The notes under the pieces: model-generated | The model's database searches: none | What the model saw: the letters and a program-made list of their open reading frames with translations, nothing else | Told to the model about the DNA's origin: nothing | IMG/VR virus record: IMGVR_UViG_2609459791_000004 | Span: 1 to 19,614 of that record | DNA from: a virus | Taxonomy: Duplodnaviria > Heunggongvirae > Uroviricota > Caudoviricetes | Direction: 5' to 3' (one strand) | Length of the DNA: 19,614 bases | Position numbers and translations under genes: made by a program | Shown here: piece by piece, positions 1-19,614 of the stretch | How the letters are laid out: each line of letters begins with the position of its first letter | Position numbering within the stretch: position 1 is the first letter of the stretch

Positions 1-1842
1 CTACGCCTCACCGCCGACACGCGTGGACCCATCATAATTTTTAATTTCAGTCGTTGATTTTAATACTTGGCCATCCCAGTAAACTAAAGGCCTGCTGAAC
101 GGCAGAGCGGCTATATATGCCATTGCTAATTGTTCATCTTGTTGATGGTTAAATAGAAAGTCATTGAAAAGATTACCATTGTTAGGAAAATCGTGGTTAA
201 TGTTAATCAATATCCGTCTTTCTGATGGGATACTTGAGATTGTGGAACCCGGTTTTGATGCAAGGGTTTGGAGATCTCCACCAAATGAAAAGGCTTTTAT
301 CGTTTTCATGAGCAATGAAAAATCAATGGCGCTTAAATCATCTCTTTCATAAAGCAGTGATGACATTTGTTGTTCATCCAACTGACAAGTTACCAGATAT
401 TCCATGTAATTCATAACGGCTTTTTTATGATATTTTGGGTTAAATAAGTTAGTATTGTGTAACCGCTCATTATAATTTTTAAGCGGTGGGGTTATTGATC
501 TTTCTATTTGTTCATGTTTTGAGTGTTTTGCCGCATCATAACGTAAACCTCGTACGCCATATTTTCGCATTTCACGAACGTATTGATTTTGCAACATAAT
601 AACCTGGTCACTTTTGGGTGTTGTTTTAGGCATTCCATTTAAACGCTTTTCTTTTAATGCATGGAGGTTTTCCCATTCATCCTTAGAGATGTTATCTTTA
701 CTTGCTTCGAAGTCTTTTGCAGTGAGATGTATATCTTCTGGATGGATTTGTTTACGTTCTTTTGTTACTGGATCTATAGTAAATGGAATCAAAACCTGAC
801 CTTGCCAATAGCCAGGGATACCACTTTCTATATCTTTACTGATCTTCGCTCGTATATCAGCAGAGGGATAATCCAGGTCATTTTTACCACTACCCCCGAT
901 TCCCATAAAGTTAAAGGTATAATCAGGAATGATATCGATACCAAATTTTTTAGCATCTTTAACCAATGCGATAAAATCCTGCAAATCTCCCATTGGATTG
1001 TGGATGGTACAAAGATCTTCGGGTTGATAAGCGTGAAACCAGTAACCTTTTTCTTCTTCGGGAGTTTCTGGTCCGTCGGCACGGAAAGTTGTCACTGGAG
1101 GGATTTGTATATACCCATAATGGCAACGTGCAAATTCAGACATATTTTCTCTGATCTGCTGGTAGGTGGCATTAAAAGCATGAATAATCGCTTCGCCAGG
1201 TTTTTTGGGGGTGATGATTTCACATTGTGATTTCTGAACAGCAGTAAGAGATTTACGCTCAAGTGTTTGCCGTAGATGTTCTGGATTGATTAATATTTTA
1301 AATGTTTCTTGCTGTCCGGAAGGTGACGTCACGTTAATATTATATACATCGGCTGCCAGCTCATAGTCAGGAATGTTAATAGCATATGCAACATATTTAT
1401 CTTTTGGGGAAGGTTTGTCAGATATAATGTGGGTGAAGTGTTCAGCAGGACCATACTGATAAACACCGCTGTTATCACCTCTTTCAATCATTGTATCTCG
1501 TTGATAAACCCATGTTTTTCCTTCTCCTATCCTGTCTGGCGCTGTAATGCTACGCTGTGCTGCTTTATTCAACTCTCGATAAGTTGTATCTGGAGAAAGG
1601 GAAATTTTATAATCGTTTTTTAACAGATCATTAATAACTTTTTCTGCGTGAAAAGTTGATATAATTTCTCTGTCTTTTAATCCTTGAGGGTAAACTCCAC
1701 AAGAATTAATAATATTTGTTATACAGTTTAGATATTCTAATGTATTTAATTTGGAATTTAGATCCCCGTCAGTAATGTTCCATGATAACAATGTGGGGTT
1801 GTCGATAGGTAAATTTCTGGGTCCTGGTTTTATAGAAAACAT
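1..1842 (-). CDS. alpha-amylase family (GH13-like) glycoside hydrolase; C-terminus runs off the window start (partial)
   Basis: 613-aa ORF with no stop before position 1. Translated motifs GIDIIPDYTFNF (region I-like), GVRGLRYDAAKH (GH13 region II, GFRxDAAKH with catalytic Asp) and ININHDFP (region IV NHD). AGGAA Shine-Dalgarno about 7 nt upstream of the ATG at 1842. AT-rich relative to neighbouring phage DNA. Position next to a tRNA-Ile(CAU) recalls E. coli ygaQ/ileY, but this is not verified. Confidence 0.6.
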   Translation of the reverse strand: MFSIKPGPRNLPIDNPTLLSWNITDGDLNSKLNTLEYLNCITNIINSCGVYPQGLKDREIISTFHAEKVINDLLKNDYKISLSPDTTYRELNKAAQRSITAPDRIGEGKTWVYQRDTMIERGDNSGVYQYGPAEHFTHIISDKPSPKDKYVAYAINIPDYELAADVYNINVTSPSGQQETFKILINPEHLRQTLERKSLTAVQKSQCEIITPKKPGEAIIHAFNATYQQIRENMSEFARCHYGYIQIPPVTTFRADGPETPEEEKGYWFHAYQPEDLCTIHNPMGDLQDFIALVKDAKKFGIDIIPDYTFNFMGIGGSGKNDLDYPSADIRAKISKDIESGIPGYWQGQVLIPFTIDPVTKERKQIHPEDIHLTAKDFEASKDNISKDEWENLHALKEKRLNGMPKTTPKSDQVIMLQNQYVREMRKYGVRGLRYDAAKHSKHEQIERSITPPLKNYNERLHNTNLFNPKYHKKAVMNYMEYLVTCQLDEQQMSSLLYERDDLSAIDFSLLMKTIKAFSFGGDLQTLASKPGSTISSIPSERRILININHDFPNNGNLFNDFLFNHQQDEQLAMAYIAALPFSRPLVYWDGQVLKSTTEIKNYDGSTRVGGEA

Positions 1843-2401
1843 AATAAAGTTCCTCTAATGGTAGAGTAATATGATGTATACGGAAACATAAAAATGTTTA
1901 ATTGTTGTGAAAGTAATTGCAAACAGATGTCCTACTTTTATCCAATATTTATATGGAAAAGGATAATGCTTAAATCTGTTTTATTAATTATCGATGTGGT
2001 CTGGAGAGGCAACTGTCAAAAATCGCTCATACGAAACTAATGATTAGCAGAATAAGATCTATGAAAGAATATATTGCTATACGAAGTTTATTTTTATGGA
2101 GTGAAAAGTAACAGATATCATAATGATGCGAAAACTCTTCAGCTAATGTAATAAAGTTATATTATTAGATACAAAATCATTACAAAGTATCATTGAATCG
2201 ATGATAACTATAGATAGTGCTAATTATAAACATTTGCTTGTTGACTGCGAGTATCGACTTTGCGAATGGAGGCGGTGTCGGGTTTTATGTCGCGTGTAAT
2301 CACGACCCAAGGTGAATGGGAACGCATAAAAATCTGTTATTTACATCATATGATCATCATGTTTATTGCGTGGTTTATAAGTATTGTTATTGCACACTCA
2401 A

Positions 2402-2477
2402 GGCCCTTTAGCTCAGTGGTTAGAGCAGGCGACTCATAATCGCTTGGTCGCTGGTTCAAGTCCAGCAAGGGCCACCA
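2402..2477 (+). tRNA. tRNA with CAU anticodon, Ile2 (lysidine) type rather than Met
   Basis: 76-nt cloverleaf read directly: acceptor GGCCCTT/AAGGGCC, D-arm GCTC-AGTGGTTA-GAGC, anticodon loop CTCATAA (anticodon CAT), T-arm GCTGG-TTCAAGT-CCAGC, discriminator A and encoded CCA. Matches my recollection of E. coli ileX/ileY rather than metT or initiator tRNA. The ORF-track frame starting at 2384 reads through it and is an artifact. Confidence 0.88.
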
Positions 2478-3556
2478 AATCATTATTTACGTATCAGGAA
2501 GAGTTAAGGGTACAAGGGGTACTGGCGGACGTTAAAGCCCAGCCCTCCCATATCAGCAAGCCGCTGATGCAACGTATTGAATACTTCAGCAGCCTGGGCA
2601 GGCCAAAGGCTTATTCCCGCTATTTGCGTGAGACGATTAAGCCATGTCTGGAACGACTGGAGCATGTACGCGACAGTCAGCTATCCACTTCTTTTCGCTT
2701 TATGGCAAGCCATGAAGGGCTGGACGGCCTGCTGATCCTGCCTGAAATGAGTCAGGATCAGGTGAAACGCCTGTCTACTCTTGTCGCTGCGCATATGAGC
2801 ATGTGTCTTGATGCCGCTTGTGGTGATTTGTACGCCACCGATGATGTTAAGCCAGAAGAAATCCGCAAGACATGGGAAAAGGTGGCAGCAGAAACCCTGC
2901 GACTGGATGTCATACCGCCTGCGTTTGAGCAACTCCGCCGGAAAAGAAACCGCCGTAAACCCGTGCCCTATGAACTCATTCCGGGTTCGCTGGCGCGTAT
3001 GTTGTGCGCCGACTGGTGGTACCGGAAATTATGGAAGATGCGTTGCGAATGGCGGGAAGAGCAGTTGCGTGCTGTTTGCCTGGTCAGCAAAAAAGCATCT
3101 CCCTATGTCAGCTATGAAGCCGTGATGCATAAACGTGAGCAGCGCCGTAAGTCGCTGGAGTTTTTCCGTTCTCATGAACTGGTGAACGAAGACGGCGACA
3201 CGCTGGACATGGAGGATGTGGTAAACGCCAGCAGCAGCAACCCTGCGCATCGCCGCAATGAGATGATGGCCTGTGTTAAAGGTCTGGAGCTTATCGCGGA
3301 AATGCGCGGTGACTGCGCCGTTTTCTACACCATCACCTGTCCGTCACGTTTCCATTCCACGCTAAATAACGGCAGGCCCAACCCGACCTGGACAAATACG
3401 ACGGTAAGACAAAGCAGTGATTATCTGGTCGGCATGTTTGCTGCATTTCGTAAGGCGATGCACAAAGCCGGATTGCGCTGGTATGGCGTGCGGGTGACCG
3501 AAGTGCTGGAATGGCGGTATAAAGCGATTCAGAGAAGCGGGGCCAACGATGAGTGA
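2478..3556 (+). pseudogene. phage rolling-circle replication protein (P2/186 gene A-like) fragment, abutting the tRNA and running into the tape-measure start
   Basis: Open frame continues from the tRNA to 3556 with no credible start or RBS; first in-frame ATG is at 2567. Contains [14 protein letters not shown], which resembles Rep motif 1 of the phage GPA family from memory, but no HUH or active-site Tyr region follows. Its stop overlaps the tape-measure ATG, so the 3' part may derive from another gene (for example E'). Identity is from recalled motifs only. Confidence 0.35.
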
Positions 3557-5901
3557 TAACAACCTGCGTCTGCAGGTCATTCTTAATGCGGTTGACAAGC
3601 TCACCCGCCCATTTCGATCTGCGCAGGCCAGTTCAAGAGAACTGGCTGCTGCTGTCAAAAAATCCCGCGATGCAATAAAGCAGCTTGATCAGGCCGGGAG
3701 CAGTCTGGACAGCTTCCGAAAGCTGCAGGCAGAAAATCAGAAATTAGGCGACAGGCTGAACTATGCCCGCCAGCGTGCAAATTTGCTCAGTCAGGAACTG
3801 GGAGCGATGGGGCCGCCTTCGCAACGTCAGGTTGTTGCTCTGGGCCGTCAACGGCTGGCTGTTCAGCGCCTGGAAGAACGCCAGAAAAAGCTGCAGCAGC
3901 AGACGGCGCTTGTGCGTGCTGAACTGTACCGGGCGGGAATTTCTGCGAAAGACGATGCGGGAGCAACTGCCCGTTTAGCCCGTGAAACATCACGTTATAA
4001 CCAGGAACTTTCGAAACAGGAGGCGCGGCTGAAGCGACTGGGGGAAGCTCAGCGCAGGATGAATGCAGCGCGTGCCAGTTATGCCCGTTCGCTGGAGGTG
4101 CGTGATCGTATTGCAGGTGCCGGAGCCACCACCACGGCTGCAGGGCTGGCAATGGGCGCACCAGTGATGGCGGCAGTAAAAAGCTATACCAGCATGGAAG
4201 ATGCCATGAAAGGTGTGGCAAAGCAGGTCAATGGTCTGCGTGACGATAATGGCAACCGCACTGCACGTTTTTATGAAATGCAGGATGCCATCAAGGCTGC
4301 CAGCGAACAGTTGCCGATGGAAAACGGTGCGGTGGATTTCGCTGCACTGGTTGAAGGTGGTGCGCGCATGAACGTCGCAAACCCTGACGACAGTTGGGAA
4401 GATCAGAAACGTGACCTGCTGGCCTTCGCCAGTACGGCAGCAAAGGCGGCAACAGCCTTTGAGCTGCCAGCGGATGAACTGTCAGAAAGTCTGGGGAAAA
4501 TCGCCCAGCTCTACAAAATCCCCACCCGCAATATTGAACAGCTCGGTGATGCGCTGAACTATCTGGATGATAACGCCATGTCGAAAGGGGCAGACATCAT
4601 TGATGTGATGCAACGTCTGGGCGGTGTGGCTGACCGTCTGGATTATCGTAAAGCGGCGGCGCTGGGTTCCACCTTCCTGACACTGGGCGCTGCGCCAGAG
4701 GTTGCAGCCAGTGCAGCAAACGCGATGGTGCGTGAATTGTCCATTGCCACCATGCAAAGCAAGAGTTTCTTTGAAGGGATGAATCTGCTGAAACTCAATC
4801 CTGAAGTGATTGAAAAGCAGATGACGAAGGATGCGATGGGAACCATCCAGCGCGTGCTGGAGAAGGTAAACGCGCTGCCGCAGGACAAGCGCCTGTCTGC
4901 CATGACTATGTTGTTTGGTAAAGAGTTTGGCGATGACGCGGCGAAACTGGCAAACAACCTGCCGGAACTGCAGCGTCAGTTAAAACTGACAGCGGGCAAT
5001 GATGCGCTCGGCTCCATGCAGAAAGAATCCGACATTAACAAGGATTCACTTTCTGCGCAGTGGTTGCTGGTCAAAACCGGAGCGCAGAACACCTTCAGCA
5101 GCCTGGGCGAAACGCTGCGCCAGTGCAGCGTTCGAACCGCTTAAGCCCGTGTTCCAGTGGATTGGCGACAAAGTGCAGGCGCTGTGGGGCTGGTTTACTG
5201 ATCTGCTGACGCCCGTTAAGTCGACCTCTGCCGAACTGCAGAGCGCAGCGGCAATGGGGCGGCGATTCGGGGAGGCACTGGCGGAAGGGCTGAATATGGT
5301 CATGCATCCGCTGGACTCCCTGAAATCCGGCGTTTCCTGGTTGCTGGAGAAGCTCGGCATTGTCAGTAAAGAGGCCGCAAAGGCAAAACTGCCGGAAAGC
5401 GTGACGCGTCAGCAACCTGCGACGGTGAATGCAGACGGTAAAGTGATGATGCCATCGGGTGGTTTTCCATCATGGGGATATGGCTTTGCGGGGATGTATG
5501 ACAGCGGCGGGGATATCCCGCGCGGGCAGTTTGGCATCGTCGGTGAAAACGGGCCGGAAATTGTTAACGGCCCGGCAAATGTGACCAGCCGGAGAAATAC
5601 AGCTGCACTGGCTGCCGTTGTTGCCGGAATGATGGGCGTTGCTGCCGCGCCAGCAGAGCTTCCACCGTTGCACCCCTTGGCACTTCCCGCGAAAGGTGGA
5701 GAAGCAATTGTGAGTCGCGCAGCCACTGTGCCGCTCGTTCAACGGATTGAGGCACCGACGCAGATCATCATTCAGACGCAGCCAGGACAAAGTGCGCAGG
5801 ATATTGCGCGGGAGGTGGCACGCCAGCTTGATGAACGTGAACGCAGGCTGAAGGCAAAAGCCAGGAGTAACTACAGCGATCAGGGGGGATACGACGCATG
5901 A
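3549..5901 (+). pseudogene. P2-like tail tape measure protein (gpT), interrupted by a +1 frameshift near 5100-5145
   Basis: Two overlapping ORFs, 3549-5144 (531 aa) and frame +1 ending at 5901, together give about 784 aa, close to P2 gpT size. N-terminus [22 protein letters not shown], coiled-coil Q/R/A/L-rich composition and a Gly/Ala-rich C-terminus are typical of tape measure proteins. Frame 1 stops at 5142-5144 while the downstream frame carries ...AAFEPLKPVFQWIGDKV. Confidence 0.75.
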
Positions 5902-6383
5902 TGATGGTGCTGGGATTGTACGTGTTTATGCTGCGCACCGTTCCGTATCAGGAACTGCAGTATCAACGCAGCTGGCGACATGCGGCAAACAGTCGGGTAA
6001 ACCGACGTCCGTCCACGCAGTTTCTGGGACCGGAAAACGACATGCTGACGCTTTCCGGTGTTCTTATGCCGGAGATAACAGGCGGCAGGCTGTCGTTGCT
6101 GGCACTGGAGCAGATGGCAGAACAGGGGAAAGCGTGGCCCCTGATTGAAGGCAGTGGCACGATTTACGGTATGTATGTGATTGAGGGACTGAATCAGACT
6201 AAAACGGAGTTTTTCCGCGATGGTATGCCGCGCCGGATTGAGTTTACCCTGTCGCTCAAACGGGTGGATGAATCCCTGTCCGATATGTTCGGTGATCTCA
6301 GTGCGCAGCTGAATAATTTGCAGGATACGGCAACGTCTGCCTTAAGCGATATCAGTAAAACGGTGGGAGGGCTGCTGTCGTGA
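5898..6383 (+). CDS. P2-like tail protein U
   Basis: 161-aa ORF whose ATG overlaps the tape-measure stop (ATGA). Size and position between T and D match the P2 T-U-D order. Confidence 0.75.
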   Translation: MMMVLGLYVFMLRTVPYQELQYQRSWRHAANSRVNRRPSTQFLGPENDMLTLSGVLMPEITGGRLSLLALEQMAEQGKAWPLIEGSGTIYGMYVIEGLNQTKTEFFRDGMPRRIEFTLSLKRVDESLSDMFGDLSAQLNNLQDTATSALSDISKTVGGLLS

Positions 6384-7480
6384 ATTTCAGCTCTGAACTG
6401 CTTAACAAAGGCAACAAAACTCCGGCATTCAGCATCAGTATTGAAGGCAGGGATATCACTACTGTGCTGGACAACCGCCTGATGGGGCTTACGCTGACGG
6501 ATAACCGGGGCTTTGAAGCGGACCAGCTTGATCTGGAGCTGGACGACGCCGATGGAAAAATCGTGCTGCCGCGCCGTGGTGCGGTCATTACGCTGGCGCT
6601 GGGCTGGAAGGGGCAGCCGCTTTTCCCGAAAGGGGCATTCACGGTGGACGAGATTGAACACACTGGCGCACCGGACCGCCTGACTATCCGGGCGCGAAGT
6701 GCTGATTTTCGTGAAACACTGAATACCCGCCGTGAAAAATCGTGGCATAAGACCACCGTCGGGGAAGTGGTGAAGGAAATAGCCGCGCGGCACAAGCTGA
6801 AGATGGCACTGGGTAAAGACCTGTCGGATAAGCCAGTGGAGCATATAGACCAGACTAATGAGAGTGACGGCAGTTTTCTGATGCGGCTGGCGCGACAGTA
6901 CGGTGCCATCGCGTCGGTGAAAAATGGCAATCTGTTATTCATCCGGCAGGGGCAGGGCAAAAGCGCCACTGGTAAACCTCTGCCAGTGATCACTATCACA
7001 CGCAAGGACGGCGACAGTCACCGATTTACCCTGGCAGATCGCGGAGCTTACACGGGCGTAATTGCCAGCTGGTTGCATACCCGCGAACCCGCGAAGAAAG
7101 AAAGCACCGCGGTGAAGCGTAAGCGCAGGACTAAGAAGCAGAAGAAAGAGCCGGAAACGAAGCAGGGCGATTATCTGGTGGGTACGGATGAAAACGTGCT
7201 GGTACTTAATCGCACCTATGCTAATCGGAGTAACGCCGAACGGGCAGCGAAAATGCAGTGGGAACGCCTGCAACGCGGCGTTGCGTCATTCTCGCTACAA
7301 CTGGCGGAAGGGCGGGCAGATCTCTACACGGAAATGCCAGTGAAAGTCAGTGGCTTTAAACAGCCGATAGATGATGCGGAATGGACCATTACGACTCTGA
7401 CGCATACCGTCAGCCCCGATAACGGTTTTACAACCAGTATTGAACTCGAAGTGAAGATTAATGATCTTGAAATGGAATAA
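6380..7480 (+). CDS. P2-like late tail protein D
   Basis: 366-aa ORF with GTG start overlapping the U stop. Position directly upstream of ogr matches the P2 order, and size is close to P2 gpD. Confidence 0.78.
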   Translation: MNFSSELLNKGNKTPAFSISIEGRDITTVLDNRLMGLTLTDNRGFEADQLDLELDDADGKIVLPRRGAVITLALGWKGQPLFPKGAFTVDEIEHTGAPDRLTIRARSADFRETLNTRREKSWHKTTVGEVVKEIAARHKLKMALGKDLSDKPVEHIDQTNESDGSFLMRLARQYGAIASVKNGNLLFIRQGQGKSATGKPLPVITITRKDGDSHRFTLADRGAYTGVIASWLHTREPAKKESTAVKRKRRTKKQKKEPETKQGDYLVGTDENVLVLNRTYANRSNAERAAKMQWERLQRGVASFSLQLAEGRADLYTEMPVKVSGFKQPIDDAEWTITTLTHTVSPDNGFTTSIELEVKINDLEME

Positions 7481-7548
7481 AGTGTTCTCAATATTGATAT
7501 TTTTTGTATCATTACAATGATTCTGATAGCAAAGGTAGGGATCTGGAT

Positions 7549-7767
7549 ATGATGAATTGTCCAAAGTGTGGTCATGCGGCACACACAAGGAGCAGTTTTC
7601 AAGTAACTGAAAGCACCAAAGAGCGTTACTGCCAGTGCCAAAATATTAACTGCGGGAGCACTTTTGTTACTCATGAAACAGTGGTCCGGTTTATTGTGAC
7701 ACCCGCACTGATTGCTACTGCTCCTCCACATCCATTGCCAGGTGGTCAGGGGCATATGAATTTTTGA
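7549..7767 (+). CDS. ogr: Ogr/Delta-family zinc-finger late transcription activator
   Basis: 72-aa product MMNCPKCGHAAHTRSSFQVTESTKERYCQCQNINCGSTF with the CxxC-N22-CxxxxC zinc finger of P2 Ogr. GGTAGGG Shine-Dalgarno about 8 nt upstream of the ATG at 7549. The ORF-track start at 7504 (TTG) is probably too long. Confidence 0.85.
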   Translation: MMNCPKCGHAAHTRSSFQVTESTKERYCQCQNINCGSTFVTHETVVRFIVTPALIATAPPHPLPGGQGHMNF

Positions 7768-7774
7768 GAAAGAG

Positions 7775-7797
7775 AACCTGCTACGGCAGGTTTTTAT
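7775..7797 (+). terminator. rho-independent terminator downstream of ogr
   Basis: Hairpin CCTGC-tacg-GCAGG followed by TTTTTATT, starting 8 nt after the ogr stop. Confidence 0.7.
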
Positions 7798-7907
7798 TCA
7801 TCTGGGATCTCACCCGTTTCAAGAAAATGTATAAAGCCAGGCTCATCTATGATGATTGTGCCTTTCATCCTGGCTGCCGATACTTTTGATGGGCCTGCAT
7901 TGTAACC

Positions 7908-8285
7908 TCAACAGAGCATCTGAAGGCTTTGGGTTATAGAGGTTCTTACCGTTAATCCTTGTTCATTCGCCTTATCAACCAATCTTTCTTTATCTGCTTT
8001 CTTAAATCCGGTGAAACACACATCGAATGTATTTTTTTTCGGACCAGACTGCTTAGTGAGATGTGAGTAGCTTTCGGGGAGGAATGACGCGCATTCCTGA
8101 ATGGCTTGTTCTGGTGAATCGTACTGTTTAAGAATGCGGTCTTTTCGGAAGGTTTTTATTCGATCGGTGTTCTTACAAATGCCCTGTATATGATTTTCGC
8201 TATAACTGATGCTCTGTATAGAGTGAACAGCGATACGACCATTTGCATTGATGTAAACAAAGTGAAGTTCTTCCATGTGAAACAT
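7908..8285 (-). CDS. hypothetical protein with WYL-like N-terminal region and a truncated BRCT-like C-terminal segment
   Basis: 125-aa ORF in AT-rich DNA. N-terminal FVYINANGRIAVHSIQSIS...RIKTFRKDRI resembles the WYL-domain RxFRxDRI signature. C-terminal FDVCFTGFKKADKERLVDKANEQGLTV looks like the start of a BRCT fold but stops early. No clear Shine-Dalgarno. Confidence 0.35.
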   Translation of the reverse strand: MFHMEELHFVYINANGRIAVHSIQSISYSENHIQGICKNTDRIKTFRKDRILKQYDSPEQAIQECASFLPESYSHLTKQSGPKKNTFDVCFTGFKKADKERLVDKANEQGLTVRTSITQSLQMLC

Positions 8286-8363
8286 CTTTGCATGATTTCA
8301 AGATGGTGACAGGCAAGATGGACGCAAAAGTCTGTCGCCATTTTGCCGCCACTACCAAAGAAA

Positions 8364-8398
8364 AAGGGGCTACGCTTTCACGTAACCCCTTGATTTAT
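8364..8398. terminator. bidirectional hairpin flanked by A/T runs
   Basis: GGGGCTACG-ctttca-CGTAACCCC (9-bp stem, one mismatch) with AAAAA on the 5' side and TTGATTTATTT on the 3' side. Confidence 0.4.
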
Positions 8399-8421
8399 TT
8401 GGTGGGCTGGCGGAGTCTGAA
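8399..8421 (-). other. candidate attR core of the P4-like element: degenerate copy of the 3' end of the tmRNA gene ssrA
   Basis: Plus strand TTGGTGGGCTGGCGGAGTCTGAA resembles the reverse complement of the ssrA 3' end as I recall it (TGGTGGAGCTGGCGGGAGTTGAA) with two 1-nt gaps and one mismatch. It lies just outside the crr-like iterons, at the end of the element opposite an IntA-like integrase. From memory only, no alignment run. Confidence 0.3.
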
Positions 8422-8583
8422 TAACTCACGTAAATATCTGTTAATAGGTGGCTTTAACCAATTCAACTTTCTTCGGTATACCTAAGCGTATACCAATGGC
8501 GATTTGTTGCAGCGCTTCCTGTGATTAAGAGAACCTGTTTTTGGATAAATCACATCTAGAAAAAAACTTTTTTTTAGAAAAAC

Positions 8584-8675
8584 TGTTCACACTGTTCACT
8601 GTGCATTTTTATTTATAAAATTCATGACATTACGGGGTGAATGGTTGGTGAACAGTGAACACTTTACTGTTCATT
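8584..8675. repeat. iteron cluster resembling P4 crr (cis replication region), with adjacent A/T tract
   Basis: TGTTCAC at 8584-8590 and 8594-8600; GGTGAACA at 8647-8654; GTGAACA at 8655-8661; degenerate copies at 8636-8642 and 8668-8675. Both orientations present. Preceded by AAAAAAACTTTTTTTT at 8561-8580. TGTTCACC is, from memory, the P4 type I iteron bound by alpha. Confidence 0.6.
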
Positions 8676-8722
8676 TTACTGGCTCACAGAGGATTACCAT
8701 ACGAATCCTTAAGGACTTGCGG

Positions 8723-9523
8723 TCATTTTCGCCATTCTCTTGTTCCACTAATGTTAGACATCACATCGTCGAAGTTGAATTTTGGATCTGTATCTGGATT
8801 AAATTGGCCATTTTTACTTTCATAAATGAAATTTTGACAATCACAATTGCTGTCACTTTCGCCGCAGTCCATGCATTCAGCATTACAGTAATCTATCATC
8901 CTATCAATGGCATCCCAGGGCTCATAATCGTAGTCGAAATGTCCATAACCACTACTGCCATAAATTCTTCCATTTATGAAGTCGTCAATGTCACTAATAT
9001 TTCTTAACTGGCAGTTGAAAATATTTGATATAGGTCTAAGGACTACCCTCGCATAATCAAATTTGTATAAGGGCATTTCAAAGAAAACCTTACCATTATC
9101 AGCTTTAAGACTGTGAAAAGATAAATCTCCATATTTTTCTATAAGTTCCTTATATCTTTTTTTATCCAGCTCAACATGCTTGAATGAGTTGTTAATCGCA
9201 TCCAAAAGAGAAAACTTATTGCTAATGTGCTTACTCCCATCCACTTCATATCGTTTATCGAAGCTTTTAATAAAATCAGTTCTGGTTATTTCAGTTTTCT
9301 TTTTTGCAATAAATATCATGTAATCAACAACGTGAGCCAAGATTGCGTTAAATGAAAATACATGATGAAGCTTCAGTGTATTGTTGTTTAGTATTGTGAA
9401 AAACTCTTCAGATGCTGGGGTTAAAACATTATCCAAATAAGAAAGGAGATAGCTTGCATCTTTTTCATCGGAGCTGCCTGTGTATAGTTCTATTGCGCTT
9501 CCTTGATGGTTGAGATTTATCAT
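8723..9523 (-). CDS. hypothetical Cys-rich protein, cargo ORF between the crr-like iterons and alpha
   Basis: 266-aa ORF in an AT-rich block inside the GC-rich satellite backbone. C-terminal cluster CNAECMDCGESDSNCDCQ suggests possible metal binding. No family recognised. Confidence 0.55.
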   Translation of the reverse strand: MINLNHQGSAIELYTGSSDEKDASYLLSYLDNVLTPASEEFFTILNNNTLKLHHVFSFNAILAHVVDYMIFIAKKKTEITRTDFIKSFDKRYEVDGSKHISNKFSLLDAINNSFKHVELDKKRYKELIEKYGDLSFHSLKADNGKVFFEMPLYKFDYARVVLRPISNIFNCQLRNISDIDDFINGRIYGSSGYGHFDYDYEPWDAIDRMIDYCNAECMDCGESDSNCDCQNFIYESKNGQFNPDTDPKFNFDDVMSNISGTREWRK

Positions 9524-9689
9524 TAATAACCGCCAGTAAGTTCTATTAATCTGGGAAAATTAACCGTGATAAATGAAGTATAGCGACTTCCTTCATTGCT
9601 ATGCAATCATACGATTGTTTCATTACATTGAATCAATTCTCACTCAGAACTGTATCTTAAATTGTGCATAATGTCTGGACTGAGAGTGC

Positions 9690-9715
9690 AAAAAAAAGAC
9701 CGGCGATTGCCGGTC
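9690..9715 (-). terminator. rho-independent terminator downstream of alpha
   Basis: On the minus strand, hairpin GACCGGC-aatc-GCCGGTC followed by T8, about 10 nt after the alpha stop. Confidence 0.7.
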
Positions 9716-9723
9716 AGGTCAGG

Positions 9724-12057
9724 TTATTTCGCTAGGGGGTCATCACATTTCGGCAGCCAGTCGGCGTTGCTTTCCTCTCTTAACGCGAGATTGGTTTGTA
9801 TGCCCTGATTTTTTCGGCGCTTCTCATAACTTAGCCCGTACTCTTTCAGCATGGCTGGCAGCCCCTTACCGAACATGGTGAGGCTGAGAGTATTCCTGTA
9901 GCCGTGGGCTTCCATATACGCCAGATAGGCATGATACAAATACAGGCGCGGCTGACGCGGAATGATGTTGGCATTGCCAATATACATGCCCTCAGGCTCC
10001 GGCAGTGCCTCCAGATAGCCACAAAAATCAAAGGCCGGATCGGCGTCGCGTTTGATGCTGAGTGCCTCGTCGGAGTTCTGCTGTGACTGGAGCAGGGCAC
10101 GCGCTGTCATCGGGTTGCTGAACTTCTGCATAAGCTGGCGCACAATCACGGCCAGCTCGCGCGCAATTTTATCCCTGAGCTGCGGGTCGCGTTCCTCCGG
10201 GGCAATCTGCTCAGGGAAGTGGATGATTACCCGGCGACGGGAAACACCGCCGCTGCGGTCGGTAAAGCGCATCGGGTTATTGTTCACGGCCAGAATCACC
10301 GCAGGAATATGGGTGGAGTACGCATCCTTGTATTTCGGGTCAACGGAGACCGCATCCCCGCCGGTGATGGCCTTGAGTCCTGCCCCGTCACCGCTCCATT
10401 TCTCCTGGTCAGGCAGACGGATTAGCGAGAAGCCAATCAGCGCAGCACGTTCACGCGGCGACTCCAGCGTTTCGATAGTGGCCGATGTGGCGTTATCTTC
10501 CCCGGCAAGCATGGTCGCAATTTCGGCCAGAATACTTTTTCCGCTGCCACCGGGTCCGGTCACCTCAAGAAAGAGCTGCCAGTCGTAACGGTTCGCCAGC
10601 ACCATAAACAGCGCGGCCAGAATCACGTCGCGTTTTTCCGGTTTGCCACCGGCGGCGCGGTCGAGCCAGCGCCAGAACTCCGGGGCGTGGGTTTCCAGCG
10701 TTTCCCCCTCTACCGGTGGGGTAAAATCGACATCACAGAGTGTGCGCAGCCAGTGCGATTTATGGTGTGGGCTGAAAGTACCCGTGGCGGTATCGAGTAC
10801 TCCGTTACGAAAGCCAATCAGACGCCGTGCCGGGGCATCCTGCTGCGGAATAATCAGTTTCAGGGTCTCCACCACTGAGGCAATTTTCCCCGACGAGAAC
10901 GGTGCGCGCAGACGCTGGAACAACCCGGCCACGTCGCGGGCAAAATCCGACGGCGGAATGATTTTCCATATCCCGGCCTCATAGCGGGACAGGAGCTGGC
11001 CGTTTGCATCCACGGCCAGCGCTTCGCCGTAATGCTCATGCACCCGCATCGCCTTTTCACTGGTGCTCATGGCGGTAAATTCTGCCTCGCTCATGGTAGC
11101 GAAAGGGCTGTCAGCCGGTGGCCGGATGGCGTCATAAATCGCTTTTCGTGTCGCCTCTTCGCCTTTCTGAACAAACGCATCATTCCAGTCACCGAATACC
11201 GGCGGCAGGGCAACAACGCCTTCACAGGCTTCTGCGGCCGCGGCGGCTTTACTCTGACCATCGCCGTTCAGGTCACGGTCGGCGGCGAGGACAATCTGAC
11301 AGGCCGGGTGTTTCTGGCGGACAAGGCTCGCCAGAGAAAGGAGGTTCACGGACGACAGTGCCACCATGACGGTTTCACCGGTCAGGTGATGCACGGTGAG
11401 CGCGGTCGCATAGCCCTCCGCTATCCACAGGCGTTTTCCGGCCTGTTTCTTCCCTTCGATGACATGACATGCTCCTTTAACCTGACCGCCCTTCAGGGTG
11501 CGTTTGAGACCGTCAGAATTGATGAGCTGAAGGTTTACCAGCGCGCCGGTATCGTCATACAGCGGGACAACCACATCCCCGGCGCGGAACGTCACGCCGC
11601 CGGTTTTATGCATGACCGTAAGTACCGGACATTCCCGGTCGGGGAAGCCCTTGCGGGTCAGGTAGGCGTTGCCGCTGGCAGGTTGGGTTTTCTCCATGAG
11701 CCTGACGGTCAGTGCGGCCGCCGCTTTGCGGTCAGCCTCCGTTTCAGCCTCTGCGGCCGCAATCACTTCGGGGGCAACCGGTGGCAGGTTGCCGGTCACG
11801 GCGTCCACCCTCCCGGCAGCCTCTGATGCGGTCACGCCAAACACTTTCTCGACCAGCTTAAGACCGTCACCCGCACCGCACTGGTTACAGAACCACGTCC
11901 CGCGTCCCTCTTTATCGTCAAAGCGGAAACGGTCAGAGCCGCCGCACATCGGGCAGGCCTGATGCCGGTTTTTCATGACCTTCACACCAAGCGCCGGAAG
12001 AATGCGCGGCCAGTGGCCGCACGCCTGTTTTACCGTCTCTGTTACGTTCATTTTCAT
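9724..12057 (-). CDS. P4 alpha-type bifunctional primase-helicase
   Basis: 777 aa, the same length as P4 alpha. N-terminal zinc-binding CPMCGGSD...FCNQC, primase motif EGYATA, Walker A GPGGSGKS. GAGGGAG Shine-Dalgarno upstream of the ATG at 12057. Confidence 0.9.
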   Translation of the reverse strand: MKMNVTETVKQACGHWPRILPALGVKVMKNRHQACPMCGGSDRFRFDDKEGRGTWFCNQCGAGDGLKLVEKVFGVTASEAAGRVDAVTGNLPPVAPEVIAAAEAETEADRKAAAALTVRLMEKTQPASGNAYLTRKGFPDRECPVLTVMHKTGGVTFRAGDVVVPLYDDTGALVNLQLINSDGLKRTLKGGQVKGACHVIEGKKQAGKRLWIAEGYATALTVHHLTGETVMVALSSVNLLSLASLVRQKHPACQIVLAADRDLNGDGQSKAAAAAEACEGVVALPPVFGDWNDAFVQKGEEATRKAIYDAIRPPADSPFATMSEAEFTAMSTSEKAMRVHEHYGEALAVDANGQLLSRYEAGIWKIIPPSDFARDVAGLFQRLRAPFSSGKIASVVETLKLIIPQQDAPARRLIGFRNGVLDTATGTFSPHHKSHWLRTLCDVDFTPPVEGETLETHAPEFWRWLDRAAGGKPEKRDVILAALFMVLANRYDWQLFLEVTGPGGSGKSILAEIATMLAGEDNATSATIETLESPRERAALIGFSLIRLPDQEKWSGDGAGLKAITGGDAVSVDPKYKDAYSTHIPAVILAVNNNPMRFTDRSGGVSRRRVIIHFPEQIAPEERDPQLRDKIARELAVIVRQLMQKFSNPMTARALLQSQQNSDEALSIKRDADPAFDFCGYLEALPEPEGMYIGNANIIPRQPRLYLYHAYLAYMEAHGYRNTLSLTMFGKGLPAMLKEYGLSYEKRRKNQGIQTNLALREESNADWLPKCDDPLAK

Positions 12058-12071
12058 CGTTATTTTCTCCC

Positions 12072-12392
12072 TCAGTGCATGACAGGCGATGTGATATGAC
12101 GGGCACAGAGCTCATCCATCACGGCCAGCCCGAGGAAGGACAGCGACGGGGCAGCTTTCAGTGGTCCGGCTTCCATTAAATCTTCCAGCAGTGCACAGGC
12201 AATCTGGCGGCCTTTTTCCTCGCCGTGCTGGCGCAGGTAGAAGCCCTCCAGCTCGGCGGCAATGGCGCTTTCCAGCGCGTCAAGGGTGAGGTGTGGGTAG
12301 CGGCACTGGCGTTCGCACAGGGTCAGCCATGCACAGGCCACGGCGCGCCGATATAGCGCGGCGCGTAATACGGGCGGTAATGGCTTTTTCAT
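12072..12392 (-). CDS. P4-like left-operon protein (orf upstream of alpha)
   Basis: 106-aa ORF immediately upstream of alpha; its start overlaps the stop of the preceding small ORF by 4 nt. GC-rich backbone composition. Confidence 0.5.
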
Positions 12393-12616
12393 ACGTTGCC
12401 CTCCCCGGTCAGCCAGCGCTGATTGCAGCGCTCTACCACGCCGTCGAGCTGGGCGGTCATAAGGTAAATCACGGAGGTGAGTTGCGACTGCTGTGCAGGG
12501 TCACGACGAACGGTCGCGCAGTCCTGCACCTGCATCAGCTCGTTGACGAGCTGGCCGACGTTGCGCATGTGCTCCAGACATTCGAGGTCACGGGCGCTAA
12601 TCGTGGTGTGTCTCAT
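12389..12616 (-). CDS. small P4-like left-operon protein (possibly Eps or Icd-like)
   Basis: 75-aa ORF with 4-nt overlaps to both neighbouring ORFs (12613-12616 and 12389-12392). Identity is guessed from position only. Confidence 0.4.
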
Positions 12617-12807
12617 GCACGCACCTCCGCAACCGGCAGGCGGCCAGCGAACGAGAGGACGTAATCGCGAACAAGGGAACGACGTGCAGCGTGTTCATCA
12701 CCGGCAACGGTGCGGAGCATACAGATACGGGGTTTACGGTCTGCACGACGAACGGCGGCAAACACAAAAACAAACTGCGGGTGTGACGGGGTGAGGATAG
12801 TAGCCAT
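12613..12807 (-). CDS. small P4-like left-operon protein (64 aa)
   Basis: Internal ATG of the long ORF-track frame, with GGAGG 8 nt upstream; stop overlaps the next ORF. The rest of the 185-aa frame is low-complexity and covers the leader region. Confidence 0.35.
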
Positions 12808-12829
12808 GATGGCAGCCTCCATTGAGTAG

Positions 12830-13015
12830 CGGTTACTGCTACCACCGGAAACGCCAATTTCACTGGTGGCAGCCCGAACGGGGTTGGCGTAACCGGCCTC
12901 AATGGATACCGGCCAGCCCGAAGGCTGCCCCGCCCGGACTACCATTATCTTGCTGGAACCATGGTGTATAAAAAGACACCACAGCCCGGAAAATGGGTGT
13001 GCCTGAGCTACGACG
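12830..13015 (-). ncRNA. candidate P4-type immunity leader (CI RNA and seq-like repeats)
   Basis: Noncoding stretch between the leader terminator and the first small ORF. Repeated AGCCCGAA (12871-12878 and 12915-12922) and GGCGTT(T)CC elements, plus hairpin CAGCC-cgaa-GGCTG. Position matches the P4 cI region. Exact RNA ends not determinable here. Confidence 0.25.
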
Positions 13016-13038
13016 AAAAAAAAGACGCACGGCGCGTC
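13016..13038 (-). terminator. leader terminator downstream of the PLE-like promoter
   Basis: On the minus strand, hairpin GACGC-gccgt-GCGTC followed by T8, about 60-80 nt downstream of the predicted start. Confidence 0.4.
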
Positions 13039-13101
13039 TGGTGTCGCCATTGAGTTTCGCGGAACGCCAATTCCGGCTGTCGATTTTGCGACAGCGGGAA
13101 A

Positions 13102-13131
13102 ACTATACCTGGAAACGGCGAAAAGAAGCAA
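13102..13131 (-). promoter_or_regulatory. sigma70-like promoter, candidate P4 PLE
   Basis: On the minus strand, TTGCTT-N18-TATAGT. A 7-bp stem-loop (GCTGTCG/CGACAGC) lies at the predicted transcript 5' end. Confidence 0.4.
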
Positions 13132-13166
13132 GCCAGAAAAAGGGTCTGTTTGCTGAACGGTCATCA

Positions 13167-13433
13167 TCATGCGTCATAGCCCCGGTTGCGTTCGGCAATA
13201 CGATCCGCCATCCATGCTGTGATTTCAGACTGCGCCCACGCCACGTTTTTTCCGCCCAGGCTGATTTGTTTCGGGAAAGCCTCGCGGCTGATGAGGTCGT
13301 AAATGGTTGACCGGGACAGGCCGCACAGATGCATCACTTCAGGCAGGCGGATAAAGCGCTCCTGAACGGCATCAGAAACCGGCATCAGTGGTGCGGCAGG
13401 GGCAGAAGACGGGGAAGAAAAAGCGGTGTGCAT
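13167..13433 (-). CDS. AlpA/Vis-family DNA-binding regulator or excisionase
   Basis: 88 aa with [32 protein letters not shown], typical of AlpA/Vis HTH proteins. GAGGT Shine-Dalgarno upstream. Confidence 0.8.
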
Positions 13434-13699
13434 CGGGCTACCTCATAATGTCCATACAGTGCCGGTCATGTCCGTCCGGCTTCGGGTAGCTCCTTATTAT
13501 GTCTATATTTTTCCTCAGGTCATGTGAGATTTTCGGGGAAACAAACATTGACTTTTCGCTCTGGCAAACAAAGACAAACGCTGGCAAAGATATGCAAATC
13601 ACTGCATTACAATGCAGCAATTTCTATTGCTTTTAGTTATACATTTTTCATTTTTAATCGAAATAAAATCTAAGTGGTTTGGACAGAGCAAAACAGGAG

Positions 13700-13804
13700 G
13701 GTGAACAGTGGTGAACAGAGGGTGAACAGTCAGACCCTCAACTGTTCACCCTTTATCTTACTGTATTACTTATATTTTTATTTAAGGTGAACAGTGGTGA
13801 ATAG
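13700..13804. repeat. iteron cluster resembling the P4 replication origin
   Basis: GGTGAACA at 13700-13707, 13710-13717, 13721-13728 and 13786-13793; inverted TGTTCACC at 13743-13750; degenerate GGTGAATA at 13797-13804. Includes an 11-bp inverted repeat GGGTGAACAGT-N10-ACTGTTCACCC. Flanked by A/T-rich DNA. Confidence 0.6.
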
Positions 13805-13880
13805 TTATAAGTAAAAAAACAAACGGTGAGTAAGGTTTTGCTGAGACCTTTCTCTGGCCAGCCGGGTTTTAAGTGTTGTT

Positions 13881-13898
13881 TGTGCCAGAACTGCCACA
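13881..13898 (+). promoter_or_regulatory. TGT-N12-ACA element, candidate Delta/Ogr activator site of the sid promoter
   Basis: TGTgccagaactgccACA centred about 81 nt upstream of the sid ATG. P2/P4 late promoters are known to carry a TGT-N12-ACA dyad around -55. Confidence 0.45.
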
Positions 13899-13970
13899 AC
13901 TGCAATGAATCGAGATGTTGTGTGATGAAGGGCAGAATCATTTCAGGTTGAATAAACGGAGAGCCTGAAC

Positions 13971-14714
13971 ATGAAACCCGAAACAGTCATTACCGCCCTG
14001 CAAGACGTTGCCGCCAAGCAGTACGCAGAGAACAGCCAGCACGTCACCGACAAGCTGAGCGTATTTACTGCGGCAAGAGACACCCACGCGGCCAGCATGC
14101 AGGTACTGAAAGAGATTGATACGTCCATTCAACGCTGTAAGCAGGAGCGGCAGACCGCTCTCGATGAGAGCGCAGAAGCGGAGCAGGACTGGCGCAGCCG
14201 CTTTCGCACCCTGCGCGGCAGTCTTACCCCTGAAATGAAAGCTGAGCACAGCAGGCGTATCGCCAGCCGCGAGCTGGCCGACGAGTTCACCAGCCTGATT
14301 GCCGAGCTGGAGGCCGACCGGACGCGCGCCATGCTGACTGCCTGCTCCACCGGCAATAAATACCTTTCAGCGCATGAAGATGCCTTTACCGCTTATGCCG
14401 GTGCGGAATGGGCTCAGGCTGTCAATGCGGTTCCTGTCACCCTCATCCGCGCTTTCCTGCTGCGCATTCGTGCCCTCGAAATGAAGGGAGAAAGCGCCCC
14501 GCAGTCCGTGGCCACTGGCGAGCTGCGCGATGCGCTGAGTCGTCAGGGCAGCCTGTATCACTTCGATATGACGCAGGAGCCGGTGTTGTCCGTGACGGGC
14601 ATGCACCGGCCGCAGATTACAGGCGTGGATACGGAGCTGTTACGCAGCCCTGCGAAGAGAATGATGCTCGCCAGAAAGCTGGCTGAAAATGGCGAGACAG
14701 AAGCGGAGGGGTAA
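13971..14714 (+). CDS. sid: P4 Sid-like capsid size determination protein
   Basis: 247 aa, alpha-helical charged composition, first gene of the sid-delta-psu block. GGAGAG Shine-Dalgarno. Confidence 0.75.
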   Translation: MKPETVITALQDVAAKQYAENSQHVTDKLSVFTAARDTHAASMQVLKEIDTSIQRCKQERQTALDESAEAEQDWRSRFRTLRGSLTPEMKAEHSRRIASRELADEFTSLIAELEADRTRAMLTACSTGNKYLSAHEDAFTAYAGAEWAQAVNAVPVTLIRAFLLRIRALEMKGESAPQSVATGELRDALSRQGSLYHFDMTQEPVLSVTGMHRPQITGVDTELLRSPAKRMMLARKLAENGETEAEG

Positions 14715-14716
14715 GC

Positions 14717-14935
14717 ATGTTTCACTGCCCGTTCTGCAAAACCAGCGCGCATTCCCGCACCAGTCGCTATCTGTCCGATAACGTCAAACAGCGCTATCAC
14801 CAGTGCATGAACATCGAGTGCTCGGCCACGTTCCGCACGCTTGAATCCATCGACGGGGTTATTCGTTCACCGGTAACAGAGCCGGTCATCCCTGTACCCG
14901 CACCGGCGGCCACCGTTAACCGTGCCGGTGCGTAA
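14717..14935 (+). CDS. Delta (Ogr-family zinc-finger late activator), single-domain form
   Basis: 72 aa MFHCPFCKTSAHSRTSRYLSDNVKQRYHQCMNIECSATF with the same Cys spacing as Ogr. Starts 3 nt after the sid stop. Confidence 0.8.
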   Translation: MFHCPFCKTSAHSRTSRYLSDNVKQRYHQCMNIECSATFRTLESIDGVIRSPVTEPVIPVPAPAATVNRAGA

Positions 14936-14963
14936 GCACGGCCAGTCATCAGGAGAAACATAC

Positions 14964-15527
14964 GTGACCACACTGACGCTACAGAAAGCCTTTGAGACCT
15001 GTCAGGCAAACAAATCCGCCTGGCTGCAACGCAGGGAAGAACTGACGCAGGCCGAACAGGCATACCGCGAACAGCTTGCCGGCAGCGGGCACAGCGGCCG
15101 GAGCCTGCAAACGCTACGTGAAATTATTGACGTGAAAAAATGGGAAATTAATCAGGCTGCCGGTCGCTATATCCGCTCGCATGAGGAGGTGCAGCGCATC
15201 AGCATCCGCGACCGATTAAATGATTTTATGCAGGCGCACGGCGCGGAGCTGGCCGCCGCCCTCGCCCCGGAGCTGATGAATTATCCCGGGCAACACCCCG
15301 CCATTCAGCGCTGCGCCATGCAGCACTCACTCGACTGTCTGCGTGAGGCGCTACAGGTCTGGCTGGCCGTTGGTGAAAAAATTAATTATTCGGCGCAGGA
15401 CAATGACATTTTAACGGCCATCGGATTCAGGCCTGACGCGGCTTCGCGCGATGATAGCCGTGAAAAATTCACACCTGCACAGAACCTGAATTACACCCGC
15501 CGTCGTGCAGAACTGGCTGCGCAGTAG
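14964..15527 (+). CDS. psu: P4 Psu-like polarity suppression protein
   Basis: GTG at 14964 preceded by AGGAG with 9-nt spacing, giving about 187 aa, close to P4 Psu. Last gene before the cos-like region. Confidence 0.75.
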   Translation: MTTLTLQKAFETCQANKSAWLQRREELTQAEQAYREQLAGSGHSGRSLQTLREIIDVKKWEINQAAGRYIRSHEEVQRISIRDRLNDFMQAHGAELAAALAPELMNYPGQHPAIQRCAMQHSLDCLREALQVWLAVGEKINYSAQDNDILTAIGFRPDAASRDDSREKFTPAQNLNYTRRRAELAAQ

Positions 15528-15573
15528 TCCTTTCAAAAATCCCCAAAAATCCCGCCATTTTTACGTAAAAAAG

Positions 15574-15600
15574 CCATGCATGCATAAGGTGCATGGTTTT
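15574..15600 (+). terminator. rho-independent terminator after psu
   Basis: Hairpin CCATGCA-tgcataagg-TGCATGG followed by TTTT. Confidence 0.6.
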
Positions 15601-15693
15601 GCATGCGCTTTACCGACACTGTATTCCCCGCCAGCGCCAGCACTGGCGCGCCCTGAGGCCGGTCATGCGCCTGCATTAAAAGCGCCCCCTTAA

Positions 15694-15718
15694 GCGGGCA
15701 GGCGGGGCGGGGAGAGCA
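15694..15718. other. candidate cos site
   Basis: GCGGGCAGGCGGGGCGGGGAGAGCA resembles the P2/P4 19-nt cohesive end as I recall it (GGCGAGGCGGGGAAAGCAC). Sits between psu and the cargo hotspot, where P4 cos lies. Confidence 0.3.
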
Positions 15719-15896
15719 TTGCGCGCCATAGGCTCTTATCATTTATTTGATATATCTTTTTAGAAACTGCGAAACAGACTAAAAAATCATGATCATCCCT
15801 TTGATTTGTAGGTAGAATTCGATCAATAGTATGAGTTGATTGGATGCTGATACAAAAGCTATTTAACTATACATTTGATGTCATGGAGGGGTTATA

Positions 15897-16370
15897 TTGT
15901 TTAAGCGGAAAAATAAAAATTCAGTTCCTTCATTTACACAAGATTTTCATTATCTTACTGCCCTCATTCAGCATTTAGGTGCTCATGAGAAATGGAATAG
16001 CAGAACACCAAGGAATATAGCCGACAGTCTTGGGATGGATATAAATGAAGTCGAAAGAGTTTTGCGGTCATACCCGGCATTCTTCAGGCGGTCGGGAAAC
16101 CTTAGTACTCAAGGAGAACCGCTTTTCATGATTCATTTGCGATATGCGAGAAGAAGACGAAATGCCGATGATGGTTCACGAGAGTCCCCACCTGTTGAAC
16201 CAGCTGAACTAGGTATGATGCTAGATCTTGTTACTAAAATGATTGCAGTGGAAGAGCAAGGTAGGCGGTTGTCAGTTGATGAAAGAAATAACAGTCTTAA
16301 ATTGTGGTTGGCGATATTGCTTGCAGCTATTTCAACATTAACCACCTTGGCTGTAGCATATATAAAATGA
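15897..16370 (+). CDS. small C-terminally membrane-anchored protein with a possible HTH-like segment; first gene of the hotspot operon
   Basis: 157 aa with TTG start 7 nt after GGAGG. C-terminal hydrophobic helix LKLWLAILLAAISTLTTLAVAYI. Segment RNIADSLGMDINEVERVLRS resembles a helix-turn-helix. AT-rich. Confidence 0.55.
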   Translation: MFKRKNKNSVPSFTQDFHYLTALIQHLGAHEKWNSRTPRNIADSLGMDINEVERVLRSYPAFFRRSGNLSTQGEPLFMIHLRYARRRRNADDGSRESPPVEPAELGMMLDLVTKMIAVEEQGRRLSVDERNNSLKLWLAILLAAISTLTTLAVAYIK

Positions 16371-16377
16371 GGTTCAT

Positions 16378-18384
16378 ATGAAATTGATTTCATTCAGGAT
16401 TAAAAATTATCGCTCAATTTTTGATAGTGGGATAATAACGACTGAGAAATTGACGGCAATACTTGGTAGAAATGAAAGTGGAAAGACCAATTTATTATCC
16501 GCACTTTATAGCCTAAAACCAGCAGAGGAATTTAGTGCCCTTGATAAAATTAAAAACTTTCCAAGAAATAGAAGGTTAGAAGAGTGCGATGACTCGACTA
16601 GAGTTGTGGAGTCTACATGGGAGTTAACAGACTCAGAATTAGTTGAGTTAGGACGCATCTACCCAAGAGCAAAAAACAGTAAACAGGTAACTGTAACTAG
16701 AAATTATAGCAAATCTAGACAAGTTGGATTCTCAAAAATTGAACCATTTGACTATGATGCAAATGCGATTAAGAAAAAATTCGGCAAAGTCTTGCTGAAT
16801 ATTGAAAATGCTATAGACGATAATGAATATGATGGAGTAGATAAAGAAACTATTCTAATTCAGTTTCGCAATCTAATCTCTGAGATTTCTCCTGATGACA
16901 ACGAGGGAGTTTTTTCTTGGGCTGGTAAAGTTGGTGAGAAAATTAATGAATTGAATAAGGGTTTTGATAAATATGATTTAGTAATAAAAGAAGATAATGA
17001 GACTTTCATTGACTCTATGAGCGAGTTGATAGTTGGAGTGAAAAATGATGCAGCTTTAAGTCAAAAGGCCAGGGATTGGGTTGTTCAGACCATGCCTGTA
17101 TTTATTTACGTTGATGAATATCCCGAGCTTGAAGGACATCAAAATATTGGGCAATACTTCGAGAGGAAAAGACTTAACAATCAAAGTAAAGCTGATGTGA
17201 ATTTTGATAAGCTATGTAAAGTTGCAGGCATTAAGCCAGAGCAATTGCACGAAAACAAAAATGATCCTGAGGTAAGGAATCAGCTAGCTAACCGTGCAGG
17301 GGCTGTTGTAACACAGGAAATTCATAGATTATGGAAAGATAAACCGCTAAAAATTCGATTCAATCTTGATAATGATTATTTTCATACCTATGTTTCTGAT
17401 CATAACAGTGGATATGATGTTGAAGTAAATCTCGATGAAAGAAGTCGCGGTTTTAAATGGTTCTTCTCTTTCTATATTACATTTTGTGCAGATACACATG
17501 GGGGGGATGCTGAGAATGCAATTATTTTGTTAGATGAGCCCGGCCTATACTTGCATGCTAAATCTCAAGGGGATTTGTTAAATCATCTAATTGATGACTT
17601 TGCTAATCAAATTATATATACAACACATTCACCATTCTTAGTTCCTGTGAAGGATATTTCTGCTATAAAAACTGTTTCGATCTCTGAAGAGGAAGGAACA
17701 AAAGTCACTAATGATCCTAGTGGTGATTCTACAACTTTATTCCCTCTCCAGGCAGCGTTAGGATATGATATTGCTCAGTCGTTATTTATTGGCTCTCATA
17801 ATTTGATTGTAGAGGGTGTAACTGATTATTGGTATATATCGGCATTATCTGAATACCTCATTTCTAAGGGCATGACCGGGCTGAATGACAACATTACAAT
17901 CACTCCTGCTGGAGGAGCACAGAAAGTATCTTACTTAGTATCTTTGCTATCATCCCAAAATCTTAATGTTGTTCTTCTTTTAGACGATGAGAGAAATAGT
18001 CGTCAGACCTCTATAGAAATAGTAAATGGAAAACTGATAGGGCAGAAAAATATTGTCTTTGTATCAGAGGTTCAAAGTGGGGATGTTACAGAGGTTGATA
18101 TTGAGGATCTGTTTGATAAAGAAATGTTCAGAAGACTTATATCAGAGGCCTATTTTCCAGATGTAAGTGAAGAATTAAAGTTTAATGACAAAGTTCCGAG
18201 GATAACTAAGCAAGCTGAAGAGGCTTTGAAACTGCACAAAATGAAATTTGTGAAAGCTAAACCAGCTAGGTTGTTCTTATCTAAATTGAAGGATGCGAAT
18301 GGTGATTTTCTATCTCTTGAAGTAATGAGGAAATTCGAGGCTTTATTTAAAATAATTAATAAAAAGATCTCATCCAAGAAATAG
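16378..18384 (+). CDS. OLD-family ABC-type ATPase fused to a Toprim nuclease domain
   Basis: 668 aa. Walker A GRNESGKTN near the N-terminus after an IKNYRSI beta-strand motif; signature-like DERSRGFKWFFSF; Walker B AIILLDEPGLYLH; His-switch YTTHSP. C-terminal Toprim-like IVEGVTDYWY and LLLDDE. GAGG Shine-Dalgarno 5 nt upstream of the ATG, 7 nt after the upstream stop. Confidence 0.8.
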   Translation: MKLISFRIKNYRSIFDSGIITTEKLTAILGRNESGKTNLLSALYSLKPAEEFSALDKIKNFPRNRRLEECDDSTRVVESTWELTDSELVELGRIYPRAKNSKQVTVTRNYSKSRQVGFSKIEPFDYDANAIKKKFGKVLLNIENAIDDNEYDGVDKETILIQFRNLISEISPDDNEGVFSWAGKVGEKINELNKGFDKYDLVIKEDNETFIDSMSELIVGVKNDAALSQKARDWVVQTMPVFIYVDEYPELEGHQNIGQYFERKRLNNQSKADVNFDKLCKVAGIKPEQLHENKNDPEVRNQLANRAGAVVTQEIHRLWKDKPLKIRFNLDNDYFHTYVSDHNSGYDVEVNLDERSRGFKWFFSFYITFCADTHGGDAENAIILLDEPGLYLHAKSQGDLLNHLIDDFANQIIYTTHSPFLVPVKDISAIKTVSISEEEGTKVTNDPSGDSTTLFPLQAALGYDIAQSLFIGSHNLIVEGVTDYWYISALSEYLISKGMTGLNDNITITPAGGAQKVSYLVSLLSSQNLNVVLLLDDERNSRQTSIEIVNGKLIGQKNIVFVSEVQSGDVTEVDIEDLFDKEMFRRLISEAYFPDVSEELKFNDKVPRITKQAEEALKLHKMKFVKAKPARLFLSKLKDANGDFLSLEVMRKFEALFKIINKKISSKK

Positions 18385-18389
18385 GAACT

Positions 18390-18417
18390 ATGCCCGTCAG
18401 CATGACGGGCATGTTTT
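18390..18417. terminator. hairpin terminator between the convergent hotspot operon and integrase
   Basis: ATGCCCGTC-agcat-GACGGGCAT (9-bp perfect stem) followed by GTTTT, between stops at 18384 and 18421. Confidence 0.6.
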
Positions 18418-18420
18418 AGC

Positions 18421-19614
18421 TTAGTGTATGTTTCTTACCTTTATACCCCACCATTCCATCAGTGATTTTCGTTGTTCTAAGTAAGTGGAACGGTTATATG
18501 CCTTTCTAACTTCATTTTTATCGGAATGAGCCAATGCCGCTTCGATTACATCCGCATTAAAGCCTTGTTCATTTAGGGTTGTACTAGCAATAGATCTTAA
18601 ACCATGCGCAACAAGCTTCCCACCGTAACCAATTCTCTTCAACGCGGCATTAGCTGTTTGACTATTCATCGGTTGCTTTGGATCATTTCTGCTCGGAAAA
18701 ATATGTTCACGATGAGCGCTGATTGGCTTCATCACTTCCAGAATATCTAATGCCTGTGTCGATAGGGGAACAATATGCTCACGCTTGGCCTTCATCCGCT
18801 CGGCTGGAATAGTCCAGAGCTTCGCTTCGAGATCGATCTCTGCCCAACGAGCACCGGAGGCTTCAGAAGGGCGCACAAGGGTCAGAAGTTGCCACTCAAT
18901 AAGACAACGCGTCGGAACAGACAGATTAGACATAACCAAAGAACGCATCAGCTTCGGTAATTCTTCTGGCCGCAGAGTCGGCATGTTTTGTTTTTTTGGT
19001 TTCTCAAATGCCATACCAATTCCTGACGCAGGGTTGGCATCAATCAAACCGGTGTTAACCGCATAAATCATGATCTCGTTTATGCGCTGCACCAGTCGAC
19101 GAACAGTCTCAAGCGCTCCACGAGCCTTGATTGGCTCAAGGGCTTCAACCAGAGTTCGGGCTTTGATTTGCTGAACGGGGATCTCACCGATGGCAGGGAA
19201 TACATCTTTCTCCAGTGAGCGCCAAATGTCTTTTGCGTAATCAGGAGTAACGCTTTTGCTTTTGAGCTGGAACCAGTTAGCGGCGACCGTTGAAAAAATA
19301 CTGTCCAGCTCGATTTGCTGCTGTTCCTCTGCAACTTCAGCCTGAATTTGCGGGTCGATTCCGTTGGCTAGCAAGGCTAGGTAATCCGCTCTCAACCCTC
19401 GGGCATCAGCAAGCGAAAGGGCAGGGAAGGCACCGAGCCCCATCATTGTCCGCTGCTTTGTTGTCGGACGTTGATAACGAAAACGCCAGAGTTTTTTCCC
19501 GCTGGTTTTCACTATCAGGAAAAGCCCATCGCCATCATGCAGCGTTAGATCCTTCTCCAACGCTTTAGCGCGCAGAACTTCGGTGTTGGTCAGGGGGCGT
19601 GTTGTCCGTGCCAC
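18421..19614 (-). CDS. P4-type tyrosine integrase (IntA-like)
   Basis: 397 aa. N-terminus ARTTRPLTNTEV...DGDGLFLIVKTSGKKLWRFRY resembles CP4-57 IntA. C-terminal catalytic residues in HGLRSIASTTL and VRKAYNRSTYLEQR. Apparent GTG start sits on the last three bases of the window, so the true start may lie just outside. Confidence 0.88.
   Translation of the reverse strand: MARTTRPLTNTEVLRAKALEKDLTLHDGDGLFLIVKTSGKKLWRFRYQRPTTKQRTMMGLGAFPALSLADARGLRADYLALLANGIDPQIQAEVAEEQQQIELDSIFSTVAANWFQLKSKSVTPDYAKDIWRSLEKDVFPAIGEIPVQQIKARTLVEALEPIKARGALETVRRLVQRINEIMIYAVNTGLIDANPASGIGMAFEKPKKQNMPTLRPEELPKLMRSLVMSNLSVPTRCLIEWQLLTLVRPSEASGARWAEIDLEAKLWTIPAERMKAKREHIVPLSTQALDILEVMKPISAHREHIFPSRNDPKQPMNSQTANAALKRIGYGGKLVAHGLRSIASTTLNEQGFNADVIEAALAHSDKNEVRKAYNRSTYLEQRKSLMEWWGIKVRNIH

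Follow-up and report, generated by a model that had tools for sequence, protein, structure and literature searches.

The left end of the window (the whole 19,614-nucleotide stretch of DNA analysed here) raises the question of what an AT-rich, amylase-like gene beside a tRNA gene is, and whether it is a complete gene. The first-pass annotation had proposed a comparison with Escherichia coli ygaQ, and this comparison gave an exact match of the locus: window positions 1-2480 match the ygaQ–ileY locus of many E. coli chromosomes at 100% identity. On this evidence, we identify positions 1-2401 with the already catalogued ygaQ locus (b4462), an AT-rich amylase-family gene adjoining ileY. Gene order at the matching chromosomes is gab operon, glaH, ygaQ and tRNA-Ile, with the core gene glaH (also csiD) on the other side of ygaQ from ileY; ygaQ b4462 and ileY occupy the same chromosomal place in K-12. 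On the tRNA side, the GC-rich DNA is foreign as well, being a P2/186-like prophage remnant. The window and K-12 share synteny (glaH, ygaQ, ileY), the 2253-bp gene frame and the amber stop at codon 614, and differ at 20 of the 1842 bases of the open reading frame (ORF) and at 1 of the 559 bases of the spacer. K-12 ygaQ carries two further amber stops (W111* and W346*), whereas the window allele has W614* only (a codon check found Trp111 retained), hence its 613-codon ORF. The finding is already known and ordinary in kind: a common allele, annotated as a pseudogene, of a gene catalogued in E. coli.

The 613-codon ORF lies on the minus strand at positions 4-1842 (ATG at 1842, codon 613 at 4-6) and represents the 5' part of ygaQ (N-tail, N-domain and GH13 domains A and B), as delimited from the ORF list, Pfam and comparison with the chromosomes and K-12. 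Window bases 1-3 read cta, the reverse complement of which, TAG, is the stop codon of this ORF. Completeness had been considered impossible to judge with the 3' end outside the window; the frame in fact stops inside it, and what lies outside is the ancestral 3' end of 137 codons. Comparison with intact alleles places the amber stop (1-3, minus strand) where the 750-codon ygaQ has Trp614 (TGG). Tryptophan occupies position 614 in the intact allele P0001, the Escherichia albertii protein P0005 and the metagenome protein P0008, and is invariant across E. coli intact alleles, E. albertii and P0008. Because W614 TAG is premature relative to the intact 750-codon alleles, ygaQ in this strain is, as judged from its sequence, a pseudogene ended by an amber codon at 614, and RefSeq, too, treats identical DNA as a pseudogene, under the label 'internal stop'. 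The 137 missing codons encode the alpha-amylase C-terminal domain: PF02806 (Alpha-amylase_C) matches the intact allele at residues 649-738 (27.6 bits against a cut-off of 21.2), wholly downstream of the codon-614 stop, and domain C, the C-terminal beta-sandwich, is thus present in the intact allele and absent from the 613-residue ORF of the window. For annotation, the stop at window positions 1-3 is a nonsense mutation, not a natural gene end.

The GH13 motifs had been placed in the C-terminal half of the protein, and a domain search agreed: PF00128, a profile search against the PDB and Foldseek all matched a divergent GH13 catalytic domain at residues ~216-613, beginning at AIIHAFN. A lack of GH13 profile matches had been named beforehand as refuting; since matches were obtained, the reading was not refuted. 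The domain (codons 216-613; positions 4-1197, minus strand) is predicted to be a (beta/alpha)8 barrel whose domain B is long; the truncation removes helix alpha8 and domain C. The Pfam match (PF00128, residues 264-519) is marginal, at 22.7 bits against a gathering score of 22 (E 6.7e-5), and on the intact allele it reaches 21.0 bits, under the gathering score of 22. The family profile (alignment A1) retrieved Bacillus subtilis AmyE (1UA7/1BAG) at E 1.8e-52, and we judge the GH13 signal to be far beyond chance because this profile so strongly matches solved alpha-amylases. AlphaFold2 (AF2) models were poor (pLDDT 56 for the full-length protein and 59), and the full-length model was used solely to confirm the amylase fold; Foldseek with a poor model ranked 3dc0, 1ua7 and 1bag at the top, with a TM-score of 0.63 normalised to the target.

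The putative catalytic Asp/Glu/Asp triad is conserved in the alignments. Region II (GLRYDAAKH) aligns to AmyE GFRFDAAKH (D176), with a checked codon core of Arg434, Tyr435 and Asp436, the predicted nucleophile, at positions 535-543 (minus strand); within its GxRxDxxKH pattern, R434, D436, K439 and H440 are invariant in alignment A1. Glu481 (400-402, minus strand), in region III (NYMEYLV), is the predicted general acid/base on the basis of profile alignment onto AmyE E208 (YGEIL); it is invariant in alignment A2, and MAFFT alone is ambiguous there in A1. His550-Asp551 (190-195, minus strand; codons checked) in region IV (NINHDFP) aligns to AmyE SHD (D269), with Asp551 as the predicted transition-state stabiliser, and both residues are invariant in A1 and A2. 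Asp436, Glu481 and Asp551 are accordingly placed as would be expected of a retaining alpha-glucan hydrolase or transglycosidase, and the substrate is probably an alpha-glucan. Region I (DIIPDYTFNF; 907-924, minus strand; alignments and codon check) has Asp307 and Asn311, and the Asn-His pair of GH13 is lacking, Phe312 standing at the usual His. This 'NF' is common to E. coli, E. albertii and P0008, and 'NH' is found in the distant relatives P0009-P0013. The region I His is highly conserved in GH13 and not universal. With Phe in its place, membership of the family does not by itself establish substrate or activity, and our literature search found no enzymology of full-length YgaQ.

The best profile and fold matches were B. 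subtilis AmyE (1BAG, 1UA7), the Bacillus sp. KR-8104 enzyme 3DC0 and Ruminococcus bromii Amy16 (9QF9). YgaQ resembles these AmyE-type enzymes in its GH13 barrel, in the alignment of regions II, III and IV with the conserved Asp/Glu/Asp, and in the C-terminal beta-domain of intact alleles. It differs in its low identity (~15-17%), the lack of a signal peptide, a 215-residue orphan N-terminal region, Phe for His in region I and extra sequence between regions I-II and II-III; the window allele also lacks domain C. MalS and AmyA, the GH13 amylases of E. coli itself, belong to the same family and the same organism, but neither is as close to ygaQ as a paralogue would be; similarity is confined to a ~50-residue stretch with weak NCBIfam matches to MalS-type models (≤22.6 bits against cut-offs of 749-1458).

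The N-terminal extension had been put at about 250 residues of unknown function. Its length is closer to 215, with GH13 starting at ~216, and the lack of any known match holds. Codons 1-215 (1198-1842, minus strand) comprise a tail predicted to be disordered (residues 1-30) and an orphan N-terminal domain. A phmmer search with residues 1-219 against 1.84 billion representatives retrieved just E. coli ORF fragments and three long CHAT/TPR-like repeat proteins; these match residues 93-127 (DRIGEGKTW...GDN.G) up to 13 times, and were rejected as homologues of the N-domain, the resemblance being judged a chance one inflated by repeats. The N-domain (~185 residues) is restricted to Escherichia and evolves under constraint in intact alleles; neither sequence nor fold comparison detected a relative. 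Comparison of the Escherichia N-domain with the N-region of P0008 by hhalign gave a non-significant E of 0.074, and MAFFT alignments of the two were mutually inconsistent. Ser, Thr, Pro, Asn and Gln make up 43-57% of the first 30 residues, which are predicted to be disordered; none of residues 1-12 is acidic, and the segment evolves at a very high rate (dN 0.87). YgaQ has no signal peptide of the Sec or Tat type and would therefore act in the cytoplasm by default.

Base composition sets the locus apart from its surroundings. The GC content is 37.4% in the ORF and 31.3% in the spacer (1843-2401), compared with 54.3% in the P2-like DNA to the right and 55.7% in the glaH–gab genes to the left; GC3 is 29.7% over the full 750-codon gene (0.30, compared with 0.64 for glaH). 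Together with published H-NS binding and silencing (PMC3946193, PMC7229825), these values uphold the earlier impression of foreign DNA between GC-rich flanks of 54-56%, and ygaQ can be recognized by its low GC as DNA of old foreign origin. The upstream region, given earlier as 540 bp, is AT-rich as described and measures 559 bp. This divergent ygaQ/ileY promoter spacer, 558/559 identical to K-12, was listed by genomic SELEX as bound by RpoD holoenzyme, marked HNS and assigned predicted promoters in both directions (PMC3946193). We located the predicted ygaQ-direction motif of that study (TTATCA-17-TGTAAT) at 2179-2207 on the minus strand, and a consensus scan placed a predicted ileY-direction promoter (TAGATA-16-TATCAT) with the same hexamers as in PMC3946193 at 2166-2193 on the plus strand. 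An H-NS-repressed intragenic promoter has also been described in ygaQ (PMC7229825); both primers of its fragment 'ygaQ 1.1' are exact in the window (439-465, minus strand, and 316-342, plus strand), placing the fragment at 316-465 on the minus strand. The consensus scan found no terminator-like sites and fewer promoter-like sites than in shuffled sequences, and a repeat search returned short chance matches and nothing more. With a permissive Rfam threshold, window positions 1-2700 yielded the tRNA and a sub-threshold antisense match on it, and nothing else. A riboswitch-candidate paper (PMC4448311) proved irrelevant, as ygaQ lies >7 kb downstream of its matches.

Within the spacer, which is otherwise unalignable with E. 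albertii, a ~75-bp non-coding block (2010-2082) is ~90% conserved with that species and contains the palindrome CTAATCATTAG (2037-2047). It occurs as a single copy per genome and is not a repeated element; an RNA element was rejected, given fold z-scores of 0.10 and -0.13 and no Rfam match. The spacer is followed by ileY (2402-2477, plus strand), a tRNA-Ile with a CAU anticodon, recognized by ARAGORN and Rfam (73.8 bits), named tRNA-Ile in RefSeq at matching loci and identical at 76/76 bases to K-12 ileY b2652, which is annotated as tRNA-Ile(CAU). ARAGORN called it Met-CAT; we reject this label, which rests on the CAT anticodon alone, given the identity to K-12 ileY. In tRNA-Ile2, the class to which ileY belongs, the CAU anticodon is read as Ile after lysidine modification at position 34.

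The gene is not confined to E. coli. The E. albertii protein P0005 (738 amino acids, annotated as an alpha-amylase family glycosyl hydrolase) is intact, has the same architecture, including the N-domain, and is encoded at the same place between ileY and glaH. It differs by its ~58-60% amino-acid identity, and dS is ~2.1 for ygaQ compared with ~0.29 for the adjacent glaH, so the cassettes of E. coli and E. albertii diverged long ago; the diverged block has sharp edges, in keeping with a foreign origin. The only other close relative, P0008, is encoded in an island that also carries a truncated InvH-like gene, a fragment of a leucine-rich repeat (LRR) gene, a marT/fidL-like pair and an invasin-like gene. 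Equating that pair with yqeI/yqeJ of ETT2 was rejected, the similarity being at the family level only (regulator, 32% identity; partner, E 0.003). Intact ygaQ alleles exist, for example the 750-residue WP_000491427.1 of strain ECCNB12-2, and evolve under purifying selection: dN/dS against E. albertii is 0.14-0.15 in each domain, and piN/piS among 31 intact E. coli alleles is 0.13. Across 5426 complete E. coli genomes, 41-nt allele probes detected TAG in 2397 (~44%) and TGG in 1543.

The window allele could also be read as a new, shorter gene defined by the amber codon, its 613-residue product still working as an enzyme devoid of the C-domain or through its N-domain. The frame is uninterrupted over 613 codons with all catalytic residues kept, the identical 613-residue sequence is recorded from 830 contigs, and piN/piS in W614* alleles is 0.08-0.25 upstream of the stop compared with 0.8 downstream, an estimate based on 13 segregating sites. 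However, alleles that inherited their variation from functional ones, or gained it by recombination with them, are expected to show a low upstream ratio, and stops at 111, 346 and 614 occur among alleles in every combination. Among 42 W614* alleles sampled, 29 have further stops or frameshifts upstream of codon 614; the truncated frame is thus not being maintained, and we rejected ongoing selection on it as unproven. GH13 enzymes generally require a complete barrel and domain C for stability, which also counts against a working product. We therefore regard this alternative as very improbable, and activity has presumably been lost from the truncated protein.

Two further proposals concern what YgaQ does when intact. 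The sole biochemical study under this name describes an ssDNA nuclease, not a glycosidase (PMC4725251): a purified 110-residue YgaQ of W3110 cleaved 5'-ended ssDNA, its overexpression gave mitomycin C resistance, and a multi-site mutant had lost both nuclease activity and resistance, which would suggest a native role in DNA repair with the N-terminal region as a 5'-flap/ssDNA nuclease. That fragment corresponds to residues 1-110 of the window ORF, but it owes its existence solely to the W111* nonsense mutation of the K-12 lineage, and it covers the disordered tail and just part of the predicted domain core. Deletion of ygaQ gave no mitomycin C phenotype (PMC4725251), the N-domain resembles no nuclease in sequence or fold, and the 'homology to alpha-amylases' stated for residues 1-110 in that study was not reproduced, GH13 similarity starting from ~216. 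A repair function thus seems extremely unlikely. Nearly as doubtful is an exported virulence-type enzyme, for example an ETT2 or LEE type III substrate acting on host glycogen, its decay paralleling that of ETT2. The missing Sec and Tat signals, the composition and rapid evolution of the first 30 residues, the AT-rich, H-NS-silenced and tRNA-adjoining gene, its intactness and conservation in T3SS-bearing E. albertii and the setting of P0008 would all fit such a role. Against it, neither E. coli nor E. albertii has a chaperone or T3SS gene next to ygaQ, and the composition of the N-terminus does not single out secretion signals. Near P0008, the InvH-like gene is fragmentary and its contig carries no secretion apparatus gene, and no significant homology links the N-region of P0008 to that of Escherichia YgaQ. 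The type III effector class was therefore considered and not adopted, since linkage to T3SS or chaperone genes was not found. In a broader form, intact YgaQ might be a working, Escherichia-only enzyme whose orphan N-domain, under purifying selection, brings the GH13 module to an unusual location or substrate; in its most specific form, the enzyme would be type III-secreted, act on host glycogen and now be decaying in E. coli through several high-frequency nulls. This idea is a long shot; if true, the hyper-divergent ygaQ cassette, common to E. coli and E. albertii, and the 75-bp block would mark a small regulated accessory module, overlooked since the K-12 copy is dead.

Very probably, then, the locus is ygaQ with an AT-rich, H-NS-bound, horizontally acquired GH13 gene, pseudogenised by W614 TAG. 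The ancestral 750-residue protein consists of an N-tail predicted to be disordered, the ~185-residue N-domain, a divergent GH13 barrel and an alpha-amylase C-terminal beta-domain; the change of TGG to TAG at codon 614 ends translation ahead of both the final barrel helix and the entire C-domain, and the 559-bp spacer carries H-NS-bound DNA and the predicted divergent promoters of ileY and ygaQ. Work on K-12 cannot settle the function of YgaQ because the K-12 copy is triply broken. Intact alleles persist under purifying selection with an N-domain that has no known relative, which makes the function of YgaQ experimentally accessible.

The amylase-like gene beside the tRNA (window 1-2401) is the E. 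coli ygaQ locus. Many E. coli chromosomes match window 1-2480 with 100% identity, and in them the annotated gene order is csiR, gabP, gabT, gabD, lhgO, glaH, an 'alpha-amylase family' pseudogene and tRNA-Ile, and K-12 MG1655 carries ygaQ (b4462, pseudogene, 2253 bp) and ileY at the equivalent position. The likeness to ygaQ raised in the first-pass annotation extends to the bases: 20 of the 1842 ORF positions differ from K-12, the spacer is identical at 558 of 559 and the tRNA at 76 of 76. The Met label that ARAGORN gave this tRNA was rejected, as it rests only on the CAT anticodon; the tRNA is a CAU tRNA-Ile. The ORF occupies 1-1842 on the minus strand (ATG at 1840-1842, 613 sense codons), with bases 1-3 as its stop (cta, reverse complement TAG). 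In RefSeq the identical DNA is a 750-codon pseudogene flagged 'internal stop', and translation of the full frame placed this stop at codon 614, that is, at window 1-3 (W614*, TGG to TAG); this codon is Trp in intact 750-aa alleles, in the homologue from E. albertii and in P0008, a relative from a metagenome. The 3' end was earlier placed outside the window, which is true of the ancestral gene (137 further codons) but not of the ORF of this strain. Alpha-amylase_C falls in the lost part (PF02806 at residues 649-738 of an intact allele; 27.6 bits, the gathering score being 21.2). A 189-aa ORF antisense to ygaQ (661-1230, plus strand) is most likely a by-product of AT-rich sequence.

GC content is 37.4% for the ORF and 31.3% for the 559-bp spacer (1843-2401), against 54.3% to the right of the tRNA and 55.7% for the glaH-gab genes on the left (taken from L001, a record identical to the window at ygaQ-ileY), bearing out the foreign, AT-rich look first ascribed to the gene and its upstream region; the GC3 of the complete 750-codon ygaQ (from L001) is 0.30, that of glaH 0.64. 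The GC-rich surroundings hold as composition, but the right-hand neighbour is only native-looking, because a P2/186-like prophage remnant and a P4-like satellite, both mobile DNA, are found there; the core gene that truly flanks the locus is glaH, beyond the window. K-12 and the window share the first 46 bp downstream of the tRNA. The prophage remnant (~2524-7767) lies just after ileY, at which phage 186 is recorded as integrating (PMC3448106), and comprises a gpA replication endonuclease gene (2567-3556) with a C-terminus that matches gpE and thereby points to an internal deletion, a frameshifted tape measure gene in two ORFs (3549-5144 and 4999-5901), gpU, gpD and ogr. L001 has ssrA directly after ogr; no tmRNA was found within the window. 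To the right, the satellite (7771-19614) encodes a 777-aa primase (9724-12057, minus), Ash (12613-13170, minus), Psu (14922-15527, plus) and an integrase that reaches the window end (18421-19614, minus), and the 157-aa (15897-16370) and 668-aa (AAA_15/AAA_21 plus OLD-like TOPRIM; 16378-18384) ORFs between psu and int look like anti-phage defence cargo.

By sequence and model comparison, the assignment of YgaQ to GH13 (the alpha-amylase family) stands despite a marginal Pfam score (PF00128 at residues 264-519; 22.7 bits, the gathering score being 22). NCBIfam gave only weak ~50-residue matches to MalS-type models. Phmmer searches of the PDB matched Bacillus subtilis-type amylases from residue ~215 on, a profile from the few relatives matched B. 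subtilis AmyE (1UA7, 1BAG) with an E value of 1.8e-52, and the AlphaFold model, albeit poor, still retrieves the same amylases first. The catalytic motifs do sit in the C-terminal half, as originally noted. The conserved regions were placed by profile alignment to AmyE, with codons checked: region II (GLRYDAAKH) contains Asp436, the predicted nucleophile (AmyE D176), region III (NYMEYLV) Glu481, the predicted acid/base (E208), and region IV (NINHDFP) Asp551, the predicted transition-state stabiliser (D269). Region I (DIIPDYTFNF) keeps Asp307 and Asn311 and has Phe312 for the usual His; this Phe is common to E. coli, E. albertii and P0008, and His is kept in more distant relatives.

The N-terminal extension, first put at about 250 residues, is real and has no assigned domain, but is about 215 residues long because GH13 similarity begins at residue ~215. 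Residues 1-30 are predicted to be disordered and are Ser/Thr/Pro/Asn/Gln-rich, with no hydrophobic signal-peptide core; residues ~31-215 form an alpha/beta region in the model (confident at 31-92 and 158-213, not at 93-157), followed by the GH13 barrel from residue 216 on. The N-domain matched nothing in Pfam or NCBIfam and, three repeat-protein matches aside, a search of 1.84 billion representative proteins yielded only ORF fragments of E. coli as homologues. The three, long CHAT-domain/TPR-like proteins (P0026, P0037 and P0038), were rejected as a chance, repeat-inflated match (up to 13 matched repeats); the matched segment, DRIGEGKTWVYQRDTMIERGDNSG (window 1462-1566, minus; residues 93-127), lies in a low-confidence part of the AF2 model.

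Among 185,579 species (one genome each), the full-length family occurs only in E. coli/Shigella and E. albertii. The next relatives, from Oligoflexia and a few others, have 22-26% identity and match only from residue ~194-217 onward. A word-index search added cyanobacterial amylases and the human-gut metagenome protein P0008 (34% identity), the long N-region of which showed no significant homology to the Escherichia N-domain. P0008 (824 aa), the closest non-Escherichia relative, is encoded on a 17.9-kb human gut metagenome contig (L003) among island-like neighbours (a truncated InvH-like gene, an LRR fragment, a marT/fidL-like regulator pair, an EAL protein and a giant invasin/intimin-like protein); its source species was absent from the GTDB representative genomes scanned. 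A 4.4-kb contig of a 'Bacillota bacterium' MAG (L008, JAEWTL010000056.1) carries E. coli ygaQ (96% protein identity) with W111* and W614*, and the presence of these E. coli-type amber stops suggests that E. coli DNA contaminates the MAG.

In E. albertii, ygaQ occupies the same place as in E. coli, between ileY and glaH. Between the two species, dS is about 2.1 for ygaQ and about 0.29 for the adjacent glaH, and ygaQ dN/dS is 0.135-0.15, alike in the N-domain, barrel and C-domain. Comparison of E. albertii (L013, 6500-11000) with E. coli (L007) delimits a sharp-edged, hyper-divergent cassette that runs from the ileY promoter to ~190 bp downstream of the ygaQ stop: identity is 36-79% over this ~3-kb block (spacer, gene and the ~190 bp), the glaH side has 89-99%, and the tRNA and ~70 bp upstream of it are conserved. 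The cassette is thus old foreign DNA in which ygaQ has been functional over the greater part of its past.

Within E. coli, alleles were counted with probes of 41 nt that had the variant base in the middle; because megablast requires an exact word of 28 nt, cross-hits between the two alleles are impossible. TAG was present in 2397 and TGG in 1543 of 5426 complete genomes, the segment being missing or diverged in the others. K-12 has three stops (W111*, W346* and W614*), O157:H7 retains TGG at 614 but is disrupted by another stop plus a frameshift, the gene of one strain is truncated by IS3, and the annotated gene is intact in ECCNB12-2. Among 84 full-length alleles (73 from metagenome contigs, biased to best matches of an intact query, and with K-12-like alleles that are possibly laboratory contamination), 31 were intact and 42 had W614*, only 13 of the latter without a further lesion. 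The 111, 346 and 614 stops were found in all combinations in this set, a pattern that indicates recombination or recurrence. The intact alleles combine diversity (piS 0.095) with constraint (piN/piS 0.13). Diversity of the W614* haplotype near codon 614 is very low (piS 0.004), which would fit one, fairly recent origin. All four Trp-to-stop lesions seen (W21, W111, W346 and W614; loci L001-L104) are TAG and none is TGA, the Q413 stop is likewise TAG, and on inspection no ygaQ stop site lies in a Dcm CCWGG context.

The ileY/ygaQ spacer was bound by RpoD holoenzyme and marked HNS in genomic SELEX, with predicted promoters toward ileY (TAGATA-16-TATCAT) and ygaQ (TTATCA-17-TGTAAT) (PMC3946193); both are present in the window (2166-2193, plus, and 2179-2207, minus). 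A Fur-site cluster at -383 is predicted, and peroxide/OxyR-linked induction is reported from transcriptome data (PMC2189734, PMC4207228). The H-NS-repressed intragenic promoter fragment 'ygaQ 1.1' (PMC7229825) maps to window 316-465. A single-copy, ~75-bp non-coding block (~2010-2082) that contains the palindrome CTAATCATTAG keeps ~90% identity to E. albertii, the spacer being unalignable elsewhere; it had no Rfam match or RNA-fold signal and is probably a protein-binding site of some regulator.

Very probably, then, intact ygaQ would encode a retaining GH13 enzyme active on alpha-glucans, bearing an N-terminal orphan domain and lacking a classical export signal, that is silenced by H-NS and has been lost again and again, the window copy being a dead allele. 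It is improbable that the truncated protein (613 aa) remains functional, since it lacks domain C and W614* alleles carry many further lesions. A secreted or T3SS-effector role, which the N-terminal features, the island-like setting and, weakly, the context of P0008 would fit, is rated slightly lower still. Least credible is a nuclease role: nuclease activity has been published for a 110-aa fragment (PMC4725251), but this fragment exists only through the W111* stop of K-12, and the N-domain resembles no nuclease in sequence or fold.

Earlier records already cover the gene and its status as a pseudogene, as well as H-NS silencing and the tRNA. To these, our analysis of this dead allele of a probable alpha-glucan enzyme adds the precise mutation at the edge of the window together with its frequency, the positions of the catalytic residues with the Phe-for-His change in region I, the conserved upstream block, the hyper-divergent cassette common to E. 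coli and E. albertii, and an N-domain that is strictly restricted to Escherichia, orphan and, on the evidence, constrained.

Follow-up and report, generated by a model that had tools for sequence, protein, structure and literature searches.

Positions 8400-8421 very probably form the distal attachment site (attR in the ssrA orientation) of a P4-like satellite, which an IntA-type tyrosine integrase inserted into the 3' end of ssrA, the gene for tmRNA. The window, that is, the whole stretch of 19,614 nt that was analysed, corresponds to the region of E. coli between glaH/ygaQ and ssrA. An attR at ssrA is already known in kind, and this one is a textbook case of a described class, with the same sequence as the K-12 site. 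That integrases of the P4 family insert at the 3' end of ssrA, leaving behind a pseudo-copy without T357, is established biology. For annotation, the value of the site is that the limits of the satellite are fixed and that it is set apart from the neighbouring P2-like remnant.

The ssrA-like core and the limits of the satellite

The plus strand of the window reads TGGTGGGCTGGCGGAGTCTGAA (22 nt) at 8400-8421, and the last 23 nt of E. coli ssrA, as reverse complement, read TGGTGGAGCTGGCGGGAGTTGAA (the ssrA 3' end in plus-strand form, TGGTGGAGCTGGCGGGAGTTGAACCC). When the two were aligned, TGGTGG-GCTGGCGG-AGTCTGAA for the window against TGGTGGAGCTGGCGGGAGT-TGAA for ssrA, 21 positions matched and three single-base indels remained. 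The counterpart of ssrA T357 is absent from the core, between 8405 and 8406; as U, T357 forms the G-U wobble pair of the tmRNA acceptor stem. The likeness lies on the minus strand, which is the orientation of the integrase and also of ssrA in related genomes. At an edit distance of 4 or less from the ssrA 23-mer, 8400-8421 was the sole site in the window, and none of 100 shuffled windows contained a match that close. The first-pass annotation had drawn a boundary at 8364-8421 and remarked on a 23-bp resemblance to the tmRNA 3' terminus. The resemblance was confirmed as an imperfect minus-strand copy of 22 nt, confined within that interval to 8400-8421, while the part at 8364-8391 is a terminator hairpin outside the ssrA copy. 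The only other match to the ssrA 23-mer in the window, a weak one with 5 substitutions, is the 3' end of ileY. The distal boundary thus carries a partial ssrA copy in the orientation of ssrA, as in elements of the IntA/CP4-57 type, with the signature CGCCAGC-CCACCA (T357 missing) that is listed for distal copies in Table 1 of PMC10107115. The features of the junction and of the satellite are as follows.

8400-8421, minus strand: probable attR core, a psaA-type pseudo-ssrA 3' end, minus-strand reading TTCAGACTCCGCCAGC-CCACCA
8403-8406: interval with the recombination joint; left side common to the MB19 empty site, right side common to the MB20 satellite
8422-8560: P' arm of the attachment region, with two arm-type repeats, GGTATACC at 8475-8482 and CGTATACC at 8487-8494 (+76 and +88 from the core start at 8400)
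8582-8674: crr-like iterons, ACTGTTCAC and its inverse GTGAACAGT, between att and the primase gene, as in P4
8723-9523, minus strand: 266-aa ORF of unknown function, inside the satellite between crr and alpha
9724-12057, minus strand: P4 alpha-type primase-helicase (Zn_Ribbon_Prim, Toprim_3, D5_N, Pox_D5)
12862-12949, minus strand: C4/CI-type antisense immunity RNA (Rfam RF01695, 82.9 bits)
13167-13433, minus strand: AlpA/Vis-like excisionase candidate (PF05930, E = 3e-20)
13971-15527, plus strand: sid-like, delta and psu late genes (Sid, 29% identity, E = 4e-29; Ogr_Delta; Psu, E = 1e-88)
15897-18384, plus strand: cargo between psu/cos and int (157-aa ORF and 668-aa OLD-family ATPase-TOPRIM protein)
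18421-19614, minus strand: P4-family tyrosine integrase of IntA type (Arm-DNA-bind_3, Phage_int_M and Phage_integrase in Pfam)

The limits of the satellite were set by comparison with related strains. Strain MB19 has the empty site: window 1-8413 aligns with it at 99.4% (BLAST end points) with a single gap, an A missing in the window after TGGTGG, and ssrA is annotated there as an intact gene on the minus strand from the base equivalent to 8400. The break against this unoccupied site thus falls exactly at the att core. In strain MB20, window 8403-19614 aligns at 99.973% without any gap (BLAST) behind a different left flank (ypjA), the satellite segment sitting between the ypjA flank and ssrA. 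From the homology with MB19 (empty), which runs to 8413 across the single gap, and that with MB20 (satellite), which starts at 8403, the joint was placed at 8403-8406. Strain CAVP773 carries the P2-like flank and the identical 22-mer as in the window, followed by a CP4-57-like island. Based on these alignments, the satellite would extend from about 8403-8406 to approximately 184 nt past the end of the window, or roughly 11.4 kb; the extent proposed in the first-pass annotation stands in outline, and its length of about 11.2 kb is corrected. That annotation had also put the P2-like remnant and a WYL-like ORF outside the satellite, in agreement with the presence of both in MB19 and CAVP773, which lack it. 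The crr-like iterons that it had noted just inside the boundary are real, lying about 160 nt inside the junction. Among complete E. coli genomes, the P2-like flank directly adjoins ssrA in 195, and no complete E. coli genome in RefSeq carries the exact pairing of the P2-like flank with the P4-like satellite.

Integrase, attachment region and gene content

The start codon of the integrase coincides with the end of the window, in agreement with the CDS coordinates of MB20, and arm-binding, central and catalytic domains were all detected, so that a P4-family integrase with an arm-binding domain occupies the ssrA-proximal end. Its sequence shares 63% identity with K-12 IntA, against 37% with P4 Int, and the resemblance to CP4-57 IntA pointed out earlier is upheld; the att core is the same as the CP4-57 distal att at 22 of 22 positions. 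In MB20, the ssrA 3' end is found 184 nt past the integrase start. The identical 397-aa integrase occurs in ten public contexts, and in nine of them the tmRNA gene ends 184 nt upstream of it, supporting the proposal that the satellite is integrated at ssrA just beyond the window end. Judging from these near-identical copies, ssrA, which lies outside the window, probably adjoins the integrase in the window's own genome as well. The tenth context (L023, CP017061.1) keeps the last 89 nt of ssrA, and carries ParB/RepB-like and rve-fragment genes upstream instead of smpB, suggesting that ssrA was interrupted further in by another insertion or rearrangement.

For comparison with P4, attP was reconstructed by joining the integrase-proximal arm from MB20 to the core and P' arm of the window. 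Counted from the core, repeats of the CGTATACC type are located at -161, -147, -133, -121 and +76, +88; in P4 attP, the arm repeats are annotated with starts at -163, -136, -124 and +73, +85 relative to the P4 core. The spacing is nearly the same, the order (int, arm repeats, core, arm repeats, crr, alpha) is shared, and in both elements the core starts at the CCA end of the target RNA gene. By this architecture the integrase presumably binds the CGTATACC repeats. In contrast, the P4 core, TGGTGCCGAAGGCCGGACTC, copies the 3' end of tRNA-Leu and not that of ssrA, and the P4 arm repeats are of the ATGCCCCC type; the differences in arm motif and core are as expected for an integrase with a different target. 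With its ssrA-like core, the window element is not P4 proper, which has a leuX-specific attP.

In gene content, the element has the hallmarks of a P4-like satellite, namely alpha together with crr/ori-type iterons, the Sid, Delta and Psu genes, and a CI-type immunity RNA. Its alpha shows 80% nucleotide identity to P4 alpha, and the nucleotide homology with P4 reaches P4 base 11623, the right cos end of P4, at window position 15699. The AlpA-like gene stands at the position equivalent to P4 ORF88, annotated as excisionase, and by this analogy its product probably acts as an excisionase; the integrase and AlpA-like ORFs are both intact. Beside the C4/CI RNA in the immunity region, a match to the Hfq-binding RNA isrK was detected at 13018-13095 on the minus strand (Rfam, 74.5 bits). 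The 266-aa ORF at 8723-9523 gave no match in Pfam or PADLOC; it is conserved with the satellite in many contigs and always found with it, whereas P4 has nothing at this position. Where P4 carries gop-beta-cII, the window element has the OLD-family gene pair, and this cargo site is likely to be an anti-phage hotspot. The 668-aa protein contains AAA_15, AAA_21 and OLD-like TOPRIM domains (PADLOC Old, E = 2e-20), and for the 157-aa ORF no family match was obtained.

Known elements at ssrA were compared with the satellite. In E. coli K-12, the distal att of CP4-57 ("psaA") lacks the T357 base as does 8400-8421; in the window orientation this end reads ...ATCATGAT TGGTGGGCTGGCGGAGTCTGAA TTGGTTGT..., beside the 14-nt pseudogene psaA. 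The sequences diverge immediately after the core, with TAACTCAC in the window and TTGGTTGT in K-12. CP4-57 is alike in target gene, orientation (attL in ssrA), the possession of an AlpA-family protein and the related IntA. However, the island CP4-57 measures 22 kb, lacks the replication and late genes of P4 and has different arm-type repeats; the window element, of 11.4 kb, carries alpha, sid, delta, psu and a CI-type RNA as a P4-like satellite. According to the table in PMC10107115 (from Williams 2003), the same CGCCAGC-CCACCA signature is present in the distal att of CP4So (Shewanella oneidensis) and of other P4-integrase elements at ssrA; CP4So differs from the window element in host and cargo. 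P2-type prophages at ssrA such as Fels-2 and SopE-phi, in the same table (PMC10107115), leave an unaltered ssrA 3' copy, CGCCAGCTCCACCA; these are kin of the neighbouring remnant in the window, not of the satellite.

The missing T357 and the origin of the junction

A search for a perfect direct repeat, suggested earlier as a check of the boundary, would have misled. No long one exists: in K-12 the two junctions share a perfect stretch of 7 bp (TTGGTGG), and the window flank and the satellite's proximal arm share one of 11 bp (TTATTTGGTGG), both inside an imperfect repeat of 22/23 nt. The exact crossover point in this imperfect repeat is not derivable from sequence alone. In all genomes read with the core (and with the proximal junction where sequenced), the ssrA side keeps T357 and the distal side is without it, and the T357-less core was found behind at least three unrelated left flanks, i.e., the ypjA side, the P2-like end and a P-arm remnant. 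On the simplest reading, the T357-less GCTGGCGGAGTCTGAA would travel on the P' side of the element, which would put the effective resolution of integration within CCACCA, 3' of T357. If T357 is lost when CP4-57 excises, as reported, resolution must on the other hand take place 5' of it. Both observations would fit if T357 lay inside the strand-exchange (overlap) region, from which heteroduplex products could segregate either way. Such a location is consistent with the finding in IMG/VR of one left flank both with and without the T357 base (L107 and L129 versus L127).

The following course of events is proposed. Before the insertion, the minus-strand ssrA gene would have lain directly against the P2-like remnant end, the hairpin at 8364-8391 acting as the ssrA terminator. 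The satellite attP would then have recombined with the ssrA 3' end, splitting the site in two. One product, beyond the window end, would be the integrase-proximal arm joined to intact ssrA; the other, inside the window, would consist of the former downstream flank with CCACCA, followed by the imperfect ssrA-like core of the satellite (GCTGGCGGAGTCTGAA) and the P' arm. The zone of strand exchange would include or border the T357 position, and excision could return a T357-less ssrA, as reported for CP4-57.

Onodera et al. 2022 (PMC10107115), with reference to Wang 2009, Zeng 2016 and Williams 2003, give CGCCAGC-CCACCA as the mutation caused in ssrA when CP4-57, CP4So, VPI-phi and several other P4-integrase elements excise. 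Excision of CP4So deletes the wobble U of tmRNA (Zeng et al., PMC5148205), and tmRNA without U357 is inactive, ArfA taking over ribosome rescue (Onodera et al. 2022, PMC10107115). Because the core is identical to that of CP4-57 and the T357 equivalent is absent, excision of the satellite could also leave a U357-less ssrA. By analogy, and only tentatively, excision upon infection by a P2-type helper or upon AlpA-like induction might turn trans-translation off and ArfA-dependent ribosome rescue on. If this is true, mobilisation of the satellite would be coupled to the ribosome-rescue state of the host, so far shown only for cryptic islands.

The junction might instead predate the satellite. An older island of the IntA type, like the CP4-57-like island of CAVP773, could have made the combination of flank and T357-less core. 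Once that island had excised, the satellite could have integrated in its place at an ssrA lacking T357, with the satellite's own attP supplying the base again. In this case, too, 8400-8421 would be the satellite's attR, but the missing base would be inherited and not brought by the satellite. In favour of this, CAVP773 shares the flank and the 22-mer exactly but carries another island after them; a T357-less ssrA, which would be such an intermediate, reportedly results from the excision of CP4-57 (PMC10107115); and an otherwise intact tmRNA gene without T357 exists in strain ECDA1023 (L066). We consider this course of events unlikely, since the occurrence of the T357-less core behind at least three unrelated left flanks is explained more simply by a deletion that travels on the element's side. 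Furthermore, a T357-less ssrA beside the P2-like flank, a possible excision scar, gave no 100% match among the 12 best-matching places listed for the 195 complete E. coli genomes with this flank adjoining ssrA; these 12 showed spans of 251 bases, the wild-type spacing, where the T357-less query has 250.

Genomes with the same satellite differ in how many TGG units stand at the distal junction (TGGTGGGC, TGGGC and TGGC, for example L001 11565, L004 and L011), indicating that some junctions changed since integration or were joined in a different register. These variants recall the CGCCAGC----CCA variants tabulated from Williams 2003 in PMC10107115. Such variation in other genomes, the imperfection of the repeat and the state of the neighbouring P2-like prophage, a remnant unable to act as helper, might be taken to mean that the site is a decayed, non-functional scar and that the satellite is fixed in the chromosome, its excision lost. 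This is rather improbable, because the core has the same sequence as the K-12 attR, a site that functions in the AlpA-induced excision of CP4-57 (PMC10107115), the integrase and AlpA-like ORFs are intact, and an element 99.97% identical lies behind different flanks in different strains, pointing to recent movement. A chance likeness to ssrA, with the true boundary elsewhere, has nothing in its favour beyond the imperfection of the match and is negligible in probability, given the result with the shuffled windows, the homology breakpoints of two independent comparators inside the 22-mer, and the presence of the 22-mer at equivalent junctions in 46 species-representative genomes and 43 viral contigs.

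The preferred reading thus remains an attR left by insertion of the satellite itself into ssrA. The exact core plus P' arm pattern of the satellite, as would be contained in an excised attP or circular form, gave 0 matches in IMG/VR. IMG/VR contigs of about 12 kb were considered as circular forms and rejected: without terminal overlaps and with ends in ssrA, they are trimmed proviruses. In several genomes (L004-L007 and L013), the left flank at the distal side of the satellite is a remnant of a near-identical integrase-proximal arm (...CACCGGACATATCCGGATCATTATT), for which reason the junction looks like attP; an amidase/histidinol-dehydrogenase cluster then follows.

The left flank and the spread of the core

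The features on the left side of the junction are listed below.

2567-7767: P2-like prophage remnant (GPA, tape measure, tail gene gpU, gpD, ogr)
7794-8276, minus strand: BRCT-like pseudogene with an internal stop
8364-8391, minus strand: terminator-like hairpin, a 12-pair stem followed by a T run

The end of the P2-like remnant abuts ssrA in strains without the satellite; in these, as read in MB19, 8 nt lie between ssrA and the downstream hairpin. The hairpin belongs to the end of the neighbouring P2-like prophage, and in the window it has been separated from ssrA by the satellite insertion. The same hairpin and flank were also found beside the core in other species and viral contigs. Within the remnant, an internal deletion at 2567-3556 (plus strand) fuses a fragment of the GPA replication endonuclease to a C-terminal piece of GpE (Pfam GPA at 64-312 and GpE at 306-327 of the fusion ORF), and the P2-like tape-measure gene that follows (3549-5901) is frameshifted. 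The ORF at 7794-8276, initially labelled WYL-like, loses this label: no WYL domain was matched in Pfam, the ORF is a pseudogene in the window, and the intact CAVP773 orthologue gave a sub-threshold BRCT match and a weak match to PADLOC PDC-S48.

The tRNA gene at 2402-2477 (plus strand) is tRNA-Met (CAT) according to ARAGORN, and ileY, tRNA-Ile(CAU), in the RefSeq annotation of K-12 and MB19. Integration of the P2-like remnant at ileY was considered and rejected, as no convincing direct repeat of the ileY 3' end was found within 2300-8500. In CAVP773, the P2-like prophage forms part of the ssrA array; the prophage integrase is distal, and the distal att, GGGAGTTGAA, is of the ssrA type and lies near ypjA. 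The region is a tandem array of elements, each of which used ssrA.

The species-representative genomes with the exact 22-mer include members of Citrobacter, Enterobacter, Klebsiella, Kosakonia, Leclercia, Serratia, Morganella, Providencia, Xenorhabdus and Erwinia. Among 48 core matches in IMG/VR, the T357 equivalent is absent in 43 and kept in 5, the latter, in contigs L107, L111, L129, L149 and L151, having the distal core TGGTGGAGCTGGCGGAGTCTGAA. Seven IMG/VR proviruses of 10-12.5 kb are bounded by the core and ssrA. The left flanks of the core include the ypjA side, P2-like ends with the same hairpin, and arms of other IntA-type elements; such diversity is expected if elements inserted at ssrA repeatedly and in tandem. 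Between pinH and ypjB in K-12 and CAVP773 (L003 28461-28482, minus strand; L014 2771-2792, plus strand) there is a third and more degenerate psaA-like copy (TGGTGGGCTGGCAGTGACTGAA), possibly a scar left by an older island that had integrated at ssrA and contained ypjA. In E. coli ECDA1023 (CP178308.1; L066 5531-5891), the otherwise intact tmRNA gene ends in ...CCAGC-CCACCA, with T357 missing, and a remnant of an IntA-type arm is present downstream; this T357-less ssrA looks like a natural excision scar, its tmRNA presumably being inactive.

Follow-up and report, generated by a model that had tools for sequence, protein, structure and literature searches.

Two clusters of type-1 iterons on either side of the alpha gene probably represent the ori and a single crr unit of a P4-like satellite prophage

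The window, by which we mean the whole 19,614-nt stretch of viral DNA that was analysed (IMG/VR record IMGVR_UViG_2609459791_000004), contains a gene homologous to the alpha gene of phage P4, with a cluster of short repeats on each side of it. This arrangement raises the question of whether the two clusters are counterparts of the P4 replication origin (ori) and of the P4 crr, as was proposed in a first-pass annotation, and whether the element that carries them could still replicate. The element itself is a P4-like satellite, apparently integrated at the ssrA 3' end of an E. coli chromosome, where a P2-like prophage remnant adjoins it in tandem. The comparisons described below indicate, with a probability that we put at about 0.83, that the two clusters serve this satellite as its bipartite cis-acting replication elements, ori and one crr unit.

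The repeat on which the proposal was based, the octamer GGTGAACA/TGTTCACC, occurred in the 19.6-kb window in six exact copies, counted on either strand, versus 0.54 expected, and a count of at least six was reached in none of 200 dinucleotide-preserving shuffles. The exact copies started at 13700, 13710, 13721, 13786 and 8647 on the + strand and at 13743 on the - strand. Five of them, together with one 7/8 copy, made up the right cluster (13700-13803), for which the Poisson probability of at least five octamers in 94 bp is 1e-14, while the left cluster (8584-8675) consisted of the copy at 8647 and five copies matching at 6-7 of the 8 positions. The shorter GTGAACA motif was found 12 times in the window (2.27 expected), nine times inside the two clusters, and the 19.2 kb outside both clusters contained no octamer and only three of these 7-mers. 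In 967 kb of related loci the density of the octamer was 0.047/kb outside ori/crr-like DNA versus 6.4/kb inside it, and the enrichment in the homologous ori/crr segments of 80 loci was 138-fold. Sites of + and - orientation were present within each cluster, A/T tracts adjoined both of them (an A7-C-T8 tract on the left and an AT-rich spacer on the right), and the GC content dropped to 0.34-0.37 around them. Clearly, the octamer is gathered in two clusters at the positions proposed, far above background, in both orientations and next to A/T tracts, and the clusters flank alpha as had been claimed. What did not hold throughout was the uniformity of the repeat: the right cluster is mostly exact (5/6), but the left one contains only one perfect octamer.

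The right cluster and its surroundings comprised the following features:

13697-13806, + strand: ori core with six type-1 iterons, spaced identically to those at 9310-9413 of P4
13700-13707, 13710-13717, 13721-13728 and 13786-13793, + strand, and 13743-13750, - strand: ori iterons that are exact octamers
13796-13803, + strand: sixth ori iteron, GGTGAATA, a 7/8 match
13753-13785: AT-rich ori spacer of about 35 bp, the presumed unwinding region
13561-13598, + strand: four copies of a (G/A)CAAA repeat, phased by 10 bp

In the P4 record X51522, six 'ori type 1 repeats' are annotated at positions 9310, 9320, 9331, 9353, 9396 and 9406. The window contains the same six sites in the same order, orientation and spacing (10, 11, 22, 43 and 10 bp), and the two sequences can be aligned almost position by position across the whole iteron array, spacer included, while their flanks diverge. 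The window differs from P4 in the sixth iteron; among the relatives, the majority sequence here is AGTGAATA, which has its T in common with GGTGAATA. The neighbours are also the same: the cluster lies between the alpA/vis gene and sid, in a region of low GC content (0.37 at 13500-13799), as the P4 origin lies between ORF88/vis and sid. In the place of the three 'ori type 2 repeats' of P4 the window has the four phased (G/A)CAAA repeats, which are different in sequence but have about 100 bp between them and the first iteron, the same distance as in P4, and we infer that they are the positional counterpart of the type 2 repeats. Thus, the alignment upheld the assignment of the right cluster to a P4-type ori, and the iteron sequence given in the first-pass annotation agreed with the type-1 repeats of the P4 record.

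The left cluster turned out to be part of a single repeat unit:

8555-8680, + strand: crr, one unit, homologous to the 120-bp crr repeat of P4
8559-8574: A7-C-T8 tract of crr
8584-8591 (-), 8593-8600 (-), 8636-8643 (+), 8647-8654 (+), 8654-8661 (+) and 8668-8675 (-): crr iteron-like sites

Apart from the exact octamer at 8647, the sites were variants with 6-7/8 matches, namely TGTTCACA at 8584, TGTTCACT at 8593, GGTGAATG at 8636, AGTGAACA at 8654 and TGTTCATT at 8668. The P4 region annotated in X51522 as 'crr (cis required region for replication)' consists of two 120-bp direct repeats with five type-1 repeats each. The window unit was 72% identical to each of the two, and the P4 repeats are about as degenerate as the sites in the window. 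The A-tract/T-tract is common to both elements, and so is the order of sites: two, a gap, three, and then one inverted. The ori-crr separation is also alike, at 4.7 kb in P4 and about 5 kb in the window. P4, however, has two units and the window one, and in the window a 1.0-kb cargo cassette parts crr from the alpha terminator. A second crr unit was not found in the window, including the interval 9524-9690. Therefore, the match of the left cluster to P4 crr was confirmed as far as alignment to both P4 units is concerned, but it had to be amended to a single unit with an inserted gene between it and alpha. In earlier work on P4, a single crr repeat was reportedly sufficient, and its distance flexible.

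Between the two clusters lie the genes that would act on them:

9724-12057, - strand: alpha, a primase-helicase initiator of 777 aa, 84% identical to P4 alpha
9698-9715, - strand: alpha terminator, GACCGGCAATCGCCGGTC with T8 behind it, a conserved counterpart of the P4 terminator t-alpha
12072-12392, - strand: homologue of P4 ORF106 (DUF5375), 106 aa, 90% identical to P4 ORF106, which we take to be cnr, the copy-number regulator

The identity of alpha to P4 alpha extended over 774 aa with no gaps, the lengths of the two proteins being equal. A primase zinc ribbon, a Toprim domain, a D5_N/SF3 helicase and a C-terminal winged-helix origin-binding domain were recognized by Pfam. Residues 671-770 matched PDB entry 1KA8 (E-value 5e-46, 76% identity), which is the solved structure of the winged-helix origin-binding domain of P4 alpha (PMC2777425). 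Alpha had been described as intact, and its full length, the presence of every domain and the 1KA8 match agree with that.

By analogy with P4, one can propose how these parts would work together. The C-terminal winged-helix domain of alpha would bind the type-1 iterons, with their core ACTGTTCACC, at both ori and crr, and alpha bound to ori and alpha bound to crr would make contact over a distance of about 5 kb. Melting of the AT-rich spacer in ori would follow, and the SF3 helicase and primase of alpha would initiate bidirectional theta replication with the participation of host Pol III, the copy number being held down by Cnr. For P4 itself, alpha binding, the ori-crr interaction and the restraint exerted by Cnr were reportedly described by Calendar, Lanka and colleagues, and the scheme for the window element would be carried over from P4. 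P4 replication is not known to require DnaA, DnaB, DnaG or a Rep-family protein. Both the binding of alpha to the iterons and the requirement for crr in cis are thus predictions in the case of the window element.

The same arrangement was observed in relatives. We searched 80 alpha loci from other Enterobacterales, encoding alpha proteins with 57% to 94% identity, by nhmmer with the window ori and the window crr as queries. GTGAACA clusters recurred at both places in the same orientation. Of the 64 loci whose upstream flank was 3 kb or longer, 58 had an ori-like segment on that side, at 1.5-2.7 kb from alpha, and one or more crr-like segments were present downstream of alpha in 67 of 77. The strand was that of alpha for all ori-like matches upstream, and for all crr-like matches among those listed; the loci concerned came from more than 30 genera. 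The number and location of crr units varied among the 70 loci with enough downstream flank: one proximal unit was present in 22, two units as in P4 in 16, a proximal and a distal unit in 10, and displaced units only in 12, while no crr unit was detected in 10. When identity to the window was scored column by column, the iteron columns of ori were conserved at 0.89 versus 0.53 for the other columns (63 distinct sequences), and those of crr at 0.81 versus 0.40 (106 distinct segments). The AT-rich ori spacer was conserved in the 63 relatives too. At the level of sequence, such preferential conservation of iteron columns is what one would expect if proteins bind these sites and selection maintains them. 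Within E. coli, ori-like DNA was found in 1284 of 5426 complete genomes, i.e., about a quarter, and among the E. coli matches listed none coincided with an annotated feature.

The remaining parts of the element around these sites are as follows:

8399-8421, no strand assigned: satellite-distal att, a degenerate 3' end of ssrA, TGGTGGGCTGGCGGAGTCTGAA versus TGGTGGAGCTGGCGGGAGTTGAA in ssrA
12613-13170, - strand: Ash/Icd-like ORF of the immunity region
12862-12949, - strand: C4/CI antisense RNA
13018-13095, - strand: isrK-type RNA
13167-13433, - strand: AlpA/Vis-type HTH protein, 72% identical to P4 ORF88
13971-14714, + strand: sid, in the helper-exploitation operon (13971-15527)
14717-14935, + strand: delta, a single Ogr/Delta module of 72 aa, same operon
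14964-15527, + strand: psu, same operon
15701-15719, + strand: cos-like site, GGCGGGGCGGGGAGAGCAT; 16 of its 19 bases agree with the start of the linear P4 record, whose first 19 bases presumably are the P4 cohesive end
15897-18384, + strand: psu-int hotspot cargo, GC 33-37%, encoding a 157-aa protein and a 668-aa OLD-family ATPase-TOPRIM protein
18421-19614, - strand: tyrosine integrase of 397 aa with 36% identity to P4 Int, its start codon being the right end of the window

[quoted passage not shown] All seven genes are present in the window, full length and without frameshifts. The element is about 11.4 kb long, versus 11.6 kb for P4, when its right end is placed via ssrA in E. coli MB20, a sequence 99.9% identical to the window, in which intact ssrA lies about 185 bp past the integrase gene; the right att is known from MB20 only. 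On the left, the P2-like remnant gives way to the satellite at the att copy (8399-8421). This copy is also where homology to MB20 and 23AR0998 begins, and in E. coli MB19 ssrA itself occupies the att position. A full ssrA gene at 8000-8422, as suggested by the annotation of a phage record, was rejected, as only the last 22 nt or so are ssrA-like; neither ARAGORN nor Rfam detected a tmRNA in the window, and the comparison with MB19 and MB20 places the real ssrA beyond the integrase gene.

In several other respects the element departs from P4. [quoted passage not shown] The att site of P4 is leuX. A 75-aa ORF (phrog_10110) at 12389-12616 stands in for epsilon and orf151. The psu-int cargo differs in base composition from the core genes (GC of 33-37% versus 55-64%); its 668-aa product contains AAA_15 and an OLD-type TOPRIM domain, with Old, AriA and GajA as the best PADLOC matches, and its 157-aa product had no database match.

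Since the core genes are all intact, the element would probably be able to replicate after excision or upon helper infection, and its intactness and correct size fit replication competence. An alternative is that ori and crr are relics within a fixed, domesticated or decaying island that is kept only for its cargo or defence genes. In support of that, the ssrA-ileY region is heavily rearranged, with a degraded P2-like prophage alongside, crr is down to one unit and separated from alpha, and vertical descent could account for the near-identical copies that a few E. coli strains have at this site. However, decay of this kind is difficult to reconcile with full-length core ORFs that lack frameshifts, with iterons that agree with the family consensus at conserved positions, or with a size that would suit the P4 capsid and the presence of the att copy, the cos-like site and the CI RNA. 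Moreover, intact-looking relatives often have single or displaced crr units. Thus, we regard the relic explanation as unlikely.

Even less probable, in our opinion, is that the repeats serve mainly as operators controlling transcription, for example from the divergent late promoters in the alpA-sid interval, or as integrase arm sites near att. The ori cluster does lie in an intergenic regulatory region of divergent operons, and crr is about 160 bp from the att core. However, the motif occurs at two sites that have alpha as their common neighbour, crr remains beside alpha across many genera, and the P4 annotation gives these repeats to ori and crr, while the arm repeats of P4 are annotated separately and differ in sequence; an arm-site function is also at odds with a window integrase only 36% identical to that of P4 and with the different att site. 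Finally, an origin of the clusters by chance or base composition, which the AT-richness and low complexity of both regions might suggest, is refuted by the shuffles (0/200) and the Poisson probability for the ori cluster, by the alignment to P4 with its identical spacing, by the conservation of iteron columns and by the 138-fold enrichment in the 80 loci.

Returning to the reading of the left cluster as a crr unit of a P4-like satellite, the DNA that separates it from alpha could be delimited precisely:

8680-9687, - strand: cargo cassette of low GC content (32-38%), identified by empty-site comparison with E. coli 23AR0998
8723-9523, - strand: 266-aa ORF inside the cassette, from a family without characterised members, of which homologues exist

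In E. coli 23AR0998 the homologous att-crr segment, 89% identical to that of the window, lies directly against the alpha terminator. The homology between the two sequences stops at 8679, after the last crr iteron, and restarts at 9688, at the terminator, which indicates that a 1.0-kb cassette was inserted. The 266-aa ORF had no Pfam, PHROG or PADLOC match. A minor 'primase-att' hotspot was reported to hold 7% of the defence systems of P4-like satellites (PMC13586616), and the window cassette falls within it, exactly between crr and the alpha terminator. The window is not alone in this: in 22 of the 70 loci we observed diverse low-GC cargo of 0.7-3.1 kb, either in the interval between terminator and crr or between two crr units (L013, L014, L015, L031, L055 and others; L021, L030, L032, L042, L056, L058, L060 and L079). 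Proteins encoded at the crr/terminator site elsewhere included OLD-like ATPases, Mrr, PIN and DUF3800 together, Pua-like-metallophosphatase and FRG proteins. As cargo adjoins or splits crr units in these 22 loci, crr can be said to mark the primase-att cargo site, and we tentatively suggest, while considering it somewhat doubtful, that crr may have a role beyond replication by marking the minor primase-att hotspot at which P4-like satellites carry cargo. If so, the 120-bp crr repeats could serve as recombination anchors for the swapping of defence cassettes, crr would still function 0.7-3.1 kb away from alpha, a constraint on any model of ori-crr looping, and the 266-aa cargo protein would be a new candidate for a single-gene defence system. 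The hotspot itself has already been reported; modestly new is only the position of the cargo relative to crr.

Among iteron plasmids, the R6K pi protein is known to loop between origins. With R6K-type plasmids the window element shares short iterons beside an AT-rich region, an element-encoded initiator and a distant second iteron cluster that acts, or is required, in cis, but its initiator is unrelated, being a fused primase-SF3 helicase-winged-helix protein, and the likeness is one of mechanism only; the element belongs outside the R6K-type iteron plasmid families. With the P4-like satellites of the SatelliteFinder catalogue it has in common the seven-gene core and the psu-int and primase-att cargo. 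The term 'crr' is absent from PMC8628076 and PMC13586616, and literature queries with the octamer returned unrelated papers only. Taken together, the proposal of a P4-type ori and crr was right but ordinary: the finding is a confirmation of known P4 biology in a relative. Its use is that ori and crr of P4-like satellites can now be annotated, and that the sequence of a satellite can be checked for the retention of its replication elements.

To the left of the satellite, comparison with MB19 and MB20 revealed a ygaQ-like pseudogene, a tRNA gene and the P2-like prophage remnant:

2402-2477: tRNA with anticodon CAT, tRNA-Met according to ARAGORN and tRNA-Ile according to RefSeq (MB19); by its place beside the ygaQ-like gene, we take it to be ileY
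2478-8398: P2-like prophage remnant comprising an A'::E' fusion, a T gene with a frameshift, the U, D and ogr genes, and a BRCT/ligase-like pseudogene

In the A'::E' fusion a fragment of replication gene A is joined to the end of E, and T is the tape-measure gene. As ogr is kept while the other P2 late genes are absent from the window, the remnant would be unable to act as a helper, and no usable helper was found in the window. At the left edge of the remnant, a mechanically called ORF (2384-3556) overruns the tRNA gene at 2402-2477.

Follow-up and report, generated by a model that had tools for sequence, protein, structure and literature searches.

The ssrA locus and its P4-like satellite

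The window, by which we mean the whole 19,614-nt stretch of DNA that was analyzed (IMGVR_UViG_2609459791_000004:1-19614), is E. coli DNA around ssrA. It begins with an alpha-amylase-like host gene (1-1842), which is followed by a deleted P2-like prophage (2384-8422) comprising a gpA fragment, a tape-measure fragment (3549-5144), U, D (6380-7480), ogr (7549-7767), a 125-aa ORF at its end (7908-8285, minus strand) and a 3′ fragment of ssrA (about 8300-8422), with positions 8300-8422 being a 97-99% match to the 3′ end of ssrA. The left end of a P4-like satellite, with its att core region, overlaps this fragment at 8399-8422, and homology with other ssrA-integrated P4-like elements begins at 8397-8405. 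A P2-like remnant of the helper type and a P4-like satellite are found in tandem at ssrA. MB19 and 20AR0354 carry the same P2-like remnant beside an intact ssrA, with the satellite missing, and the arrangement of remnant plus satellite as a whole occurs in no complete E. coli genome of our collection. An identical copy of the satellite is present in strain MB20, where it spans about 11.4 kb, close to the 11,624 bp of the P4 genome, and ends at an intact ssrA.

Within the remnant, ARAGORN calls a tRNA-Met (CAT) at 2402-2477, inside an ORF whose RefSeq annotation is that of a replication-endonuclease (gpA) fragment. The GC content rises from about 0.33 to 0.52 exactly at this call, which may be spurious or may reflect a genuine tRNA at the junction of an earlier integration. 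The 125-aa ORF, lying between ogr and att in a moron-like position at the prophage end, matches PHROG 2561 ('DNA ligase', E = 1e-53) and is annotated as a BRCT-domain protein in some genomes.

Next to att, the satellite has a conserved segment (8455-8512), found again past alpha and crr in many P4-like loci from other species; it presumably holds the integrase arm sites, and it served us as a marker of the satellite end. This is followed by a single crr-like unit (8561-8677), consisting of an A/T tract and type-1 iterons (TGTTCAC/GTGAACA), which matches positions 4291-4329 and 4471-4571 of the P4 crr in blastn comparisons. An AT-rich stretch of 1013 bp (8678-9690), carrying the gene that is our subject here, ORF266, on the minus strand, comes next. 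Immediately upstream of it, in the direction of transcription, is the hairpin of the alpha intrinsic terminator (t-alpha; 9698-9715, minus strand), which is homologous to P4 t-alpha (4604-4628). The alpha gene itself (9724-12057, minus strand) encodes a primase-helicase of 777 aa with matches to the Pfam models Zn_Ribbon_Prim, Toprim_3, D5_N, DUF5906 and Pox_D5, and its nucleotide identity to P4 alpha is 78-80%. Genes for DUF5375, Ash/Icd-like and AlpA-like proteins separate alpha from the ori iterons (13701-13793; five GTGAACA/TGTTCAC copies), beyond which come sid, delta and psu, and an integrase gene (18421-19614, minus strand) that runs past the end of the window.

The hotspot between psu and int is also occupied, not by ORF266 but by a cassette on the plus strand (15897-18384) encoding a 157-aa ORF and a 668-aa ATPase-TOPRIM protein of the OLD family. 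The latter matches AAA_15, AAA_21 and OLD-like_TOPRIM in Pfam and Old, AriA and GajA in PADLOC; WP_032182295 is among the psu-int systems listed by Rousset et al. (2022, PMC9122126). Given this OLD-type cassette together with ORF266, a single satellite carries two separate candidate defense cargoes.

ORF266 as cargo of the primase-att interval

ORF266 (8723-9523, minus strand) runs from ATG to TGA and encodes 266 aa, a protein identical to WP_032182282.1 of MB20. Its GC content, 0.34, is below that of alpha and the remaining backbone (0.56-0.63), and the GC profile falls to 0.31-0.38 across the stretch from 8678 to 9690. A preliminary description of this DNA, made from the sequence alone, had seen here an AT-rich gene placed between the alpha terminator and the crr-like iterons, and both its dimensions and its placement are borne out: ORF266 lies directly downstream of alpha, co-directional with it, between t-alpha and the crr unit, from whose iterons it is 45 bp removed.

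The same description had taken the gene to be inserted cargo, and the decisive evidence for this comes from an empty site. E. coli LR-03 carries a P4-like element, integrated at ssrA, whose homology to the window stops at 8677 and restarts at 9691, with 14 bp in place of the 1013 bp of the window; therefore, 8678-9690 is an insertion. Related satellites and P4 hold 13-14 bp at the same position, the P4 crr (4291-4590) abutting t-alpha (4604). Neither target-site duplications nor terminal repeats were found at the junctions, whether in the sequence itself or in the comparison with LR-03. The satellite lineage has one crr unit, and P4 has two 120-bp repeats that are 60 bp apart; since LR-03, with its empty site, likewise has only one, the insertion did not remove a crr unit.

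Another argument for insertion, the distance from ori to crr, fares less well. It is indeed longer here (5.0-5.1 kb) than in P4, but P4 as annotated has 4.7-4.9 kb and not the 4.5 kb or so given in the preliminary description. The difference of just 0.2-0.3 kb is small because the left operon of this satellite is about 0.7 kb shorter than that of P4, and the distance is therefore weak and uninformative as an argument.

As for expression, no consensus promoter upstream of ORF266 passed a promoter scan. A weak candidate sigma-70 promoter can be picked out by eye at 9577-9606 on the minus strand (TTGCAT and TATACT, 18 nt apart); it matches at 8 of 12 positions and failed the scan. Read-through of t-alpha would be an alternative means of expression.

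The interval between alpha and att proved to be variable well beyond this lineage. We retrieved 80 P4-like loci of other species with alpha and located the satellite markers in them by blastn with the crr and arm sequences. In 32 of the 80 loci, a crr- or arm-like marker stands 700 bp or more past the alpha stop, with one or more ORFs of 100 aa or longer in the space between them; in 37, the marker is within 700 bp of the alpha stop, and the other 11 yielded no marker, one of them with too short a downstream sequence for a judgment. Thus, the slot, which is empty in LR-03 and P4, is a variable one. The comparison of the interval across P4-like satellites, which the preliminary description had proposed, reveals some recognized defense systems among its contents, namely a complete Septu pair PtuA/PtuB (L059), a type IV Mrr-like restriction enzyme (L083), an AriA/OLD-like ATPase (L040) and Mrr-like or HNH nucleases (L052, L061, L068), along with many proteins without a recognized function. 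ORF266 itself is no backbone gene of P4-like elements: it is present in none of these 80 loci and in 6 of 5426 complete E. coli genomes. The exact copies retrieved come from several host backgrounds, and without exception they occupy this slot and belong to this satellite lineage.

Within the interval, we resolved three insertion points. The first, between t-alpha and crr, is the one used in the window (others being, e.g., L031, L040, L052 and L089), and the third lies between crr and att in Pantoea-type loci (L061, L081). The second is an apparent one, between two crr units, seen in the Mangrovibacter loci L041 and L065. Iterons are found there about 50 bp past alpha and a second crr-like unit about 1.9 kb further, with an ORF of 440 aa between the units in L041 and ORFs of 154, 241 and 116 aa in L065, such that the cargo appears to have been inserted between the two crr repeats.

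The slot as such has been reported before as a minor defense hotspot of P4: the main text of Moura de Sousa et al. (NAR 2026, PMC13586616) places 7% of P4 defense systems between the primase and an att site. The slot described here agrees with it in location, in its variable content, in holding some defense systems and in having empty sites in relatives, and the three insertion points go beyond the hotspot description given in that main text, in which we found no description of the ORF266 gene. In the earlier work of Rousset et al. (2022, PMC9122126), the psu-int site was the only P4 hotspot described. By its location, the variable content of the interval and the defense systems found there in other loci, ORF266 is cargo of the P4-like primase-att defense hotspot. 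It also resembles the cargo of the psu-int hotspot of P4 and of the gpA-gpQ and tin/old hotspots of P2 (PMC9122126), all of which hold single AT-rich genes or small cassettes that are swapped between near-identical elements.

The ORF266 family and its domain architecture

The protein had been considered an orphan with no recognizable family. No model in Pfam, NCBIfam, PADLOC or PHROG matches it, the sole hit in PADLOC-DB 2.0 being to Cas6 at the level of noise (E = 0.022). However, a search of 5.8 billion clusters places it in a conserved family, with 111 homologue clusters recovered at E below 1e-48 and 40-83% identity, nearly all of them 251-272 aa long (typically about 256 aa). The 90%-identity cluster of ORF266 alone has 349 members from E. 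coli, Klebsiella, Salmonella, Cronobacter and Citrobacter. The family as a whole is distributed across Gamma- and Epsilonproteobacteria, in Serratia, Photorhabdus, Yersinia, Citrobacter, Klebsiella, Salmonella, Acinetobacter, Psychrobacter, Vibrio, Photobacterium, Shewanella, Pseudoalteromonas, Kangiella, Sulfurovum and other Campylobacterales. Thus, far from being an orphan, it spans several bacterial orders and several kinds of mobile elements.

An alignment of 40 family sequences has 27 invariant columns, and in comparisons of ORF266 with seven homologues pN is 0.10-0.23 with synonymous sites saturated, i.e., the family is under strong purifying selection. The GC content of the gene is 30-36% in every host, regardless of the GC content of that host. 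Together, the invariant columns, the low pN with saturated pS and the uniform GC point to a constrained gene that moves horizontally.

More distant relatives did not emerge. An exhaustive HMM search of 1.84 billion representatives returned 55 matches, about 20 of them full length and all of them family members, with neither annotated remote relatives nor domain shuffling among them. A permissive Pfam scan of 40 members yielded scattered noise (PBDC1 in five, NADase_NGA in three, Rubredoxin in two), and sequence searches of the PDB with full-length and N-terminal domain profiles gave chance matches only. One Logan contig (P0109, 247 aa) joins family residues 50-173 to a match to the LHH nuclease-toxin domain (PF14411). 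We rejected it as a case of module swapping, as it is a single short contig, truncated at the N-terminus, with the break falling inside the beta-meander described below; it is probably a rearrangement or a pseudogene, though it could be a natural chimera.

The AlphaFold2 model of ORF266, built from a 40-sequence alignment, is confident (pLDDT 86, pTM 0.83) and divides the protein into two domains. The first ten residues (9494-9523), which have low model confidence, precede both. Most homologues, including many members of the same 90%-identity cluster, are 256 aa long and start where ORF266 has Ile11 (ATA); this allele can start only at the upstream ATG and therefore has a 10-residue extension.

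The N-terminal domain (9128-9472, minus strand; residues ~18-132) is a helical bundle that holds most of the invariant polar residues, namely H64, D67, R81, K103, N111, K115 and H116. The invariant or near-invariant set as a whole reads H64-x2-D67-Y68, R81, D89, K103 and N111-N-x-x-K115-H116, and the most conserved stretch of the family is the NNSFKH motif at N111-H116 (9176-9193, minus strand; AAC AAC TCA TTC AAG CAT).

The bundle may weakly resemble HEPN-domain toxins and abortive-infection proteins, for example the MNT-HEPN toxins 7ae2 and 8xdj and YutE (1ylm), from which the family departs in several respects. The R-x4-6-H motif of HEPN domains is missing: Arg is found at the motif position in none of the 40 aligned sequences, which instead have an invariant N111-x4-H116. 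Where the toxin motif has a Tyr at +2 after the His, the ORF266 family has a nearly invariant E118. Moreover, ORF266 has no MNT partner and possesses an additional acidic Cys4 domain of 130 residues without a known relative. No HEPN-type Pfam family matches any of the 40 members, even at E-values up to 5. Since the R-x4-6-H signature is missing and N-x4-H stands in its stead, we do not file ORF266 as a HEPN member; that it works like a HEPN RNase is a hypothesis, and to ascribe nuclease chemistry to it would be speculative.

The C-terminal domain (8726-9127, minus strand; residues 133-266) is made up of a three-stranded beta-meander and helices together with a Cys4 knuckle, and its tail, S-x-ISGTREW, is conserved. 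This half of the protein is strongly acidic, with a median net charge of -11 and a pI of 4.4 across the family. It also contains the dense terminal cluster of cysteines that had been pointed out previously: five of the six Cys residues of ORF266 (C213, C217, C220, C227 and C229) lie within 17 residues, as C213-x3-C217-x2-C220-x6-C227-x-C229 (8837-8887, minus strand). The last four of these, in a CxxC...CxC arrangement, are invariant in all 40 homologues, and the cluster is presumably a zinc site. No structural relative of the Cys4 domain was found among PDB structures, and casting it as a sensor, as we do below, is for this reason a guess.

Genomic contexts and the probable function of ORF266

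The homologues are dispersed over several kinds of elements, repeatedly in the company of defense genes. In Serratia quinivorans (L005) and S. marcescens (L110-L112), they occupy the position between the portal gene gpQ and gpA in P2-like prophages, which is the main defense hotspot of P2, and the S. marcescens copy directly follows the portal and adjoins a SmaI restriction-modification system. A Citrobacter integrative island carries a homologue with PDC-S31, PDC-S06 and EcoRII, and an Acinetobacter contig (L007) has one beside a type II CBASS-like set with a SMODS-type cyclase, ThiF/E1, JAB and a SAVED effector. Elsewhere, a P22-like phage (L098) has a homologue past its tailspike, with a RES toxin as neighbor, and on Acinetobacter plasmids the neighbors are a resolvase and gop/beta/cII-like genes. 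An islet of A. baumannii groups the gene with an M78/RmrA-like and a DUF4411 gene, an islet of Photobacterium holds it as one of three genes, and the Psychrobacter homologue stands by itself among housekeeping genes. On an IMG/VR contig (L099, 6174-6953), a member of 34% identity belongs to an element that also encodes a tyrosine recombinase, an rve transposase and a Zot-like protein of the filamentous-phage kind, which extends the family to yet another element type.

Across the contexts compared, as in the window, we found no conserved partner or antitoxin gene; the neighbors differ in every context, in contrast to the conserved adjacent partner by which type II toxin-antitoxin systems are recognized. 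DNA homology between family copies ends at the ends of the ORF. The lack of a conserved neighbor and this limit of DNA similarity argue for a self-sufficient module. ORF266 is, then, a real, inserted, conserved and partner-independent gene whose family recurs in the defense hotspots of several kinds of elements.

A published prediction points the same way. In the DefensePredictor study of the E. coli pangenome (DeWeirdt et al., Science 2026, PMC13092281), WP_032182282.1 belongs to the 1,041 uncharacterized predicted clusters (Table S10, 'uncharacterized_clusters') and bears the label 'Predicted novel defense gene'. Its mean log-odds is 6.73 (range 5.78-7.64) at a strict cutoff of 4, and its HHblits and Foldseek columns are empty, the authors having obtained no hit with either tool. 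The study gives this prediction without domain, fold or context analysis. As neither the accession nor its cluster id appears in Tables S6-S8, which hold the cloned and validated systems, the protein was not experimentally tested there; the overall experimental validation rate of DefensePredictor was 45%. The role in defense that had been put forward as plausible is thus considerably better supported, by the contexts of the homologues and by machine-learning prediction for this very protein.

We therefore consider it probable that ORF266 is a functional, mobile single-gene cargo, most likely a stand-alone anti-phage protein of the abortive-infection type. From the evidence above, we infer both the defense against phage and a division of labor between the two domains. 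The protein would be an autoinhibited single-chain effector, in which the conserved polar cluster of the N-terminal bundle may form an active or ligand-binding site, possibly that of a nuclease of HEPN-like fold acting on RNA. The acidic, presumably zinc-stabilized C-terminal domain could serve as a protein-sensing or regulatory module that holds the effector off until a trigger from the phage, probably one of its basic or nucleic-acid-binding proteins, releases it. What speaks against a defense role is that no profile model of a catalogued family matches the protein, that the promoter scan gave no consensus promoter, that the Psychrobacter copy has only housekeeping genes around it, and that fewer than half of the DefensePredictor candidates were validated. 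A bolder form of this proposal, to which we give only tentative credence, is that ORF266 founds a single-protein immunity family combining a HEPN-like N-x4-H (K115/H116) effector with a novel-fold acidic Cys4 phage sensor, shared by P2-type helpers, P4-type satellites, P22-like phages and plasmids. If true, a parasite and its helper would carry the same weapon.

The acidity of the C-terminal half across the family could also be read differently, with a zinc-stabilized domain acting as a nucleic-acid mimic or decoy. ORF266 would then be a counter-defense or anti-restriction factor, shielding the satellite, and likewise the P2- or P22-like phages, against restriction or other immunity of the host as they enter it, and the carrier elements must indeed evade host defenses themselves. 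This is unlikely: copies also turn up in plasmids and chromosomal islands, embedded among defense genes rather than in early or entry regions, and one (Psychrobacter) has only housekeeping genes around it. Furthermore, the seven invariant polar residues of the N-terminal bundle suggest catalysis or ligand binding and not simple mimicry, DefensePredictor scores the protein as defensive, and the known cargo of both the primase-att slot and the P2 gpQ-gpA slot is defense.

Similarly improbable is a selfish toxin, an addiction-type gene or a host-fitness moron that stabilizes its carrier without acting on phages. An AT-rich and highly mobile gene on many kinds of elements, which sometimes adjoins toxin genes (RES in L098; M78/DUF4411 in A. 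baumannii), might well invite such an interpretation. Yet the family has no conserved antitoxin or partner, its DNA homology ends with the ORF, and exact copies are stably kept as a single gene in complete genomes.

The position of ORF266 downstream of alpha and co-directional with it, close to the crr iterons and with no strong promoter of its own found, brings up a role in the interaction of satellite and helper, in which read-through of t-alpha on activation would yield a factor modulating the helper phage or replication near crr. The presence of the family in both P2-like helpers and a P4-like satellite accords with such a role. We hold it to be quite improbable, however, because most P4-like satellites, P4 included, lack ORF266, and because homologues exist in settings that lack P2/P4 biology, namely Acinetobacter, Psychrobacter, Vibrio, Shewanella, Campylobacterales and a P22-like phage. 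Finally, that ORF266 is a chance or decaying ORF without function, as a gene with no family annotation and no recognized promoter might be, is effectively refuted by the constant length of the 111 clusters, the 27 invariant columns among 40 sequences, a pN far below the saturated pS and the confident AlphaFold2 model (pLDDT 86).

Returning to ORF266 as an anti-phage protein, both the hotspot and the defense prediction for this exact protein were already published, so that it is a good but unsurprising defense candidate and the practical gain from the present analysis is modest. What is new here is the breadth of the family, its domain layout, the residues to be targeted by mutagenesis, the distinction of three insertion points and the finding that a single family lives in hotspots of helper-type elements as well as of satellites. 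If validated, ORF266 would represent a compact (~256 aa), partner-less defense protein that has no detectable relation to the catalogued systems and whose C-terminal domain has a fold without known counterpart. It would likewise provide a cargo gene amenable to experiment from the primase-att interval, the less-studied hotspot of P4-like satellites. The family would also offer a way to ask whether defenses borne by satellites spare the helper.

It is equally a test case for the claim, made in the abstract of PMC13586616, that P2 and P4 exchange defense genes rarely or almost never. The ORF266 family is common to P2-like and P4-like hotspots, in copies that are not near-identical. The amino-acid identity of the Serratia P2-hotspot copies to the P4-borne copy is 74-83%.

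Follow-up and report, generated by a model that had tools for sequence, protein, structure and literature searches.

A probable immunity switch of P4 type in a satellite prophage: two RNA families, three-way covarying pairing blocks and an open frame that runs through them

Genes and RNA elements of the locus

The DNA analysed here, called the window below, is a stretch of 19,614 nucleotides from a virus of the Caudoviricetes (positions 1 to 19,614 of IMG/VR record IMGVR_UViG_2609459791_000004). Pfam recognises in it the neighbours expected of a P4-like satellite, namely alpha primase, DUF5375 (equivalent to P4 orf106), AlpA/vis, an Ogr/Delta zinc finger, Psu and an integrase; at the position of sid there is a 247-aa frame without a Pfam match. 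The locus under study lies between the vis homologue and the small frames of the left operon, where an earlier note, made from the letters alone, had placed a promoter, a stem-loop, a terminator, short repeats and a tetraloop hairpin. All of these were found again in that interval, all of them on the minus strand, and the region is flanked by homologues of vis and kil. The left boundary drawn by the note, 12830, leaves out the second seqC block and the ribosome-binding site of kil (12826..12816). The genes and RNA elements, in the direction of reading and ending with the replication gene downstream, are as follows.

13167..13433, minus strand: vis, homologue of P4 orf88 in the AlpA family (72% identity to P4 ORF88; Pfam Phage_AlpA, 72.3 bits)
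12613..13170, minus strand: eta-like frame of 185 codons (558 nt), with its start upstream of PLE, extending across the leader, CI and seqC to its end as kil
13102..13131, minus strand: PLE-like promoter (-35 TTGCTT 13131..13126, 18-nt spacer, -10 TATAGT 13107..13102)
13016..13095, minus strand: leader RNA (isrK family; seqA RNA of P4), made up of hairpin 1, hairpin 2 and terminator t1
13095..13076, minus strand: leader hairpin 1, at the predicted transcript start
13076..13060, minus strand: leader hairpin 2, whose loop presents seqA block 1
13016..13039, minus strand: intrinsic terminator, homologue of P4 t1 (AGACGCG-CCG-TGCGTCT and then T8; 7-bp G+C-rich stem, 3-nt loop)
12955..12987, minus strand: conserved hairpin in the spacer from t1 to CI
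12862..12949, minus strand: CI immunity RNA gene (Rfam C4), with a cloverleaf-like fold of about 78 nt at 12944..12867
12841..12827, minus strand: further hairpin downstream of CI
12613..12807, minus strand: kil, a 64-aa Icd-like cell-division inhibitor (NCBIfam phage_ICD_like, 79.6 bits; ATG at 12807)
9724..12057, minus strand: alpha primase (Pfam primase domains)

When the whole window was scanned with Rfam at curated thresholds, three matches were returned: a tRNA, isrK and C4 antisense RNA. The sequence of P4 itself gives the same two matches, isrK and C4, in the same order, and in published work IsrK and C4 are structural homologues of the P4 RNAs that go by the names seqA RNA and CI RNA, respectively (PMC4825925, PMC3632133). 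The minus strand aligns with the PLE-cI region of P4 at 79% mean column identity, and the only phage records to cover most of the region belong to P4; phiR73, a P4-like phage, was not found in the phage collection. The window resembles P4 in the order of parts from vis to kil, the -10 hexamer, the terminator, the CI fold and the through-running frame, whereas its t1 and CI stand 39 nt closer together, and the epsilon (95 aa) and orf151 frames that P4 carries downstream are replaced by one 75-aa frame. This frame (12389..12616, minus strand, between kil and the DUF5375 gene) has no Pfam or NCBIfam match. A copy of the locus that is 100% identical occurs in E. coli MB20 (NZ_CP073976.1, 1114939..1115496; L083), and the segment is matched in 875 of 5426 complete E. 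coli genomes.

Elsewhere in the window, a tRNA-Met gene (CAU) lies at 2402..2477 on the plus strand, roughly 7 kb outside the satellite on its alpha side, and several large frames occupy the interval between 3549 and 9523. At the opposite end the integrase frame (18421..19614) runs off the window. Between psu and the integrase, 16378..18384 on the plus strand encodes a 668-aa protein with AAA_15/AAA_21 ATPase and OLD-like TOPRIM domains, which from its domains and its place looks like an OLD-family nuclease defence gene at a known P4 hotspot position.

The sigma70-like promoter TTGCTT-N18-TATAGT that had been proposed is present, and its hexamers are conserved with the PLE region of P4 and across relatives. 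A generic promoter scan did not list PLE, because the -35 hexamer has only 3 of 6 positions in common with TTGACA and the hexamers fall below the threshold of the scan; conservation is therefore used as the support for this promoter. It is predicted to be active and to fire constitutively. The loci from Pantoea, Erwinia, Mixta and related genera (L070-L082) differ in the -35 region, which reads CTGGCGAGC, and in the eta start, an ATG after GAGGAAAA that lies about 57 nt ahead of the loop of hairpin 1; these loci conserve the leader, CI and seqC.

The stem-loop noticed at the predicted transcript start is hairpin 1 (GCTGTCG-CAAAAT-CGACAGC, 13095..13076), and the hairpin with a T8 run that had been described 60-80 nt downstream occupies nt 57-80 of the predicted transcript and was also returned by the terminator scan. 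The isrK match (RF01394) extends from 13095 to 13018 on the minus strand and over positions 1-77 of the 77 in the model, with 74.5 bits against a gathering threshold of 50 (E = 1.3e-14). The leader folds into three hairpins, two at its 5′ side and the terminator hairpin with its U-run. The folding energy of the leader alone is not unusual in comparison with shuffled sequences (z = -0.8), and the case that the leader is real therefore rests on the Rfam score and on covariation. Stem and T-run of t1 are nearly invariant over 75 related loci, with a single G-C/C-G swap; termination at t1, and its enhancement by CI, are both predicted from P4.

The C4 match (RF01695) covers 12949..12862 on the minus strand and positions 1-87 of the 87 in the model, with 82.9 bits against a gathering threshold of 45 (E = 2.7e-15). 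This 88-nt segment folds as a 17-bp closing stem around two hairpins and an unpaired junction, at -50.6 kcal/mol (z = -4.9 against shuffled sequences), and the minimum-energy fold is the C4 consensus. By the E values for the two halves of the region and the z score of the CI fold, these features go far beyond chance. It was this stretch that the earlier note had described as GC-rich noncoding DNA with short repeats and a tetraloop hairpin. Repeats and tetraloop are there as described: AGCCCGAA has two copies on the plus strand, at 12871 and 12915, and none elsewhere in the window, and the tetraloop hairpin is CAGCC-UUCG-GGCUG (12927..12914, minus strand). Their identity had been missed, for what had been described is the gene of the CI RNA; its first internal hairpin is the one with the tetraloop, and the two AGCCCGAA copies belong to that hairpin and to the 3′ arm of the closing stem. 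The label "noncoding" is moreover inaccurate, because an open frame that is kept across relatives spans the whole region. Processing of CI from the read-through transcript is predicted by analogy with P4.

Pairing blocks and their covariation

Related loci were fetched via an alignment of two Vis proteins, which yielded 80 loci, one genome per species and mostly from Enterobacteriaceae and Erwiniaceae. From these, 75 distinct stretches, each bounded by the transcript start and the ATG of kil, were aligned (alignment A4). Variation in A4 clusters in two short blocks, of which seqA, CI and seqC each contain one copy. The copies in the window, with the hairpin that carries one of them, are given below.

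13064..13070, minus strand: seqA block 1, UUGGCGU, in the loop of leader hairpin 2; pairs with CI 12890..12884
13047..13054, minus strand: seqA block 2, CUCAAUGG; pairs with the loop of CI hairpin 2, 12905..12898
12898..12905, minus strand: CI block 2, CCAUUGAG, in the loop of the second internal hairpin
12884..12890, minus strand: CI block 1, ACGCCAA (core of seqB), in the unpaired junction; covaries with both of its targets
12842..12869, minus strand: seqC hairpin, whose loop presents block 1, UUGGCGU, at 12857..12851
12826..12819, minus strand: seqC block 2, CUCAAUGG (element 12816..12826), overlapping the kil Shine-Dalgarno sequence GGAGG at 12820..12816

Complementarity in the window is perfect at both blocks and at both sites, seqA and seqC. 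In the alignment, all seven positions of seqA block 1 are paired with CI in 74 of 74 distinct sequences, six of the seven pairs being altered on both sides; block 2 of seqA is likewise 100% paired, with 6 of 8 pairs altered on both sides, so that over the whole of CI:seqA 100% of 1110 cells are paired and 12 of 15 pairs have changed on both sides. For CI:seqC, 99.7% of cells are paired and again 12 of 15 pairs are altered on both sides; here block 1 is paired with CI throughout (100%), and block 2 is paired with the CI hairpin-2 loop in 99.5% (6 of 8 pairs altered on both sides). The covariation scores are 0.789 for CI:seqA (shuffled mean 0.227) and 0.778 for CI:seqC (shuffled mean 0.223), and in neither case did any of 500 shuffles reach the score, although this control overstates significance because related loci share ancestry. 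When the partners in CI:seqA were slid against each other by 1-3 columns, at most 48.6% of cells were paired; this control, like the many kinds of pair seen, speaks against shared ancestry as the full explanation of the covariation. With the alignment as its only input, RNAalifold predicts the seqA:CI pairing. The three helices inside CI also have 100% of their cells paired in the 74 distinct sequences, with eight pairs altered on both sides.

These results redraw a part of the earlier picture, in which CI RNA paired with seqA and seqB. Pairing with seqA stands; seqB, by contrast, is a part of CI that targets seqA and seqC (PMC4825925), the latter being the second site that covaries with CI here. 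The sequence GGCGTT(T)CC had been seen twice in the region, and both copies are where they had been reported (GGCGTTCC and GGCGTTTCC, once each on the minus strand; on the plus strand GGAACGCC at 13061 and GGAAACGCC at 12847). As CI pairs with both of them, these repeats are the block-1 targets in seqA and seqC. The second pairing block had been overlooked. In its main claim, that the region is an immunity leader of P4 type with RNA-mediated premature termination, the note is strongly supported by the P4 alignment, the Rfam matches and the vis/kil context, with some of its details wrong or incomplete.

Two further structures are supported by the alignment. The seqC hairpin covaries (A4 columns 262-269 with 290-297), and the 3′ end of the CI closing stem doubles as its 5′ arm, so that a fold rivalling the CI cloverleaf is open to the primary transcript. 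The hairpin in the spacer between t1 and CI (RNAalifold, A4 columns 115-125 with 169-180) has many pairs that are altered on both sides, and it may play a role in processing. A separate candidate, in which seqA block 1 would act as an antiterminator by pairing with the t1 stem, was rejected after comparison with A4, as it fits the block sequence of the window only and not the other classes.

The eta frame and kil

The ATG of the eta-like frame overlaps the vis stop codon by 4 nt (ATGA), and the frame is collinear with that of P4, with 63% identity. In the interval from transcript start to the ATG of kil it contains no stop in 72 of the 75 loci, whereas the other two frames contain stops in 75 of 75, at means of 4.3 and 2.4 per sequence. 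This interval occurs in eight lengths, which are multiples of three in 71 of 75 loci (282, 285, 288, 291 and 330 nt; 321 nt once). The remaining four loci (L019, L043, L062 and L067) measure 281 or 284 nt; three of them have stops in eta, the RNA elements look intact, and these loci may represent either natural eta-null variants or errors of sequencing.

Codon-position entropy separates the parts of the frame. In kil the values for the three positions are 0.48/0.42/1.04, a coding signature, while they are 0.83/0.88/0.93 in the spacer and 0.33/0.41/0.42 in CI. The excess at third positions is thus absent upstream of kil, and protein-like evolution is confined to kil, the last 64 codons. From the open frame and the flat entropy upstream it follows that eta is kept open and that its upstream two-thirds are unconstrained as protein. 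kil is the first gene translated from PLE transcripts and is nested in the eta frame. For P4, the same arrangement has been described: PLE lies inside eta, and full-length Eta is made only from the upstream late promoter, with translation coupled to the vis (alpA) homologue (PMC10111431). According to the same source, translation of Eta prevents termination, and Kil is the truncated form that arises from PLE read-through (PMC10111431, summarising Forti 1999).

The earlier note had judged the 185-aa frame probably not coding. In view of the conserved open frame, with 72 of 75 loci open against none of 75 for the other frames and lengths in multiples of three, and of the report of eta in P4, this judgement is unsupported as it was put; it is right only for the part that overlaps the RNAs, and there in the sense that amino-acid constraint is lacking. 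Pfam Phage_ASH matches residues 22-133 of eta, which is the RNA-overlapping part, and this family appears to be the translation of the RNA region. In the PGAP/RefSeq annotation of the E. coli MB20 copy, the whole 558-nt frame is named "host cell division inhibitor Icd-like protein", and neither of the RNAs is annotated.

Interpretation, specificity and related systems

Every feature of the P4 immunity system that can be tested on sequence is present at the locus, together with both Rfam families, and the region very probably serves a P4-like satellite prophage as its switch for immunity (maintenance of lysogeny), with the minus strand as the one that is read. This reading is based on P4 homology, two RNA families, their folds, the three-way covariation, the terminator, the family of kil and the open frame. 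If the locus were instead a plain protein gene for a 185-aa "Ash" or Icd-like protein, and the RNA structures were incidental, its annotation as one 558-nt CDS with no RNA gene in the identical E. coli copy, the Phage_ASH match and the openness of the frame in 72 of 75 loci would all find their place. We consider this very improbable: the entropies of spacer and CI, set against that of kil, show no third-position excess upstream of kil; the variable blocks change together at three sites in ways that keep their pairing, which is unlike protein constraint; and, with the strong Rfam matches besides, the data agree with a frame in which the act of translation matters and the product does not. Decay into a non-functional remnant is hardly credible either, even though P4-like elements are very common and often degraded and the eta frame is broken in 4 of 75 related loci. 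The parts in the window are intact, from the promoter hexamers and the terminator to a CI fold free of mismatches and perfect complementarity at the four target blocks; the frames of eta, kil, vis, alpha, psu, delta and the integrase are intact as well, and another genome carries a 100% identical copy.

The leader might also be mainly a trans-acting small RNA that, like IsrK of Gifsy-1, activates a downstream frame on read-through transcripts and is not only a target of CI. Its full-length match to the isrK model speaks for this, and so do two reports: the short IsrK of Gifsy-1 acts in trans on the long isoform (PMC4825925), and a transposon screen of Salmonella Typhi found the IsrK-like elements of P4-like prophages to be required (PMC3632133). 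The two variable blocks of the leader, however, covary perfectly with CI, which marks the leader as a partner of CI, and on the long transcript RNAalifold gave no site complementary to the leader other than CI. As the main function such a role is unlikely; as an additional one it could be compatible with the immunity switch.

For the immunity switch, the course of events can be proposed on the model of P4, whose details concerning t1, t4 and timm are taken here from secondary summaries. PLE, inside the eta frame, would fire constitutively as in P4, and the first 80 nt of its transcript would form two hairpins and t1. Most transcripts would stop at t1, a terminator plainly present in the DNA, and leave the 80-nt leader. 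From transcripts that pass t1, an RNA of about 78 nt with a cloverleaf-like fold would be excised as the stable CI RNA. In P4, CI is released from the primary transcript by RNase P and PNPase, and Rho-dependent termination occurs at timm. CI would expose two blocks, ACGCCAA in its junction and CCAUUGAG in a hairpin loop, each of which has a complement in the leader (seqA) and another before kil (seqC). Pairing of CI with seqA, to which the covariation points, would increase termination at t1 and thereby provide feedback on CI synthesis; in P4 this pairing reportedly raises termination at t1, with autoregulation as the outcome. Pairing with seqC would block the translation of kil and cause termination ahead of the replication genes from kil to alpha. 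As block 2 of seqC covers the ribosome-binding site of kil, kil would stay untranslated and transcription would halt before the replication genes; with these blocked by CI, the prophage would be silent, and incoming satellites with the same blocks would be repressed. Transcripts from the upstream late promoter would be translated from the eta start, coupled to vis, and ribosomes on them would override the RNA control, as P4 suggests.

The blocks that mediate this pairing fall into classes. There are six variants of block 1 and about ten of block 2, in 25 combinations among the 75 loci, and the combination of the window, ACGCCAA with CCAUUGAG, is the commonest (12 of 75 loci). P4 has GUGAGAA:UUCUCAC at block 1, where the window has UUGGCGU:ACGCCAA, and UUCACAGG:CCUGUGAA at block 2, where the window has CUCAAUGG:CCAUUGAG. 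Duplex energies were calculated between the accessible part of CI and the leader. Their mean is -32.3 kcal/mol for cognate pairs, -27.7 kcal/mol when block 1 alone is shared, -23.4 kcal/mol when block 2 alone is shared and -20.7 kcal/mol when neither is. CI of the window gives -29.6 kcal/mol with its own seqA and -20.3 kcal/mol with that of P4. Because the predicted cross-pairing is weaker and both blocks are unlike those of P4, the window and P4 should be heteroimmune, a prediction from sequence.

This may amount to a specificity code of two modules, in which the blocks reassort freely and the three copies of each change in concert; to this would belong that the specificity of the window is experimentally uncharacterised and that eta is open for the ribosomes only. 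We hold this extension to be evenly balanced between acceptance and doubt. Free reassortment of the blocks in 25 combinations would imply that many mutually heteroimmune satellites can coexist. In genomes with two typed loci, which were matched by hand, the block combinations appear to differ, a count that is uninformative because a difference is expected for about 93% of random pairs.

RNA immunity of P4 type is a well-described system; the window is a common variant of it, and the accepted mechanism is unchanged. In type I toxin-antitoxin systems, too, a small antisense RNA hides the ribosome-binding site for a short protein that is toxic, and overexpression of Kil is said to kill cells in P4. 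CI, however, comes from the same transcript, upstream of the toxin, and not from the opposite strand, and unlike a type I antitoxin it also controls transcription termination of the whole operon. With immI of P1 and P7 (c4, icd, ant), the window shares the Rfam C4 family and an Icd-like first downstream gene. In P1, c4 reportedly pairs through two short blocks (a′ and b′) with an upstream and a downstream copy of its target, and the downstream copy is said to cover the ribosome-binding site of icd. P1 controls an antirepressor, whereas the window has a satellite context with replication genes and no ant gene. The module of RNA plus Icd is also found in P1-type and some lambdoid phages. The stretch from CI to the start of kil (12789..12948) has matches of 71-75% identity in Stx1a/Stx2a-converting phages (e.g. 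LC567819.1), phiP27 and RCS47, in which genes for "antirepressor Ant" adjoin, and these sequence matches are consistent with a shared module of the c4-icd-ant type. With IsrK of Gifsy-1, the leader of the window has in common the design of a short terminated RNA with a read-through isoform (PMC4825925). The short RNA of Gifsy-1 activates translation of orf45 and anrP in trans, whereas a P4-type leader is described as the target of CI, and downstream of it the window has no antiterminator gene.

The points added here are modest, namely the table of two-block, three-copy covariation and the evidence that the upstream part of eta is open but unconstrained. Present genome annotation offers one Icd-like protein gene at this locus and omits the CI and leader RNAs. 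The table of pairing blocks could be used to type immunity groups of satellites straight from sequence. The locus decides whether the satellite is silent and which related satellites are excluded, and this is of importance for predicting the behaviour of very common elements.

Follow-up and report, generated by a model that had tools for sequence, protein, structure and literature searches.

The enzymes closest to the large protein of the locus described here are the class 1 OLD enzymes, represented by P2 Old, Thermus scotoductus OLD (TsOLD, PDB entry 6p74) and Vibrio cholerae OLD (Vc OLD). Their combination of an ABC ATPase carrying a helical insert with a C-terminal Toprim domain is shared by that protein, as is carriage by mobile elements, and their single-gene context is shared by most of its orthologues. 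Abortive infection is the mode of action of both Vc OLD and P2 Old (PMC12392090), and how class 1 OLD enzymes are silenced and switched on is an open question (PMC10568477). The definition of the class excludes a conserved partner (PMC10568477), whereas in the clade to which the present locus belongs there is one, encoded upstream.

The interval between psu and int in P4 is documented as carrying anti-phage systems (PMC9122126), and where transmembrane partners occur in systems from the P4 and P2 hotspots they are generally thought to be suicide effectors (Rousset et al., PMC9122126). The two proteins considered here were in fact listed by Rousset et al. 2022 (Cell Host Microbe, PMC9122126) as P4 system #78 in Table S1B: the small protein differs there only by an additional residue at the N terminus, its start having been called earlier, and the large protein, whose accession WP_032182295 is listed in Table S1A, is identical over the part that is printed. 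System #78, for which five occurrences were counted in the E. coli set of that study, is a catalogue entry and falls outside the list of systems that were cloned and tested; its distribution, the fold of its small protein and the restriction of the pairing to one clade were not reported (PMC9122126). A preliminary description of the present DNA had suggested “a new variant or an undescribed system”. “Undescribed” has to be given up, Table S1B carrying nearly the same comment under #78, but “variant” holds for the paired clade identified below. In the supplements of a 2026 P4 preprint, searched by accession and by sequence, there was no match to the pair, the “Toga” system being a different protein.

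Layout of the locus

The window, that is the whole stretch of DNA analysed, comprises the 19,614 nucleotides of IMG/VR record IMGVR_UViG_2609459791_000004. Its features of interest are collected in Table 1.

Table 1 Features of the two-gene locus and its surroundings (nucleotide positions refer to the window; aa, residue numbers of the encoded protein).
Feature	Position	Strand	Basis and details
psu (polarity suppression protein), left framework gene of P4 hotspot	14922..15527	+	Pfam Psu, E 1.1e-88; RefSeq “phage polarity suppression protein”
Terminator-like hairpin after psu	15579..15595	+	7-bp stem, then GTTTTGCATG; weaker than 18389..18413 hairpin
cos-like block GCGGGCAGGCGGGGCGGGGAGAGCATTGCGCGCC	about 15695..15730		Sequence reading
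Shine-Dalgarno GGAGG of small gene	15885..15889	+	Sequence reading; 8 nt upstream of TTG
Small gene	15897..16370	+	ORF, TTG start, 157 aa; RefSeq WP_032182294; tail-anchored winged-helix protein
Winged helix-turn-helix domain, aa 13-86	15933..16154	+	Invariant motifs HLGAHExW-SR-P, YPxFFR, HxRYARR
Cytoplasmic stretch of single long helix, aa 102-132, joining winged helix to anchor	16200..16292	+	AF2 helix 102-156
C-terminal transmembrane anchor, aa 133-157	16293..16367	+	Kyte-Doolittle mean 2.18 over 19 aa
Gene junction: TGA stop, overlapping GAGG, 7-nt gap, ATG	16368..16380	+	Sequence reading
Large gene	16378..18384	+	ORF, ATG start, 668 aa; RefSeq WP_032182295; OLD-family ABC ATPase-Toprim
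Walker A GRNESGKT, aa 30-37	16465..16488	+	G30-K36 invariant in 38 homologues
Walker B (D386 E387) to H-loop (H417)	17533..17631	+	Invariant columns; aligns to 6p74, PtuA, AriA
Toprim core, aa 475-578: E479-G480-x-x-D483, D536, E576-D577	17800..18111	+	PF20469 and invariant residues
Bidirectional hairpin terminator between ATPase gene and int	18389..18413		11-bp stem, 6 GC pairs, T run on both strands
P4-type tyrosine integrase (int), right framework gene of hotspot	18421..19614	-	Pfam Phage_integrase, Phage_int_M, Arm-DNA-bind_3

The two genes lie in the psu/cos-to-int interval of a P4-like satellite integrated at ssrA, which adjoins int in the RefSeq annotation of E. coli MB20. Other satellite genes present encode alpha primase-helicase domains, Ash, AlpA, DUF5375 and a Psu-like sid homologue, and an ogr/Delta-like gene adjoins psu (RefSeq annotation). 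With sid, delta and alpha in place, the position is that of the P4 psu-int hotspot proposed in the preliminary description, on which the Pfam matches of Psu and the integrase and the RefSeq annotation agree. The proposed borders, a psu terminator and cos-like site on one side and a hairpin before int on the other, were both found, the psu-side hairpin being the weaker; the other is placed between the convergent stop codons of the ATPase gene and int. To judge by the cos sites of P2 and P4, the block listed in Table 1 is presumably cos. A near-identical block is present in the P4 hotspot inserts cloned by Rousset et al. (Table S2), and it is also conserved in two of the homologous loci (L098 and L102).

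Both ORFs of the AT-rich, two-gene operon that had been described were recovered (GC 0.34–0.40, as against 0.57–0.60 for psu, delta and sid). The 7-nt gap, together with the GAGG that overlaps the stop codon of the small gene, fits a single operon in which translational coupling is possible, and in all paired homologous loci the intergenic spacing is 7–11 nt. E. coli MB20 DNA is 100% identical across 15700–18420, with the same two CDS in its RefSeq annotation. Homologues of the small ORF number 64 in a word-indexed search and 227 clusters in a profile search, and those of the large ORF more than 7900; comparison of the small ORF with a 74%-identical homologue gave a pS of 0.86 (synonymous sites being saturated) and a pN of 0.175. 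Taken together, the homologue numbers and the contrast between pS and pN argue that both genes are real rather than chance ORFs, and by this measure purifying selection on the small gene is strong.

The large protein

Judged from sequence and predicted fold, the large protein is an OLD-family enzyme, comprising an N-terminal ABC ATPase with a helical insert followed by a C-terminal Toprim domain predicted to be a metal-dependent nuclease, and it belongs to a large, previously unnamed subfamily. In Pfam, the ATPase is matched by AAA_15 (67.5 bits, E 2e-18, cut-off 32.1) and AAA_21 (60.3 bits, E 4e-16, cut-off 27), and residues 476–536 by OLD-like_TOPRIM (PF20469), marginally in this one sequence (E 5.9e-5, 24.0 bits against a cut-off of 23.2) and in all 38 of the family members tested. 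The best PADLOC model is Old, at 2e-20. An AF2 model (pLDDT 82) has Thermus OLD 6p74 as its top Foldseek match (E 3.9e-12 over 607 columns), with low TM-scores (0.28/0.35) that probably reflect a different orientation of the domains; 6p74 is also the best PDB match by sequence, and PtuA, GajA and Eco8 are the next by sequence or fold. Similarity to 6p74 at the level of sequence is very low (28–41 bits), and TsOLD, at 528 residues in the PDB entry, is shorter than the 668-residue protein here. A profile built from 12 diverse C-terminal Toprim domains found no PDB sequence match even at E 10. The architecture claimed in the preliminary description, ABC ATPase plus Toprim as in the OLD family, is thus upheld by Pfam, PADLOC, fold comparison with a solved OLD and the family-wide OLD-like_TOPRIM match.

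Conservation follows the expected functional sites. In addition to the Walker and H-loop residues of Table 1, a signature-like motif S356-R357-G358 is invariant in 38 homologues of the ATPase, and in the Toprim domain E479, G480, D483, D536, E576 and D577 stay invariant down to homologues of roughly 24–30% identity. The position of the classical second Asp of the DxD motif is occupied by E538, which is not conserved in distant members.

Among the other OLD classes, PARIS (class 4) also combines an ABC ATPase with a Toprim-type nuclease and is frequent in the P4 hotspot. The ATPase part of the large protein reaches 1e-19 with the PADLOC AriA models, and the HHpred-based label given to it by Rousset et al. 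includes DUF4435 (PMC9122126), implying that a distant, profile-level relationship to PARIS exists. However, fused PARIS could be rejected: its Toprim domain is DUF4435, which was detected in none of the same 38 family members at E 0.1, and the PADLOC model for fused AriAB scores only 46 bits, its best stretch being a short local match. To our knowledge, no PARIS system has been described with a membrane partner.

Models and structures of GajA (Gabija, class 2) and PtuA (Septu) also match the ATPase, these being defence ATPases of the same superfamily. Gabija was rejected, as the hotspot holds no UvrD-like helicase ORF and the gene that follows the ATPase is the convergent integrase; Septu was rejected, as there is no HNH ORF, the ATPase has a Toprim domain of its own, and the NCBIfam PtuA model gives 39 bits where its cut-off is 500. 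Retron type I-B (class 3) was set aside similarly: between cos and int there are two ORFs only, with no reverse transcriptase. A search of positions 15400–18500 against Rfam at E 1 found no RNA family, and the NCBIfam model for the retron Eco8 effector gives 35 bits on the large protein against a cut-off of 250. That the system is not Gabija, two-gene PARIS or Septu had been anticipated, and indeed no GajB, HNH or separate AriB ORF is present in the locus. PADLOC version 2.0.0 misses the pair as a system, having no model for the small protein and giving only weak Old, AriA and GajA scores for the ATPase.

The small protein

The AF2 model of the small protein (pLDDT 87.5) comprises a winged helix, a long helix with invariant residues E104, M115 and E119 in its cytoplasmic stretch, and a C-terminal anchor. 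The hydrophobic C-terminal segment is present in every homologue, so that the HTH and single C-terminal transmembrane helix suggested beforehand both find support. A near-invariant A139xxxA143 lies within the anchor; AxxxA is a feature of self-associating helices. For the protein of system #78, Phobius likewise gave “1 TM in protein 1” (Rousset Table S1B, PMC9122126). Conservation peaks in the cytoplasmic winged helix and not in the transmembrane segment. The fold is closest to those of the MarR, IscR and ArsR repressors, and the wing is followed by a basic RYARRRR tail. The predicted recognition helix (residues 49–58) is acidic and variable, so that sequence-specific recognition of DNA is not favoured.

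Searches with the small protein in Pfam, PADLOC, NCBIfam, PHROGs and the PDB gave no match, in keeping with the earlier view that it falls outside the described components of OLD-family systems. The 227 clusters of its homologues follow the same architectural plan. Its distant relatives are orphan genes that have no OLD neighbour and no recognisable defence genes around them, so the wider family is autonomous, independent of any OLD gene. A search for such relatives among collected phages and plasmids recovered no phage and, of the plasmids, only the 16 that carry the pair (see below).

These properties bear directly on the possibility that the small protein is itself the effector, the ATPase sensing infection and triggering its oligomerisation and hence permeabilisation of the inner membrane, as a form of abortive infection in which the Toprim domain would be secondary. 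Such a role would suit a single transmembrane helix rich in small residues with a near-invariant AxxxA, and would conform to the suicide-effector view of transmembrane partners (Rousset et al., PMC9122126). However, the Toprim acidic residues are invariant across the family, whether members are paired or unpaired, implying that the nuclease is the conserved effector; moreover, a lone C-terminal helix followed by just one residue amounts to a minimal anchor rather than a typical pore former, and it is the winged helix that has been most conserved. We therefore regard this explanation as quite improbable.

Distribution and pairing

Pairing was surveyed across 69 non-redundant orthologues of the ATPase. 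The small gene lies upstream of the ATPase in every one of the 28 members of a single clade, drawn from Enterobacterales, Vibrio and marine Gammaproteobacteria, and is absent from the other 41, none of which falls inside that clade. Conversely, in the branch of small genes with at least 53% identity, the ATPase follows in 26 of the 28 loci for which downstream sequence is available. Gene order, the 7–11 nt spacing and the overlap of ribosome-binding site and stop codon are all kept from satellites through plasmids to marine defence islands, over which range the proteins have diverged to about 53–57% identity. Pairing within the clade is thus both strict and old. The stand-alone state that characterises class 1 is found in the 41 orthologues outside the clade, and neither here nor in any other of its members.

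The preliminary description had held that absence of the small ORF from homologous loci would count against a new system, and here the result is divided: the ORF is missing from most orthologous loci but is universal in one clade. Its absence from most loci implies that the ATPase-Toprim protein is basically a stand-alone relative of class 1 OLD with no general need for the small protein, which is a lineage-specific addition rather than a component that defines the family. Paired and unpaired ATPases differ by 13 clade-specific substitutions, mostly conservative, and by no insertions; a gained docking feature in the paired enzymes was accordingly rejected, no surface for it being evident.

Given that each gene can occur alone, the small-protein family doing so in many genomes and the ATPase in most, one might suppose that these are two independent genes that simply travel together, in the manner of old and tin of P2, with the small protein acting as a separate exclusion or housekeeping factor. 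At two loci (L123 and L133) the small gene, whole or in part, indeed sits behind a different, distant OLD-like gene, an arrangement that suggests recombination at the gene junction. Against this, the paired ATPases form a monophyletic group, over such a time scale independent passengers should have become separated, and the order, spacing and overlap have survived a divergence to little more than half identity; independent carriage is highly improbable.

The module is mobile among satellites, plasmids and defence islands. The same pair is found on IncF plasmids, on Vibrio plasmids, on another integrase-primase element and, at marine loci, directly after a type I R-M operon, where the small gene starts 5 nt after hsdR; unpaired orthologues of the ATPase adjoin hsdS, BrxR and R-M genes. 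Candidates for other recurring partners are DUF2188, at loci L016 and L026, and a patatin gene that lies downstream of the small gene at L128–L130 and L136–L139. It is rare, with one intact copy among 5426 complete E. coli genomes and copies on 16 of 72,556 plasmids, and such rare and patchy occurrence is the pattern of accessory defence cargo. These contexts also allow one to assess a non-defensive role, in which the module would serve the mobile element itself through DNA processing, maintenance or segregation at the membrane. The plasmid copies do lie close to genes for partition and replication and to leading-region genes, no recognisable defence genes surround the distant relatives of the small protein, and there is a precedent in the archaeal OLD-family class Cran1, which is reported to act in cell-cycle progression and not in defence (PMC12796447). 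Nevertheless, we consider a service role extremely improbable in view of the psu-int slot that the locus fills, documented for anti-phage systems (PMC9122126), the R-M and BrxR neighbourhoods of paired and unpaired genes, and the patchy distribution.

An explanation of a different kind is that the small protein is a regulator or an antitoxin-like inhibitor, which represses the operon or silences the OLD nuclease until released by infection or membrane stress, the anchor serving only to sequester it. The repressor-like fold, the basic tail behind the wing, and the first-gene position with tight coupling, as is typical of regulator-effector and antitoxin-toxin pairs, would all be in keeping with this. 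When 19 upstream regions from different contexts were aligned, however, there was no conservation beyond the ribosome-binding site, and positions 15690–15910 contain no inverted repeat besides a GC palindrome inside the cos-like block; a conserved operator for the winged helix was rejected on this basis. At the marine loci there is no separate promoter region for the small gene, and the 5-nt spacing from hsdR, together with the lack of conservation in the upstream DNA, argues against a classic autorepressor. It must also be remembered that the putative recognition helix is acidic and variable, that at the loci of the 41 unpaired orthologues the nuclease is apparently tolerated with no inhibitor of this kind, and that the distant family members, being orphans, have nothing obvious to regulate. 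A regulatory role thus seems rather unlikely.

Interpretation

The explanation that we favour, with some reserve, is that the locus is a two-gene cargo of the P4-like anti-phage hotspot, made up of an OLD nuclease and a membrane accessory, gained once, that tethers or gates it. The best reading of the phylogenetic pattern is that a class-1-type OLD defence nuclease acquired the accessory protein on a single occasion, in one gammaproteobacterial clade. The pair is a probable anti-phage module, in which the small protein is likely to act at the inner membrane as a tether or gate for the nuclease; we infer these functions, the physical interaction and the nature of the substrate from the sequences and their contexts, and the coupling of the two proteins from the linkage of their genes.

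In terms of mechanism, we propose that the two proteins are co-produced and that the small one dimerises or oligomerises in the inner membrane, with its basic winged-helix domain on the cytoplasmic side. There it might hold or gate the OLD enzyme at the membrane, which is the site of entry of phage DNA. Upon infection, the Toprim nuclease, under control of the ATPase, would then cut nucleic acid, either DNA or tRNA. Both are targets of OLD enzymes elsewhere: tRNA is cut by P2 Old and AriB, and DNA is nicked by Vc OLD and GajA. The phage would thereby be stopped, with the infected cell probably lost in the process.

Coupling of a membrane component to a cytoplasmic effector that targets nucleic acid is known from Kiwa (KwaA/KwaB) and Zorya (ZorAB with ZorC/D). 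The logic shared with these is one of analogy, and would allow defence to act where phage DNA enters. There is no homology, the membrane component here being a single tail-anchored winged-helix protein of 157 residues with no periplasmic or multi-pass part, and its coupling to the nuclease is suggested by gene linkage only.

A bolder proposal, which we put forward tentatively and with more doubt than conviction, is that the small protein founds an unrecognised family (the 227 clusters) of membrane-tethered nucleic-acid-binding proteins, and that in the paired clade it turns an OLD enzyme into a two-component immune system, with both genes required, that senses or captures phage DNA at the inner membrane. 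If true, this would constitute a fifth genetic context for OLD enzymes. Since near-identical nucleases occur with and without the membrane partner, they offer a natural comparison, and swapping the partner could show whether it affects localisation, gating or phage range. More broadly, the small protein defines an unannotated family of tail-anchored winged-helix proteins spread across bacteria, and establishing its role at this locus would serve to annotate those genes.

The operon and its surroundings

Both reading frames lie exactly where the preliminary description had placed them (see the table below). Direct reading of the sequence puts 7 nt between the small and large ORFs, with a GAGG overlapping the stop codon of the small gene, and the operon is AT-rich, its GC content being 0.34-0.40 as against 0.57-0.60 for the adjacent satellite genes. 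The E. coli strain MB20 matches window positions 15700-18420 at 100% DNA identity, and there the element adjoins ssrA. An intact pair occurs in just one of 5426 complete E. coli genomes, while an IS1-broken remnant is found in one further strain (two records).

Positions of features in the window
Feature	Position	Strand	Remarks
Alpha-amylase-family ORF	1-1842	-	runs off left end; MB20 counterpart annotated as pseudogene
P2-like prophage remnant	2384-8421
ORF in remnant	2384-3556		replication gene A domain joined to GpE fragment
Tape-measure-like ORF	3549-5144
gpD	6380-7480
125-aa ORF	7908-8285	-	PHROG 2561 ('DNA ligase', E 1e-53)
P4-like satellite	about 8422-19614
266-aa ORF	8723-9523	-	GC 0.33-0.37
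GGTGAACAGTGGTGAACAG	13700-13804		19-nt direct repeat, two copies 86 bp apart
psu	14922-15527		left of operon; Pfam Psu, E 1e-88
Weak hairpin	15579-15595		left of operon
cos-like GC block	about 15695-15730		left of operon; recurs in P4 hotspot clones printed by Rousset et al.
Small ORF	15897-16370	+	157 aa; TTG start after GGAGG
Large ORF	16378-18384	+	668 aa
Hairpin	18389-18413		11-bp stem, T runs on both strands; between ATPase and integrase genes
Integrase	18421-19614		convergent to ATPase gene

Several other features of the window may be recorded here. A gene A domain is fused to a GpE fragment in the P2-like remnant, which implies that a large internal stretch was deleted. Between gpD and 8421, the annotation of matching prophages shows gpD, ogr, a small BRCT-like gene and an att fragment derived from ssrA; the helper-type remnant and the satellite therefore stand in tandem at ssrA. 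MB20 shares the satellite but has ypjA and IS1 in place of the remnant. RefSeq labels the 125-aa ORF in other strains as a BRCT domain protein, and PADLOC gives weak matches to SspE and PDC-S48, in each case to the C-terminus. Adjoining the alpha primase gene at the satellite's far end, the AT-rich 266-aa ORF, for which Pfam, PADLOC, NCBIfam and PHROGs give no match, may be a second, unannotated cargo gene. The repeat GGTGAACAGTGGTGAACAG sits in the AT-rich control region running from the AlpA-like gene to sid (positions 16001 and 16087 of locus L001).

The large protein

Pfam finds AAA_15 (2e-18), AAA_21 (4e-16) and OLD-like_TOPRIM (24.0 bits, cut-off 23.2) in the large protein. Old heads the PADLOC models (2e-20), with AriA, PtuA and GajA behind it, all of them weak; the model for fused AriAB gets no more than 46 bits, its best-scoring stretch being a short local match, and the NCBIfam PtuA and Eco8 effector models score far under their cut-offs. 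By sequence, the closest solved structure is the class 1 OLD enzyme of Thermus scotoductus (6p74; E 7e-6 with the single sequence, 7e-10 with the family profile), which is also the top fold match of the AF2 model (pLDDT 82; E 3.9e-12 over 607 columns), ahead of PtuA, GajA and Eco8.

The Walker A, signature-like, Walker B and H-loop motifs do not vary among 38 homologues, nor do E479-G480-x-x-D483, D536 and E576-D577, and these six Toprim residues are still invariant in relatives at only about 24-30% identity. Since every one of the 38 family members matches OLD-like_TOPRIM, and DUF4435 is matched by none at E 0.1, the protein is filed as an OLD-family enzyme rather than as fused PARIS. A profile of the C-terminal domain, searched by sequence against solved structures, returned no match, which marks the subfamily as divergent. 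The large protein is firmly an OLD-family ATPase-Toprim of a large, divergent and mostly single-gene subfamily.

Pairing of the two genes

Among loci with a homologue of the small protein (at least 53% identity, downstream sequence present), the ATPase gene lies directly 3' of the small gene in 26 of 28. The contexts carrying the pair are unrelated to one another: P4-like satellites (the window and loci L098 and L102), IncF-type plasmids of Escherichia, plasmids of Enterobacter, Klebsiella and Vibrio, an integrase-primase element of Xenorhabdus, and marine contigs with a type I R-M operon whose hsdR ends 5 nt before the pair.

The ATPase family itself is very large (more than 7900 matches, the best 120 of which are about 653-706 aa, share at least 49% identity with the query and span several phyla). 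A scan of one genome per species gave 229 relatives, and on the loci kept from it the small-protein profile found the partner only in Vibrio and Escherichia; it is absent within 3 kb of about 50 orthologues of 45-53% identity. Among the unpaired orthologues, some are preceded by an hsdS or methylase gene, and for many there is no neighbouring gene on the same strand. A neighbour-joining tree built from 69 non-redundant orthologues groups the 28 paired ATPases in a single clade and places each of the 41 unpaired ones outside it, from which it follows that the partner was gained once and kept since, the ancestral state being an OLD relative of the single-gene (class 1) kind. The paired ATPases are set apart by only 13 diagnostic substitutions, mostly conservative, and have no insertion. 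It is very doubtful that the small protein is an unrelated passenger.

A DUF2188 gene (L016/L017, 5739-5981; L026, 2727-2981) ends 20 nt before the OLD-like ATPase gene in two orthologous loci from alphaproteobacteria, and may represent another small partner, in a different clade. Two metagenome contigs (L123, 1166-3655; L133, 2141-4177) have the small gene, or a fragment of it, not before its usual partner but immediately downstream of another, only distantly related, OLD-like ATPase gene, an arrangement that resembles recombination at the junction of the genes in defence islands.

The small protein and its wider family

Pfam, PADLOC, NCBIfam, PHROGs and PDB sequences gave no match for the small protein. 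In the family alignment its N-terminal half is extremely conserved (motifs HLGAHExW-SR-P, YPxFFR-S-N and HxRYARR), and is followed by a conserved helix and then a hydrophobic tail with a near-invariant A139xxxA143; a tail of this kind might suggest a membrane effector, a role that we consider quite improbable. Comparison with a 74%-identical homologue gives saturated synonymous sites and a pN of 0.175, so the gene is protein-coding and under constraint.

A profile search of 1.84 billion representative proteins gave 227 clusters, of which 155 reach E 1e-10 or better; the majority are of 140-190 aa and share the plan of winged helix, helix and anchor. Deeper branches have no OLD gene beside them: they lie in GC-rich, betaproteobacterial-looking contigs between rsmD and either a DUF488 or a patatin gene, adjoin an outer-membrane protein gene, lie between a Na+/H+ antiporter and an AMP-binding enzyme, or precede a 294-aa membrane protein and an AbiTii gene. 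Their invariant residues are those of the paired branch, which means that the conserved winged-helix surface serves a general purpose rather than OLD binding as such. Deep-branch relatives in loci L128-L130 and L136-L139 occupy a fixed chromosomal slot after rsmD with a patatin-like phospholipase gene downstream (preceded by an intervening DUF488 gene and 63-aa ORF in L136-L139), the neighbours farther out being variable.

Earlier records and interpretation

Exactly these two proteins constitute system #78 in Table S1B of Rousset et al. 2022 (PMC9122126), and WP_032182295 is present in Table S1A; both sequences are absent from that paper's table of cloned systems. The pair was not found in the text of the Domainator paper, in papers dealing with class 1 OLD enzymes, or in a 2026 preprint about the repertoires of P4 and P2 (text and supplements). 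OLD classes are set by gene context, namely single gene, GajB, retron or PARIS (PMC10568477), and a membrane winged-helix partner matches none of the four. The preliminary description had proposed a new variant or an undescribed system: the two-gene observation and the new variant both stand, while "undescribed" must be given up where catalogues are concerned, the pair being an already catalogued, uncharacterised variant within the OLD family.

Hotspot location, R-M neighbourhoods, mobility and rarity together make the pair probably an anti-phage module, and a non-defence role is extremely improbable. As to the small protein, comparison of upstream regions across contexts revealed no operator-like sequence moving with the pair, and that it acts as an inhibitor or regulator seems rather unlikely. 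The reading that we prefer is that it would bind the nuclease and place or gate it at the inner membrane, because the nuclease is self-sufficient elsewhere, the conserved part of the small protein is a basic winged helix on the cytoplasmic side, carried by a rigid membrane-fixed helix, gene order and coupling suggest co-assembly, and there is no conserved operator. What is firm is that a clade-specific, tail-anchored winged-helix protein accompanies an OLD-family gene in a documented defence hotspot.
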